From Candidatus Poribacteria bacterium (GTDB lineage: Bacteria > Poribacteria > WGA-4E > JAJDTR01): 64,000 bases of DNA. The notes beneath the pieces were generated by a model that saw nothing but the letters and a program-made list of their open reading frames with translations, was not told where the DNA came from and made no database searches. The DNA is taken from positions 758 to 64,757 of the forward strand of contig JAJDTR010000075.1 of assembly GCA_022827055.1 (NCBI GenBank), given 5' to 3'. Both the position numbers and the translations under genes were made by a program. Below, piece by piece: positions 1 to 64,000 of the stretch (the first letter of the stretch is position 1; each line of letters starts with the position of its first letter).

Positions 1-860
1 GCACGAGCACTGAACCCTTGTCGTAAGCGGCGGAGACGAAAATCCGGTCGCCCGGCAAGTGGAGTGGCACGGCGGCGTTGATGTCGTTTCCTGTGGGCCA
101 CGGATCATGTGTCCAGTAAACGGTGCCGTCGGTCGGTGAAACGGAGACGAGCGATTTACCCGTCATAAAAATTGCCTGCCGGACGCCGTTGGAGTCGATG
201 ACGATGGGCGATGAGTAACCCGTTCTGTCCGTGTGAGATGTCCAGAGTATAGCCCCGGTTTCCTTGTCGAAGGCGACGATGGATTTTCCGTTCTTGCCCC
301 CCGCTTCGATGAGAAGCGAATCGCCTTCGATGATGGGCGATGACGAGAACCCGAAACCGGGCATTCCGCTTTCAAACTCGGTCACGAAATCGTGTCCCCA
401 CACCTTTTCGCCACTGTCCGCATCCAAACCGTAAAGTTTACCCTTGGCGCCGAGCACATAAACCTTGCCACCGTCAACCGCCGGTGTTGAACGGGGACCG
501 CTACCTTCGCCGGAGTGATATTTCTCATCAGTGCGTGAACGCCAGATTTCCTTCCCGTCCGATGCATTCAGACAGACGGCAAACTCATCCTCGCCTTCCG
601 AGAGCATGGTGTAGATGCGGCCGTCGACGATGGAGATTCCGGAGTAGCCTTCGCCGATCGGGATGCGCCAAAGTACCTCTGGTCCATCCTCGGACCAGGT
701 CTTCAGCCAACCGGTTTCAGGAGAGATGTTGTCGCGGTTGAGCCCCTGATATTGGGGCCAATCCGCTTTCGCTCCGCCGCAGCCCGCGAGGAGAGCCGCA
801 ATTGCCAACAGTGTTGCCAACAGTGTGAAGAGTAGTGTAAATTGATAGTTTACCTTCATG
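1..860 (-). CDS. PQQ-like beta-propeller repeat lipoprotein (BamB / PQQ-enzyme-repeat type), N-terminal portion; the gene continues past the window start
   Basis: Manual minus-strand translation from the ATG at 860-858 gives MKVNYQFTLLFTLLATLLAIAALLAGCGGAKADW... (lipobox LAGC). This is followed by repeated blade motifs: DGKEIW, GGKVYVLG, LYGLDADSGEKVW, VAFDKETGAILW, TDGTVYW. The frame is open to position 1. It is missing from the ORF track because it has no in-window stop. Confidence 0.7.
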
Positions 861-1037
861 TGTGATTCCTTTCTCTTTATTGAAGAAGTTCCTACTGTGT
901 CCGTTTTTGAATTTAAAACCGTGAAACTCGTCAAGGTTATGATTATGTCGATGATTCACAACACTAAACAGTACGTTTAGCGTGGGTTTCTATTTTAGCA
1001 GTTTTCGGGAGGTTTATCAATCATTATTGTGTGATGG

Positions 1038-2289
1038 CAGGGGAAACGCATCTGATTTTTCAGAATAGAGTTGCTAGAATAGTAGTCAAATAATTGTCGT
1101 CCCATGCGGCTTTGAGCCGCTTGTTGGCGACACCAAGTTTGGTTGACTTCTCAGACTTGAGTAGATTGAGAGCAATGCGTCGGACGATGGCGAAGTTCTC
1201 ACCGCTGTTATCTTTACGAATCCGGGAGGCGTCTTCACGAAAAGCAACATCTAATACCCAATGACATGAGTTCTCAATCCGCCAGTGATGCCTAGTGGCT
1301 TCAAGCAACTGGGCTGCATCACCAAGAAGCGAAGAAATATAGTAGCGTGTCTCTGTGGTCACTTGTTGGTTGACTTCTCGCTCGGCGGTGACTTTGACGA
1401 CTGAGTTAAGATTGACGAAGTTCTCACTTGTTCTAAGAGTAGAAATTACACCGGGGTCTGCAATCGCATAAGCCGTGCGGGTTTCTATACGTCCATGATT
1501 GCCGTCAACGGTTTGCGTCGAGTCGACTTTAACATCTCTTATCTCACCCGTTGAGACGCCATCAAACAAAAGTCGAACATCTTCAGACAATTGTCCTTGA
1601 TTGGCTTTAAGCGCCAAAACGTAGTCAGCCTCTGAATCCACAATGGTTTGAGCAATGTCGGTTTGACAACCCATCGCATCAATAGTAACAATGCACCCTG
1701 ACACCTCCAATAATTCAAGCAATTGAGGCATGGCTGGAATCTCATTGGATTTGTCTGCCACTTTGATTTGTCCTAGTGCCACGCCTTGATGGCACGCCCA
1801 GGCGCTAACCAGGTGAATGGCTGCTTTGTTGTTATGAGTATCGTAAGAACGACGCAGTTGTTTTCCATCAACCGCAATCACTTGACCTTGCGTTACTTCA
1901 ATGGCACTACGAATCCAGTTGATGAAACATTCTTCAAATTTGGTAGCGTCTAGCGCACTAAATACACGCCTGAATGTATCGTGCGACGGGATGCCTTTTG
2001 GTAATTCCAAGAACCCGGTTAACCATTTATACTTGGCGTCTCCGAATGATTGAACTGCTACCCAATTATCGGCGCCGCAGATAACCGCGCAGATAGTAAT
2101 GACAATAATATCAAGCAATTTATGGGGTGTACGACAATCATCTCGTCTGGGGTCTGGCAATGATTCAAAGTGGGCTTCAATAGACGAAATTGGGGGATTG
2201 GACATGTGTTCTACTCCCTAGAAAAGTTTACACAAGCATATCCCACGTTCCTCTCATGTCAAGACCAAAATTTAGATGCGTTTCCCCTG
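1038..2289 (-). mobile_element. ISAs1-family insertion sequence, apparently complete (1252 bp), with terminal inverted repeats and a 10-bp target-site duplication
   Basis: Left end CAGGGGAAACGCATCT at 1038-1053. Right end is the reverse complement of 2274-2289, the identical 16-mer. Subterminal TnATTTT patterns are present. A direct repeat TGTGTGATGG flanks the element at 1028-1037 and 2290-2299. A single transposase ORF fills the interior. Confidence 0.85.
1060..2205 (-). CDS. ISAs1-family (H-repeat-associated) transposase, 381 aa
   Basis: Hallmark ISAs1 transposase motifs: DAMGCQ, ALKANQ, ETRYY and C-terminal HWRIENSCHWVLDVAFREDASRIR...KAAWDDNYL. The ATG at 2205 was checked (MSNPPISSIE). 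Confidence 0.9.
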   Translation of the reverse strand: MSNPPISSIEAHFESLPDPRRDDCRTPHKLLDIIVITICAVICGADNWVAVQSFGDAKYKWLTGFLELPKGIPSHDTFRRVFSALDATKFEECFINWIRSAIEVTQGQVIAVDGKQLRRSYDTHNNKAAIHLVSAWACHQGVALGQIKVADKSNEIPAMPQLLELLEVSGCIVTIDAMGCQTDIAQTIVDSEADYVLALKANQGQLSEDVRLLFDGVSTGEIRDVKVDSTQTVDGNHGRIETRTAYAIADPGVISTLRTSENFVNLNSVVKVTAEREVNQQVTTETRYYISSLLGDAAQLLEATRHHWRIENSCHWVLDVAFREDASRIRKDNSGENFAIVRRIALNLLKSEKSTKLGVANKRLKAAWDDNYLTTILATLF

Positions 2290-2505
2290 TGTGTGATGGT
2301 TGCATCTAATTTCGGGGCGTAAAGGTGTTATCTATTGTCTCTGGACCGGGTGTGAACTGAAAAAATGCGAGAGGAAATCGACGGAATATGGCAAAGGGCG
2401 TGTGGACGCCATCGTTGCAATTTCCAAATATGTACCCAAAAAGATGGCAGATTGAGATCACCTTCGCGAGAATTTTGTGTGATTACCGTTCCGTTAGTGA
2501 CATGA

Positions 2506-3030
2506 TTAATTTTCGTCCGTATCGGAGTGGGAATGGGGGTGCGGCGGAAGTGAGCCTGTGACGTTGCCGTCTTTGTCGTAGGTGTGAATCGTTCCACGAC
2601 CATGTAGGCTAACCCCAATATCGCCTTTATCTTTGCCACCGACGGAAATCCCACCGCTATCTTCGTAGGAATATAGGGTAACTTTGGTACTGTCATCCCT
2701 GTCATCAATAGTAAACACCCCACCTTTCTCGCTGGTCAGTAGGTTAATAGCACCATTTTTGCCAGTAACCGCTATTGCGCCACCGTGCTCGCCGATGAGT
2801 AAACCAACCTGATGAGTGGATGTCTCTCGGTCTTTATCATAGACACCTATGATGCCACCTTTGTCATCCGTTGTAATGATTACGCGAGCATTGCCTTCTT
2901 CGTCAACAATCCGTAATTGTTTGCATTTTACCGTGTCGAAGGTAGCGTTGGGGCGCCTAGTGTTTGACATACCGAGGAACATTATGGCTGCGCCGAGGGC
3001 GATGTAGATGAGATTTCGTTGGAAGTTCAT
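2506..3030 (-). CDS. Secreted hypothetical protein with about 25-aa beta-type internal repeats and a His-rich C-terminal tail
   Basis: N-terminal signal-like segment (MNFQRNLIYIALGAAIMFLG). Repeated xVxxTxKxGGxIxVxDKDG-like units. C-terminal PPHPHSHSD. Its start overlaps the stop of the upstream small membrane gene. Confidence 0.5.
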   Translation of the reverse strand: MNFQRNLIYIALGAAIMFLGMSNTRRPNATFDTVKCKQLRIVDEEGNARVIITTDDKGGIIGVYDKDRETSTHQVGLLIGEHGGAIAVTGKNGAINLLTSEKGGVFTIDDRDDSTKVTLYSYEDSGGISVGGKDKGDIGVSLHGRGTIHTYDKDGNVTGSLPPHPHSHSDTDEN

Positions 3031-3260
3031 AGGTTTTCCTTTCGTGGTGTTCGTTTTTTTCTAAATCGTAGAATGAGGAAGGCGAGCCAAAAGCAAAATC
3101 CGTATGCGATGATTAAGATTTGAACTAGAAACGCAAAGCCGCTGAAGGGAAGTACGATGGATACGATGTGAATGAGGATGTTGGATATAATGACGTAGAC
3201 GGCGAATGAGAGGATTGTGGTCAGAAGAAAGATTAATGATCGGGTTATGTAGGATTTCAT
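3027..3260 (-). CDS. Small two-TM membrane protein (77 aa), translationally coupled to the 2506..3030 gene
   Basis: Two hydrophobic helices and a C-terminal basic tail (RFRKKRTPRKENL). Stop and start overlap with the downstream ORF. Confidence 0.4.
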   Translation of the reverse strand: MKSYITRSLIFLLTTILSFAVYVIISNILIHIVSIVLPFSGFAFLVQILIIAYGFCFWLAFLILRFRKKRTPRKENL

Positions 3261-3459
3261 GGTTTGCCATGTTCCTTCGTATTAACCTGTTTGAAAAGTA
3301 CGGTTTGTAGGGTGTGCACTGCGCACCAACCTCTAAAAGCCCCGGAGGGGGCGGAAGGTGTGTAGAAATAGTGTCCAATATTTCCTAGATTGAGCCTAGA
3401 ACAATTATTTTAATGAAATCCCTGTGCACTTTATACAAGGTCGTAGTGTTTATCCCGTG

Positions 3460-3807
3460 TTATCGAAGCGGACTTTTTCGTTCCAATCGTTTTTCTTCCC
3501 TCTCCAACGCTCTGGATTTGGCTCGCCACTTTTTCCACGCCTTGCGTCTGGCTTCGGCTTCCTCCGGTGTCATCGAATCAAATCGGTCTCTGAGTTCTTC
3601 AACTGTATCGATTTTCCCTAGCCCTTCAATAAGCGGAGTCGATTCCCGAATCAATCTATCAAATTCGGCATCAAGCGCCATGGATCTTGTCCGATACTCA
3701 TCATATTCGAGGGGTTGGTTGTAGCTGTATATGGCGAGGCTGACCACTAGGACGGAAAACGTGATAAATATAATTGCCGAGGGCCAATTTTTCTTCAAGA
3801 AGTTCAT
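3460..3807 (-). CDS. Membrane-anchored hypothetical protein with a charged coiled C-terminal region
   Basis: The ORF-track entry is 3460..3861. Internal Met19 (MNFLKKNWPSAIIFITFSVLVVSLAIY) is preferred as the start because it immediately precedes the TM segment. Confidence 0.4.
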   Translation of the reverse strand: MNFLKKNWPSAIIFITFSVLVVSLAIYSYNQPLEYDEYRTRSMALDAEFDRLIRESTPLIEGLGKIDTVEELRDRFDSMTPEEAEARRKAWKKWRAKSRALEREEKRLERKSPLR

Positions 3808-3914
3808 TGGGCGGTCTGATATATGAGGGTGGGGTGAGGAAGTCTCGGTTTCGCCACACATGGCAAGGTTAGCATCGGTAGGAGTCTCAAGTCAACATTT
3901 ATCAACCCTTTTCA

Positions 3915-3993
3915 CAGGGAAAACGCACCTAATTTTGAGTGAGAATTTAAACCGATGACGAGGAAAAGTAGGGAACGCAGATCTGCGTTCCCT
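3915..3993. repeat. IS-end-like remnant: a solo ISAs1-type IR (CAGGGAAAACGCACCTAATTTTGAG) followed about 40 bp later by a perfect 24-bp palindrome (AGGGAACGCAGATCTGCGTTCCCT) that reads like two degenerate IRs abutted
   Basis: 3915-3930 matches the IS IR at 13 of 16 positions and also matches the subterminal TAAnTTT pattern. 3970-3993 is a perfect palindrome centred on AGATCT. No TSD was found. Confidence 0.4.
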
Positions 3994-4129
3994 GCAGCTA
4001 TGCAAGTACTCAAGCGCTGAATACGTTTGAGGATTCATACGGACCCTACGAAGTGAGGGTTAATACGCAATGCCTATCCTACAGGGCCATATAAGAGAGA
4101 TACTCACGTTTTGGTTTTCGATTGAATTG

Positions 4130-6226
4130 CTAATCGGCGTATTGGATAATCCGAGCATCCAGTACGGATAGACCCCGCTCATGTACTTTTATGGGATTCA
4201 GATCGAGTTGGGCGATACGAGGATTTTCTAGGAGGAACGCGGAGACGTTCAGCAGCGCGGCGCGGAGCGATTCAAGGTGCACCGGCTTTCCTCCTCGAAC
4301 ACCGGTGAGCAACGGAAAGCCATCAAGCTCCCGAATCATCTGATCGGCGTCATCTTGGGTGATGGGGCAGACTCTGAAAGAGACATCCCGCATCACCTCG
4401 ACATAGATGCCGCCGAGTCCGAACATCAGCGTTGGTCCGAACGTCGGATCGTTCATGCCGCCGATGATGACTTCAACGCCATCGTTCTCATCCATTTTGC
4501 TCACCAGCACGCCGTTGATTCGAGCGTTGTGCTTGAAGGCGCGCGCGTTGGCGATAACCTCGTCGAAGGCTTTAGCCACCGCCTCGGGCGTACTTAACCT
4601 CAACTTCACGCAGCCGATGTCCGACTTGTGCAATACGTCTTCAGAGATTATCTTTAGAGCGACCGGATACCCGATTTCATCGGCGGCGTTGATTGCTGCC
4701 CGCGCTGTTGCTACAAGACGGTATGCCGGGAAGGGCAATCCGGCGGTTTCCAGCAACTGGTTGGCTTGATGTTCAAGGAGAGGCTCTGTTCGGTTTCCGC
4801 TGACGTTGGGATGCGTTGCCGTCGCGCCATCAAAGCGCCGTTCGGTCTTCGCTGCTCTGTACCGGGCATACCGCGCCAAGCCCGCCATCGTATTTACGGC
4901 GTCGTGGTGATCCACGAACAGCGGCACCCGGTTTTTTCGCAGCGTGTCGAACGACTTGGAGTCCGCATAGGAGTAGTAGGTGTAGATTAGGACGGGCTTA
5001 TCGGTTTTTGCTATGAGTGCGGACATCTTCTCAGCCGAGGCTTCCACCTCCGGCGCGACATTCGGATTCAGGAAATCCCATCCGGCGAACCCGCCCACAA
5101 CAATCAATCCATCAATCTCATCCCCTTCAAGCATAATCTCTGCGACCTCGGGAATCTTTTCCCACATTGCCAAATCGACCGGATTGGTCACTTGTCCAAT
5201 TTCGGGTACAATCTCCCGTAAGCGTTCTTGGTGGCTTGCGGAGAACGTTGGCAGATCCAGCCCATTCAGTGCACACGCATCGGCGGTCAGTGCGCAATCG
5301 CCGCCGCCCTCGGACAGTACCCCGACGCGGTTCCCTTTCGGTAGTTTACCGTGACTCAGCGCCAGCAGGAGAGAACTAAACTCTATCGCGCTTTCTACAC
5401 GCAACGCGCCGCACTGCTTGAAAGCCGCCTCATAGACCTCATCCTGACCGGCGAGAGAGGCGGTATGGCTTGAGATGACGCGCGCGCCTTCTTGGGTGCG
5501 CCCGGTTTTCATCACGACGACCGGCTTGAATTTTGTCGTCTCTGCCACCTCATCAAGGAACTTCCTCCCATCGTTTATCCCTTCGATATGGAGTCCTATC
5601 GCGTTGACACCGTCATCCTCTCGCAGAAATCGGACAATCTCATGGAATTGAACGTCCGCCTGGTTCCCCAAGCCGATGATATAGCGGAAGCCCAAGCCCC
5701 GTTTAACGCCGGGGAAGGCAAGCGACCGCGTGAGATTCCCGCTCTGACCGACCAATCCAATGCCCCCTTCCCGGATATAACCCGACAACAATCCATCAAA
5801 TTTTGCGGGCGCGCTAAAGAAGCCGAGCGTGTTCGGTCCGATGACGCGAATCCCCCTCTCCTTCGCCTGACGGACAAATTCCTCTTGGGCGGCTTTGCCC
5901 TCATCGTCAAGTTCCGCGAATCCGCCCGTGAGGAGCATGATGCCTTTGACGCCCTTCTCAACGCACTCTTCGACGGATGCCCCGGCAATCTGGCGGGCGG
6001 TCACCACGATCGCCAAGTCGATCTGGTCGGGAACATCAAGGATGCTGGAATGGCATTTGAGGTCGAGAATGGTCTCCGCTCTCGGATTAATTGGATGAAT
6101 ATTGCCCTCATAGCCGTAATTTTTCATGATGGAGAGGTAGGTATAACTGAAACTGGTGGGATTGCGTGAGGCGCCGATGAGTGCGACGGATTTGGGGTTG
6201 AGAATATCGCTTAGCGGGTTTGACAT
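4130..6226 (-). CDS. acd: Acetate--CoA ligase (ADP-forming) / NDP-forming acyl-CoA synthetase, fused alpha-beta type, 698 aa
   Basis: N-terminal CoA-binding domain (KSVALIGASRNP...). Central succinyl-CoA-synthetase-like flavodoxin domain. C-terminal ATP-grasp domain. This is the typical acetyl-CoA synthetase (ADP-forming) architecture. Confidence 0.75.
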   Translation of the reverse strand: MSNPLSDILNPKSVALIGASRNPTSFSYTYLSIMKNYGYEGNIHPINPRAETILDLKCHSSILDVPDQIDLAIVVTARQIAGASVEECVEKGVKGIMLLTGGFAELDDEGKAAQEEFVRQAKERGIRVIGPNTLGFFSAPAKFDGLLSGYIREGGIGLVGQSGNLTRSLAFPGVKRGLGFRYIIGLGNQADVQFHEIVRFLREDDGVNAIGLHIEGINDGRKFLDEVAETTKFKPVVVMKTGRTQEGARVISSHTASLAGQDEVYEAAFKQCGALRVESAIEFSSLLLALSHGKLPKGNRVGVLSEGGGDCALTADACALNGLDLPTFSASHQERLREIVPEIGQVTNPVDLAMWEKIPEVAEIMLEGDEIDGLIVVGGFAGWDFLNPNVAPEVEASAEKMSALIAKTDKPVLIYTYYSYADSKSFDTLRKNRVPLFVDHHDAVNTMAGLARYARYRAAKTERRFDGATATHPNVSGNRTEPLLEHQANQLLETAGLPFPAYRLVATARAAINAADEIGYPVALKIISEDVLHKSDIGCVKLRLSTPEAVAKAFDEVIANARAFKHNARINGVLVSKMDENDGVEVIIGGMNDPTFGPTLMFGLGGIYVEVMRDVSFRVCPITQDDADQMIRELDGFPLLTGVRGGKPVHLESLRAALLNVSAFLLENPRIAQLDLNPIKVHERGLSVLDARIIQYAD

Positions 6227-6235
6227 GCAAGTCTG

Positions 6236-7387
6236 TTAATCATCGTTGCCGGACGGGTGTCCGGTGGGAATGACATCCACAGGATATTCGGACAGGTTTT
6301 CTGCACCGGACGCTGTGATGAGGTAGGTGTTCTCAATGCGCGCGCCGTAACGTGCCTCCGGCGTGTAGCCGCCGGGTTCAACGCAGACGACATCGCCGAC
6401 GCGCAAAATGCCTTCGCGGTCACGGTTGAGGTCGGGCGGTTCGTGCATGCGGATTCCGATGCCGTGTCCGGCGTGGTGCACCAACCCGGAATCCGAGAGC
6501 GCCGGGTGCTCCCGAATCTGGTCGTCAAGCGCGCGCCATATCTCCGTACCGCGTGCACCAGGCTTGAGCAGCGACGGTACTGAATCCTGCACGGCAGCAA
6601 TGTGGTCGAATATCGACTGTTGCAGATCGGTTGGCTGGCTATCGACAATGAAAGTGCGCGCCAAGTCCGACCAATAACCCCGGCAGCATGTATGACCGTC
6701 GACGATGTAGAGTTCTCCTCGCTCGATTCGCCGGTTACGTGCGGGACCGTGCTGCTCTCCGCACTGGTAATCACCGTCGTGAAACACCCGTTCCCCCGCC
6801 TTGAGCATGGCGCCGCGTTGACTCTCAGCCAAGACCTCCAACTCGTTCACGCCCGACCTCAGGACAGCCTGAGCGGCGTCGTATGAGGCGAGATTAACTT
6901 TGACGCTCCACCGGAGCATCTCCAACTCATCCGGATCTTTGCACCGCTGCACCTCTGAGAGTAAACCGTCAATTCCGATAGACTCGCTCGGATGCAGCAC
7001 ATCATCTACAGTTTGCCGGAGTAAACCGGATACGGATTCAAACTGTATCCCCAACCGATTGACACGCGTCGCACCTTGGAGTTTCGCCTTGACGACGGCG
7101 TTCAGTTGGTTCATTAGATCGAAATTCAGCGTGTCTAACTGATGCCACTCGTAAGTAATCCAGTCATCGACACACGAAGCCGCATCATCGGTATGGGAGA
7201 CGACCCAGCAGCCCTCGTCGGTTTCAAGTAGCATGAAGACCGAGAAGGTGTCCGGGAGGAGTTTTCCCGTAAAGTAGTAGACGTCACGGGGTTCCATCAG
7301 CACGGCGGCGTCGATGTTCTGTTCTGCGAGTGCTGTACGGAAGCGGTTTTGTCTGTCTAGGCAGCCGTTTTGTGTTAGTGTGGGCAT
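6236..7387 (-). CDS. M24-family metallopeptidase (Xaa-Pro aminopeptidase / prolidase-like)
   Basis: Creatinase-like N-domain plus a pita-bread catalytic domain with HGIGIRMHEPP and metal-ligand D/H/E positions. The start was moved to Met32 (MPTLTQ, ATG at 7387). The gene lies 10 bp upstream of acd, so the two are probably co-transcribed. Confidence 0.75.
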   Translation of the reverse strand: MPTLTQNGCLDRQNRFRTALAEQNIDAAVLMEPRDVYYFTGKLLPDTFSVFMLLETDEGCWVVSHTDDAASCVDDWITYEWHQLDTLNFDLMNQLNAVVKAKLQGATRVNRLGIQFESVSGLLRQTVDDVLHPSESIGIDGLLSEVQRCKDPDELEMLRWSVKVNLASYDAAQAVLRSGVNELEVLAESQRGAMLKAGERVFHDGDYQCGEQHGPARNRRIERGELYIVDGHTCCRGYWSDLARTFIVDSQPTDLQQSIFDHIAAVQDSVPSLLKPGARGTEIWRALDDQIREHPALSDSGLVHHAGHGIGIRMHEPPDLNRDREGILRVGDVVCVEPGGYTPEARYGARIENTYLITASGAENLSEYPVDVIPTGHPSGNDD

Positions 7388-7574
7388 CGATGGATTCTTT
7401 CTACACTTCTCCACAACGACAATTTCATTTTGAACCTTGCACAAAAAAAGGGACGAAGGAAGAATGCGCGATTTGCGCATTGACAGAGCGTCGTGTTACA
7501 TCATACTATCATCGGCACAAGTTCGTAGCGAGCAAAGATTCTGTTTAGGCTCAACCAAGTTGAAAGGAGTGCCG

Positions 7575-8078
7575 ATGGGTACTATAACATATTTTGCGTA
7601 CGGTTCAAACATGTCTCGCAAGAGACTTCAGAAGAGAGTTTCATCTGCCGAGCCGAAAGGAAGGGCGGTTCTTCGTTACCATCGTCTTGCATTTCACAAA
7701 GTCAGTCGTAAGGACAAATCCGGTAAGTGCGATATCCCATCTGCAAGTGGATCCGACGTGGTGTGGGGGCGCTTGTATCACATCGACGACAAAGATAAAG
7801 AATGCCTTGATCGCTATGAGGGATTGGGATACGGTTATGCTAAGAGGGATGTTATGGTCGAATTGAACTCTTGTACCACCGTCTGTGCCATGACTTACTA
7901 TGCTACGGAGAAAGACTCTACACTGAAGCCCTATACTTGGTATATAAAGCACATTCTGATCGGGGCAAAAGAAGCGTGTCTGCCTCCAGATTACATCACG
8001 CAGATTGAAGAAGTTGAAGCCGAAAAGGATCCCTGCAAAAAACGCGAGTGGGAAGAACTCAAAATTTACCGTGAGTAG
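7575..8078 (+). CDS. Gamma-glutamylcyclotransferase / AIG2-like family protein
   Basis: YFAYGSNM motif at the N-terminus. GGAG-type RBS (AAAGGAG) at 7563-7569. The ORF-track entry starts at 7437, but the internal start at 7575 fits the family N-terminus. Confidence 0.7.
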   Translation: MGTITYFAYGSNMSRKRLQKRVSSAEPKGRAVLRYHRLAFHKVSRKDKSGKCDIPSASGSDVVWGRLYHIDDKDKECLDRYEGLGYGYAKRDVMVELNSCTTVCAMTYYATEKDSTLKPYTWYIKHILIGAKEACLPPDYITQIEEVEAEKDPCKKREWEELKIYRE

Positions 8079-8150
8079 AATACCCTTTTGGTGCACATCC
8101 TGTTTGCATACGTAGTTCTCTCGGTAAGTGTTTAATGCAAGTAAGGAGCT

Positions 8151-8190
8151 CGCGACCGGGAGATCGCTCCTACATTAGGCTGGTAGGAAG
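8151..8190. repeat. Partial copy (M2 module, GGAGATCGCTCCTACA) of the intergenic repeat family
   Basis: CGCGACCGGGAGATCGCTCCTACATTAGG matches the M2 module seen in repeat copies A/B (minus orientation) and C. Confidence 0.5.
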
Positions 8191-8279
8191 AATCTTTGAA
8201 TCGCCTATTTCCTTCCTCAATATGACCAAAACAGACTAGGGCACAAACGCGTTATAGTCGAATAACTAGGGGCCAAAAA

Positions 8280-8699
8280 TCAACCCATCGGCTCAAATTT
8301 CGGGATGCTGATTTCGGGGGTAACGTCGTCGAAGGTCACTTTAACCCGCATTCCAACGTCCACCGCGGACGGATCGATATTGACGACGTTGGAAATCATG
8401 CGAGCGCCGTCGTCCAGATCGATAATTGCGTAGACGTAGGGCACTTCGGACTCGAAACCCAGATGCGCCACCTGATGGATAATCGTGAAGGAGTAGACGG
8501 TTCCGCGCCCGGTTGACTTGAACCAGCCGAGATCTTCGGATAAACACCGGTAGCACATCACGCGCGGGAAATGGATAACCTCGCCGCAGGCGTTGCACCG
8601 CTGCAGGAAGAGTTCGTGCCGCTTTGTCGCTTTCCAGAACTCTTCCGTCTCGGGTTCTATTGTAGGTAACGGCTTGGTATATTCGACTTCTGTGGACAT
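8280..8699 (-). CDS. Zn-ribbon OB-fold protein (DUF35 family), the usual partner of thiolase-like enzymes
   Basis: CxxC...CxxC rubredoxin-like knuckle (CNACGEV...CYRC) followed by an OB-fold region. It lies immediately downstream of the thiolase-like gene. Confidence 0.7.
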   Translation of the reverse strand: MSTEVEYTKPLPTIEPETEEFWKATKRHELFLQRCNACGEVIHFPRVMCYRCLSEDLGWFKSTGRGTVYSFTIIHQVAHLGFESEVPYVYAIIDLDDGARMISNVVNIDPSAVDVGMRVKVTFDDVTPEISIPKFEPMG

Positions 8700-8716
8700 G
8701 GCGCTGCCTCCTGCCC

Positions 8717-9898
8717 CTACGGGATTTCATTGCCAAAAATCAGTGTGCATTGGTCCGCCATGGAGCCACCGTTGCCATTGGACAAGCCGAAGGTTGCGCT
8801 CTCAACTTGGAGGTCGCCGGCTCTGCCCATCAGTTGTCGGGCGGCTTCGATGGAGTGCATGAGGTGGATGCCGGGGTTCGGCTGTCCTCTGCCGAGTTGG
8901 CCGCCATCAGTATTGAGCGGCATGTCTCCCTTGTAGGTCAGATCGGTTTCCTCGACATACGCCGCACCTTCTCCCTTCTCGCAGCAGCCGATGTCCTCAA
9001 GCGAAATCACGACCGTGATGGTGTAGCAATCGTAGAGCTCGACGAAATCCATGTCCTGAATTTTCAATCCTGACATCGCGAATGCGTGCTTCGCCGCGAG
9101 CTTGACCGGGGAGGTGGTGAGGGAGCGCTCGTAGCCGTAGGCTGGATTCCACAATCCTCTGTCGAACTGTTGCCCTCCGCCCAAAAGATAGACCGGCGAA
9201 TTATTGGTGTCCTTAGCCCGTTCCGCCGTTGTCATCACCAACGCACAACCGCCGACACATGGCATGACAATCTCGAAGAGGTGGAGCGGATCGCAGATGA
9301 GCCGCGAATCTAGCACGTCTTCCACGGTGACCTGTTTTTTCAGCAGGGCATTCGGAAACTTCGAGGCGTGATGGCGCGCGTTGATGACAACATGCGCGAA
9401 CTGGTCGTCCGTAGCGTTGAATTCGTGCATATACCGCCGTTTGATCATGGCGTATGCGGAGTTGTTGAACATGGGCCCGTAGATGCTGTCGAAATCCCGT
9501 TCAAACGCCGTACCGGTCTCCAGCCCGAATTCGTAGATGCGCTTGGGATCCATGACACTGCCGGCGACAATCAGGATATTGTTGCAGAGACCTCCCGCCA
9601 ACGCCGCCGCCCCGTAGAGGATTGCCGCATTGCCCGATGCCCCGCCGCGATAGACGTTGTCGAGAAACCGCGGGTGGAGTTGAAGGTATTCCTGCAAGTC
9701 CTCGGTCCAGGTGGGTTCCTCGTCGAGCGGATAGATTGAGATTAAGCCGTCAATGTCGTCTTTCGTCAGTCCGGCATCCTCAATGGCGAGTTTCGCCGCC
9801 CGGCAGTACTCCGTGTAGTTGGATCGATCGCCGGGATTGCTCTTGAGAAATTCGGTTTCGCCATAGCCGACGATTGCCGCTTTGCCCTTTATGCTCAT
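8717..9898 (-). CDS. Thiolase-like protein (SCP-x / nonspecific lipid-transfer-type thiolase family)
   Basis: 393 aa. Thiolase N- and C-domain signatures (AIVGYGET..., catalytic Cys region, C-terminal GG...G). Pairs with DUF35 as in the archaeal thiolase/HMGCS complex and the BbsAB-type thiolases. Confidence 0.75.
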   Translation of the reverse strand: MSIKGKAAIVGYGETEFLKSNPGDRSNYTEYCRAAKLAIEDAGLTKDDIDGLISIYPLDEEPTWTEDLQEYLQLHPRFLDNVYRGGASGNAAILYGAAALAGGLCNNILIVAGSVMDPKRIYEFGLETGTAFERDFDSIYGPMFNNSAYAMIKRRYMHEFNATDDQFAHVVINARHHASKFPNALLKKQVTVEDVLDSRLICDPLHLFEIVMPCVGGCALVMTTAERAKDTNNSPVYLLGGGQQFDRGLWNPAYGYERSLTTSPVKLAAKHAFAMSGLKIQDMDFVELYDCYTITVVISLEDIGCCEKGEGAAYVEETDLTYKGDMPLNTDGGQLGRGQPNPGIHLMHSIEAARQLMGRAGDLQVESATFGLSNGNGGSMADQCTLIFGNEIP

Positions 9899-10036
9899 GT
9901 GTGGCAGAACCTCTTAGAAGCAGTGGTCAGTGGTTAGTGGTCAGTGACCAGTCAAGAGACAGTGATTAGTGACTAGTTAAAAAGCAGTGAATAGAGGATA
10001 GCATGTGCGGGGAGTTGTCCCGCTTAAAAACCTCCC

Positions 10037-10996
10037 CTAATAGGACTGGGGCTGGTTGTTTACGAGGAAGATTGGCGCCGGGGGCAAGCCTTCCCAGTCG
10101 CGAGAGCCGTCCGGATGCTTACGGATGGTGAACCGGTCGAAAATCTCTCCAGCCAGGTTTTTCGCCTCCGCCGTGAGTGTTTCATCCGTCAGTTTTATCT
10201 TGAGATAGTGCATCTGATGGACGGCGATCACTGCATCAAACCATTGCGGAACCGCATCTTCAGCATCTACCGGGCGGTAGGCGTTACAGCCGCCACCCAA
10301 CGTGATAAACGCCGTGCCTCGTGAGTCGTCGCGTACGCGGCTGACGGGGTTTACCGGGTAGGTGCGCTCGTAGAAGTGTTGATGACCTCGAAAGACGAGA
10401 TCGATACCCTCACGCCATGCGAGGGGCTCCACACATTCGGATATTTCGGGTAAACCGGGACCGTCGTTAGGCGCGTCCAAGCGGCAGAAGGCGGTGCCGG
10501 GTTCATGGTGATAGACGAATCGCCAGGGGGCGTTCCGCGAGCGTTCGAGATCTCGCGTAAACCATTCGAGTTGGGACATTCTGCCTTCGGGCAGATCGAA
10601 CTCCTCGTTCAGCACACTGTAGGAAAGCGGGGTGACACACAAGCCGATGAAATGGGCGGGAGCGGCATCGAACGAATAGAAGAAACCCGGGACGTATTGC
10701 TCCAATCGCTCAAGCCATTGTTTGCGCGCGGCGTCGAAATCGCCGTCGAAGTCGTGGTTGCCCGGAATCGGACGGAGCGGTATCCCCGCCTCGGTCAGCG
10801 GACGGATGCGTTCGAAGAAGGCGTCCCACGGCGCCGGGTCCGCGCCTTTCGCCATGACGAGATCGCCGGGTATCACGACGAATTCGGGGTTTTCCGCGAC
10901 GAGGTGCTCGGCGAGATGTGTCAGGTTGTCGTCGGGGATTTGCCAATCCGCAACAACGCAGAAGTTGAGTTCGGTAGGGTTGGGTGTGTTCTCCAT
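10037..10996 (-). CDS. Calcineurin-like metallophosphoesterase (purple-acid-phosphatase-like)
   Basis: GDLV...GNHDF...GHQHFYER metal-binding motifs. Confidence 0.7.
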   Translation of the reverse strand: MENTPNPTELNFCVVADWQIPDDNLTHLAEHLVAENPEFVVIPGDLVMAKGADPAPWDAFFERIRPLTEAGIPLRPIPGNHDFDGDFDAARKQWLERLEQYVPGFFYSFDAAPAHFIGLCVTPLSYSVLNEEFDLPEGRMSQLEWFTRDLERSRNAPWRFVYHHEPGTAFCRLDAPNDGPGLPEISECVEPLAWREGIDLVFRGHQHFYERTYPVNPVSRVRDDSRGTAFITLGGGCNAYRPVDAEDAVPQWFDAVIAVHQMHYLKIKLTDETLTAEAKNLAGEIFDRFTIRKHPDGSRDWEGLPPAPIFLVNNQPQSY

Positions 10997-11113
10997 TATA
11001 TCCTGTGTCCGTCAAGGGTTTTAGTAACGATTCGGTTTGTGAGATGGTATAAGGAGAGTTGAGTTGTCACTGTCTCGGACGCAGATGTAAATCACCGCGC
11101 CCTTACAGATGAA

Positions 11114-11548
11114 TCAACTCTGCTCATTCTCGTTGTGGTGGGCGAGGTGCGCTTTGTAATTCTGATTCAGTTCTCGGATTTCTGCCCGAAGGTCGCGTGT
11201 TCCCGTGTCAATTTTCTCATGAATCGCCTGAGAATTCGAATCTATCTTATCATTGAGTTTACTTATGTCAGCATGGATTGTCTGAGAAATGGATTCTATC
11301 TTATCGGCAAGGGTCAGAATCTTGGATCGCATCTGCCGCATATCCTCACGGATTTCTTTAGGGACCGCCAGAGTCAAATCAACCCCATGGTTGATTTGCT
11401 GTTGAAGATTATCATCTGCCCTGTTCATTTCCGCTTTACTGGGAATCCGCCAACCCAATAAAAAAATCGTGATGCATATACCGATGAGAGAACAGAGTCC
11501 GACTGCGAGCGGAACCCAGACCGTTATCACCTCAGTAAGCCCGTTCAT
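11114..11548 (-). CDS. N-terminally membrane-anchored coiled-coil protein, unknown function
   Basis: One TM segment (VWVPLAVGLCSLIGICITIFLLGW), then heptad-rich sequence with a repeated xISKLNDKIDSNSQAIHEKID pattern. Local GC is lower than the surroundings. Confidence 0.45.
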   Translation of the reverse strand: MNGLTEVITVWVPLAVGLCSLIGICITIFLLGWRIPSKAEMNRADDNLQQQINHGVDLTLAVPKEIREDMRQMRSKILTLADKIESISQTIHADISKLNDKIDSNSQAIHEKIDTGTRDLRAEIRELNQNYKAHLAHHNENEQS

Positions 11549-11922
11549 TGAATCTCTCCCCTGCAGGAGTTGATGTTAGCCTTCCTTTTCCATGTTTGAA
11601 TCGTGAATCGCACCTCATAGTGGCTTCCGGTCCGCGATTTAAGATATCTTACAGAGGTATGACAATAAATCCTAGCGAAACCGCACTCTATTATAACATA
11701 GCCCTATGGCAATGTGACAATCATCTCACAAATCTAACACGAACTATTTCGATTGAGTGGTTGTTTGACTATGTTTTAAGTGGCGCCGGTTTCCTTCCTT
11801 GCAGAGTAGTAGAATGATGGCAAGGAAAAACGCCCCCGGCGGCAGCAAGCAGTAGAATTCGTTTCCTTTCAACGTAGGCATTGAGATGTTATAAACGGGA
11901 AGGCGTCACCCAACCGTTTATG

Positions 11923-12471
11923 TTAAATTTTTTCCTCTCCGGTGGCGTTAATTACATCAAGCAACACAGGCTCGAATATGTTTCTCTGTTTTTCAATTAA
12001 ATGGCGGATGTTCACCTTCTTATAACATTTCGGCTTATTAGCATCTGCATAGGTTGTTCCTAACTCAAATCCTTGATTTCCAATACTGTCACGCGTTATA
12101 AAGTTAAACGCTGCACCCCATTCTGTATCTGTAGGATGTCCAACACTAGCGTTGCGAACCTCACGAATCTCCTTTAGGCATGGATTGCGGGGATAATCTT
12201 TCTTGAGAGCACATGTGAAATGTTTCACAGCGTCTTGTTGCAAAACAAGGGCTTGCAAAGTGCCATAGACGTACATGTATTTGCCGCCAATATCAAGTCC
12301 GTCAATGTCTGTCGTAAGGAAGGCTTCCAAACAACGTTCCGTATCCTTGATAACATCTAAGCAACTACATAACTGCATTTTTGTGGCGTGGTTTTCTAGA
12401 ACAGCAGGGCTGCCTTCCCATTTGTCGATTATGTCACGGACTTCATCAATAAGTATTTCCAGATTGTGCAT
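11923..12471 (-). CDS. Hypothetical protein (182 aa), no family recognised
   Basis: Start placed at the Met preceded by GGAGA (ATG at 12471). The region is AT-rich relative to its neighbours. Confidence 0.4.
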   Translation of the reverse strand: MHNLEILIDEVRDIIDKWEGSPAVLENHATKMQLCSCLDVIKDTERCLEAFLTTDIDGLDIGGKYMYVYGTLQALVLQQDAVKHFTCALKKDYPRNPCLKEIREVRNASVGHPTDTEWGAAFNFITRDSIGNQGFELGTTYADANKPKCYKKVNIRHLIEKQRNIFEPVLLDVINATGEEKI

Positions 12472-12612
12472 TCTAGTCTCCTCTGAGTAGATTGTTATGC
12501 GCTTGCGTCCCCTGTTGTCCGTTAGCGTATGCCACATCACCAGAAATTCTAGGGATGCGTACGTGCACCAAGGCATCTGCCATATTCGATGGAATTTAAG
12601 ATCGTGTCACGG

Positions 12613-14607
12613 TTAACGTTCTGTTCCGATAACAGCCGCAGCGGTCAAGTCCCAAACCAGAATAGTATCGTCATTACTCCCAGTGGCAAGCGTAGTTCCA
12701 TCAGGGGAGAATGCAACGGACTTTACTACTGACTTGTGTCCGATAAGGGTCTTCTTATGTTGCCCAGTACGTGCATCCCAAAGACGGATCGTCCAGTCCC
12801 AACCTCCGCTGGCGAGTGTGTCCCCGTCGGGGGAGAAAGCAATAGAATTGATTCTATTTTGCCCCATTAGGATTTGCTTGTGCTTTCCAGTGTGCGCGTC
12901 CCACAACTGAAGCGAGTCGTCGTCAGATAGCCAACTCGCACTAGCAAGAGTTCCACCATCAGGAGAAAATGCAATGTTCGTGATACTACGTGATTGTGCC
13001 TCTAGGACGCGCTTGCGTTCTCCAGTCTGCACATCCCACAAATGAATCGTGTTGTCCAGAAGACCTCCACTGGCAAGTAATGCGCCATCTGGAGCGAACG
13101 CAAGGGCCATGACGGCTTTTATATTTGCCTCATGTCGCTCAAGGGTTTTCTTGTGTTGGCCGCTCTGCGAATCCCACAAGCGAATCCTCCCGTCGTCATT
13201 ACCACCACCACTGGCAAGGGTTAGCCCATCCGGTGAGAACGCAATGGGACCGACTGAATCGGTATGCCCTATCAGGGTGTGTTTATTTTCACCAGTACGC
13301 GCATCCCACAAACGAATCATACGATCTGAGCTTCCACTGGCAAGGGTTAGCCCATCGGGCGAAAAGGCAACGGAACTGACAAAACTACTATGTCCCACAA
13401 GCGTCTGGATGTGTTCGCCGGTACGGGCATTCCACAAACGAACCGCGTTCTCCTGAGAACTCTCTTCACCAGTAGCAAGTATGAAGCCAGTGGGGGAAAA
13501 CGCTACGCAGGTAACATGCCCTAAGGTGGGTTCTACCAAAGTGTGTAGGTGCCTTCCCGTGCGAACATCCCATAGTCGAATTGACATGTCCTTAAACCCT
13601 CCAGCCCCGTATCCTCCGCCACTTTTAAGTGTAAGCCCGTCAGGAGAAAATGCAACTGAACTAACCTGAGCCGTATGACCTTCAAGGGTATGGAGGTGTC
13701 TCCCTGTTCGTACATCCCACAAACGGATCGTTTTGTCCTCAGAATCACCGCCGCTGGCAAGCGTAAATCCATCGGGAGAGAATGTTACGGCACTGACCCA
13801 ATCCGTGTGTCCAACAAGCGTCTGTTTGTGCTGCGCTGTTCGTACGTCCCACAAACGAATCGTTTTGTCCTTATATCCTCCACCGCTGGCAAGTGTGAGT
13901 CCATCGGGAGAGAACGCAATGGAGCATATTCCACCCGTATGCCCGGCTAGGATATGCTTCCGTTCTCCTGTGCGGACATCCCACAAACGAACAGTGTTTT
14001 TTTCATCAGCGTTGTCTTCTAGCAAGTGAATAAAGTTGTGGTAACTTCCGCTGGCGAGTGTAAGCCCGTCGGGGGAAAATGCAATGGTGCTAACCGTACC
14101 CGTATGGCCGGGAAGAACATGGAGTTGTTGGCCCGTGCGGGCCTCCCACAAACGGATTGTTTTGTCCTCATCCCCTGAACCGCTGGCAAGCATTTGACCA
14201 TTTGAGGAAAACGTAACAGAGGTCACGGCGTCTCTATGTCCAACAAAGGTCTGTTTGTGTTCACCAGTTTGCACATCCCACAAACGGACGGTCTCATCCC
14301 AACTCCCACTGGCAAGTGAAAGTCCATCTGGGGAGAACGCAACACAACTGACATTTCCCCTATGACCCGTGAGTAAGGCAATTTCAGCGCCACTGTGTGC
14401 GTCATACAACCAAACGCCTATAGAACTAGCCACCGCAATCCGATCTCCGTCCGGCGAACATGCAATTTCAGATATCCAACCTTTACCTATACGAAACTTT
14501 GCGCCTTCTGGCAAACCCCATTGCATATAGTCGTGTGCCAATCCGACTGATAGAAACCAAGAATAAACGAATAAGACACAAAGTTTGAAAAATCGATTTT
14601 TTCTCAT
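12613..14607 (-). CDS. Secreted WD40-repeat beta-propeller protein (about 14 WD40 repeats)
   Basis: Start at MRKNRFF (ATG at 14607, RBS-like AGAGGAT upstream) with a signal/TM segment. Tandem units follow of the form GH...V.SVAFSPDG..LASGS.D.TIRLWDV.TG. Confidence 0.85.
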   Translation of the reverse strand: MRKNRFFKLCVLFVYSWFLSVGLAHDYMQWGLPEGAKFRIGKGWISEIACSPDGDRIAVASSIGVWLYDAHSGAEIALLTGHRGNVSCVAFSPDGLSLASGSWDETVRLWDVQTGEHKQTFVGHRDAVTSVTFSSNGQMLASGSGDEDKTIRLWEARTGQQLHVLPGHTGTVSTIAFSPDGLTLASGSYHNFIHLLEDNADEKNTVRLWDVRTGERKHILAGHTGGICSIAFSPDGLTLASGGGYKDKTIRLWDVRTAQHKQTLVGHTDWVSAVTFSPDGFTLASGGDSEDKTIRLWDVRTGRHLHTLEGHTAQVSSVAFSPDGLTLKSGGGYGAGGFKDMSIRLWDVRTGRHLHTLVEPTLGHVTCVAFSPTGFILATGEESSQENAVRLWNARTGEHIQTLVGHSSFVSSVAFSPDGLTLASGSSDRMIRLWDARTGENKHTLIGHTDSVGPIAFSPDGLTLASGGGNDDGRIRLWDSQSGQHKKTLERHEANIKAVMALAFAPDGALLASGGLLDNTIHLWDVQTGERKRVLEAQSRSITNIAFSPDGGTLASASWLSDDDSLQLWDAHTGKHKQILMGQNRINSIAFSPDGDTLASGGWDWTIRLWDARTGQHKKTLIGHKSVVKSVAFSPDGTTLATGSNDDTILVWDLTAAAVIGTER

Positions 14608-14920
14608 GGATAATCCTCTTTGATGTTGGTACACCCCGCGGCGATGTATTCATAGAGCAACTTATACAATTTCAAAATCTAAATGTTACAGCCGATTTAA
14701 GACGCGCAATGAATTGTGCTACTACGAACCCCGGTTCCTGTAACTGATGGATTATGAATTAGTATTAATCCGTGACGTGATTCAGACAATTGCGAAAAAA
14801 GCCCCGGATGGAACCTTCAAAATGTATAACAACTCCTCTCTTCCAACCTTCCGTTCTTCCATCCTTCCCTACGCTCCATGCACCATCAAAACCACATGCG
14901 ATTGCCCTGTGGGCCGTCTC

Positions 14921-15670
14921 CTACTGCGCGGTGTAGCCGCCATCCACAATCAGAGAGGTGCCTGTCACCCAAGCGGACTCGTCGGAGGCGAGGTAGAGCG
15001 CGGCGGAGGCAACGTCCTCGGGCGTTCCCACCCTGCCGATGGGGTGCATGGCGGCGATTTCGTCGCCGCGTTGCGCCAGGTCTTCCCGGTTAAAGTCTAT
15101 CTCCACCCAGGCCGGACACACCGCATTCACGCGGATATTGTGCTCGGCAAAGTCCAGTGCCATACACTTCGTCAGGAGTTCGATGCCGCCTTTAGCTGCG
15201 TTGTAAGCGCCCTGTTTCCGCTGGCCAACGTGACCGGAGATTGAGGAGCAGTTGACAATGGCGCCGCCGCCGTTCTCTATCATGTGGGGAAGAGCGTATT
15301 TTGAGCACAAGAAATTACCCCGCAGATTTATCCCCATCAGGCTGTCCCACTCCTCTTCGGTCAACTCCATGATAGTTTTCCCGATCCCGATAAACACGCC
15401 GGCGTTGTTGAAAAGGATATCGAACTTGCCGTACTTCGACACGGTTTGATTAATCATGTGTTGAACCTGATCGCTCTTTGACACATCCATGGAAAGGTAG
15501 GATGCCTCCCCGCCTTCCGACTCAATCTGATTCACGGTGTCTTCAATCGGCTTTGTCCGTCTTCCGGTGATCATGACCCTTGCACCCTCTTGGGCAAAGC
15601 GTACCGCCGTACCGCGACCGATTCCTGTTCCGCCGCCGGTGACAATGGCGACCTTGTTCCTTAGTCTCAT
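14921..15670 (-). CDS. SDR-family NAD(P)-dependent oxidoreductase
   Basis: TGGGTGIG Rossmann motif, NNAG, catalytic YxxxK (YNAAK). Confidence 0.85.
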
Positions 15671-15748
15671 TATTTACCTGCCTCTCGGTAGAATTCCTTT
15701 CTAAACTAAAACAGGACAACCACAGGGGGTTGTCCCTACAACCCTTTT

Positions 15749-16705
15749 TTAAGATGGATTTACAACTCCAAGCGGTTGTTCTCCCGCAAAGACTTTTACG
15801 ACGTTTTCGGCTGCGCCGCGCGCCATCCGATACATAGCCTCCTCGGTTGACGCAGCCACGTGTGGACCTAACACGACGTTTTCGATTGATAGCAACGGAC
15901 TGTTCGTGGGCGGTTCCTGCGAGAACACATCCAATCCCGCGCCTGCAATCCAGCCCGCATTAAGCGCATGGATAAGGCTGGATTCGTCAACGATGGGACC
16001 ACGAGCTGTATTGACCAGATAGGCGGTCGGCTTCATCAATTTTAGTTCGGGTTCGCCGATCAAACCGGACGTCTCCGGGCTTAAGGGCGAGTGGATGCTG
16101 ACGAAATCGGCGCGTGCCAGGACTTCCTCCAACGGCAGGTAGGTTACGCCGTACTCCGTCGCGAACGCCTCATCTTGGAAGAGGTCATACGCCAAAATCG
16201 TCATGTCGAACCCGTATGCCCGTTTCGCCAATCGCTTGCCGATTTTGCCCAGCCCGATAATGCCCAGTGTCTTTTGGTATAACTCAACGCCGAGATGGGG
16301 TGACCAGCCACCGCGGCGGATGTCTCTATCTCCCTGCGGAATTTGACGGGCGACGGCAAGCATCAATCCCATCGCCAACTCGGCGACGCTTTCGCTGTTT
16401 GCATCTGGCGTCGTCGTCACGATGATGCCGCGTTCGGTCGCTGCCTCAAGGTCTATCGTGTCGAATCCTGCACCGGTGCGCGAGATAATCTTCAGATTGT
16501 CCGCAGCGGAAATCACGCGTCGGGTATAAGGGTGGCTCCCCGTGATTATTCCGTCTACGCCGCCTATGAGCGAGATAATCTCGTCCTCAGAAACTGGTTC
16601 TCGGGGATGATGCACGGAAAGTCTGCAATTTCGCGCTTCCAAGAAAGAGAGAATCTCGCTCCCATCCCATTCTTGAGGAAAAGCCAAAATCAATACATTA
16701 TTCAT
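15749..16705 (-). CDS. D-isomer-specific 2-hydroxyacid dehydrogenase family protein (PGDH / glyoxylate-reductase-like)
   Basis: GLGKIGKRLAKRA...D NAD-binding motif and a catalytic R/E/H arrangement (ARG...E...H). Confidence 0.8.
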   Translation of the reverse strand: MNNVLILAFPQEWDGSEILSFLEARNCRLSVHHPREPVSEDEIISLIGGVDGIITGSHPYTRRVISAADNLKIISRTGAGFDTIDLEAATERGIIVTTTPDANSESVAELAMGLMLAVARQIPQGDRDIRRGGWSPHLGVELYQKTLGIIGLGKIGKRLAKRAYGFDMTILAYDLFQDEAFATEYGVTYLPLEEVLARADFVSIHSPLSPETSGLIGEPELKLMKPTAYLVNTARGPIVDESSLIHALNAGWIAGAGLDVFSQEPPTNSPLLSIENVVLGPHVAASTEEAMYRMARGAAENVVKVFAGEQPLGVVNPS

Positions 16706-16837
16706 CTGTGGCCTCTGTTTTAGGTAGTTTTATGGTGTAGAGTTTGTGCTAACCGCCTCGATTCATTGAAAAAGGTGCGTAGCAAATAATGCGTAATACG
16801 TAATGGGGAATGGGAGTTCTACCGCGCGAAGATCTCT

Positions 16838-16913
16838 ATCGCACTCGCTAATCGCTCGCTTGATCCTATTCAGACATTCGATCGCCTGTAGGAGCGATCT
16901 CCGAATCACGACC
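16838..16913. repeat. Intergenic repeat family copy A (M1 module GATCTCTATCGCACTCGCTAATCGCTCGCTTGATC plus a hairpin/M2-complement module)
   Basis: Shares an identical 48-bp stretch with copy B, about 300 bp away. Contains the GATCGCCTGTAGGAGCGATC hairpin. Confidence 0.7.
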
Positions 16914-17140
16914 TAATTAAATCTTGGTAGCCGCAGAGGGGCGGAAGGTGTATAGATACATCGATTCGACCTACAGCAAAGCCCCAGAGGGGATCAAGCG
17001 AATGAATAATGAGCGCGATAGAGATCCCACAGGTGGAAACTGCCGACGTTACCCCATTCTAATTCGTTCGCTTGGTGCTGTCTCTACAATCGGCGAAGCA
17101 AGCCTTAAATCTTGAAAAGCGCAATTTCTGGCAGCGCACG

Positions 17141-17223
17141 GTATACTATCGCACTTGCTGTCCACTCGTTTGATCCTATTCAGACATTCGATCGCCTGTA
17201 GGAGCGATCTCCGAATCGCGACC
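17141..17223. repeat. Intergenic repeat family copy B
   Basis: Degenerate M1 module, then 48 bp identical to copy A (TTGATCCTATTCAGACATTCGATCGCCTGTAGGAGCGATCTCCGAATC). Confidence 0.7.
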
Positions 17224-17375
17224 TCACGACGATCTTCTACAGAGGTAGTGGCTAGCTGATAAAGAGAGAAAGAAGAGGAGAGTCACCATCAGCCGCCATT
17301 GGTATCCGTGCTGCTTGCAAACCTGCGACTTATTTTGAACTTCCGATACTTTCGCGTCGGATGATCGTCGGAAGC

Positions 17376-18533
17376 CTATGGCACGACGACCACTTTCATG
17401 CACTCCTCGGGCTGCATCGACCTCAGCATCGCCGATTCCGTTTGTAATAGCGGGTATTCGTGTGATACAAACTTTTCGAACGGGAATTGATCGGTATTCC
17501 GTAGCATCAGTTCCATGCTAGGGGTATAACCTGTGAAGGGGTGGTTGGTCATGCCGATGAGGCGGATATTCTTCGAACAGAAGTGGCGGTGCGGGCTGAG
17601 TGATACCTCCCCGGTATCGGCAAAGTTTCCCGGCTCAAGGTAAATGCCTCCTTTGCGCGTCATGTCCAGCCCTTCGGGCACGACCTCGGCGATGCCGGCG
17701 CACTCGATAACGATGTCGGCGCCGCGTCCGTGCGTTAGAGAACGAACAAAATCGACGCGCTCTTCCGATGTAGTTTCGGCGGCGTTGACGGTGTGATCGG
17801 CGCCGAACTCCTCTGCCAGTCCCAAACGGTATTCCGAGCGGTCAACCGCGATGATGTTGCCGGCACCCATCACGCGCGCTTTGATGAGGTGGCAAATTCC
17901 CATGGGTCCAACGCCTTGGATGACAACTGTGCTGCCGGTGGCGAAACCGTCGCCCGTGAGGGTGAATAGCTCCTTGGTCTTGTCGAGGTTATAGCTGACC
18001 GCCATGAGCTCCGCCATGACCGCGACGCGCAGGGGTATGCCTTCGGGCACCTTGTAGAGAAACGCGTTGGGCAGGATGTACATGTATTCCGCCCAACCTC
18101 CGAATAGGTGGGGCGATTCGGCGGAGGTGAAGGCGTTTCCGTAGCCCCGCAGATTCTCGCACCACGGAAACGCGAACGTATGCCGACATTCGTAGCATTC
18201 CCCGCACACAACGTCCGGACACAGCGCGACCCGATCGCCGACGCTCAACGGTTCGCCGTTGTAGTCGAGACGCGGACGTGCGCTGTCGTTGATTTCGGCG
18301 ATGACGCCAATGATTTCATGCCCCGGAATGATTGGAAACGGCGTATCGGATTCAGCGTCGGTGCCGGCGTACTGCTTCGTCTCGCCGCGCCAGGTGTGTT
18401 TGTCCGTACCGCAGATACCGCACATCTCGACCTTGAGGAGCACGGCGCCGTCTTCCAATTGCGGAAAGGGGAACTCCTGAATCTCAATCTTTCCCGGATG
18501 AACCATTACTGCGGCGTGTACGCTGTCGCCCAT
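17376..18533 (-). CDS. Zinc-dependent alcohol dehydrogenase (MDR superfamily; sorbitol/threonine-DH-like)
   Basis: CGICGTDKH catalytic-zinc motif, GHE, structural-zinc Cys cluster (CGECYEC), GxGxxG NAD site (IQGVGPMG). Confidence 0.85.
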   Translation of the reverse strand: MGDSVHAAVMVHPGKIEIQEFPFPQLEDGAVLLKVEMCGICGTDKHTWRGETKQYAGTDAESDTPFPIIPGHEIIGVIAEINDSARPRLDYNGEPLSVGDRVALCPDVVCGECYECRHTFAFPWCENLRGYGNAFTSAESPHLFGGWAEYMYILPNAFLYKVPEGIPLRVAVMAELMAVSYNLDKTKELFTLTGDGFATGSTVVIQGVGPMGICHLIKARVMGAGNIIAVDRSEYRLGLAEEFGADHTVNAAETTSEERVDFVRSLTHGRGADIVIECAGIAEVVPEGLDMTRKGGIYLEPGNFADTGEVSLSPHRHFCSKNIRLIGMTNHPFTGYTPSMELMLRNTDQFPFEKFVSHEYPLLQTESAMLRSMQPEECMKVVVVP

Positions 18534-18686
18534 GTTGTTTCCTCAGATTTACAGGTGCGCTCCATTCTTCTTAGGGGATAACAATCCTTATTCCCTACTT
18601 TGCCAAAATAGGAAGCGCGCCAAAAATCCCTCTGCCGCGCCGTAATCGTAAAAAGGGTTACGGCACAAGGAGTGTGCCTACTACTA

Positions 18687-28341: not shown

Positions 28342-29091
28342 TTATCTCAATCGTTTAATTGCTCCCCACGATGTCGCCAGCGAATTGAGAAAAGACACGG
28401 ATTGGGGTTTATCCGGTTCAAATTCGAACAATTCCTGCACCTCTTTGGCATCGAATCCGCGGTCATAGATGCGCAGGTCGTCCATGACACCCACAAAAGC
28501 GTTAAGCCCCATGAAACCGAGTTGTATCCTTGAGTCAATTTCCGCAATCTTGCCAACACCGTTGTTATTTCCCATGGCGGCAGCGTTCGTGTAATAGCTT
28601 GCGGTACCCTTATGCAACGTTCCGACGATATGATTCCACTCATCCAGAATCAGTTTCTCCCCGGGCCCTGTCCCTTTCCATACCCCGCCGACACGAATCT
28701 CGATTCGCCCGGCGCCGCTAAGGATATCTATGTTATATTGACCATCCTTGTAGATGGCGCGGTTTTCACCGGCGTGATCTAGTTTCTTCGGCTTGACCCA
28801 AAAGGAGACGGCGAATTCCTTTTCGACCGTCAAGCGTTCTGTCTTGTGGATCACGGCGCTATGAGATTGATCGTCAAAGAGCAAGCCATCGCCGAATTTG
28901 CCGTCCCGAGTTCGCTTGGCAGTGATAATTTGGCCGTCATTTCCGTTGCCGGTTTCGTCTCTAAGTACCTTGTCTTTGCCCTCCATCGGGTAGTAACCGA
29001 TGAGGCCGTCTTCAAAATCGGCAGACACCGGCAACGCCAAAAAAGTCGCAATAATCATTAGAAGAATGCCGAAAGGTAGTTGACTTGTCAT
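28342..29091 (-). CDS. Secreted LamG-like jellyroll (Laminin_G_3 / concanavalin-A-like) protein, paralog 1
   Basis: Signal peptide, then D[FL]EDGL[IV]GYYP[MF]EG...DxSGNGNDG, a typical LamG_3 N-terminus. Paralogous to the 29784 and 30661 genes. Confidence 0.7.
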   Translation of the reverse strand: MTSQLPFGILLMIIATFLALPVSADFEDGLIGYYPMEGKDKVLRDETGNGNDGQIITAKRTRDGKFGDGLLFDDQSHSAVIHKTERLTVEKEFAVSFWVKPKKLDHAGENRAIYKDGQYNIDILSGAGRIEIRVGGVWKGTGPGEKLILDEWNHIVGTLHKGTASYYTNAAAMGNNNGVGKIAEIDSRIQLGFMGLNAFVGVMDDLRIYDRGFDAKEVQELFEFEPDKPQSVSFLNSLATSWGAIKRLR

Positions 29092-29176
29092 TTAAGGCTC
29101 CCCATGTCAAAGTTAATTCTAAATCTTCTCGGGACGGAAACGCCGAAATCCGGAGCGTTCACCTATCTATGGCGTC

Positions 29177-29561
29177 TTAATTCGCTGCCTTCAGATCGCC
29201 CCACGTAGTCAACAGCGCCCCTACCGGAGAAGCCGAAAACGCCCTCGGATTGTGTCCAAACAGTCTCTCAATTTCTTGGTCGTCAAGCGTGCGGTCTCGG
29301 GACTTGCGCTTTCGCATTCTTATTGGAAAACAGCAACCCCTTCCCGAATTTCCCCCCTCTTTCGCGCTTGGCGGTTTGAAGGTTTCCGTCGAGACCATTT
29401 TCGCCGGCGTCCTCAAACTGTTGACCGCTTCCCTCAAACGAGTAATAGGCAACAAGCCCGTCATCGAAGTCGGCGCCGCTCAGAAGTGCGAGCCAACAGA
29501 TGTACGCAGCAACGCCCCAAACAAAACAACGTAGGAGGCGATGGCTTGTCAAGATCGTCAT
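29177..29561 (-). pseudogene. Remnant of a LamG-like paralog, with an internal deletion and a frameshift
   Basis: ORF 29283..29561 encodes only the signal peptide plus the first about 45 aa of the LamG domain (ADFDDGLVAYYSFEGSGQQFEDAGENGLDGNL...). An overlapping ORF in another frame (29177..29464) ends with the family C-terminal tail (...ALLTTWGDLKAAN, compare ...LVTTWGNIKSDQK). The middle, roughly 100 aa, is missing. Confidence 0.6.
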
Positions 29562-29783
29562 CCTCCCGATATGCTCCGCGAATCGCAGATGTTTAATGAG
29601 GCGCCGGTGAGGCAGATTGTGCAGCTTTCGCAGTTAACAAGCCGAGCAGGGAGATTGGCAGGAATCCGGTGAAGTGTTTAGCCCGAATTCGAGGAATTGA
29701 GATGTAGATGAGTCGATTCGTGCATTCTAGCTCAAGCCACACTCCGACCCTCACCCGTATCGCTTGTGTACCGGCGCCAACGG

Positions 29784-30563
29784 TTACTTTTGATCGGATT
29801 TGATGTTACCCCACGTGGTAACCAGCGAGCCGTTGGGAGAGACCGACACGGTCGGATCCAATTGAAACAGCGCTTGAACATCATCTTCGTTGAAGGCGCG
29901 CTCATAGAGCCGAACGTCGTCTAGACTGCCGACCATGCACTGAATTCCCATGTGGCCGAATCGAATCGCGGATTGTGCTACTTGGATAGCAGGGGGAGCG
30001 GCCGTGCCTATCAACTCGCCGTTAACATAGTGCGACGACAGTTGCGCGTTGGCATCGTAGGTGCCCAAAATGTGGTGCCACTCTCCTGTTGCCAGTTCAC
30101 CTCCCGCGGCGGGTGTACCTATCCAAGCATCCGGGTTCTTTACTTCGAAGCGTCCCTTGGCGTGAAGGATATCAAGATTGAGTTGATCGCTGTAGATGAC
30201 TCTGTTTTCGAATTCTGGCCAGGCGTCGCCTGTTGAAAGCGCCTCCGGATGGATCCAAGCGGCGACTGTTACGTCACCCTCGAACGTCAGACTCTCGGAG
30301 CCGGGCGCCGATGCGCTATCGGTGTTGTTGGCGAACCGGATGGCCTTGCCGAATCTGCCATCATCAACTCTTTGAGCCGAACCGAGGTCGCCGTTGTTCC
30401 CCGTGCCGCTCGCATCTTCTAGCGTGTTGTCACTTCCCTCGAACGGATAATGTGCGACAAGCCCATCGTCCAATTGGGCGGACGCCGTCGAAACGGGTCC
30501 CGATAGAATCAAAGCGAGCCCCGCAAATAGTGAAACAATGCCGACAAGTAATTGATTTTTCAT
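29784..30563 (-). CDS. Secreted LamG-like jellyroll protein, paralog 2
   Basis: Start at MKNQLL, preceded by GGAGG. Signal peptide. AQLDDGLVAHYPFEGSDNTLEDASGTGNNGDL motif. Confidence 0.7.
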   Translation of the reverse strand: MKNQLLVGIVSLFAGLALILSGPVSTASAQLDDGLVAHYPFEGSDNTLEDASGTGNNGDLGSAQRVDDGRFGKAIRFANNTDSASAPGSESLTFEGDVTVAAWIHPEALSTGDAWPEFENRVIYSDQLNLDILHAKGRFEVKNPDAWIGTPAAGGELATGEWHHILGTYDANAQLSSHYVNGELIGTAAPPAIQVAQSAIRFGHMGIQCMVGSLDDVRLYERAFNEDDVQALFQLDPTVSVSPNGSLVTTWGNIKSDQK

Positions 30564-30660
30564 TGAGTCTTCCTCCATGTTAGATTTATGTGAGGTTTAG
30601 CAGGAGTACTACTTGGCAGCGATTATATAGGAAACGCCAGCGGAAATCAACTACTTTCCG

Positions 30661-31215
30661 TCAATGCAGGGATGAAGCAATAACGTCCAGTGGACCTGGC
30701 GTTTTGACGGTGTTGACGAGGGTGCCATCGACATAGAATGCACCGGTGTTTCCGCCTGTCGTAAAGGTGCCGGCAATGTGATGCCACACGCCTAGCTTCA
30801 GCGGTTCCGTCCCCGTGAGAGTTCCATGCCATCTCCCGCCAGAAAAAAGATCCAACCGACCACGTCCGTGAAGGAAATCGAAGTTAAATTGATCGGTGAA
30901 AATGAGCCGGTTTTCGCCGTGATAATCCAGCGATTCCGGTCGAATCCAAGCAGAAACTGTCAGATCGTCCTTGATTGTCAGGTCTTCAGATAACCGAACA
31001 AACGCATGGCTGGTGGTGGAGGGAAACCGAATACCTCCGCCGAATCTGCCCTCGGCTCGCTCTGCCGAAAGAAGCAGCCCGTCGTGCCCATTCCCGCTGG
31101 CATCCTCAAAAACGCGACCGCTACCCTCGAACGGATAGTAGGCGATAAGTCCGTCGTTCGGCTCTGCAAATGCGGACAGTATCAAGATGAAATACAGGAG
31201 CATGGACGATGTCAT
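30661..31215 (-). CDS. Secreted LamG-like jellyroll protein, paralog 3, C-terminally truncated (possible pseudogene)
   Basis: 184 aa against 249-264 aa for the other paralogs. It lacks the conserved C-terminal DDLRIY...WG.IK segment. The N-terminal EPNDGLIAYYPFEGSGRVFEDASGNGHDG is intact. Confidence 0.55.
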   Translation of the reverse strand: MTSSMLLYFILILSAFAEPNDGLIAYYPFEGSGRVFEDASGNGHDGLLLSAERAEGRFGGGIRFPSTTSHAFVRLSEDLTIKDDLTVSAWIRPESLDYHGENRLIFTDQFNFDFLHGRGRLDLFSGGRWHGTLTGTEPLKLGVWHHIAGTFTTGGNTGAFYVDGTLVNTVKTPGPLDVIASSLH

Positions 31216-31387
31216 TTGTGGGTTTTGTTACCAGTCCGTGTGGGACATGGGCAAGTTGCACAGTAATGCGTAGTGCGTAATACGTAATGCGTAAGAAAAT
31301 CTGTTAGGCGCAATAAATCGCCATTAAGAGGCATTAAGTGCTTGCTTGAAAAGTGTTCCATGCAAGTGAGGAGGTCGCGATTCGGAA

Positions 31388-31560
31388 GGGGATCTCTATC
31401 GTACTCGTTATCCACTCGTTTGATCGCTCCTACCGAACAGTCGGGTGGAGCGCAAGACGGTCAAAATGCCGCGTTCTATCGACATGGCGCTCCTCCGGAA
31501 GGACAAGATTGTGGGATCTCAATCGTCCTCTTAAATCACTCGGTTAATCTAGTCGGGGGT
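31388..31560. repeat. Intergenic repeat family copy D (two M1-like modules in direct orientation with an M2-like core between them)
   Basis: GGGGATCTCTATCGTACTCGTTATCCACTCGTTTGATCGCTCCTACC ... GGGATCTCAATCGTCCTCTTAAATCACTCGGTTAATC. Confidence 0.6.
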
Positions 31561-31606
31561 CTTAGAGGCTGGTGCGCGGTGCTCACCCTACTTTTCAAAT
31601 AGGTTC

Positions 31607-33514
31607 TTAATCAATCCGTCTACGTTGATACAAAAACCATTCCACAACGCTCAGCACGGCTGCGAGGAAAACGAGGTACACCCAAGGCGGGTATCGCAAG
31701 AGCGACGAACCGCTCAGCGTGACATCCGCCGTCAACAGATCCTCAACTTTGGTGTCAACGCCGATATGCGATTCAGATTCGCTTGCGAGGTTGACCGCCC
31801 ACATCTTTTCGTTGTCGCCGTTTTTCAGCGTATAAAAACCGGCAATCTCGGTCTGATCAAAGAGTATCTCGTCTCGCTCGGCAACGAGTTCCCACGTCCG
31901 CTCTCCAGGTCCGGTGATTGTCACGCTCGTAGGCACATCCGTCCCGTCGCCATCGACGGTCCACGTCAACACCTCGCCGGTATGCAGATGATGTTCCTCA
32001 ACCCCCGAACTTTCTTGAAACCACTGAATAGTGTTGGCAATAATCACCGGAAAGGCAATGCGCAGCGGTAGGTCGGATTGCAGAATGTCAATAGCCGCAA
32101 AAACAATTTTGCGGTTGGGTGTAACATCGACAAACAGCACGGGGTCTTCAAATGAACGGGCTAACACCTCAGCACCGACTGGCGGTGTGACTCGGTACGC
32201 CTCGCCAATTTGCACATTTTCCAGATGAACGTGCCGCAGAATCGGGTGCGTCCGTTCCCAATCGGTGATAATCGGCGTTTCGAGTGATTCGCCGATTTCC
32301 CAACTCGCCGGAGCGGGGCTGTTTTTGGGCGGATGGATAATCATATAATTTCCATCATCGAGCGTCGACGGGCTGAATCGATCAAAGATGACGACGTGGT
32401 ACCCGGTTGCATTCGCATCATAGTCCTCCGGCGCAGTGACGCTGAGGTTCAGATTTTCGTCAACGGAAAGCACTTTTTCGAGGAACGGATTCTCCTCGGT
32501 CACAAGCAGAACCGGGATATGTTCGCGTTTGGGTAGCGCGGCATAGGCAACGTTATCGGTGCGCAGCGCATCCGCAACATCCAAAACCGCTTTGAGTTGT
32601 CCGCCTTCAAATGTGAAATTGCCGAAGATTTCGGATTTGCTTTCGCCGGGAGCGAGCGTGTATGGTCGCACATCAAAGAGGTCTTCGTTGAAATAGAGTT
32701 CGACATTAATCTCCTTCTCCTCCTCCGATGCATTGACCACGGTCAATAGCGTCTGGTAATCGAACGCATTAACGAGACTCTTCCTAACGCGGAATTGAGT
32801 GATGCCAACATTGTCACTCGCGGTACCAACCTGAATCGGATGGAATGCAATCTCTTCATCCGGGTTTTGGAGTTGTGTCAGCATGTCTTCGGAAACCGCT
32901 TGAAAATCGCTAAAGATGACAATTTCAGCGCTCGGTTTTGTACGAGCAACGGCATGCGCCAATTCGAGTGCGGGTTCAAGATTCGTTTTGATGTCCGTTG
33001 GGCGGACTGACTGAATTGCATCTCGCAGCGACTTCTGGTGGTTGGTGAATGGACTATGAATTGTTGGCTTCGCATGGCAACTTATCACCATCATTTCGTC
33101 CATGAAGCGCAGACCTTCTACCATTCGGAGGGCGCGCTGTTTGGCAGACTCCAACCGCGAGTTTGATGCGGCACGATTAGACTCGCGCTCTTCGTCGGAA
33201 GACTCTAGGGCATTCATGCTTGCCGAATGGTCGATTATCAAGATGACATGCCGGGCGGATTTGGTAATGAATGCAAACTGGGGTCGGGCAATCGCGAGCA
33301 CCAGGAGTGTCAAAAACAGGAGTTGAAGCAGCAATGACAACAGGTGCTTCAGTTTTTGGAACAGCGATGTCGTCTGTTTCTCTTTGAATAGCTGCTCCCA
33401 AAACATCAGCGTGGAGACTGGTTCGCGGCGGCGGCGGAGTTTGAGAATGTACAGAAGGACGATCGGAGCGGCGAGACCAAACAGAAGAAGAGATGTCGGG
33501 GATAGGAAGTTCAT
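31607..33514 (-). CDS. BatA-like aerotolerance-type protein: N-terminal double-TM domain + von Willebrand factor A (MIDAS DxSxS) domain
   Basis: N-terminal LLLFGLAAPIVLLYILKLRRRR (BatA N-domain pattern). VILIIDHSASM MIDAS motif. Last gene of the MoxR operon. Confidence 0.75.
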   Translation of the reverse strand: MNFLSPTSLLLFGLAAPIVLLYILKLRRRREPVSTLMFWEQLFKEKQTTSLFQKLKHLLSLLLQLLFLTLLVLAIARPQFAFITKSARHVILIIDHSASMNALESSDEERESNRAASNSRLESAKQRALRMVEGLRFMDEMMVISCHAKPTIHSPFTNHQKSLRDAIQSVRPTDIKTNLEPALELAHAVARTKPSAEIVIFSDFQAVSEDMLTQLQNPDEEIAFHPIQVGTASDNVGITQFRVRKSLVNAFDYQTLLTVVNASEEEKEINVELYFNEDLFDVRPYTLAPGESKSEIFGNFTFEGGQLKAVLDVADALRTDNVAYAALPKREHIPVLLVTEENPFLEKVLSVDENLNLSVTAPEDYDANATGYHVVIFDRFSPSTLDDGNYMIIHPPKNSPAPASWEIGESLETPIITDWERTHPILRHVHLENVQIGEAYRVTPPVGAEVLARSFEDPVLFVDVTPNRKIVFAAIDILQSDLPLRIAFPVIIANTIQWFQESSGVEEHHLHTGEVLTWTVDGDGTDVPTSVTITGPGERTWELVAERDEILFDQTEIAGFYTLKNGDNEKMWAVNLASESESHIGVDTKVEDLLTADVTLSGSSLLRYPPWVYLVFLAAVLSVVEWFLYQRRRID

Positions 33515-33578
33515 GGTGTTGTCGGGAAATCTTGGCGCTCGGGACCACTAATTGGACGAAGGTAGAGCGTCGCGGGTG

Positions 33579-34466
33579 TCAAGACACGAACCCGCCCATG
33601 CGGAAGATTCGCAGGATTAACTCTTCAAAGGGGGATTGCGTCGTTGTTCGCACGAGACCAATCTCGCATTGGATACAGTATCGGTCGAGTTCGTCGCAAT
33701 ACTTTTGAAAGAGGGCTTTGTAGCGTTTAAGGTGATTCTCGTTGATGGTGACGGGGCGAAGTTCATTTGTTTCGACATCCACAAGATGGTAGTCGCCGAG
33801 CAGCCCAGGATTCGTCTCTTTCTCGTCAACAATGTGAATTACAAACAGGTCGTGCTTCTGAAACTTCAACACATTCAACCCGGCAGCGAACCCGCTCGGG
33901 TCAAAGAGATCGGAAATCAGCACAATGAGTCCGCGGCGTTTTGTAGTATGCACGAAGTTCCTAAATGACCGCTCCAAGTTCGTTTCGCCGGCACCGTCAA
34001 TCCCCTCAAGAAAGTCGAGCACGGTGAAGATTTTTCCTTTCCCGCGCTCCGTGGGCAGCCGATTGGCATCTTCGTCCGTAAAGGCGGAGATACTCACGCG
34101 GTCCAGGTTGGATAACCCGATGTAAGCTAACGCGGCGGCAACACGCTTGGCATAAATCAGCTTCGGCAATTCACCGTAGGTCATCGACCGGCTCGCGTCG
34201 ACGAGAAAATAGATGTGCAGGTCTTCCCGTTCCTCGTAAAGTTTCAGCAGGAGTTCGTCAAGTCGGGCGAAAGCGTTCCAATCAATATAGCGGAAATCGT
34301 CGCCTGCCGTGTAGTTGCGGTAATCGGCAAATTCTACGCTCACCCCTCGCCGTGTGCTGCGGCGCTCGGCTTTGATTCTCCCGGCAAAAATCTTCTTGGA
34401 GACTATGTAGAGGTATTCCAGTTTCTTGAGGAATTCGCTGTCGAAGGCTGATTGCGTGTTGTTCAT
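33579..34466 (-). CDS. DUF58-family protein (vWA-like; MoxR partner)
   Basis: Characteristic GxxxSxxRGxGxEFxxxREYxxGDDxRxIDW core (RRGVSVEFADYRNYTAGDDFRYIDW). Confidence 0.8.
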   Translation of the reverse strand: MNNTQSAFDSEFLKKLEYLYIVSKKIFAGRIKAERRSTRRGVSVEFADYRNYTAGDDFRYIDWNAFARLDELLLKLYEEREDLHIYFLVDASRSMTYGELPKLIYAKRVAAALAYIGLSNLDRVSISAFTDEDANRLPTERGKGKIFTVLDFLEGIDGAGETNLERSFRNFVHTTKRRGLIVLISDLFDPSGFAAGLNVLKFQKHDLFVIHIVDEKETNPGLLGDYHLVDVETNELRPVTINENHLKRYKALFQKYCDELDRYCIQCEIGLVRTTTQSPFEELILRIFRMGGFVS

Positions 34467-34636
34467 ATGCGATTGGAAGCGTTTCTCGGGGAAGGACGGT
34501 CAAGATTGAAGATGGTATCGCGAGATCGCGAAAGAGTAATCGCAAGAAGGGCTAATGAATTTGGCACAAAATCTATCGTACTACAAGGGATGTTAAACCA
34601 TAGCTTCACCACATTTCGAGAGAATCGCATCACTCA

Positions 34637-35620
34637 TTATTGAATCTCCTCGAGCAAGTGCTGGATGATTCCATCGGGATCAATGCCTTCCGCTTCCCCT
34701 TCAAAACTGAGGATGAGGCGGTGTCGAAGGCTCGGCAACGCGACCGACTGAATATCCTCGCGGGAGACATTGTAGCGACCGTCAAGAATCGCTTTAACCT
34801 TGGCGCCGAGAATCAACGATTGTGCGCCGCGCGGGCTTGATCCGTAACGTACGTATTTTCGCGTGATTTCAGGCGCTTCCTCCGCATCCGGATGCGTGCT
34901 TAGCACAATCCGCAGCGCATACCTTCGCACATCTTCGGCAATGATGATATCGCGGACGATCTGTTCCAACGCGTTGATCTCCGCGCCGTCGCTAACCTTC
35001 TCGACTGATGGAACCTCGCGTTTCGTGGTGCGTTCCATTACGAGGTCAAGTTCCTCGAGGTTGGGATATTCAACCTTGAGTTTGAAGAAGAAGCGATCGA
35101 GTTGGGCTTCGGGAAGTGGATAGGTACCCTCCATCTCAAGAGGGTTTTGCGTTGCCATGACAAAGAAAGGCAGACTTAACGCACGGTGCTGACCGGCGAC
35201 GGTTACGGATTTTTCCTGCATCGCCTCCAACAGCGCCGATTGCGTTTTTGGTGTTGCACGATTGATTTCGTCGGCGAGGATCAGATTCGCGAACACGGGA
35301 CCACGCTGAAATTCGAAGAATTTTCGACCCTCATCATCTTCGGCGACGACGTTGGTGCCGATGATGTCGGCGGGCATCAGGTCGGGAGTAAATTGAATGC
35401 GGGAAAACTCGAGATCCAGTACCTCGTGCAGTGTCCGTATAAGCAGGGTTTTGCCCAAGCCGGGAACGCCTTCCAACAGCGCGTGCCCGCCTGTCATCAG
35501 ACAGATAAGCACGCCCTCAATAATCTCTTTCTGACCGACGATGCGTTTGGAAACTTCGTCTTGTATCTTCAGGAAGGTCTCGCGAAATTCCTGATACTGT
35601 TGTTCAGCTTGATTGGACAT
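34637..35620 (-). CDS. MoxR-family AAA+ ATPase
   Basis: Walker A GVPGLGKT and Walker B LLADEINRA. 327 aa, typical of MoxR. Confidence 0.9.
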   Translation of the reverse strand: MSNQAEQQYQEFRETFLKIQDEVSKRIVGQKEIIEGVLICLMTGGHALLEGVPGLGKTLLIRTLHEVLDLEFSRIQFTPDLMPADIIGTNVVAEDDEGRKFFEFQRGPVFANLILADEINRATPKTQSALLEAMQEKSVTVAGQHRALSLPFFVMATQNPLEMEGTYPLPEAQLDRFFFKLKVEYPNLEELDLVMERTTKREVPSVEKVSDGAEINALEQIVRDIIIAEDVRRYALRIVLSTHPDAEEAPEITRKYVRYGSSPRGAQSLILGAKVKAILDGRYNVSREDIQSVALPSLRHRLILSFEGEAEGIDPDGIIQHLLEEIQ

Positions 35621-35628
35621 TTTACTCC

Positions 35629-37080
35629 CTACTCATCGCTCGGTTTGATTGATTCAAAGTAGCGTTTCACATAAAATTTGTAACCCAGCGGAATCTGTTC
35701 TTGCGTGAGGGCATCCTCGGAGAGTTTCTGATACTTGGTGTAAGCATCCTTGTAACTGACACCGGATTGCTGCCCCTCCGGGGATGATGCAACGGTTTGG
35801 ACAGCGGATGCACCTTCGCCCTGCACGCCGGTGATGCGCGTGAGATTCAGCGCGGAATCGAGTGATGTCAGTTCGCCGAGCTGACTTGCGGAAATTCCCT
35901 TGCCCGCCTTTTTACCACCTGCCGCCATACCTCCGCCGCTGCAAATACCGGCGATACCCGCTTTACACGCTTGACATTCGGAGAGCAATTTTGCCAGTCG
36001 CCAGTTGCGCTTCTTCAGCAGCCCAAAGTTGCGAATTTTTCGGCTCGATTTACTTAGGCGCGTTTGCGTGCCTTCACTATCGCCGGCGTCTAATGCTTCC
36101 CCTGCTCCGGATAGCTCAGAACCGAGTCCATCAAAGTCGGTGTTCTGCAAACCTTTTCCACCCCGTTTCAGTGCGTCGGAGATGTTTTGCCGTTTCTCTT
36201 TGTCAATCTTTGGAACTGTCTTCGCTACCTTGTCGAGGTCGGAAGCGGCTTGTTGGTAATCGCCGCGTTTCAACCGTTGTCCAAACTCGCCAAGATACGG
36301 ATTTCCAACAAACTGCTGTCCGAGCCCTCTCATCAATTCTTCCTGCCTTGCCATCTTGACGGGATCGACCTTGGTTTTCAGCAATGCGCTCAACTCCGTC
36401 ATACGGGCAAGTGCTTCCTTGGGCGCAATCTGCGGTTTTTTCAACTCAAGCGCTCGTTCTTCAATCTGGTTCAAAATGTCCTTGAGTTCTTGGTCTTCGT
36501 CCTGTTCGGCTTCCTTTTTTGCTTCCGTGATTTGCTTCAGCAGGGACTCTGCCTCGGCAGCGATTTGCGGTGAGAAGTCGATTTCGGTTGAAATTGCCGG
36601 GGGTGCGAAAAATTCAATGAACGAGAGCGTAACGAGAAACACGGCGATGAGGAGGACAAATTTTGTCTCTCGCGGAACGGTGTAACGCGCAACTTTAGCT
36701 ACGGGAACCGCTTGTAACCTGTTGGATGTGTCTCGAAGTTGAAGTGTCGTGAGAGTTTCATCGGTTTGATGTTGAATCTGCTCCAACCCGCTTACGACAC
36801 GGTCCTTAAGCGATGCGCCCATGTCAATTGACCGTGCGGCGTCATAGAGGCTCACCGGTCGAATAAGGCGAACAACCAAAGCGATTAGAGCAATGCCAAG
36901 CGCCATCCAGAGAAGCGTCCACTGCGGGATATTGAAGGTAGTCAAACTGTCGATTAATAGCACCGGTAGACACGCCAGAGAGCCGTAGAATAGAAACTGC
37001 GCAAGGGTTTGAAAATACCGCTGCACGGTCAAGCGAGAACGTACTTGTCGGATTTTGGTGAGGATCAGTTCTTCAGGCAT
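35629..37080 (-). CDS. Membrane protein (two TM regions, then a long low-complexity/coiled periplasmic region), first gene of the MoxR-DUF58-vWA operon
   Basis: 483 aa. TM pairs near residues 30-70 and 150-175. Lys/Glu/Gln-rich C-terminal half. Its stop lies 8 bp before the moxR start. Confidence 0.55.
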   Translation of the reverse strand: MPEELILTKIRQVRSRLTVQRYFQTLAQFLFYGSLACLPVLLIDSLTTFNIPQWTLLWMALGIALIALVVRLIRPVSLYDAARSIDMGASLKDRVVSGLEQIQHQTDETLTTLQLRDTSNRLQAVPVAKVARYTVPRETKFVLLIAVFLVTLSFIEFFAPPAISTEIDFSPQIAAEAESLLKQITEAKKEAEQDEDQELKDILNQIEERALELKKPQIAPKEALARMTELSALLKTKVDPVKMARQEELMRGLGQQFVGNPYLGEFGQRLKRGDYQQAASDLDKVAKTVPKIDKEKRQNISDALKRGGKGLQNTDFDGLGSELSGAGEALDAGDSEGTQTRLSKSSRKIRNFGLLKKRNWRLAKLLSECQACKAGIAGICSGGGMAAGGKKAGKGISASQLGELTSLDSALNLTRITGVQGEGASAVQTVASSPEGQQSGVSYKDAYTKYQKLSEDALTQEQIPLGYKFYVKRYFESIKPSDE

Positions 37081-37182
37081 CGGTCAACTCCTTTCTCAGC
37101 TAATACGGGGTTGCTCTGCAATTTTATAACACATCGGTAACATCGGTAAAAACCTCAATGCCGAGTTTTTCGGCGACATCAA

Positions 37183-37809
37183 TTACACCGGGCTTGAAAA
37201 ATGGACATACAACCAGTTCCGATCAACTTTCCGATTTTCCTGGGCTTCGTAGAATTCGACAACGCGCTCCAACGTATAAACGTCGGATCGATTCATTGAG
37301 GATTTAATCTCGATAAGCATGAGTTTACCGTCCCGAATCACGACATCTATTTCAACCTGAGCTGGATGACCATGAACGCGTCCTTCCGTGTCGTGCTTGA
37401 TATAGTTTTCTACCTCAAAACCCAAGTCGCTCAAGATACCGCTCAGGGCTTCGCGGAATGACGCTTCGGACTGAACCCCCCACCGAGCACCGATAGCGTG
37501 TACCGTTCGGTCTAGCTTTGCCACATTCTTATCGGTCTGTTGCTGGGCTAGGGCTAAGTCCTTAACCGTGGCAGAGAGTTCCGCGACGGATTCGTCTGTC
37601 CTTGTCTGTATTTGTGCAAGTTCTTTGACGCTTTGTTCGGTGTCTTTCTGTGCTTGTGCAAGTTCTTTGATGCTTTGTTCAGTCTCGTTTCGGGCCTGGG
37701 CGGCTTCCCTCAACGCGGCGCGCGTCTCCTTCTGATCTCGGGCTAATTCGGCGACAATTTCCTCTAAACGCACTGAATCCTCCATATTCGTTGCTCCGGC
37801 AGTTGCCAA
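37183..37809 (-). CDS. Coiled-coil + C-terminal PD-(D/E)XK-like domain protein (DUF3782-like architecture)
   Basis: The N-terminal half contains a 14-aa tandem duplication (EQSIKELAQAQKDT / EQSVKELAQIQTRT), encoded by two 42-bp DNA units at 37606-37689. The C-terminus ...VEIDVVIRDGKLMLIEIKSSM fits a D-x(n)-(D/E)-x-K nuclease-fold motif. An alternative start is Met9, which has a GGAG upstream. Confidence 0.5.
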   Translation of the reverse strand: MATAGATNMEDSVRLEEIVAELARDQKETRAALREAAQARNETEQSIKELAQAQKDTEQSVKELAQIQTRTDESVAELSATVKDLALAQQQTDKNVAKLDRTVHAIGARWGVQSEASFREALSGILSDLGFEVENYIKHDTEGRVHGHPAQVEIDVVIRDGKLMLIEIKSSMNRSDVYTLERVVEFYEAQENRKVDRNWLYVHFSSPV

Positions 37810-37835
37810 ACTATCTTACTTCTCACTTCAGATTG

Positions 37836-40800
37836 TTACTTGCCAGTAGAATCCTCCGCCAACTCCAAATCCGGAAGAGCCTTGCCATCCGTGCCGGTGA
37901 TTCGTAGATGGAATCCCCAGGACGAAGTCTCGTTGGAGACCTTGACCAAGATGCTGTTTTCTCCCGCTTTCAGGGTGGCGGGAACAATGTGCCGGTCAAT
38001 TCCTTGGGGTTCGGAATGAATATCGGTGTCAATATTTGCTTGAGTGAAGATCTCCTCCCCGTTTAGCCACACCTTCGATTGATCATCACTGCCGAATCGT
38101 AGATGAACTTCGCGTTCGTCCGGAGAGGCGACTGATGTCCAAGCATACGCCGTCACCCAATCCGAGTTCCCTTTGAAGATTTTGTTGAAATCGACGTAAC
38201 CGTCGAATCTGTCATCATTCCGCTTTTCCCACCCAACCTGTCCACCAACCCCCGGAAATTGCGTCTCCGTGTCGATTTGTGCAGCGTTTTCCGAAATATG
38301 CGCCACATTGTAGCCGATTCCCGACTTATTGTCAAATGGTCCGATAACCGACCATGCACTCTCGGCAATGAAACCGGTTCGGTTCATATAATCCAATACT
38401 TTATCGGGTTGATCGTGTTCACGATAGTATTGTGCCAACGCGAGGTCGGCGTGTAGTTGGTTAACCAGTGAATTGGAACCTGCTTTCTTCAAATTCTCGA
38501 CCATCTCAAGGAAACGCTCTTCGTCGCTTGCATTTTTGCCGGCTTGTGCAACGTGCCTCCACATCCATTCTGCCGCTTGCGCGAAATTCGTACCGGGATG
38601 AGTCATGTTGTTCATGCTGATCTTAAACTGTTCCAGTGCCTCCTCGTATCGTCCGTTGGCGACATACGCCCTCGCCACAGTAGAAGCGTGATACCAATTC
38701 CCTCCAATCTGAGATCCGCGCTCGGCAAGTTCCAGCGCCTTTTCCGGCAGGATGTTTTTGTCGAGAAGTCTTTGAGCCAAGTTCACATACTCCCAAGGAC
38801 GTTGCGTCGGGGCCACCTCTTTTTGACGAAGTTTCAGCCATTCTGTGTATGCGGCATCCGATTTTTCAAAATTGTCCGTTTTTCTGTAGGCATCGCCCAA
38901 TAACTCGTGCACATTAGGCCTCGCCGCCATGCTGGTCCTGAATTCTTCAAGGATGGCGATGCCTTCGTCATATTTCGATTTGTCGGCATAGAGACTCCAG
39001 ATACCTGCAAGCGCTCTATCGTGATCGCTCTTTTCTAGCGGAGCGTCTAGCGCTTGGCGATAAACGGCTATAGCCTCCGATAATCTATCTCCCTTCGCGA
39101 GAGTGCCTGCCAACAGGTTGTAATGTTCATACGAGTCCGGTTCAATTTCGACTGCTTTTCTGTAAGCGGCCGCTGCCTTTGCCGAATTCTCCATTCCCTC
39201 CGGTTGTTTTTGGTATAGATCTCCGATCGTTTTGTGCCATCGCGCCTCGTCGGGTTGAAGTTCGCTGAGTTTCCGGTAGTGGTCAATGGCTTCGGTGGGC
39301 ATATTGTTCCACTCGTAGGACTGGGCAAGAGCAAAGCGGGCATCGGGGTCGTCAGGGTTCTCTTCAACCTTCTTCAATCGTTCGAGGATTTGCTTTTCGT
39401 AGAGGTTCCCGGCTCTGTATGCTCTATGTATCGCCGTTTCCGCTTTTTGTCGAGTCCAGTCCTGCCGGGCTACGTTTGCCATCTGCTGATAGGCGTCGAC
39501 CGCCTCTTCGTACCGTTCTGCACCGAGATAGCAATTTCCGAGCAATCCATACATTTCTTCCTGTCCCCAACCACCGCCGCCGTACCTGGCGCTTTCGGCA
39601 ATCGCATCGTGGACGAGCTTTATTGCCGGGGCGTACATCTCTCCGTCGACACAGATAGTGGCGAGTGCGGCGAGGTACCACATGTCGTTTTTTTGATGAC
39701 TAGCCGAAAGCGCAACTTCCCCTTGACTTAGCATTGTTTTAGACATGTCCGAATTGCGGCTCCGGTTGAATGCTGCCGCTGCGTAAAAGAAACTCCGAAC
39801 ATTGCTCGGTTGGGCTTTGGAGAGAGATTGATAGGCTTCGGCAGCCTGTCCGTGTTGGTTCGCGTTTCTATAAATCTCGGCAACCATTTCAAGGAGCGCG
39901 GGATTATCCGATTCCGTTTTGAGCCGATCTTCAAAATGGGTTTTCAACTGCTCAAGTTTTCCGTCGTTTTTGTACGCGGTAATTAGTGTTTCACGCGCCT
40001 GATCTCCTCCGAGCATGACTTTGATACCGGATGGTCCGTGGCTGATCGACATGCCCCTGGAAGCCGATCTCGACAACTCTTCGCTGATTTCTATCGCCAA
40101 GTCATTCTCGCCAAGCTGCACGTATACCATCACCAACTCGTTGTAAATATTGTCCTTCTCCCAGCTTTGGGCAGTCATGTCGAGCGCTTTCTTGTAGGTT
40201 TCGACGGCTTTCTCCAGTTTACCCTCATTCCGAAAACCTCGGGCGCGCTCCTGCAGCATCTCCATTGTGAGAGTGCCCTCCTCTTCCGCTTTCTTCAGCA
40301 TTTCCTCCAACTTGCCCTGACGCCGGTAGATTTGCGTGAGTTGCCGTTCGATTTCGCGCCGATCCCATTCCTGTCCGGTATATTGAACGGCTTCTTTGAA
40401 TGCCGCCTCTGCGGAATCCAAGTCGTCTTTACGAAGATAGAGCTGCGCTATTTCACTGTAGACCTCTCCGTTTCCGGGAGCAAGTTCAACCGCTTTTTTG
40501 TAGGTTTTGAGGGCGTCATCGACTCGATCTCCGGCGGCGTACACCCTCGCGAGACGGATGTAATGAACGCCGATGTCAGCTTCTTGATTGACGTACTCTT
40601 GGGCGACTTCAAGAGCTTCGGCGAATTTGTCGGCGGACTGCAAGGAGTTGACGAGTCCGTCCTGATACTTCGTGTTCTCCGGATCGACTTCAAGCAGCGA
40701 TTTCCAAGCGTCGATTGCCTCGCTGTGTTGACTTTGGCGTGTATAGATAGTCGCGAGTTGGGCGCGAGATTCCAGGTCCTCCGGCATTACTTTCACTATT

Positions 40801-43800
40801 TGACGGTATATTTCCGCCGCCTTCTTGAGTTGATTCTGCTGCATGTACTGTCCCGCCAACGATCGTTGAGTACCGACGTTGAGTTCTCCCGCTTTTTCCG
40901 CCAGTCGGGTTGTCGTCGTCAATCCGTCTCGTCTCTGTTTAATCTGCATCAACTGTTGCTGCGCCTGTTCTCGGGTCCAACGTTGCGCGGAAAGGTCGTT
41001 GATGATTTCGGTAAGCACTATTTCGGCATCATCCCACATCTCGTGCTGCATGTATGTGGTCGCCACCCGTTCTTTCTCCCATGGGCCGCCTCCGCGGTTC
41101 TGTAGAAGGGTGATCGCGCCCATCTTGCGAAGCGTGTTCCGCGCTTTCTCTTTCTCGTCTTGCCGGAAGTAGGCTTCGCCAAGCTTCTGGTAGACATCTG
41201 ACACATTCCACCAGTTCCGAGGATCAAGTTTCTCCGTCGCGGTTTCAAGCAAACGGATTTCTCGCTCTCGACCATTTGCACCGCGGTAAGCATCAGCCAG
41301 TACCTTTAGCAACTCCGGGTTCTCCAGCATCGAAGTATCATTCAGTAATTGATTCACAAGAGGATCGGATTCGTCAAGTTGATCCGCCGCAATTTTTAAA
41401 GATGCCACGAGATACAGCAGCGTTGAATCGCTAGGATCCTCGCTGAGTTTGGCTTCGTACTCAGCGGTATAGCTTTCTACGTTATCGGAGGCCTTATAGA
41501 GTTCAATTAGTTTAGAGACTATTTGTGCCTGTGCGTACGAGTTTTGTGAAATCGATGCACCGTCGGCCTCCAGCTTTTCGCGTAGAAACTGAATTGCTTT
41601 TTCGCGCTCGCCGGAAGCGGCGTATGCCGATGCCAGATTCGCGTACATGTGGTGCTGATTGGGTTGTGCCTTGACTATCTTTTCGTAAATATCAGCCGCC
41701 GCTTTCGGGTTGTTGTTTTGCGTACACTGGTATGCCGCATTTCGCGCAAAATCGTTCCCATAGTTCCGCCCGAAAGACGGCGCAATCATAACTTTTGCAA
41801 GTGAAACCAGTTCCTCAACCTTGCCGGCTTCGAAGAACGTCTGAATTACCTCCCAGGTGTTGTGACCAAGCGCGTTGGGGTTCTCCTCAAGGAGGGTTTT
41901 GAACTGAGTTAAGGCTTCATCCGCTTTTCCGCTGCGCTGCAGCATTTGGGCATACCGCTGACGTGTCCTACCATCTTTTGGGCGCAGTTTGAGCGCCGCC
42001 TCGAACGCCGCAGACGCCTTGTTGATCTGATTTGTGCTATCGTAGAACGCCGCCAATCGCGCCTGAGCCTGGAATGAATCAGGATTCTTCCGCGCGCCTT
42101 CAAGTAATTGTGGTTCCCGCTCGCGCGCGGCTTTGGAACGACTCACCAGATGTGTGGCTCGCTGAAAGTTCCATGAGTGCAACGTCTGGCCGTGGCGATC
42201 GCGTTGGTTGGCGAATCGCAGCGCCCGCTCGGCTACGCTTGCGGCGTCCCGGCCTCTGCCAAGTTCTTCCAAGTGCTGGCTGAGTTCCATAAGGAAGTTC
42301 GGATCACGTTGACTCATCGATAGCGTCATCACCTTCTTGGCAGCCGCGATTGCAAATTGAGTCAGACCGCTCTGCTGCAGTTTTTTTGAGAACTCGTAAA
42401 GTTCCCGGACGCCGCTCGGCGAATTTAACACTTTAGACATCAACTCGCGCACCTTGATTGTGTTGCCGGTAAGCACGGCGAGCTGTAAAGTAAGATTGTA
42501 ATATTGACGGCGATTTCGCGGGTCACTCCTCGCGAGTTCATCCAGTAGTTGCAACGCTATCGCGTGATCACCTGTCTGAATCGATACAAAAACGGCATTG
42601 ATCTTGAGCGTTAAGTCTTCCGGATTATCAATCTGCAATCTCGAGAGTATTTCTTGCGCTTGCCCCCGTTTTCCTTCCCACCAATGACAGTAGCTTAGTG
42701 CCAAACTTGGATAGATGCGGTCTCTCCCTTCCGTCGTCTCCAAATCCGCGCGAAGTTTGGTGTAAAAAGTCTCCTGTTGATTTTTCGTCCAGAGTTGTAG
42801 AAAAACCTGCTGAAGATACTCCAAACGGAGTTGATTGTAGTAAGTCGTTGGCGATGGATAGGTCGACTGGAGCGGAGTGTACCCGCTGTAAGAGTATTGC
42901 GCGTACGACAACGACGCCACTCGCCGGGCGTTTGCCAAAACAGGTTTGGTCCTCTCAAAGAACGTCCAGAGAACGTCAACGCCTTTTTCTATATTTCCGT
43001 CGCGCACATAAGCCGCCGCAAGCGACTGGTAGATGTTTCTATACCGCCACCACTGCTGCTGGGGAATTGAAGGTGCGCGCATACCGGAGGGTTGTCCTGC
43101 TGTCTTTGGAACCGAAAGTTGGGCGAGGATGTTCTCGGCAACGTCAAACTTCCCTTGCTGTGCAAATGCATCGATAAGCGTTGCACCGGTGTTCAAATCG
43201 GTCACGTTTGTCGTGTCAAGTTCGCCAAGCATTCGTGCGGCTTCCTCCTTCTGTCCCCGAGTGTAAAGACGCATGGAAAATCGCGCAATATGCGAGAGGC
43301 GTACTTCGGGCTTGAGCGCAGTCATCCCGTCAAGGTGTTTTTTGAAGGTTCCGTAATCAGCGTTCTGGCGCATTAACTGCGTCAATCGCATGTCCTGATA
43401 AACCGGATCGCTCGGTGACGCGGCAATGAGACGATCGGTAATTCCTTGAACCTTGTCGTTGTTTTCAGTCAAGACATAAATCTGAACCAAGAGTTCCAGT
43501 TTCTGAATATCTCTTGGATTCGCATCCGCGTCTTCCTCGAATTTCCGGACAAACTCATCCAATTCTCGCTTTTGTTGTGCGATTGTTGCCAATTGCACCA
43601 GTGCGGCGGCTTGAGTTTCTTCGAAACTGTTAGGTATCCACGGTTGCCCGCTACCGGAAGAGCGTTGTCCCTGTACATTCCAAACTAAGTTCCGCGCAAG
43701 ATTTAAGTTGCGCGAACCGATGCCGGGCAGCCCTGATCCCGTCTGATTCGCAGTAGCTTTGCCACCCTTCGCCGGTTTATCCACCGGTTTAGGCATTTCC

Positions 43801-46664
43801 AGTATCCGTACAAAATGCGGGCGGGCGCGGTCTAATTCATTCATCTGGACCAATGCTGCGCCAACCTGATAAATCGTCTTCGCGTCCTTCGCTTTTCCGC
43901 CGGCTCGGTCAAGCGCGGACAGCGCCTCCTGTATCAGTCCGTGCCGAATCAGCAATGCCGCGAGTTTGACTTCAGCCTCCAACGACTGACTCCTGGCATG
44001 CAGTAACTTTGTCCACACTTGAATCGCTTCCTGCTCCCGTCCCGCATCGAACAGCAGTTCGCCGAGTCGCTGCTGGTGAAACGGATCCGGCTTTACTTTG
44101 ACGAGACGCCCTTGATAGGTCAATGCATCCTGTGTGTCGCCGAGGTCCAGGCTGATTCTAACTAGCTCAGTCAATAGGTCAGGGTTTTCGTGTTCCCTTT
44201 CCAATGCTCGCGCCAATTGGAATTGTGCACCGGGTAGATCGCTCTTCATACGGTAAACGGCAGCCAATGCCAGAATGGGACTCGTGTCGGAAGGACTGAT
44301 TTTCGACATCTGCTTTAGCTTCTCTTCAAATTCATTGCCCCGACCCAGGTCGTAATACGCTTCGGAAAGTGACTTGACAAAACCGAGCTTATTGTCCACG
44401 CTTTCGCTCAATTCCCAGCATCGCCAATACTGATCGATTGCCTGCCGCGGGTTGCCGGCAAGTTTGTAGATTTCTGCGAGATCCGCTCGAATGTCGGTTG
44501 CTTCCGGGCGAAGACGAACCGCCTGCTTGAGGTAGTCCGCCGCAGATTCGTAGTTGCCTAGTTGCTTTGATATTTCGCTCTGCAACCGATACCCTTCGGG
44601 GTTACGTGGACTGTGCAGCACAACCTGTCTTGCCGCCTCTGTTGCGGCATCGGAATCCATCATGTCCAGATGGATCCGCGCTATGTCTGTGTAGTATTCG
44701 CGCGCATTCGCTCCGTCAATTTCGATTAAATGGTAGTAGATGGCGTTGGCTTCATCGCCTCTGCCCTGCTGTGCATAGATTTCTGCGAGCCACCGATTGA
44801 TGTAGATATCGCTGGATTTTAGGGTTCTGGCTTTCGTTAACACCTCGACGGCGTAGCTAGTGTTACCCAATTTGAAGTACATCTTGACGAGCTGCTTTTG
44901 CCCTTCGAAGGCAGTCGCTGCGGAAACATCGGGCTCCGCAAGTTTCGCTTCCAGCTCATCAATCTTCTCTACGAGTGTCCCCTGACGCCGATAGAGTTCA
45001 ATTCTCCGATCATCCATCCGGTCGGCGAAGAATTCGTTAGGAGCAAGATTTGCCGCTTCCGTGTATTCCGCCAACGCCCCCCCATAGTCTTTGTTTTCCA
45101 TCAGTCGGTTCGCCAACTCTTCACGATACTGAAACGAATCGGGACTTAGTTCAACCGCCTTTCTGCTTGCGGCGATAGCTTCCGCGCGGAATTCCTTTGC
45201 ATCAAGCAACTGTGCCAGCCGATGATAATTTGCCGCGACCGACTTATCGCCATCGACCATCCGATTCCACGTCTCAAGGGTCTTTGCGCGATCACCATGA
45301 CGCAGATAAAACTCGCCGAAATACTCAATGTAATCAGGGTTATCGGGTGCGAGCGAGACAGCCATCTCATATTCTGCAACGGCATCATCTACCCATTCAT
45401 GACCGGCGTAGATCTCCGCGAGGATGAGGCGGGTACCCGCGTTCTCCGGGTCGTGATCTGTCATCCTCTGATAGGTTGCTCGCGCCTTCTCTTCATCGTC
45501 TAACTGCAGATATAATTCCCCCAGTTCACGGTAAATACCGAAATCATCGGACTGTTGCTTGCTTAGGGCTTCGTATTCCGCCGCCGCGTCGCCGAATTTT
45601 TCCGCGCTGCGCAGGGCGGCAATCAAATTCAGGCGCAATCCCGTATCGGTCGGCGCGAGCGCCAACCCTTTACGGTACTCGACAACTCCTTCATCCGGCT
45701 GCTGGTTCTCCATATACGCCGAAGCCAACAGGCCGATTATCTCGGGGTCATTTGGTGACGTTTCAATTTTGGCTTGATAGTATGCAATTAAGCCTTCCCA
45801 ATCGCTGTCGGCGGCGTATATGCCCACGACGCGTTGACGGAGGTCTTTGCGAAGCCAATTTCCCGGTGCCGTCAGCGCAATCGCCGCGTCGTAACTTTCA
45901 ATGGCTCGCTGAAACTCCCCCGTTTCCTCGTGAATTTTGCCAATTTCCCGAAGACTCAAGCAGACGCGATACGCGTCGTCTTTCTTGATCTCCGTTATTG
46001 CTTGGTGTTGTGCGATGGCTTGCTCGTAGAGTTCCTGCTCACGAAACAGGTCGGCGAGTTCAAGGCGTGCGAAAACGTTCTCTGGGTCAAGTTCCGAGAT
46101 TCTCGTCCACGCCTCAATTGCCTCGTCCACCATATCCCGCCTGAAGTAGGCACGCCCGAGAGATTTGTAAATCGTGGTCAGGTCATCGGGCGCTACGGAC
46201 TGCGACTCTTCCGACAACTCTGTTGCCTTGGACAGTTCGGCTATCGCGTCTTCATGGCGGCGTAACACCGCATACATCTGCCCTAGGGCGAAATGGGGAT
46301 AATAATCGTTGGGGGCTAGTTCTGCAGCGCGTTGGTAAGCAGCGACGGTCTCGGCATCTTTGCCGATCCGTTTGTAAAGGTGTCCCAGGACAAGCTGTGC
46401 ATTCGGATCATCGGGACTAGAGTTTGCCTCCGCTTCATAGTCCGCAATCATGGCGTCCAAGCCGGCGCCTTCAAGATAAAGCTGGTATAGCCGGTCGAAC
46501 GCATTTCCTTCCTTCGGATTGCGTTTGAGCATCTTTTTGTAGCGTTGAATGACTTTTTCGTCGATAGTCCCGTCCTGTGCGAGAATCGTTGATGAATGAC
46601 ACAAGACGTAGGAAGCCAAACACAGGAGACACACGACAACTCGATGCGTTTTTTGTTCAAGCAT
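37836..46664 (-). CDS. Giant secreted TPR-repeat protein (2942 aa) with a C-terminal GH2-N / galactose-binding-like beta-sandwich domain
   Basis: A single uninterrupted ORF. N-terminal signal peptide (VVVCLLCLASYVLCHSSTILA). AGGAGG RBS 6 nt upstream of the ATG at 46664. More than 2700 aa of consecutive 34-aa TPR units (W-LG-Y...A...F...A...P patterns). The last roughly 190 aa contain WSVIGPF...KVWLNGEEI...LKAGENSILVKVSN, which resembles the GH2 sugar-binding jellyroll. Confidence 0.8.
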   Translation of the reverse strand: MLEQKTHRVVVCLLCLASYVLCHSSTILAQDGTIDEKVIQRYKKMLKRNPKEGNAFDRLYQLYLEGAGLDAMIADYEAEANSSPDDPNAQLVLGHLYKRIGKDAETVAAYQRAAELAPNDYYPHFALGQMYAVLRRHEDAIAELSKATELSEESQSVAPDDLTTIYKSLGRAYFRRDMVDEAIEAWTRISELDPENVFARLELADLFREQELYEQAIAQHQAITEIKKDDAYRVCLSLREIGKIHEETGEFQRAIESYDAAIALTAPGNWLRKDLRQRVVGIYAADSDWEGLIAYYQAKIETSPNDPEIIGLLASAYMENQQPDEGVVEYRKGLALAPTDTGLRLNLIAALRSAEKFGDAAAEYEALSKQQSDDFGIYRELGELYLQLDDEEKARATYQRMTDHDPENAGTRLILAEIYAGHEWVDDAVAEYEMAVSLAPDNPDYIEYFGEFYLRHGDRAKTLETWNRMVDGDKSVAANYHRLAQLLDAKEFRAEAIAASRKAVELSPDSFQYREELANRLMENKDYGGALAEYTEAANLAPNEFFADRMDDRRIELYRRQGTLVEKIDELEAKLAEPDVSAATAFEGQKQLVKMYFKLGNTSYAVEVLTKARTLKSSDIYINRWLAEIYAQQGRGDEANAIYYHLIEIDGANAREYYTDIARIHLDMMDSDAATEAARQVVLHSPRNPEGYRLQSEISKQLGNYESAADYLKQAVRLRPEATDIRADLAEIYKLAGNPRQAIDQYWRCWELSESVDNKLGFVKSLSEAYYDLGRGNEFEEKLKQMSKISPSDTSPILALAAVYRMKSDLPGAQFQLARALEREHENPDLLTELVRISLDLGDTQDALTYQGRLVKVKPDPFHQQRLGELLFDAGREQEAIQVWTKLLHARSQSLEAEVKLAALLIRHGLIQEALSALDRAGGKAKDAKTIYQVGAALVQMNELDRARPHFVRILEMPKPVDKPAKGGKATANQTGSGLPGIGSRNLNLARNLVWNVQGQRSSGSGQPWIPNSFEETQAAALVQLATIAQQKRELDEFVRKFEEDADANPRDIQKLELLVQIYVLTENNDKVQGITDRLIAASPSDPVYQDMRLTQLMRQNADYGTFKKHLDGMTALKPEVRLSHIARFSMRLYTRGQKEEAARMLGELDTTNVTDLNTGATLIDAFAQQGKFDVAENILAQLSVPKTAGQPSGMRAPSIPQQQWWRYRNIYQSLAAAYVRDGNIEKGVDVLWTFFERTKPVLANARRVASLSYAQYSYSGYTPLQSTYPSPTTYYNQLRLEYLQQVFLQLWTKNQQETFYTKLRADLETTEGRDRIYPSLALSYCHWWEGKRGQAQEILSRLQIDNPEDLTLKINAVFVSIQTGDHAIALQLLDELARSDPRNRRQYYNLTLQLAVLTGNTIKVRELMSKVLNSPSGVRELYEFSKKLQQSGLTQFAIAAAKKVMTLSMSQRDPNFLMELSQHLEELGRGRDAASVAERALRFANQRDRHGQTLHSWNFQRATHLVSRSKAAREREPQLLEGARKNPDSFQAQARLAAFYDSTNQINKASAAFEAALKLRPKDGRTRQRYAQMLQRSGKADEALTQFKTLLEENPNALGHNTWEVIQTFFEAGKVEELVSLAKVMIAPSFGRNYGNDFARNAAYQCTQNNNPKAAADIYEKIVKAQPNQHHMYANLASAYAASGEREKAIQFLREKLEADGASISQNSYAQAQIVSKLIELYKASDNVESYTAEYEAKLSEDPSDSTLLYLVASLKIAADQLDESDPLVNQLLNDTSMLENPELLKVLADAYRGANGREREIRLLETATEKLDPRNWWNVSDVYQKLGEAYFRQDEKEKARNTLRKMGAITLLQNRGGGPWEKERVATTYMQHEMWDDAEIVLTEIINDLSAQRWTREQAQQQLMQIKQRRDGLTTTTRLAEKAGELNVGTQRSLAGQYMQQNQLKKAAEIYRQIVKVMPEDLESRAQLATIYTRQSQHSEAIDAWKSLLEVDPENTKYQDGLVNSLQSADKFAEALEVAQEYVNQEADIGVHYIRLARVYAAGDRVDDALKTYKKAVELAPGNGEVYSEIAQLYLRKDDLDSAEAAFKEAVQYTGQEWDRREIERQLTQIYRRQGKLEEMLKKAEEEGTLTMEMLQERARGFRNEGKLEKAVETYKKALDMTAQSWEKDNIYNELVMVYVQLGENDLAIEISEELSRSASRGMSISHGPSGIKVMLGGDQARETLITAYKNDGKLEQLKTHFEDRLKTESDNPALLEMVAEIYRNANQHGQAAEAYQSLSKAQPSNVRSFFYAAAAFNRSRNSDMSKTMLSQGEVALSASHQKNDMWYLAALATICVDGEMYAPAIKLVHDAIAESARYGGGGWGQEEMYGLLGNCYLGAERYEEAVDAYQQMANVARQDWTRQKAETAIHRAYRAGNLYEKQILERLKKVEENPDDPDARFALAQSYEWNNMPTEAIDHYRKLSELQPDEARWHKTIGDLYQKQPEGMENSAKAAAAYRKAVEIEPDSYEHYNLLAGTLAKGDRLSEAIAVYRQALDAPLEKSDHDRALAGIWSLYADKSKYDEGIAILEEFRTSMAARPNVHELLGDAYRKTDNFEKSDAAYTEWLKLRQKEVAPTQRPWEYVNLAQRLLDKNILPEKALELAERGSQIGGNWYHASTVARAYVANGRYEEALEQFKISMNNMTHPGTNFAQAAEWMWRHVAQAGKNASDEERFLEMVENLKKAGSNSLVNQLHADLALAQYYREHDQPDKVLDYMNRTGFIAESAWSVIGPFDNKSGIGYNVAHISENAAQIDTETQFPGVGGQVGWEKRNDDRFDGYVDFNKIFKGNSDWVTAYAWTSVASPDEREVHLRFGSDDQSKVWLNGEEIFTQANIDTDIHSEPQGIDRHIVPATLKAGENSILVKVSNETSSWGFHLRITGTDGKALPDLELAEDSTGK

Positions 46665-47607
46665 GAGTAATCCTCCTTGAAGGAACTTATGAGAATGGGA
46701 TGTTGTCAGAAGAATAGACCTAAACTATCTGTAGCATGAGAGCGGACCTATGCGAAGTTAGTTCATCTTCGTATGATTGTTCTTCATCGCCGTTCTCCGA
46801 GGTAACTTGGGAATTCCCTTTACAGCAGCGATTTTATGGAGCCTACATTGTAAAGTCGAAGGGGTATTCGGTAATCTGATGTTCTAAGTTGCGAACGAGT
46901 TTTAGTGACAAGGGTTAACTTTGAATAAGTGTACCCAGAAGTTGTGTCAAAACAGAGACTCGCGTGACAAAAATCAGACTTTCAAAGGAAGGAATGCATA
47001 ACACAGTAGACGACGCCGAATGGACACAAGTTTACCATTTGAATCCTAACGCTAACGATTCGACACCAAGGACGAGGCGTTCGGTTGCAACATACTATTT
47101 GGTTATTTCTTTTCGTTCTTCGTAGAGATCACGTCATCCGACCACATTTCATGAAGCTGGGAGATGACACATCTCCGCATAGTTCTACATCAAGAACGAT
47201 GCCAGTGTACCAAAACGGTTAGGGGTAACTTGTGATCGCACAATTTATATCATCTCCAAATCTGAACGTAATCTACAATCCAATGAAAGTCGGTAATAGA
47301 TTGAACAATGTCTGATCGAGCCTTGAAGTCGAGTAAACCTTCAAGCAGCGTCTCCCTAAAAGGTGCATTTCGTCAAGGATTCAGTTCGGGAAATATTTCT
47401 CGCGCAGTTCGTCCAAGACATGTTCAAATTGGGGATGAAGTTTAATTAATGCTGCGGAGGATTGGATAGCATTGGAGGGATAAACCAACCGGATAGGGAG
47501 GGCGATAGCTAATCCCATGCGATAAAGTTCCTAGCTTTGCCCATCCACTATTCACGCCCACCGTTACTATTTGAATCGTTATGGGCGCTCTGGAGCCGAT
47601 ATGGCTT

Positions 47608-47639
47608 GATTCAGGGGTTCATTGGAAAACCCCTGAATC
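47608..47639. terminator. Strong hairpin (12-bp perfect stem GATTCAGGGGTT / AACCCCTGAATC, 8-nt loop) immediately 3' of the minus-strand SBP gene; the T-rich tract lies on the plus-strand side
   Basis: Seen directly in sequence. On the plus strand it is followed by CTATTTATCTTGTT. On the minus strand it sits 20 bp after the stop of 47660..48910. Confidence 0.45.
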
Positions 47640-47659
47640 CTATTTATCTTGTTCGTTGT

Positions 47660-48910
47660 CTACGGCTCAATCAGTTTGTAGAACTGAACTTCGCCATCAA
47701 CGATGTGGTTGATTGCGGCACTCTTGGAGGTGTGCCGGTTCTCGTCATAGCCCGAAATGAGCGTTGCGCCGCTGTAGTCACTCGTCGCCGCAATCTGGTC
47801 GCGGATCGCTGTTGGCTCAAGATCGGGCGCACGACGCATCGCCTGAACCAGCAACCTGACAGCGTCATATCCTAGCGCCGCCCCGCCATCCGGCGCCTCG
47901 TTAAACATCCCGGTGTAGGCAGAAATGAAGCGCTGAGCGTCTTCGCCCAAGTCGTCAGGATCAGCTTTAACAGAGAAAGGACTGCTAAAGAAACTCCCGT
48001 CAACTGCCGAACCGGCCTCCGGGATCAACCCCGGGTTATCCCAGCTATCGCCTCCAAGGAAGGTTGCCGTGATGCCGATCTCCTCCCTCGCTTGGCGAAC
48101 CACTAGCGGGAGTTCCGGGATGAAACCGGTGCTGAAAACCACGTCCGGGGTAGCTTCGGTAATTGCGGTGAGTTGCGCATTGAAATCTGTATCTCCCGCC
48201 ATGTAGAACTGTTCAGCCACGACCTCCCCGCCGTAAGATGTAAAATTGGCGATGAAGGTTTTTGACAACCCTTCCGAGTAGACATCTCCCGCGTGCGTGA
48301 GAACCGCTGCGGTTTTAGCTTCCAAATCTTCGACGGCAAACTGCGCCATCACTTTGCCCTGAAAGTCATCGGTGAATGCCGCCATAAACACGAATTTGCC
48401 CGCAGCGGTAACGCGCGGATTCGTCGCACCGGTGGTTATCATCGGTATCCCGTAGCGCTGTGCAATCTCTCCGACGATAACGGCATGAGTCGAACGATTG
48501 GGGCCTGCGATCGCCGTTACTCCGTCCTTGGTTATCAGCTCCTCTGTTATTCCAGCGACGTACTCGGTATCGCTGACATTCTCGCTAAGTAGGCGTTGCG
48601 TCGGTATGCCGTGGGGCACCAACTCTATAGGCGTACCACGCACGCCTCCCTCTTCGTTCGATTCGTTTACCGCCAGTTCCGCGCCGTAGCGGCTGTTATT
48701 TCGGTTCGGCGTGGTATAGATAAAGCCGATGTTGGCAGCTTCGCCATCCTCACTCGGTAACGGGTCAAGCAACCGTTGAAGTTGGTCACACCCCGCAAAC
48801 AGGAAGCTAGCAAGCAACAGCGGTACGCAAAGCCAGGCGATAAATCCGCGTCCGTTCCGTCGAAAGCGCTGATTTGGCATTAAGTAATTGCTCTTCGTTG
48901 GTCTCTTCAT
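47660..48910 (-). CDS. Lipoprotein, periplasmic-binding-protein type 1 (LivK / branched-chain-amino-acid-binding-like ABC substrate-binding protein); no transporter genes adjacent
   Basis: Signal peptide plus lipobox (LFAGC). PBP1 fold pattern. Paralogous to 50116..51333. Confidence 0.7.
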   Translation of the reverse strand: MKRPTKSNYLMPNQRFRRNGRGFIAWLCVPLLLASFLFAGCDQLQRLLDPLPSEDGEAANIGFIYTTPNRNNSRYGAELAVNESNEEGGVRGTPIELVPHGIPTQRLLSENVSDTEYVAGITEELITKDGVTAIAGPNRSTHAVIVGEIAQRYGIPMITTGATNPRVTAAGKFVFMAAFTDDFQGKVMAQFAVEDLEAKTAAVLTHAGDVYSEGLSKTFIANFTSYGGEVVAEQFYMAGDTDFNAQLTAITEATPDVVFSTGFIPELPLVVRQAREEIGITATFLGGDSWDNPGLIPEAGSAVDGSFFSSPFSVKADPDDLGEDAQRFISAYTGMFNEAPDGGAALGYDAVRLLVQAMRRAPDLEPTAIRDQIAATSDYSGATLISGYDENRHTSKSAAINHIVDGEVQFYKLIEP

Positions 48911-48944
48911 GTCGTGTCAACGTATAAATTAGCTATCTAATCTA

Positions 48945-49778
48945 CTATGGAAGTTGTGTCCAACCCGTCACATGCGGCGGCAAGAGAATCGGCCGTTTCG
49001 AGGCAACAACCTCGGCTCGAATCCGCTGGGGCAGCGTCTCTATATCGACCTCCGCCGCCGTGACAATCCCGTAGGCTTCCATGAGCGGAAGTATGCTGCG
49101 AAAACTGTTGGCGACGAATTGGTAACCGCCCCACGCCTCCGAGGCGCCCATGGGCGCCGTATACCGTAGAGTGGGCTCGGGCAAACCGGCGTCCAGAAAA
49201 GCGCTGTACAAGTCAAAACCCATTCCGGTATGCGCGCCTGAACGCTTAAACACCTCGACAGCCCACTGTGCTAAGTTGTTCATCAAGGGGGTATGATCCG
49301 TATAAAATGCCTCTATGGAGGTGAAATCAACCTCTTGGAAAGCAACGATAGCGCCGGGGCGGAGGCGCGCTGTAAGCTGTTTCAAGGCATCTGCCGGATC
49401 CGCCATATACATCAGGACGAGGCGCCCGATGAGCGCGTCGAAGTCGTCCGGAAGATCCAACGTTCGCGCGTCCCCCGCCAGGAATTGGATGTTTGCGAGT
49501 CCCGCTCCCTGTGCCCGTGCGCGGGCGGTTTCGAGAATCTCGGCGTTCACATCCACGCCGATAACTTCCCCGTCAGCACCGACGAGTTCAGCCGCAGCCA
49601 TCGCAACATCTCCGGCGCCGCTCCCAATATCAAGGACTTTCATCCCGTTGAAGAGCCCCGCTTCCTCGAGGAGACGTTTCGTCACGTCCTCGTATAAGCC
49701 CGACTGCTGAATTAACCGTTCCGTCTCCTCTTGGGTGCGTCCCATTGTGTATGTCGCATCGCTTTTCTGCTCACTCAT
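48945..49778 (-). CDS. Class I SAM-dependent methyltransferase
   Basis: Motif I VLDIGSGAGD, motif post-I (VIGVD), motif II/III context. Confidence 0.8.
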   Translation of the reverse strand: MSEQKSDATYTMGRTQEETERLIQQSGLYEDVTKRLLEEAGLFNGMKVLDIGSGAGDVAMAAAELVGADGEVIGVDVNAEILETARARAQGAGLANIQFLAGDARTLDLPDDFDALIGRLVLMYMADPADALKQLTARLRPGAIVAFQEVDFTSIEAFYTDHTPLMNNLAQWAVEVFKRSGAHTGMGFDLYSAFLDAGLPEPTLRYTAPMGASEAWGGYQFVANSFRSILPLMEAYGIVTAAEVDIETLPQRIRAEVVASKRPILLPPHVTGWTQLP

Positions 49779-49988
49779 GCCGATTGTTTCTCCTTCCGAA
49801 TAATAGATAAAAACAAATAGGATCGTTCAAAACCTGAGAATAAACAAGGGGTAACTGTTTAGTTCAGTCCAAAAAAGGGAAAAAATTGGTCTAGCACTTA
49901 TTTGGGCCTAATCGACGGCAGGAGAAGCCTCCCTCTGTGGGAGGGGCATCCCTGCCCCGATACTGGTTATGGAGAACGTGCAATGAAT

Positions 49989-50060
49989 AGGATCTCTATC
50001 GCACTCCCTATTCAGTCGCTTGATTACTACTACAAACCGACATCGGCGATATAGATTGAT
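49989..50060. repeat. Intergenic repeat family copy E (M1 module)
   Basis: TAGGATCTCTATCGCACTCCCTATTCAGTCGCTTGATTAC. Confidence 0.6.
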
Positions 50061-50115
50061 GGACTAAACAGTTACAACAGGGGGAATCTCTGATCTACAT
50101 GTATTGAAATTACAA

Positions 50116-51333
50116 TCACGGTTGGATCAGTTTATGGAACCGTGCTTCGCCATCAACGATGCGGTTGATGAACGCGCTTTTCGACGCGTGCCGGTTGTCA
50201 TCGTAGCCAGAGATGAACGTAGCACCGCTATAGTTCTTAGTGGCTGCAATCTGATCGCGAATCTCTGTCGACGTTAATTCCGGCGCGCGGCGCATCGCCT
50301 GGACCGTCAGTCTAAGCGCATCATATCCGAGTGCTGCCCCGCCGTCGGGCGGGATGCCGAAGATTGAGGTGTAAGTATCGATAAACTGGTGTGCGTCCTT
50401 GCCCAACGACCCGGGTGAAACGTCCGCCCAGAAGAACGTCGAAAAATAACTCCCTTCAAGGATCGTACCGCTTTGGGCAATCAACGCCGCGTTATCCCAA
50501 CTATCCCCGCCGAGCAGAATTCCTGTAATGCCGAGCGTCCGTGCCTGTTCAACCACAAGCGGGATTTCGGCAGAGAACCCGGGCAGAAAAAAGACATCCG
50601 GCGCCGATTCGGCGATTGCCGTTAGTTGCGCAGTGAAATCGGTGTCTCCCCTCGCGTAAAATTCCGCACTCACAACTTCCCCTCCAAAAGCCGTGAAGTT
50701 GTCGATAAACGTTTGGGATAGTCCTCCCGAATAGAGCGACCCGCTGCGCGTGAGAACCACCGCAGCCTTCGCCTCCAAATCTTGCGCCGCGAACTGAGCC
50801 ATCACCTTTCCCTGAAAGTCGTCGGTAAACGCCGACATAAACACAAAATCGCCCGCAGCAGTAACCGTCGGGTTGGTAGCAGTGGTCGTCACCATCGGTA
50901 TTTCGTGCGCTTGGGCAGCCTCCCCGATAGGAACGGCATAACGCGATAGATTGGGACCAATAATTGCGGATACTCCCTCCTCAACAATCAGCGCCTCTGC
51001 GATCTCTACGGCGTGCTCATCGCCGGTTATGTTACCGCGTGGGACCAATCTGATCGGGGTGCCATGCACACCGCCCTCCGCATTCAGTTTTCGTTCTGCC
51101 AGTTCCGCGCCGTTCAGACTGTGGCTCCGGTTGGTGCTGCTGTAGATAAAGCCGATTTTAATGACATCTTCTTCTCCATCCGGCAACGATGTGAGAACAC
51201 GTTGTGCCTCCTCACACCCGCTAAACAGCGACAACATTGCCGCGACCAAGATGAAGTGAACAACAGGATGTAGGGTTAATCTGACAACGCTACCCCAGCT
51301 CTTTATGAATTTCAGATTTTCTTGATATGTCAA
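50116..51333 (-). CDS. Lipoprotein, PBP type 1 (LivK-like) substrate-binding protein; paralog of 47660..48910
   Basis: Collinear similarity to the first SBP (e.g. DDFQGKVMAQFA, TDFTAQLTAI, GGDSWDN, ISGYDDNRH). Lipobox LFSGC. Confidence 0.7.
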   Translation of the reverse strand: MTYQENLKFIKSWGSVVRLTLHPVVHFILVAAMLSLFSGCEEAQRVLTSLPDGEEDVIKIGFIYSSTNRSHSLNGAELAERKLNAEGGVHGTPIRLVPRGNITGDEHAVEIAEALIVEEGVSAIIGPNLSRYAVPIGEAAQAHEIPMVTTTATNPTVTAAGDFVFMSAFTDDFQGKVMAQFAAQDLEAKAAVVLTRSGSLYSGGLSQTFIDNFTAFGGEVVSAEFYARGDTDFTAQLTAIAESAPDVFFLPGFSAEIPLVVEQARTLGITGILLGGDSWDNAALIAQSGTILEGSYFSTFFWADVSPGSLGKDAHQFIDTYTSIFGIPPDGGAALGYDALRLTVQAMRRAPELTSTEIRDQIAATKNYSGATFISGYDDNRHASKSAFINRIVDGEARFHKLIQP

Positions 51334-51413
51334 TTAATCTCTCCTCAGCGTTAAGTAGATTATTTTTTGTTGCTGATTGCGAATTATGGCAAAGCAATGG
51401 CTTTTTAGCTCGG

Positions 51414-52232
51414 CTAATTGGGTTTTCTGAATACTACGTTAAATCGCAAAGTAGCCGTTTGGTTAACCGATTCCGAGGTCACTTCCACACCCAAATCCGG
51501 GAACGAAGTCACCCACTGCTCTGGTTTGTAGCTGGTGTAGCGTCCTTCAAGTTCAAGCCATGTATGATGGAAAAGTTTCTTTTCCATCCCAACACCTCCC
51601 GTCCATCCGGGAACCCAAAAATTTTCTGTAGCCCTACCTGAATTATACTCGCTAGCGGCACACGGGTCCGGTTCGAAACACCCGTTGTAATGAGCCTCGA
51701 ATCGAGATCTCGCGATGCAGACACCTCCGAGCGCATAAACGTTCGCCTCCCATGATTTTAGCGGCCCCGGATTACCACCTAGCTTGAGCGTGAATCCATA
51801 GTTGTCGTCCCTCTCAAAAGTCCAATTCTCGGACCAACTTTCTCCAAGTTGGTTTGGTCCTTCAGAGCTTCCCTTTTCCTCAATCTCTCCGTACACTCTG
51901 CCCTCGTGGAAGAGTAAAACGTCAAACTCACCGCTTAGGAAAAAACCACCTGAACCGAGCAACTTACGGTAGCCAAAGACATAACCGAATCCGCTAATCC
52001 CTCCGCTGCTATCCGATTCAGCACGGTTTACGTTGCCCTTTTGAGTTGACATATTCCGTGGATCCGTATTATCGACGGTCTTGGTGTAGGAGGCATCGAC
52101 AAACTCGGCTATAATTGCATCAGTGACATAAATACCCTCATTTGCGTCCGCAACCTTCAAGAGCGCCAACGCAGTAAGACACAAGCACAATGAAGTTACG
52201 ATTTTCCGTGCACTCTTTCTTCGGCGCATCTT
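51414..52232 (-). CDS. Secreted hypothetical protein (Gly/aromatic-rich; possibly a beta-barrel / outer-membrane protein)
   Basis: Start taken at the internal MRRRKSARKIVTSLCLCLTALALLKVADA signal peptide. Alternating Gly/Tyr/Phe-rich beta-like segments. The call is weak. Confidence 0.4.
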   Translation of the reverse strand, partial: KMRRRKSARKIVTSLCLCLTALALLKVADANEGIYVTDAIIAEFVDASYTKTVDNTDPRNMSTQKGNVNRAESDSSGGISGFGYVFGYRKLLGSGGFFLSGEFDVLLFHEGRVYGEIEEKGSSEGPNQLGESWSENWTFERDDNYGFTLKLGGNPGPLKSWEANVYALGGVCIARSRFEAHYNGCFEPDPCAASEYNSGRATENFWVPGWTGGVGMEKKLFHHTWLELEGRYTSYKPEQWVTSFPDLGVEVTSESVNQTATLRFNVVFRKPN

Positions 52233-52497
52233 GGTCAATCCAATAATCGGGTAGAGCCTTTTCCCGTTTTGCGTAGATCGCAAATCTCTGTCTCCTATTT
52301 ATTCACGAGTCAAATGCTGCGCCCATCGGATATTATACTCGCATCCCCAAGTGGATGCAAGCCGTCAAAAGTTCCCAAACCTCACTATAAGTTTGACAAT
52401 CCCGCGCCTAAACTGCTATAAGAGCGACAGTGGTGAAACCGCCTGATATAACTGTTCGGCAGATGCAATCCAACCTGTATCTACCGAAGCGGAGGTA

Positions 52498-53361
52498 ATG
52501 TGTAACCGAATAATGGCGAATTTTCTTCTATCGGGGTTGCTCATCCTCGTTACCGTCGTCTGGGGGTGGACGTTTGTCGTGGTTCGGGATTCGATCATGG
52601 CGTACTCCGTCCTTGGCTTCTTGGCTCTACGATTTACCATCGCATCGCTGTGTCTTGGTCCTTTTTCATTCAAGCGGCTGAGGCGAGGGACGTTTGTCGT
52701 CGGTGCCGGAATCGGAACATGCTTGGCGGGCGGCTACCTGCTTCAAACCTACGGACTGCGCTACACGACGCCAACCAACTCCGGTCTCATCACCGGGCTG
52801 TTTGTCGTCTTCGCTCCGGCTGCCGGTCTTGCCCTGTTTAGAGCCCGCATTGACCGCGTTTTTCTCTTACCGTTGGGGGCGTGCTTGATTGGAACACTTC
52901 TGCTCGTGGGGGATAGCCCGGAAGAGATACGTATCGGGGACGGACTCACCCTCGGCTGCGCCGCCTGCTTCGGGCTGCACATCGCCCTGCTGTCGCATGT
53001 CGCCCATCGTCACGACGCCACCGCTCTGGCGCTAGCGCAGATGATCGCAACCGCATTGATATGCGGACTACCGTGGCTGTTCTTCGAAAGCCCTGCGCTT
53101 CCTCCCGGACACGTGTGGTTCGCTCTGGTCATCACCGGCGTGCTCGCGTCCGCCCTTGCTTTCGCCGTGCAGACGTATGTTCAACAGCGTTTGTCGGCTA
53201 CCAGAACGGCTATCATTTTGACAATGGAACCGGTTTTTGCCGTGTTTTTCGGCTATCTGTTAGCCGGAGACCGGCTGTCATGGGTTCAGATTATCGGCGC
53301 GCTCCTGATATTAGCCGCAATCGCCGCGAGCGAAGTTCTCCCAGCCCTGAAGCGTGACTGA
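52498..53361 (+). CDS. DMT-superfamily transporter (EamA-like, 10 TM)
   Basis: Two EamA-like halves with the typical TM periodicity. Confidence 0.75.
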   Translation: MCNRIMANFLLSGLLILVTVVWGWTFVVVRDSIMAYSVLGFLALRFTIASLCLGPFSFKRLRRGTFVVGAGIGTCLAGGYLLQTYGLRYTTPTNSGLITGLFVVFAPAAGLALFRARIDRVFLLPLGACLIGTLLLVGDSPEEIRIGDGLTLGCAACFGLHIALLSHVAHRHDATALALAQMIATALICGLPWLFFESPALPPGHVWFALVITGVLASALAFAVQTYVQQRLSATRTAIILTMEPVFAVFFGYLLAGDRLSWVQIIGALLILAAIAASEVLPALKRD

Positions 53362-53427
53362 ATCCGCTTCGCAATATCGTAACTGTCAATTCTCAATCCG
53401 CCGGTTACCTTCCACCCTTCCAGCCTT

Positions 53428-54318
53428 TTACACTCCCCACCGTTGCCGCATCTCTTCCATCGGAACCGTTTCGCCCTTTGTCCACGCATAATGAGCGATA
53501 GGATTCTCGCCAATCCAACGCTCATCCACCGGTTCATCGGCGCGTTGATAGCGGGTGTCGGTGCTTAACCGGAAACGATTGGTGGTGTTGTCCAGCGAGG
53601 CGTGCATGGTGTACATGCCAAAGATCAGCACGTCTCCCATCTCGAATGAACTCGTTCCCCACCTCCCGCCGTAGCGATCAATCAACTCTATCGGGTCATA
53701 CGAAAACGAACCGGTAACGTGATCTCTGTCAACGTCCATTTCCGCGTAGGTTCGCCTGATCGCCTCAAACCGATGCGAACCGACGAGTAGCATCAGAGGC
53801 CCCAATTCGAACGGAACATCGTCGAGCGGCGTCCAGCAGGTAAGAACGCGCTTCGTGCCGCGCCCCATATAAACGATGTCGTAATGCGCGCCCGAAAATC
53901 CTCCCGGCGGAATCACACGCAGCCACTTAAAATCGTACGTGATCACCGGTGCGTCGAAATACATCTCGCAGAAGTCCATGATCTCCGGTGATTCGACTAC
54001 GTCCAAGAATGCCTGATCGTGTGTCACCTCCTTGTTACCTCCGGGAAATCTACCCCGTTTGCCCGCCGCCGGAACGCCCTGCGATAGCGGAAAGGATGTA
54101 TCGAGTTGTCCGTTCTCGTCGAGTTTTTCGAGAAGGAACTGACGGGCGGCTTGGACCTTACTCCGGTTGTGAAGCCCACGAATGAGCAGATAACCGTCCT
54201 CCTCAAGCCGCGCATTCAAAGCGTCCAAATTGCCGAGGAGGTCGTTGGCTTCTCGCAGTATGCCCAGATATTTCCCGTTCAACTCCAACGGGTGTTTATT
54301 CATCGTAAGAATCATGTG
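53428..54318 (-). CDS. Phytanoyl-CoA dioxygenase (PhyH) family protein, second copy
   Basis: Start at MILTMNKH. HYD...H Fe-binding context (GAHYDIVYM ... MHASLDN). Confidence 0.65.
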   Translation of the reverse strand, partial: HMILTMNKHPLELNGKYLGILREANDLLGNLDALNARLEEDGYLLIRGLHNRSKVQAARQFLLEKLDENGQLDTSFPLSQGVPAAGKRGRFPGGNKEVTHDQAFLDVVESPEIMDFCEMYFDAPVITYDFKWLRVIPPGGFSGAHYDIVYMGRGTKRVLTCWTPLDDVPFELGPLMLLVGSHRFEAIRRTYAEMDVDRDHVTGSFSYDPIELIDRYGGRWGTSSFEMGDVLIFGMYTMHASLDNTTNRFRLSTDTRYQRADEPVDERWIGENPIAHYAWTKGETVPMEEMRQRWGV

Positions 54319-54504
54319 TACCTCCAGTGTTAGCAGACTCGGTTCGGATGCGGGGCATCGCGCCAATTATAGATTTCGTTTCAAAACGTGTCAACGGAAA
54401 ACAACCCGTCATGAGCCGCAGGGGGTCACGCCGCTGTTGTTTCTTCCCGCAATGATGTGATAACATGATGCGAAAGATAATATCTTGGATAGAAGGATGA
54501 AATC

Positions 54505-55665
54505 ATGGACGACAAGAGAGGTTACCGGCATCAAGCACTGACGGTTTGCACGCTTGGCGGGGCGCAGGTGGGCAAGACCTCACTCACTGCAGCAATGACA
54601 AAGGTGGTGTCTCGAATCGGCTCGACGCCGGTAGACGCGGGCGACATCGAATCACAGCCGCCATTTCACCACCCGATCGGGGACGGCGTAGGTCTCGATT
54701 ATCGCGCCATCGACTATGAAACGAGCGGGAGACACTACACGCAAATCGACTGTGTGAGCCATCTGGATACCGTCAAGATGCTGATTGCCGGCTCGCCAGA
54801 TGTGGGAGGGGCAATTTGGGTCGTAAGCGCGGTCGATGGGGTAACCGAATCGTCCGAGACGCAAATTCGGCTTGCGCGCCAAACTCGCATCCCCGTCATC
54901 ATTGCGTTTCTCAACCAAACCGATAGGGTTGAGGATCCGGAGTTGATTGAGATTTGCGCGGCGGAGATTCGCGAGCTTCTCACGGATTACGGTTATGAAG
55001 AAGCAAACTCCCCGATAATCGTTGGCGACGCGCTGAAAGCGCTGAGATACAAGGGGCACAGTCTTAATTCGGAGGACTGGAAGCCGATCGTTGATTTGAT
55101 ACTTGCGATGGGCAGATGCATGCCTCAACCGGTAAACCCGGCGAATCTGCCGCTGCTCATGCCGATACGCGAAGTATCCGACGATCCGAAAGGGATATCG
55201 ACACTGCGCGGCGATGTCATCCAGGGCGGGCTAGCTGTCGGACACGCCGTTGATGTTGTAGGGAAAGGAGAGCGGGTCAAAACGCGCTTGGTCGCATTGC
55301 GAGATGACGAGGTACAGGTTGATGCCGAACCCGGTTGGATTTCTCCGGGACAGGTGGTGTCGGAACCGAAGAGCATAAAATCCCATACTGTCTTCGAAGC
55401 GGCGGTCTATGTCATGACACCGGAGGAATGCAAGACACACGTGCCGCTTGTTGGCAACGATAAACCCGAAATTCATCTCTGGACTATCGATGTTACCGGC
55501 CACCTCCGTCTGCCTCCCGACATTCCGATGGTCAACCCGGGGGAGCACGCGCATGTGTCCGTCTCCCTAGACGTGCCAATGGCGCTGCAGGTTGGCGCGC
55601 GGTTTGAGATTAAGAAGATGGGAGCGCGGATTGGGATGGGCGTCGTGACCGAAATTGTGGAATAA
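54505..55665 (+). CDS. EF-Tu-like paralog with degenerate GTPase motifs (all three EF-Tu domains present)
   Basis: Collinear with EF-Tu across domains 1-3. The P-loop is retained (GGAQVGKTSLTAAMT against GHVDHGKTTLTAAIT). G2/switch I RGITI becomes DGVGL. G3 DCPGH becomes DCVSH. G4 NKCD becomes NQTD. Domain 3 DVTG is conserved (WTIDVTGHLRLP). 386 aa. Confidence 0.8.
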   Translation: MDDKRGYRHQALTVCTLGGAQVGKTSLTAAMTKVVSRIGSTPVDAGDIESQPPFHHPIGDGVGLDYRAIDYETSGRHYTQIDCVSHLDTVKMLIAGSPDVGGAIWVVSAVDGVTESSETQIRLARQTRIPVIIAFLNQTDRVEDPELIEICAAEIRELLTDYGYEEANSPIIVGDALKALRYKGHSLNSEDWKPIVDLILAMGRCMPQPVNPANLPLLMPIREVSDDPKGISTLRGDVIQGGLAVGHAVDVVGKGERVKTRLVALRDDEVQVDAEPGWISPGQVVSEPKSIKSHTVFEAAVYVMTPEECKTHVPLVGNDKPEIHLWTIDVTGHLRLPPDIPMVNPGEHAHVSVSLDVPMALQVGARFEIKKMGARIGMGVVTEIVE

Positions 55666-55874
55666 GCGCAGATTGAAATAGATAGAGCGAGGAGAGTGGC
55701 CTCACGCATTAAGTGGAAGGAGGGAAGATTGGAAGGGCGGAATGGATGCAAATGAATTTGGATAGGAAAAGGTAAAAGCAGATTCACGATAATCAAATCA
55801 CCAATCCTCTCCGATTTGGAAGAAAGAAACCGAGTTTTCGGGGAAAAACTCGGTTTCAAGACAAGGGGAAAACA

Positions 55875-64000: not shown

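Follow-up and report, generated by a model that had tools for sequence, protein, structure and literature searches.

The locus described here raised the question of why a gene for a protein of 2942 amino acids was located upstream of genes encoding a MoxR-type ATPase, a DUF58 protein and a VWA membrane protein, and what such a giant could do next to them. The original prediction, which was made from the 64,000-nucleotide stretch of Candidatus Poribacteria DNA that we call the window, described a secreted TPR protein heading an operon with these genes. In the literature, we found no description of the giant protein family or of the Poribacteria MoxR cluster.

The giant gene (37836..46664, reverse strand, stop codon at 37836-37838) appeared in the list of open reading frames as a single ATG-initiated, uninterrupted ORF, and its translation comprised 2942 aa. 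A Shine-Dalgarno-like sequence, AAGGAGGA, was read 6 nt 5' of the ATG as the putative ribosome-binding site (46671-46678, reverse strand). The proximal upstream block of about 130 bp (46665..46799, reverse strand), a putative promoter or 5' UTR, was conserved in related genomes: blastn gave 73-92% identity in loci L001, L003, L005 and L007 and continuous identity in L002. A weak promoter-like site (46859-46831) was located just 5' of this block, and such sites were not above chance in this DNA. An Rfam search of the whole 64-kb window gave no match.

The predicted continuity of the reading frame was borne out by independent assemblies. Namely, the exact giant protein was present in NCBI/ENA on a 65,315-bp contig, and five more members of its 90%-identity cluster, which came from different assemblies and in part from contigs of 2.06 and 3.85 Mb, were likewise complete at 2942 aa, so that the 2942-aa product was present in at least six independent assemblies. 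Searches of the gene for direct and tandem DNA repeats returned only chance matches of 21-26 nt, which excluded a repeat collapse; thus, neither of the assembly faults that had been named as threats to the prediction was found. We identified 20 orthologues of the giant in Candidatus Poribacteria (2939-2990 aa) that were collinear and 54-94% identical, with almost no gaps. One of the closest loci, L003, had 88-95% nucleotide identity to the window and was reported as 100% identical over the C-terminal domain. The dN/dS of the giant orthologues was 0.14-0.21 over the full gene and stayed within 0.10-0.26 in each 300-codon segment. The gene was genuine and uninterrupted, and all parts of it were under purifying selection.

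The N-terminus carried a putative Sec-type signal peptide (aa 1-29; 46578..46664, reverse strand), MLEQKTHR-VVVCLLCLASYVLC-HSSTILA followed by QD, which was recognized from hydropathy and from the orthologue pattern. By manual criteria, it consisted of K5 and R8, a hydrophobic core at aa 9-22 and the ILA-QD junction, and the orthologues looked alike: the basic start, the hydrophobic core and the A-Q-D/E ending were kept in 19 of the 20. The segment aa 9-29 was the only one in the giant with a 19-residue Kyte-Doolittle mean above 1.6. This agreed with the signal peptide that had been predicted; no lipobox was present in the N-terminus, and hydropathy indicated no transmembrane segment beyond it. 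The giant was predicted to be Sec-exported and was probably retained in the periplasm or cell envelope.

Nearly all of the remaining protein was a TPR or TPR-like helical repeat region (approximately aa 40-2760; 38385..46547, reverse strand), delineated by Pfam TPR families and by a profile built from the giant itself. The giant could be assigned to the TPR repeat proteins (Pfam clan TPR), as it exceeded the gathering thresholds of 14 Pfam families of the TPR type, among them TPR_19 with 284 bits (cutoff 25), TPR_2 with 232 bits, TPR_14 with 217 bits, and TPR_16. The helix array extended over about 2730 aa and was interrupted by two short low-complexity linkers near aa 955-1010 and 1190-1290. 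A search for globular domains of any other type, which covered the TPR-poor centre (aa 900-1560) as well as the other gaps, returned only weaker TPR matches. The array was therefore as predicted but the count of about 80 units was not, since the self-profile detected about 40 units, and 80 was an upper bound derived from the length.

The last 178 residues (aa 2765-2942; 37839..38372, reverse strand) formed a different domain, which had been described as a GH2-N-like sugar-binding jellyroll. A first structural model, based on a 17-sequence alignment, had a pLDDT of 61.9 and no significant fold match, and we replaced it by an AlphaFold2 model from a 47-sequence alignment. This second model was all-beta (pLDDT 91.8, pTM 0.89), in agreement with the beta-sandwich that had been proposed. 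Its top Foldseek matches were Flo5, Flo1, Lg-Flo1, Cea1A, the RsgI PA14 domain (6qdi), domain 1 of the anthrax protective antigen (PA) and the PA14 domain of MpAFP, all with probability 1.0 and E-values of 1e-4 to 2e-3, at TM scores of only 0.43-0.50. GH2 beta-glucuronidases and beta-galactosidases came in the second tier. The sequence profile of the domain gave the same ranking, with E=3.7e-4 for the PA14 domain of RsgI3 and about 0.09 for the GH2 enzymes CsxA and GUS. As a single sequence, the domain had no significant match in Pfam or the PDB, and PA14 was not matched even at E-values up to 10. Among its 47 family members, 16 matched PA14 at E up to 1 (best E 8.4e-4, all sub-threshold), and GH2_N and RhaB_D2 gave sub-threshold matches in 10 and 12 of them, respectively. 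According to the model, the domain has the PA14 beta-sandwich fold, and structure and sequence profile both placed it closer to PA14 than to GH2-N. Thus, a beta-sandwich of the sugar-binding type was retained from the original prediction, and the GH2-N label was not, because PA14 ranked higher.

Residues Asp2860-Asp2861 (GSDDQSKVWLNG; 38082..38087, reverse strand) were the candidate counterpart of the DcisD pair of the PA14 calcium and sugar site. Both reached a conservation of at least 90% in the family alignment of 47 sequences, and HMMER aligned them with the DD of PA14-A of RsgI3 (TVTDDGVRLWVDG), which is the DcisD motif (PMC6852018); the PA14-B copy has NG at this position. The calcium-loop region (domain aa 112-127) was modelled with a lower pLDDT of 74-82 and contained a conserved D-x-D, with no Asn that could be assigned to the DcisD-N signature. 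Since the domain remained below the Pfam gathering thresholds for PA14 (PF07691) and for Glyco_hydro_2_N (PF02837), neither of which it matched as a single sequence, its sugar binding is a prediction. The giant contained no GH2 catalytic domain or other glycosidase.

All genes that followed the giant were on the same strand and largely as described. The first of them (37183..37785, reverse strand) encoded a DUF3782 and PDDEXK_10 protein (Pfam) that was 3'-truncated here, with the PDDEXK_10 profile matched only at positions 2-48 of 74. The predicted 26-bp gap to this gene (37183..37809) held for a TTG start; from the ATG at 37785, which was conserved and shared with L003, the gap was 50 bp. The C-terminus of its product diverged from those of L001 and L002. 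The gene was found only in the closest relatives (L001-L007) and was degraded in L004, and we rejected it as a conserved member of the cluster: it was an insert specific to this lineage, partly degraded and situated in a gap that varied between genomes. It was followed by a gene for a 483-aa membrane protein (35629..37080, reverse strand) with three transmembrane segments by hydropathy and a charged coiled-coil-like region. This protein matched no Pfam or NCBIfam family. It had 265 homologues; among the 120 that were listed none had a Pfam domain, and the few named ones were annotated as hypothetical. At this search depth, the 483-aa protein was restricted to Poribacteria.

Next came the genes for the MoxR-type AAA+ ATPase (34637..35620, reverse strand; Pfam AAA_3 with 7e-62, and AAA_lid_2), the product of which was 86-98% identical in related loci, the VWA-like DUF58 protein (33579..34466, reverse strand; Pfam DUF58 with 4e-38) and a 635-aa membrane protein with BatA-N and VWA domains (31607..33514, reverse strand; BatA 6e-14, VWA_2 1e-15). 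According to hydropathy, the latter had two N-terminal transmembrane segments and one C-terminal, and NCBIfam recognized the double-transmembrane domain TIGR02226. The MoxR, DUF58 and BatA/VWA genes were adjoining and co-directional, and formed a Bat-type cluster. Further downstream, three small Laminin_G_3 proteins with the concanavalin-like lectin fold (Pfam) were encoded within 28342..31215 (30661-31215, 29784-30578 and 28342-29091, reverse strand). At least one of them had a signal-peptide-like N-terminus by hydropathy, and in L001-L008, Laminin_G_3 genes likewise followed the VWA gene. The co-directional block ended with a gene for a DUF6785 and DUF6784 protein (26212..28143, reverse strand; Pfam 1.7e-144 and 4e-31), which was a possible member of the cluster. 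A nearby WD40 protein ended in a FlgD_ig domain.

The proximity of the giant to the MoxR genes was a common feature of Poribacteria. Starting from the giant itself, we found 28 loci in which a giant preceded the 483-aa/MoxR/DUF58/VWA set, and the arrangement recurred in both of two further loci that were reached independently, by way of remote homologues of the 483-aa protein. Conversely, all of the approximately 30 Poribacteria loci that we examined had a giant upstream of the 483-aa gene. The original prediction of an operon was thus confirmed in its physical linkage to the MoxR, DUF58 and VWA genes and failed for the PD-(D/E)XK gene. Starting from the giant, the gaps in the window were 50, 102, 8, 170 and 64 bp; in L084 they were 44, 23, -1 and 24 bp, and the spacing was also tight in L014, L046 and L068. 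Across genomes, the giant and the membrane-protein gene were separated by 39 bp to 1.5 kb. In L038 the intervening DNA held an IS-like fragment in the opposite orientation, and in L085 three other repeat-protein genes were located between the two. Because this variable gap accepted unrelated inserts, co-transcription of the giant with the MoxR genes was not obligatory. Scans for consensus promoters and terminators gave hits at or below chance, with no terminator-like site in the intergenic gaps, and were uninformative on operon structure. In some lineages, the giant may plausibly head a single operon, an arrangement that is probably not universal.

Taking the protein and its neighbourhood together, we tentatively favoured, at a little under an even chance, a role of the giant as a glycan-binding periplasmic scaffold or tether that works with the Bat-like MoxR-VWA envelope module. 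The long TPR solenoid of fixed length would be the scaffold itself. One of its ends would dock on a glycan polymer through the PA14-like domain, and this polymer may be peptidoglycan, the exopolysaccharide of the cell or a glycan of the sponge matrix. The TPR surface could recruit periplasmic partners, among them the VWA domain that the BatA-like protein would expose to the periplasm and perhaps also the small LamG lectin-fold proteins encoded downstream. From the cytoplasmic side, MoxR and DUF58 would assemble or remodel the VWA complex. On this view, a Bat-like envelope module would have the giant as its TPR component, about ten times larger than usual and joined to a domain of the lectin type. 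The periplasmic orientation of the VWA domain has been reported for the BatA-like protein BB0173 (PMC5700661), and TPR proteins of Bat clusters have been proposed to build a complex (PMC5700661; PMC3557215). The function of the classical Bat clusters themselves is not established (PMC3557215).

An unlikely alternative, which nevertheless survived best, was that the giant is a host-interaction protein of the "eukaryote-like" repeat class. In this case, it would act as an adhesin or effector, either released from the cell or exposed on its surface, with the lectin domain binding sponge glycans and the TPRs engaging host proteins (for example, for avoidance of phagocytosis), and the proximity to MoxR would be incidental or only regulatory. 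Among the eukaryote-like repeats of Poribacteria, TPR proteins were the most enriched class, and a role in host interaction has been proposed for them (PMC3909097); PA14 is typical of adhesins such as the flocculins and Marinomonas MpAFP. Moreover, the family was strongly expanded in sponge-associated Poribacteria. A genome scan found 431 stretches encoding the C-terminal domain, and the best 80 of these 431 were all from Poribacteria, in which single genomes carried several of them and two or three giants could be arranged in tandem. Paralogous giants carried LamG and a second PA14-like domain. Against the favoured scaffold role, there were paralogous giants in the same genomes away from any MoxR genes. 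The domain was also present in P0105 from another phylum, which had unrelated neighbours and no MoxR, and we rejected the idea that the beta-sandwich was intrinsically tied to MoxR. However, the orthologue group of the giant itself was linked to the MoxR-VWA module in all loci examined. Its members also had a fixed length and repeat register and were under uniform purifying selection, whereas host-facing repeat proteins are usually variable in copy number and fast-evolving. We found no signal for outer-membrane secretion or sorting either, as the C-terminus was the PA14-like domain and not a T9SS-type CTD.

We considered it quite improbable that the giant serves polysaccharide export or assembly as a periplasmic TPR scaffold similar to PrsT, BcsC, PgaA or PelB and retains the nascent polymer through its PA14-like domain. 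Its best NCBIfam match was indeed PrsT (TIGR02917; 400 bits against a cutoff of 312, in seven matched stretches), PgaA, BcsC, LapB and PilW also matched, and the C-terminal domain was of a carbohydrate-binding type. However, the similarity was that of generic TPRs, and the scores were summed over the matches in a 2942-aa repeat protein. Besides, the conserved neighbourhood contained no glycosyltransferase, exosortase, PEP-CTERM, porin or synthase gene, and the giant had no beta-barrel porin domain.

An equally speculative extension of the preferred glycan-binding scaffold, to which we gave little credence, was that the MoxR-linked giant is a Poribacteria-specific envelope "ruler" or strut of fixed length. 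Its TPR superhelix of about 80 hairpins would extend over tens of nanometres, be anchored at one end to the glycan layer by a calcium-dependent PA14-like lectin domain, and be loaded or remodelled by the inner-membrane MoxR-VWA machine. The giant, its tandem paralogues and the LamG partners would then constitute an envelope- or matrix-organising system that has not been described before. If true, this system may be tied to an unusual cell architecture or to host-matrix attachment in the sponge symbionts.

It seemed highly unlikely that the giant is an envelope sensor in which the PA14-like domain detects extracytoplasmic polysaccharide, as in the RsgI anti-sigma factors, and the TPRs pass the signal on to the downstream-encoded membrane proteins. 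By sequence, the closest relatives of solved structure were the PA14 dyads of RsgI3, which sense polysaccharide (PMC6852018), and members of the domain family were found directly upstream of HisKA in P0150 and together with FHA in P0133. On the other hand, the giant had no transmembrane segment or output domain, a scaffold of 2700 residues would be needless for signalling, and the conserved cluster contained no sigma/anti-sigma pair or two-component system. Finally, the reading of the ORF as an assembly artefact or decaying pseudogene, suggested by the split gene in two long-read metagenome contigs (2691+177 aa in L001 and 2635+242 aa in L002), had a negligible probability and was refuted, since the MoxR gene was likewise split in L001, which pointed to indel errors in that assembly, and since the gene lacked internal DNA repeats, was full-length (2942 aa) in at least six assemblies, and was intact in about 20 species-level orthologues (2939-2990 aa) with a dN/dS of about 0.15 throughout.

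The locus was informative in several respects. MoxR-VWA (Bat-type) clusters are widespread, and here the TPR partner was predicted to be exported, comprised about 3000 residues of a length that was invariant across the phylum, and had a lectin-type domain. Such a partner points to a glycan-linked periplasmic scaffold among the things on which MoxR-VWA modules act. The giant also defined a beta-sandwich family of very large size with relationships to PA14 and GH2-N, which comprised 12,080 representative clusters at 50% identity, was usually fused to the C-terminus of TPR arrays, and had no Pfam or NCBIfam model. In addition, part of the much-cited TPR enrichment of Poribacteria can be considered as one specific, expanded family of giant TPR-lectin proteins.

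Among known proteins, the PA14 lectins (yeast Flo1/Flo5/Epa, MpAFP, RsgI and anthrax PA domain 1) had the beta-sandwich fold in common with the giant domain according to Foldseek, and their conserved xDDGxxxWxxG strand was also present in its family, where the Asp-Asp pair preceded W-x-x-G. They are located on adhesin stalks or glycosidases, whereas the giant carried its domain at the C-terminus of TPR arrays. The similarity to the GH2 N-terminal domain (PF02837) and RhaB_D2 was a weak profile match over the VWLNG...L..G.N.L.VKV strands, and GH2 enzymes differ from the giant in having a catalytic domain after GH2-N. The periplasmic TPR scaffolds PrsT, BcsC, PgaA, PelB, LapB and PilW start with a signal peptide followed by long TPR arrays, as did the giant. 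However, it was three to ten times longer, had no porin or lipoprotein signature, and was not accompanied by polysaccharide synthesis genes.

The closest parallel was provided by the Bat clusters of Bacteroides, Leptospira, Borrelia and Francisella, which likewise contain co-directional genes for MoxR (AAA_3), DUF58 and BatA-N+VWA proteins and also include a TPR protein, proposed as the scaffold of a membrane or periplasmic complex (PMC3557215; PMC5700661). Also as in these clusters, a second VWA protein was encoded in some Poribacteria, for example in L084. No BatD-family match was found among the neighbours and no SH3 domain in the giant, and the comparison with BatC and BatE gave no orthology beyond generic TPR similarity, so that the original description of an enlarged BatC/BatE was reduced to an analogy. 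The Bat TPR partner has a few hundred residues, is anchored by transmembrane helices and is encoded downstream, and BatE ends in SH3; in contrast, the giant comprised 2942 aa, would be exported by a putative cleavable signal peptide, ended in a PA14-like domain and was encoded upstream of its cluster. The Poribacteria cluster also differed in including the phylum-specific 483-aa membrane protein. Thus, the giant was probably an oversized envelope scaffold that represented a variant of the Bat-like theme rather than a new kind of system.

The giant TPR gene occupied positions 37836-46664 on the minus strand as one ORF of 2942 residues (ORF list and translation), with an ATG start and, 6 nt upstream of it, a ribosome-binding site (AAGGAGGA) read from the sequence. 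NCBI/ENA contained the exact protein, encoded on a contig of 65,315 bp. Five more members of its 90%-identity cluster were full length at 2942 aa and came from independent assemblies, with contigs of 2.06 and 3.85 Mb among their sources; the only named full-length member was a 'tetratricopeptide repeat protein' from Candidatus Poribacteria. Repeat searches of the gene revealed no direct or tandem DNA repeats beyond chance matches of 21-26 nt. Therefore, the DNA of its TPR units had diverged, and collapsed repeats were no concern. The gene was split in two long-read metagenome contigs, L001 and L002. Namely, in the 6.5-Mb contig L001 the giant was broken into 2691 and 177 aa (1722-10534) and MoxR into 188 and 133 aa (12906-13890). 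Since MoxR was split as well, this indicated indel or frameshift errors of that assembly rather than real pseudogenes. Thus, the single uninterrupted ORF of the original prediction was borne out by equal-length copies elsewhere. A 355-aa GTG-initiated ORF lay antisense within the gene (40038-41105, plus strand); it was in all likelihood a shadow ORF of the coding strand, whose AT skew was strong (-0.12 to -0.24 over 38-46 kb of the window).

When a genome collection was scanned with the giant's C-terminal domain as the query, 431 matching stretches were obtained, and the best 80 of them all belonged to Candidatus Poribacteria, which were sponge symbionts. The closest locus (L003) was 88-95% identical to the window in DNA, so it came from a related genome rather than from that of the window. 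According to stop-to-stop ORFs around the domain matches, the group holding the window's giant measured 2939-2990 aa and had one C-terminal domain. Paralogues of 3100-3500 aa had one or two such domains and, in some cases, an internal LamG domain; shorter paralogues of 1200-1500 aa had two. Two or three giants stood in tandem in some Poribacteria genomes. At several loci (L083, 1-29450; L009, L010, L028, L035, and L085), tandem giants of ~3000 aa preceded several LamG+TPR proteins, each 650-750 aa long, and some paralogues combined an internal Laminin_G_3/Toxin_R_bind_N domain with two C-terminal PA14-like domains.

Twenty orthologues could be aligned with the window's giant over ~2900 columns at 54-94% identity with hardly any gaps. 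The overall dN/dS was 0.14-0.21, and no 300-codon window fell outside 0.10-0.26. The low dN/dS throughout and the near-gapless alignment implied purifying selection over the full length and a fixed repeat register, which is unusual among repeat proteins. Conservation was highest in the N-terminal 900 residues and at residues 1200-1700, and lowest in the C-terminal quarter. The possibility that the gene was an artefact or a pseudogene was excluded by this selection over its whole length together with the full-length 2942-aa copies in independent assemblies.

By hydropathy, the sole hydrophobic segment of the giant spanned residues 9-29, where a basic start led through a hydrophobic core to ILA|QD. 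The same pattern was kept in 19 of the 20 orthologues, often as ...TFAQ|DE or ...TLAQ|DE, and no lipobox was found in this region of the 20-orthologue alignment. The N-terminus thus looked like a putative Sec/SPase I signal peptide, in agreement with what had been proposed from the sequence. Fourteen TPR-type Pfam families scored far above threshold, which supported the predicted TPR array. However, a profile built from the giant itself detected ~40 units, and the predicted figure of about 80 was an upper bound derived from the length. Between the detected units, including the TPR-poor centre (residues 919-1535), there was no non-TPR domain, only weaker TPR-type matches.

The last 178 residues alone had no significant match in Pfam, NCBIfam, or PDB sequences. 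An exhaustive profile search with this domain (E up to 1e-3) reached 12,080 representatives of clusters made at 50% identity. It defined a very large PA14/GH2-N-like family (window 37839-38372, proteins P0019-P0166), for which no Pfam or NCBIfam model existed. Among the best 150 hits, 124 of 176 full-length copies were at the very C-terminus, and the domain followed TPR arrays in 6 of 10 hits scanned against Pfam. Its other partners were FG-GAP, fn3, GHL15, FHA, and a HisKA kinase fragment; in P0150, the domain directly preceded the HisKA kinase domain. An earlier model from a shallow alignment (pLDDT 61.9) gave no significant fold matches. The AlphaFold2 model from 47 diverse family members had pLDDT of 91.8 and pTM of 0.89, and PA14 domains ranked top in a Foldseek search of the PDB: the Flo5, Flo1, Lg-Flo1, and Cea1A lectins, an RsgI-type PA14 protein (6qdi), anthrax protective antigen domain 1, the PA14 inserts of Kluyveromyces and Streptomyces beta-glucosidases, and the PA14 of a Marinomonas adhesin. 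GH2 beta-glucuronidases and beta-galactosidases and one CBM35 (family 35 carbohydrate-binding module) were interleaved at slightly worse scores; over the matches as a whole, E was 1e-4 to 2e-3, probability ~1.0, and TM 0.43-0.50. With the family sequence profile, the RsgI3 tandem PA14 sensor gave E=3.7e-4, compared with ~0.09 for GH2 enzymes, and sub-threshold Pfam matches among the 47 members were to PA14 (16), RhaB_D2 (12), and Glyco_hydro_2_N (10). In the family alignment, the strand GSDD-x-x-K-V-W-L-N-G was nearly invariant, and its Asp-Asp aligned to the DD of RsgI3 PA14-A, where PA14-B has N-G. The former is the DcisD motif, which binds calcium and sugar, and the latter is its non-binding variant (PMC6852018). 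The fold ranking, the RsgI3 match, and the aligned DD pointed to a divergent PA14-like module, probably of the carbohydrate-binding type. The domain represented a candidate new family close to PA14 and GH2_N. The beta-sandwich of the original prediction was therefore recovered, and its GH2-N-like assignment was near, but PA14 outranked GH2 by both Foldseek and profile.

On the same strand, the giant was followed by a DUF3782+PDDEXK_10 protein, a 483-aa protein with three transmembrane segments and no known family (35629-37080, minus strand), MoxR (AAA_3), DUF58, and a 635-aa BatA-N+VWA membrane protein. Three small concanavalin-like Laminin_G_3 proteins (28342-31215, minus strand) came directly after the VWA gene, and a 643-aa DUF6785 (E=1.7e-144)/DUF6784 protein (26212-28143, minus strand) closed the co-directional block; the stretch of the latter had an unusual positive AT skew of 0.155. 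At 28 loci found through the giant's domain, the 483-aa protein was directly downstream, and MoxR, DUF58, and VWA came next wherever the sequence reached far enough. Across linked loci, identity was 82-98% for MoxR, 51-96% for the 483-aa protein, and 63-90% for the VWA protein. In the reverse direction, two of the most distant homologues listed for the 483-aa protein both had a ~3000-aa TPR giant upstream: in L084, it adjoined the cluster (gaps of 44, 23, -1, and 24 bp) and a second VWA gene was present, and in L085, it was 9.3 kb off with three other repeat-protein genes between. The linkage with the membrane protein, moxR, DUF58, and vWA genes was thus upheld in both directions. The 483-aa protein had a conserved C-terminal motif (...QEQIPLGYKFYVKRYFESIKP) and 265 homologues; among the 120 of these that were listed, none had a Pfam domain and the few named ones were called hypothetical. 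It was apparently an uncharacterised, Poribacteria-specific core member of the MoxR cluster. Moreover, LamG proteins also followed the cluster in close relatives and accompanied paralogous giants elsewhere, suggesting that giants and LamG proteins were functionally tied.

The DUF3782/PDDEXK_10 gene (37183-37809, minus strand) was found only in the closest relatives (L001-L007, as a fragment in L004). Compared with L001 and L002, the window's copy was truncated at the 3' end, and the final portion of its nuclease-like domain was gone. Its repetitive, coiled-coil-like N-terminal part contained a 21-bp tandem repeat (37611-37678); in L002 and L006, whose copies measured 258 and 297 aa, this part was longer. 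The slot between the giant and the 483-aa gene varied from 39 bp to 1.5 kb and elsewhere contained an oppositely oriented IS5-like fragment (L038), a 340-aa ORF (L024), or a 225-aa secreted protein (L011); it was an insertion hot spot (window, L001-L008, and these three loci). Such differing inserts counted against obligatory co-transcription of the giant with MoxR, and consensus promoter and terminator scans were uninformative on operon structure. Thus, of the predicted operon headed by the giant, the conserved linkage stood as gene-neighbourhood conservation, membership of the PD-(D/E)XK gene did not, and a single operon was only putative. Gene content upstream of the giant was not conserved, so the giant marked the 5' edge of the conserved block; ~130 bp directly upstream of its ATG were conserved in close relatives. 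At the far end of the ~1-kb intergenic region upstream of the giant, just 3' of a periplasmic-binding-protein gene (47660-48910, minus strand), a perfect hairpin with a 12-bp stem (47608-47639; GATTCAGGGGTT...AACCCCTGAATC) may be a terminator separating that gene from the giant.

In Bat-type clusters, it has been proposed that the TPR and VWA proteins assemble into a complex at the membrane, with MoxR presumably serving the MIDAS site of VWA; in the BatA-like BB0173, the VWA domain is on the periplasmic side. The function of these clusters is not established (PMC3557215; PMC5700661). The most economical reading would be that the giant was the exported TPR partner of a Bat-like module. It might act as a fixed-length scaffold or tether linking a glycan polymer to periplasmic partners, among them the VWA protein and possibly the LamG proteins. 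An RsgI-like sensor was a much less likely role. A polysaccharide-export scaffold was also possible given PrsT-like NCBIfam scores, but these were generic TPR sums. The window encoded, at 23256-25754 on the plus strand, an 832-aa WD40 beta-propeller protein with a terminal FlgD_ig domain, which is the T9SS-type C-terminal sorting-domain signature noted earlier for Poribacteria WD40 proteins (Kamke et al. 2014, PMC3909097). The giant could also be an adhesin of the 'eukaryote-like protein' class that faces the host (PMC3909097), but, unlike this neighbour, it had no outer-membrane sorting signal that we could find, which favoured the periplasm, and its fixed length and uniform constraint spoke for a structural role rather than for a host effector that evolves fast.

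In the literature searched, we found no description of this giant family or of its MoxR linkage, and databases named the giant only as a TPR protein. A MoxR-VWA module gains a concrete, testable candidate partner. All parts of the giant and its cluster are of known kinds, namely TPR arrays, a PA14-like fold, and a MoxR-VWA cluster resembling Bat. In comparison to the known Bat clusters, the TPR partner here would be far larger and carry a fused lectin-type domain.

Follow-up and report, generated by a model that had tools for sequence, protein, structure and literature searches.

An EF-Tu paralog of Candidatus Poribacteria that keeps its P-loop and loses its switch motifs: a candidate pseudo-GTPase

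What is an elongation factor Tu for, when it keeps its fold and its P-loop and the other signatures of a GTPase have degenerated? The question is posed by one gene in the window, a stretch of 64,000 nucleotides from a Candidatus Poribacteria genome (contig JAJDTR010000075.1). Few proteins in biology are as conserved or as well studied as EF-Tu, and the original prediction, made from the sequence alone, called this product a full-length EF-Tu paralog with degenerate GTPase signatures and a kept P-loop. That description is supported by alignments, by clade conservation, and by dN/dS. The parts of the gene are as follows.

54505..55665, + strand: complete coding sequence of the EF-Tu paralog, 386 aa plus stop, ATG start (from the ORF list and the collinear EF-Tu match)
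54492..54497, + strand: Shine-Dalgarno-like GAAGGA, 7 nt 5' of the ATG (read from the sequence)
54556..54579, + strand: G1 or P-loop, GGAQVGKT, aa 18-25, with Gln at the equivalent of Asp21
54655..54702, + strand: remodelled switch I, aa 51-66, QPPFHHPIGDGVGLDY, with Gly63 in place of Thr61 (from alignments)
54748..54762, + strand: G3 or switch II, DCVSH, aa 82-86, Asp and His kept, the Gly of DxxG replaced by Ser
54913..54924, + strand: G4, NQTD where EF-Tu has NKxD, aa 137-140
54937..54984, + strand: helix D, aa ~145-160, PELIEICAAEIRELLT, the surface segment closest to canonical EF-Tu
55024..55035, + strand: G5, GDAL where EF-Tu has GSAL, aa 174-177, the new Asp being invariant
55126..55371, + strand: remodelled domain 2, aa ~208-289 (from the missing PF03144 match, the residue map, and a deletion)
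55372..55662, + strand: domain 3, aa 290-386, with the EF-Tu D3 fold (PF03143, E = 1e-15)

The relationship to EF-Tu is secure. As had been proposed, it is collinear over all three domains, with phmmer aligning residues 12-386 to EF-Tu of the PDB at E = 2e-69, and the identity of the 386-aa protein to EF-Tu is about 35-38%. The tracts first picked out by eye (TSLTAAMTKV, DCVSH, AFLNQTD, ALKALRYKG, LPLLMPIREV, and TIDVTGHLRLP) are all located in the sequence, and HMMER and MAFFT agree that the motif assignment built on them is not shifted. Pfam finds GTP_EFTU at residues 11-183 (E = 8e-23) and GTP_EFTU_D3 at 290-384 (E = 1e-15), and the same search gives no match to GTP_EFTU_D2 (PF03144). Against the NCBIfam EF-Tu model TIGR00485 the paralog scores 244 bits, less than half of the cutoff of 522.4, and against three EF-Tu subfamily models it scores 249-254 bits, below every one of their cutoffs of 449-479. 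SelB is further away still, the TIGR00475 match of 36.5 bits (cutoff 242.25) covering the G domain alone; the C-terminal winged-helix SECIS-binding domains of SelB are absent, the paralog ending at EF-Tu domain 3. A eukaryotic or mitochondrial origin was considered and rejected, bacterial and ancestral-bacterial EF-Tu outscoring mitochondrial EF-Tu by far.

Which of the GTPase motifs are then left? The prediction of one signature kept and three lost is borne out by both alignment methods. GHVDHGKT of EF-Tu reads GGAQVGKT, keeping Gly18, Gly23, Lys24, and Thr25; RGITI of switch I reads DGVGL, with Thr61 replaced by Gly63; DCPGH reads DCVSH, keeping Asp80 and His84 and replacing Gly83 with Ser; and NKCD reads NQTD, with Gln for Lys136. 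Further features had been passed over, namely the change of G5 from SAL to DAL, the replacement of the P-loop Asp21 by Gln, the retention of the catalytic His, and the destruction of the aminoacyl-tRNA pocket. Asp21 of the P-loop mediates monovalent-cation binding (Atkinson 2015, PMC4342817). Measured against the complete G1-G5 motif set of EF-Tu, the paralog has G1 alone intact, and because its signatures are degenerate despite the P-loop, it is probably no translational GTPase.

To place these changes we turn to the relatives, which are present in 146 species-level genomes. The best 80 of the 146 were inspected, one locus each, and all are Candidatus Poribacteria MAGs, 3 of them titled just "uncultured bacterium". 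When 1.84 billion representatives are searched exhaustively, only the family clusters P0024 and P0121 come out ahead of canonical EF-Tu, with 292-594 bits within the family. As far as it has been sampled, then, the family is confined to the sponge-associated phylum Poribacteria, of which it is a candidate signature gene. It is monophyletic with bootstrap 100/100, and has 34% identity to canonical EF-Tu, versus 77% between canonical sequences. In the source records the members are inconsistently annotated, variously as "elongation factor Tu", "GTP-binding protein", or "hypothetical protein".

The prospect that such a sequence is an artefact, whether a pseudogene in decay, a fault of sequencing or assembly, or the sole, fast-evolving tuf of its genome, can be taken up here, and we give it next to no weight. 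In its favor, the window and 88 flanking loci are without a canonical tuf. Against it, the reading frame is intact in 85/85 copies (the window gene and 84 other loci), which come from closed chromosomes assembled independently from long reads as well as from short-read MAGs; the states of the motifs are conserved across the clade, a point that the original prediction had proposed to check by homology search and phylogeny; and the median dN/dS of 0.09 over 615 pairs indicates strong purifying selection. Sequencing error, which that prediction had named as a way to be wrong, is excluded by the agreement on the motif pattern between assemblies made independently from long and from short reads. 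Nor can the paralog be the sole elongation factor, given the deleted aminoacyl-tRNA pocket and the score under half of the TIGR00485 cutoff. We infer that a canonical tuf lies elsewhere in the genomes that bear the paralog. The family shows two of the features that define a pseudoGTPase, a fold held under purifying selection and G motifs consistently lost across the clade; absent or impaired nucleotide hydrolysis, the third, is predicted.

The losses are graded over the four subclades, all of which are without Thr61 and Gly83, with G4 and G5 also gone in A-C. Subclade D keeps NKID, GSAK, and IEDVF, yet Thr61, Gly83, and Asp21 are gone, from which it follows that the switch died first. This stepwise series, with the switch residues alone lost in D and base recognition and the tRNA pocket lost as well in A-C, is a natural experiment in the dismantling of a switch. 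Switch I also has conserved residues that are specific to the family (Q51, P53, H56, I58, and Y66). Read from the residues, those expected to hold the alpha- and beta-phosphates and Mg2+ (Gly18, Gly23, Lys24, Thr25, Asp80, and Asn135) are kept, and those expected to read the gamma-phosphate (Thr61, Gly83, and the Asp21 cation site) are all lost. In the sponge-associated subclades, the predicted guanine-specific recognition (Lys136, Asp138, and Ser173) and the aminoacyl-tRNA pocket are lost as well.

The AlphaFold2 model of the paralog has a pLDDT of 89.7 with both switches ordered, switch I being a confident beta-hairpin. It matches the open, GDP form of EF-Tu (6mij, 1d8t, 1tui, and 1efc) at TM 0.86-0.89, the range given for EF-Tu as a whole being 0.88-0.90. 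The control, a canonical EF-Tu modelled by the same protocol, comes out closed, scoring TM 0.92-0.93 to 1eft, 1exm, and 1ttt versus 0.54-0.56 to the open forms, with pLDDT below 50 in switches I and II. The models thus point to a paralog locked in an open, GDP-like conformation, and predict that it does not visit the closed state; that such conformations are predictions counts against the reading that follows. Our preferred reading, which we consider somewhat better than an even bet, is that of a functional pseudo-GTPase derived from EF-Tu, restricted to Poribacteria, conformationally locked, and acting by partner binding, possibly at the ribosome.

The residues that are kept do complicate this reading. 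They could instead belong to an active NTPase or switch of altered nucleotide specificity, for ATP for example, with the P-loop, Asp80, His84, Ser/Thr83, and Asp175 re-forming an active site and a base pocket, an explanation that we think unlikely. Gly18, Gly23, Lys24, and Thr25 are each invariant in 85/85 copies, as are Asp80 and Asn135, and position 83, where Gly is lost, is nearly always hydroxylated (T49/S32 among the 85), which is not random. The change of Ser173 to Asp is found in 85/85 copies of subclades A-C, exactly where Asp138 is lost, and subclade D keeps NKID and the Ser; by tracking the loss of Asp138 by subclade, the new Asp looks like compensation. G4 is of the NxxE type in 30/85 members, and an NxxE G4 goes with ATP preference in YchF/OLA1. 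Part of this counts directly against a locked pseudo-GTPase: the catalytic His84 is present in 74/85 copies and Asp86 in 78/85, residues that a pure scaffold would not need, and the invariant G5 Asp together with the NxxE-type G4 could signal a change of nucleotide specificity, not its loss. Against an active enzyme, no subclade retains either of the universal gamma-phosphate sensors or the Asp21 cation site (G, Q, or E across the family). Position 136 varies among K, T, Q, and P and position 138 among E, N, G, and D, in close relatives, free variation that would not be expected of a defined base pocket. The switches, moreover, take a single ordered state in the model, which those of the canonical control do not.

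Domain 2 bears on whether the paralog could still carry a tRNA. The aminoacyl-pocket motif IEDVF reads IREVS, a deletion takes out approximately 20 residues (E. coli ~260-281), and the residue map has the 16S h5-contact loop replaced. For that map we used a list of residues that we take, from EF-Tu structures, to be the aminoacyl-tRNA pocket and its contacts; none of the entries His66, Glu215, Phe218, Thr228, Glu259, Asn273, Asn90, and Arg288 survives replacement, and Phe261-Arg262 are deleted, so this defining feature of EF-Tu is missing from the paralog. In domain 3, of seven residues that we presume to be the T-stem contacts of EF-Tu, R318T, E378K, and G379M are shifted in the residue map, and the divergence analysis adds R377K, T338, and Q329 as changed. 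Asn90 and Arg288, which contact the 5' end, are changed too. A role in tRNA mimicry, which the original prediction had floated, found no support.

A specialized carrier of a non-canonical tRNA or tRNA-like ligand, with a rebuilt and more basic pocket fitting an unusual acyl group, would be another way to explain domain 2, and it strikes us as quite improbable. The pocket residues have not decayed and have become conserved basic or aromatic ones (Glu215 to R/Y/H, Thr228 to R/Y, and Glu259 to K/R), Lys89 is invariant in the family, and dN/dS is lowest in domain 2, at 0.061 compared with 0.098 in the G domain and 0.082 in domain 3. But two strands of the pocket are deleted, the T-stem and 5'-end contacts just listed are changed, and the open form in which the protein is modelled is the one that does not bind tRNA. 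With no GTP switch, such a carrier would also have no release mechanism.

The surroundings of the gene do not name a partner that a pseudo-GTPase would bind. The paralog does stand alone between a divergent PhyH gene and a downstream LRR/dockerin gene, as first described; the latter is a strain-specific insertion, a point that had been passed over, and has no bearing on function. Clustering of the neighboring ORFs finds no neighbor conserved across the subclades, synteny existing within subclades only: PhyH and EamA in A, an M20 peptidase in B (18/24 loci), a His_biosynth gene and an ABC transporter in C, and AP_endonuc_2 in D, the M20 genes of B and D not being mutual BLAST hits. Because synteny is so limited, a tie between the PhyH 2OG-oxygenase and the prolyl hydroxylation of EF-Tu (P4H-EF-Tu, PDB ID: 4IW3) was dropped. 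The locus has neither typical tuf setting, that of the str operon or of tRNA-tufB-secE-nusG: rpsL, rpsG, fusA, rpsJ, nusG, rplK, and tsf are found neither in the window nor in 88 loci, and tblastn with nine queries, usual neighbors of tuf or partners of EF-Tu, has no match in that same set. With E. coli EF-Tu as the tblastn query, the paralog is the sole match in the window and 84 loci. A literature search on Poribacteria with TIGR00485 found nothing, and no description of a Poribacteria EF-Tu paralog family turned up in the literature searched. The protein is also present as an exact copy on a second contig.

Upstream of the gene, sigma-70-like hexamers and a ribosome-binding site are the sole visible elements, the GAAGGA block and the ATG being conserved in the upstream alignments of subclade A. 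A regulatory RNA or leader was rejected, Rfam giving no match at E <= 1 and the upstream regions not being conserved between subclades. An identity as a defense system was likewise rejected, since PADLOC profiles match the paralog with 0 families at E <= 0.01. Some of the family loci adjoin defense genes in an arrangement that is not conserved.

A non-translational role has to be weighed at this point, either as a decoy, an EF-Tu mimic that soaks up the phage or toxin factors aimed at EF-Tu, or as a moonlighting protein with a cytoskeletal or chaperone-type function from the secondary activities of EF-Tu. We hold it improbable. Its attractions are that the fold is fully kept while translation-specific contacts are lost, that the PDB matches of the model include toxin- or effector-bound EF-Tu-GDP (Tse6 4zv4, CdiA 7vmc, and P4H 4iw3), and that AAA_15/AAA_21 or restriction-modification genes lie near some loci. 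These are offset by the empty PADLOC result and the lack of conservation of those neighbors. A gene kept stably in single copy throughout the phylum, with dN/dS at 0.09 and sigma-70-like promoters, has the look of housekeeping and not of an arms race, and the surfaces that have changed are the very ones a decoy must copy. The same silence of the neighborhood, with no conserved neighbor, RNA leader, or defense signature that points to a particular partner, must also be counted against the locked pseudo-GTPase.

For the locked pseudo-GTPase, the best clue to a partner is helix D, in which Asp142, Glu144, Leu145, Glu152, and Leu157 are retained and Leu148 is Ile. In canonical EF-Tu, helix D is the binding site for EF-Ts and bL12. 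Other contacts speak less well for it: those for the tRNA T-stem and Balon in domain 3 and for 16S h5 in the domain 2 loop are not conserved, and the EF-Ts contacts His19, Gln114, and His118 are not conserved in the family. This weighs against the reading, and from it we conclude that ribosome binding, if there is any, is non-canonical. A regulatory or ribosome-binding factor is nonetheless what we infer.

In the mechanism we propose, the paralog would be unable to cycle between the GTP and GDP shapes or to deliver aminoacyl-tRNA, and would remain permanently open and GDP-like. A nucleoside diphosphate or a non-specific nucleotide would probably be bound as a structural cofactor, and the protein would work by binding a partner and not by catalysis. 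It would be transcribed alone from a predicted sigma-70-like promoter, having no dedicated operon partner. More speculatively, since helix D is the most canonical-like surface retained, the ribosomal factor-binding site would be the most likely arena, where ribosomes might be parked or modulated, much as when open EF-Tu-GDP occupies hibernating ones. In its boldest form, which we put forward as a speculation with the odds well against it, a dedicated, constitutively "off-state" EF-Tu that has ceased to read GTP docks at the stalk or factor site and parks or throttles ribosomes, and in the sponge-associated lineages Asp175 may read another nucleotide. The family would be a clear bacterial pseudo-enzyme made from a core translation factor, phylum-wide, single-copy, and constrained, with fold and P-loop kept. 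It would give a handle on what an open, "off" EF-Tu can do alone, whether that is to park ribosomes, to occupy the stalk, to sense nucleotides, or to serve outside translation.

How does this compare with systems that are known? The paralog resembles canonical EF-Tu in its open GDP state (1EFC, 1TUI, and 6MIJ) in architecture, length, P-loop, Asp80, His84, Asn135, helix D, and a large part of the core of domain 3. It differs in lacking Thr61, Gly83, Asp21, Lys136, Asp138, and Ser173, in a pocket and h5 loop that are rebuilt or deleted, and in lying outside the str or tufB operon. The actEF-Tu or EF-Tu3 of Streptomyces is the only bacterial EF-Tu-like subfamily listed as clearly distinct, and it is described as a condition-specific, antibiotic-resistant translation factor, hence an active elongation factor (Atkinson 2015, PMC4342817). 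Both are lineage-restricted additional copies that have stayed free of gene conversion with the main tuf; actEF-Tu, however, belongs to Actinomycetales and has intact G motifs, whereas ours is Poribacterial and has lost switch and tRNA-pocket residues.

A remodelled ligand pocket in a paralog of the EF-Tu family is also seen in SelB, in nematode mitochondrial EF-Tu1/2, and in the archaeal SelB-like MM1309. All of these are still GTP-dependent carriers, and SelB has C-terminal extension domains that our paralog lacks. For MM1309, GMPPNP- and GDP-bound crystal forms are reported (PMC4329189). Septin pseudoGTPases (PMC10731463) share a fold under selection with clade-conserved decay of G motifs, and act by binding and assembly and not by hydrolysis, but they are eukaryotic and come from unrelated GTPase families. 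The literature searched held no described example of a pseudoGTPase among bacterial translational GTPases.

On hibernating ribosomes, open EF-Tu(GDP) is held via bL12, 16S h5, and Balon, and GTP antagonizes this (PMC10901736); of bL12, that paper says that domain I touches its C-terminal domain, with no finer detail. The EF-Tu(GDP) entries from Balon ribosomes, 8RDW and 8V9L, are among the structural matches to our model, a likeness that is analogy only. The Balon system uses ordinary EF-Tu, and in the paralog the h5 loop and the domain 3 contacts to tRNA and Balon are altered. If the docking speculation is true, the paralog would be a hard-wired form of what EF-Tu-GDP does during hibernation of the Balon type, and no pseudo-GTPase with a translation factor as its ancestor would have been described in bacteria before it.

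Lastly, the paralog has distant company in EF-Tu-like proteins with a dead DxxG. Among 127 full-motif representatives, 50 keep the P-loop and lose the DxxG Gly, and often Thr61; a Ktedonobacter sp. "GTP-binding protein" (WP_201389998.1) shares the kept P-loop and dead DxxG of the paralog. Most of them keep NKxD and SAL, unlike the paralog, and at 215 bits or less they are no nearer to the Poribacteria family than canonical EF-Tu is. If the docking speculation is true, the Poribacteria family would also belong to a wider, unrecognized EF-Tu-like class with dead gamma-phosphate sensors, and would be its best-sampled member.

The EF-Tu paralog is encoded by one intact reading frame, with a Shine-Dalgarno-like GAAGGA 7 nt upstream of its start codon:

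54505..55665, plus strand: paralog coding sequence, 386 aa, ATG start

Pfam recognizes the EF-Tu GTP-binding domain at residues 11-183 and EF-Tu domain 3 at residues 290-384, with no Pfam match to EF-Tu domain 2. The NCBIfam EF-Tu equivalog TIGR00485 aligns over its full length at 244 bits, below its cutoff of 522.4, and the SelB, EF-1alpha and EF-G models score far below that. By phmmer against PDB (E = 2e-69), residues 12-386 are collinear with bacterial EF-Tu and about 35-38% identical to it. By descent the paralog belongs to the EF-Tu superfamily, but it does not pass the tests that define EF-Tu proper.

The original prediction, made by eye, was of an EF-Tu paralog with a kept P-loop and degenerate G2, G3 and G4 motifs. 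All the conserved tracts that it quoted are found in the protein, and its motif assignment is upheld by two independent alignment methods, which exclude a shifted alignment with the true motifs present. G1 reads GGAQVGKT in place of GHVDHGKT, switch I (G2) DGVGL in place of RGITI, G3 DCVSH where canonical EF-Tu has DCPGH, and G4 NQTD in place of NKCD. Beyond that list, G5 is DAL for SAL, the aminoacyl-pocket motif is IREVS for IEDVF, the domain 2 barrel is short by about 20 residues, the catalytic His is kept as His86, and P-loop Asp21, the mediator of monovalent-cation binding (Atkinson 2015, PMC4342817), is Gln.

Among 5.8 billion proteins searched, over 120 clusters share 52-96% identity with the paralog, nearly all of 386-407 aa, and 146 of the genomes scanned, one per GTDB species, encode a relative. 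The best 80 of these 146 loci come from 80 different MAGs, about 40 of them closed chromosomes of 4-6.8 Mb assembled from long reads, and others short-read MAGs; 77 carry the title Candidatus or uncultured Poribacteria and 3 only "uncultured bacterium", and it is from these 80 and from source names that restriction to Poribacteria is judged. The reading frame is intact in all 84 retrieved copies and in the window copy. The median dN/dS is 0.09 (range 0.05-0.23; Nei-Gojobori, 615 pairs limited to dS 0.05-1.5), with constraint in each of the domains (0.098 for the G domain, 0.061 for domain 2 and 0.082 for domain 3). This rules out both sequencing error and pseudogene decay. Source annotation of the family is inconsistent, with members called "hypothetical protein", "GTP-binding protein" or "elongation factor Tu".

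When 1.84 billion representatives clustered at 50% identity are searched exhaustively with phmmer, only P0024 (594 bits) and P0121 (292 bits) stand well above the level of canonical EF-Tu, the remainder scoring at most 215 bits. P0121 leads a small fourth subclade, D, with 3 NCBI-named members, all Candidatus Poribacteria bacterium. By neighbour-joining with 100 bootstraps, the family of subclades A-D is monophyletic against canonical EF-Tu in 100/100 replicates, with A-C recovered in 100/100 and D in 99/100.

Identity and GTPase motifs of the subclades
Mean identity, canonical to canonical: 0.77
Mean identity, A-C to canonical: 0.34
Mean identity, D to canonical: 0.45
Subclade A (contains the query), 86-96% to query: G1 GGAQxGKT, G3 DCVSH, G4 NQT(D/E), G5 GDAL
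Subclade B, 61-71% to query: G1 GGxxHGKT, G3 DGLSH, G4 NKAE, G5 GDAE
Subclade C, 52-58% to query: G1 GAxGHGKT, G3 DCETH, G4 NT(RN/GG), G5 GDAx
Subclade D, about 44% to query: G1 GH(L/F)GHGKT, G3 DCV(N/D)H, G4 NKID, G5 GSAK

In subclade D, switch I reads ES(G/D)IPIA and IEDVF is kept. Thr61 and Gly83, the universal gamma-phosphate sensors, are absent from all subclades, as is Asp21, and loss of guanine recognition and of the aminoacyl pocket is confined to A-C. This distribution points to an order in which the switch was probably lost first, and base specificity and the tRNA pocket later. Ser173 has become an invariant Asp exactly where conservation of Asp138 lapses. Subclade B (for example P0033, P0049 and P0053) carries an acidic, low-complexity, variable insertion of 6-20 residues in domain 2 (columns ~284-303 of family alignment A1), exactly at the site of the A and C deletion relative to EF-Tu, which suggests a tolerant surface loop remaining after loss of the pocket strands.

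The 85 A-C copies were set against 105 canonical EF-Tu sequences, that of E. coli among them. Of the classified positions with conservation of at least 90% in canonical EF-Tu, the family keeps 62, has 35 fixed in another state or deleted, and no longer constrains 70; at a further 23 positions its constraint is new. Gly18, Gly23, Lys24, Thr25, Asp80 and Asn135 on the phosphate/Mg2+ side are kept, as are Asp86, Lys89 and His319, and in helix D Asp142, Glu144, Leu145, Leu148 (as Ile), Glu152 and Leu157. Changed or lost are the GTPase residues Asp21, Thr61, Gly83, Lys136, Asp138 and Ser173; the pocket residues His66, Glu215 (to R/Y/H), Asp216, Phe218, Thr228 (to R/Y), Glu259 (to K/R) and Asn273, with Phe261-Arg262 deleted; the tRNA 5'-end contacts Asn90 and Arg288; the T-stem contacts Arg318, Gln329, Thr338, Arg377, Glu378 and Gly379; the 16S h5-contact loop, residues 219-226; and the EF-Ts contacts His19, Gln114 and His118. 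These roles (pocket, T-stem, 5' end, h5, EF-Ts) are those we presume from the E. coli and Thermus EF-Tu literature. As read from the alignment, the holders of Mg2+ and of the alpha- and beta-phosphates are all kept and the gamma-phosphate-specific elements are all gone. The main rival reading is of an NTPase re-tooled to a new base specificity, for which speak the retention of His84 (74 of 85 copies), Ser/Thr at position 83, an invariant Asp175, and NxxE-type G4 motifs in 30 of the 85 members.

Window residues that are invariant or nearly so in the family and missing in canonical EF-Tu are H9, C15, Q51, P53, H56, I58, Y66, W192, W278, W326 and K370-K371-M372 (alignments A1/A2), among them three Trp and the residues of a rebuilt, His-rich switch I (PxHHPI). 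Family-specific residues common to subclade D too are C15, W192, P194, D319, W326, K370 and K371.

The AlphaFold2 model of the paralog, from a family alignment of 115 sequences, has a mean pLDDT of 89.7 and a pTM of 0.88, with block pLDDT 88-94 over residues 51-100 and switch I modelled as a beta-hairpin (E54-59, E62-73). Foldseek against PDB ranks open GDP-form EF-Tu at the top (6mij, 1d8t, 1tui, 1efc and Balon-bound 8rdw; TM 0.8-0.9), with no GTP-form EF-Tu entry among the top 50 matches. The control, canonical Chloroflexus EF-Tu (P0318) modelled by the identical protocol from 98 sequences, has a pTM of 0.78, with switch I (54-64) and switch II (89-97) both falling below pLDDT 50, and matches the closed GTP form (1eft, 1exm, 1ttt) at TM 0.92-0.93 but the open forms at only 0.54-0.56, with rmsd about 10 A. 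The open shape of EF-Tu does not bind aminoacyl-tRNA. The predicted contrast between an open paralog and a closed control is consistent with a paralog that stays in the open form.

The gene stands alone, divergent from a PhyH gene and 5' of an LRR-dockerin gene, just as originally described. The features around it are:

54366-54394, minus strand: sigma-70 promoter with perfect 12/12 consensus (TTGACA, 17 nt spacer, TATAAT), at the 5' end of the annotated PhyH ORF
55826-55857: inverted repeat with a 14-bp stem (GAAACCGAGTTTT...AAAACTCGGTTTC), between the paralog stop and the LRR gene start
55875-57878, plus strand: LRR/GHL15/dockerin gene, downstream of the paralog

The LRR-dockerin gene is seen in the window genome only, between the paralog and accA; accA directly follows the paralog in other subclade A genomes, which marks the LRR/GHL15/dockerin gene as a strain-specific insertion. 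When all neighbouring ORFs are clustered, synteny appears within subclades only, and no neighbour is common to different subclades. Upstream regions are without conservation between subclades, with only sigma-70-like hexamers and an RBS visible. This isolation and these plain upstream regions suggest constitutive, monocistronic expression, and suggest no partner by association. There was no PADLOC match for a defence profile and no Rfam match for a structured RNA. The inverted repeat, about 160 nt past the paralog stop, is possibly a terminator or an insertion-boundary element. Because the promoter -10 hexamer adjoins the listed PhyH TTG start at 54366, the true start may lie further downstream; the protein is 295 aa per other sources versus 312 aa here. 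Elsewhere in the window, AT skew is strong and sustained at 36001-46000 (-0.12 to -0.24), is +0.155 at 26001-28000 and is otherwise about 0, suggesting very long or compositionally unusual genes. The Poribacteria subclade D locus L087 has a UvrB gene (17217-20939) with an intein bearing a LAGLIDADG endonuclease domain; just 5' of the paralog lies an MmeI-type restriction-modification gene, and at the locus end a Cas6 gene.

In the literature searched by full text, no degenerate EF-Tu paralog of bacteria is described. Atkinson 2015 (PMC4342817) lists a single bacterial EF-Tu-like subfamily clearly set apart from EF-Tu, actEF-Tu (Streptomyces EF-Tu3), and describes it as a condition-specific translation factor. 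Our survey took in the 127 EF-Tu-like representatives (50% identity clusters) closest to the query among those covering G1, G3 and G4 (within P0121-P0269). The P-loop is kept in 119, DxxG in only 70 and Thr61 in only 57; 50 have an intact P-loop and a lost DxxG glycine, most of these with NKxD and SAL. Variants include DCPAH, DCCSH with a Cys-rich insert, and DYPSH, and some proteins are about 690 aa with an N-terminal extension of about 300 aa. One cluster holds a "GTP-binding protein" of cultured Ktedonobacter sp. SOSP1-85 (WP_201389998.1), and another a protein labelled Priestia megaterium. Although the degenerate query and the clustering at 50% bias this list, the counts suggest that EF-Tu-like proteins whose gamma-phosphate sensors are dead are commoner than the literature indicates, and those with a lost DxxG glycine may form a wider unstudied class.

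The EF-Tu fold, its conservation in the family and the set of residues lost are directly shown. We infer with good support that the paralog can neither serve as a GTP-driven switch nor deliver aminoacyl-tRNA. A canonical tuf is presumably present in the same genomes, because a protein without the tRNA pocket cannot be the sole elongation factor. With moderate support, the paralog would be held permanently open, with bound nucleotide as a cofactor, and would act by binding. Helix D, which in EF-Tu binds bL12 and EF-Ts, is the most canonical-like surface that the paralog retains. Since open EF-Tu(GDP) sits on hibernating ribosomes via bL12, 16S h5 and Balon (PMC10901736), we speculate that the partner of the paralog could be at the ribosomal factor site. 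Compared with the docking of EF-Tu(GDP) and Balon, however, the h5 loop and domain 3 contact residues of the paralog are changed, which argues against docking in the canonical manner.
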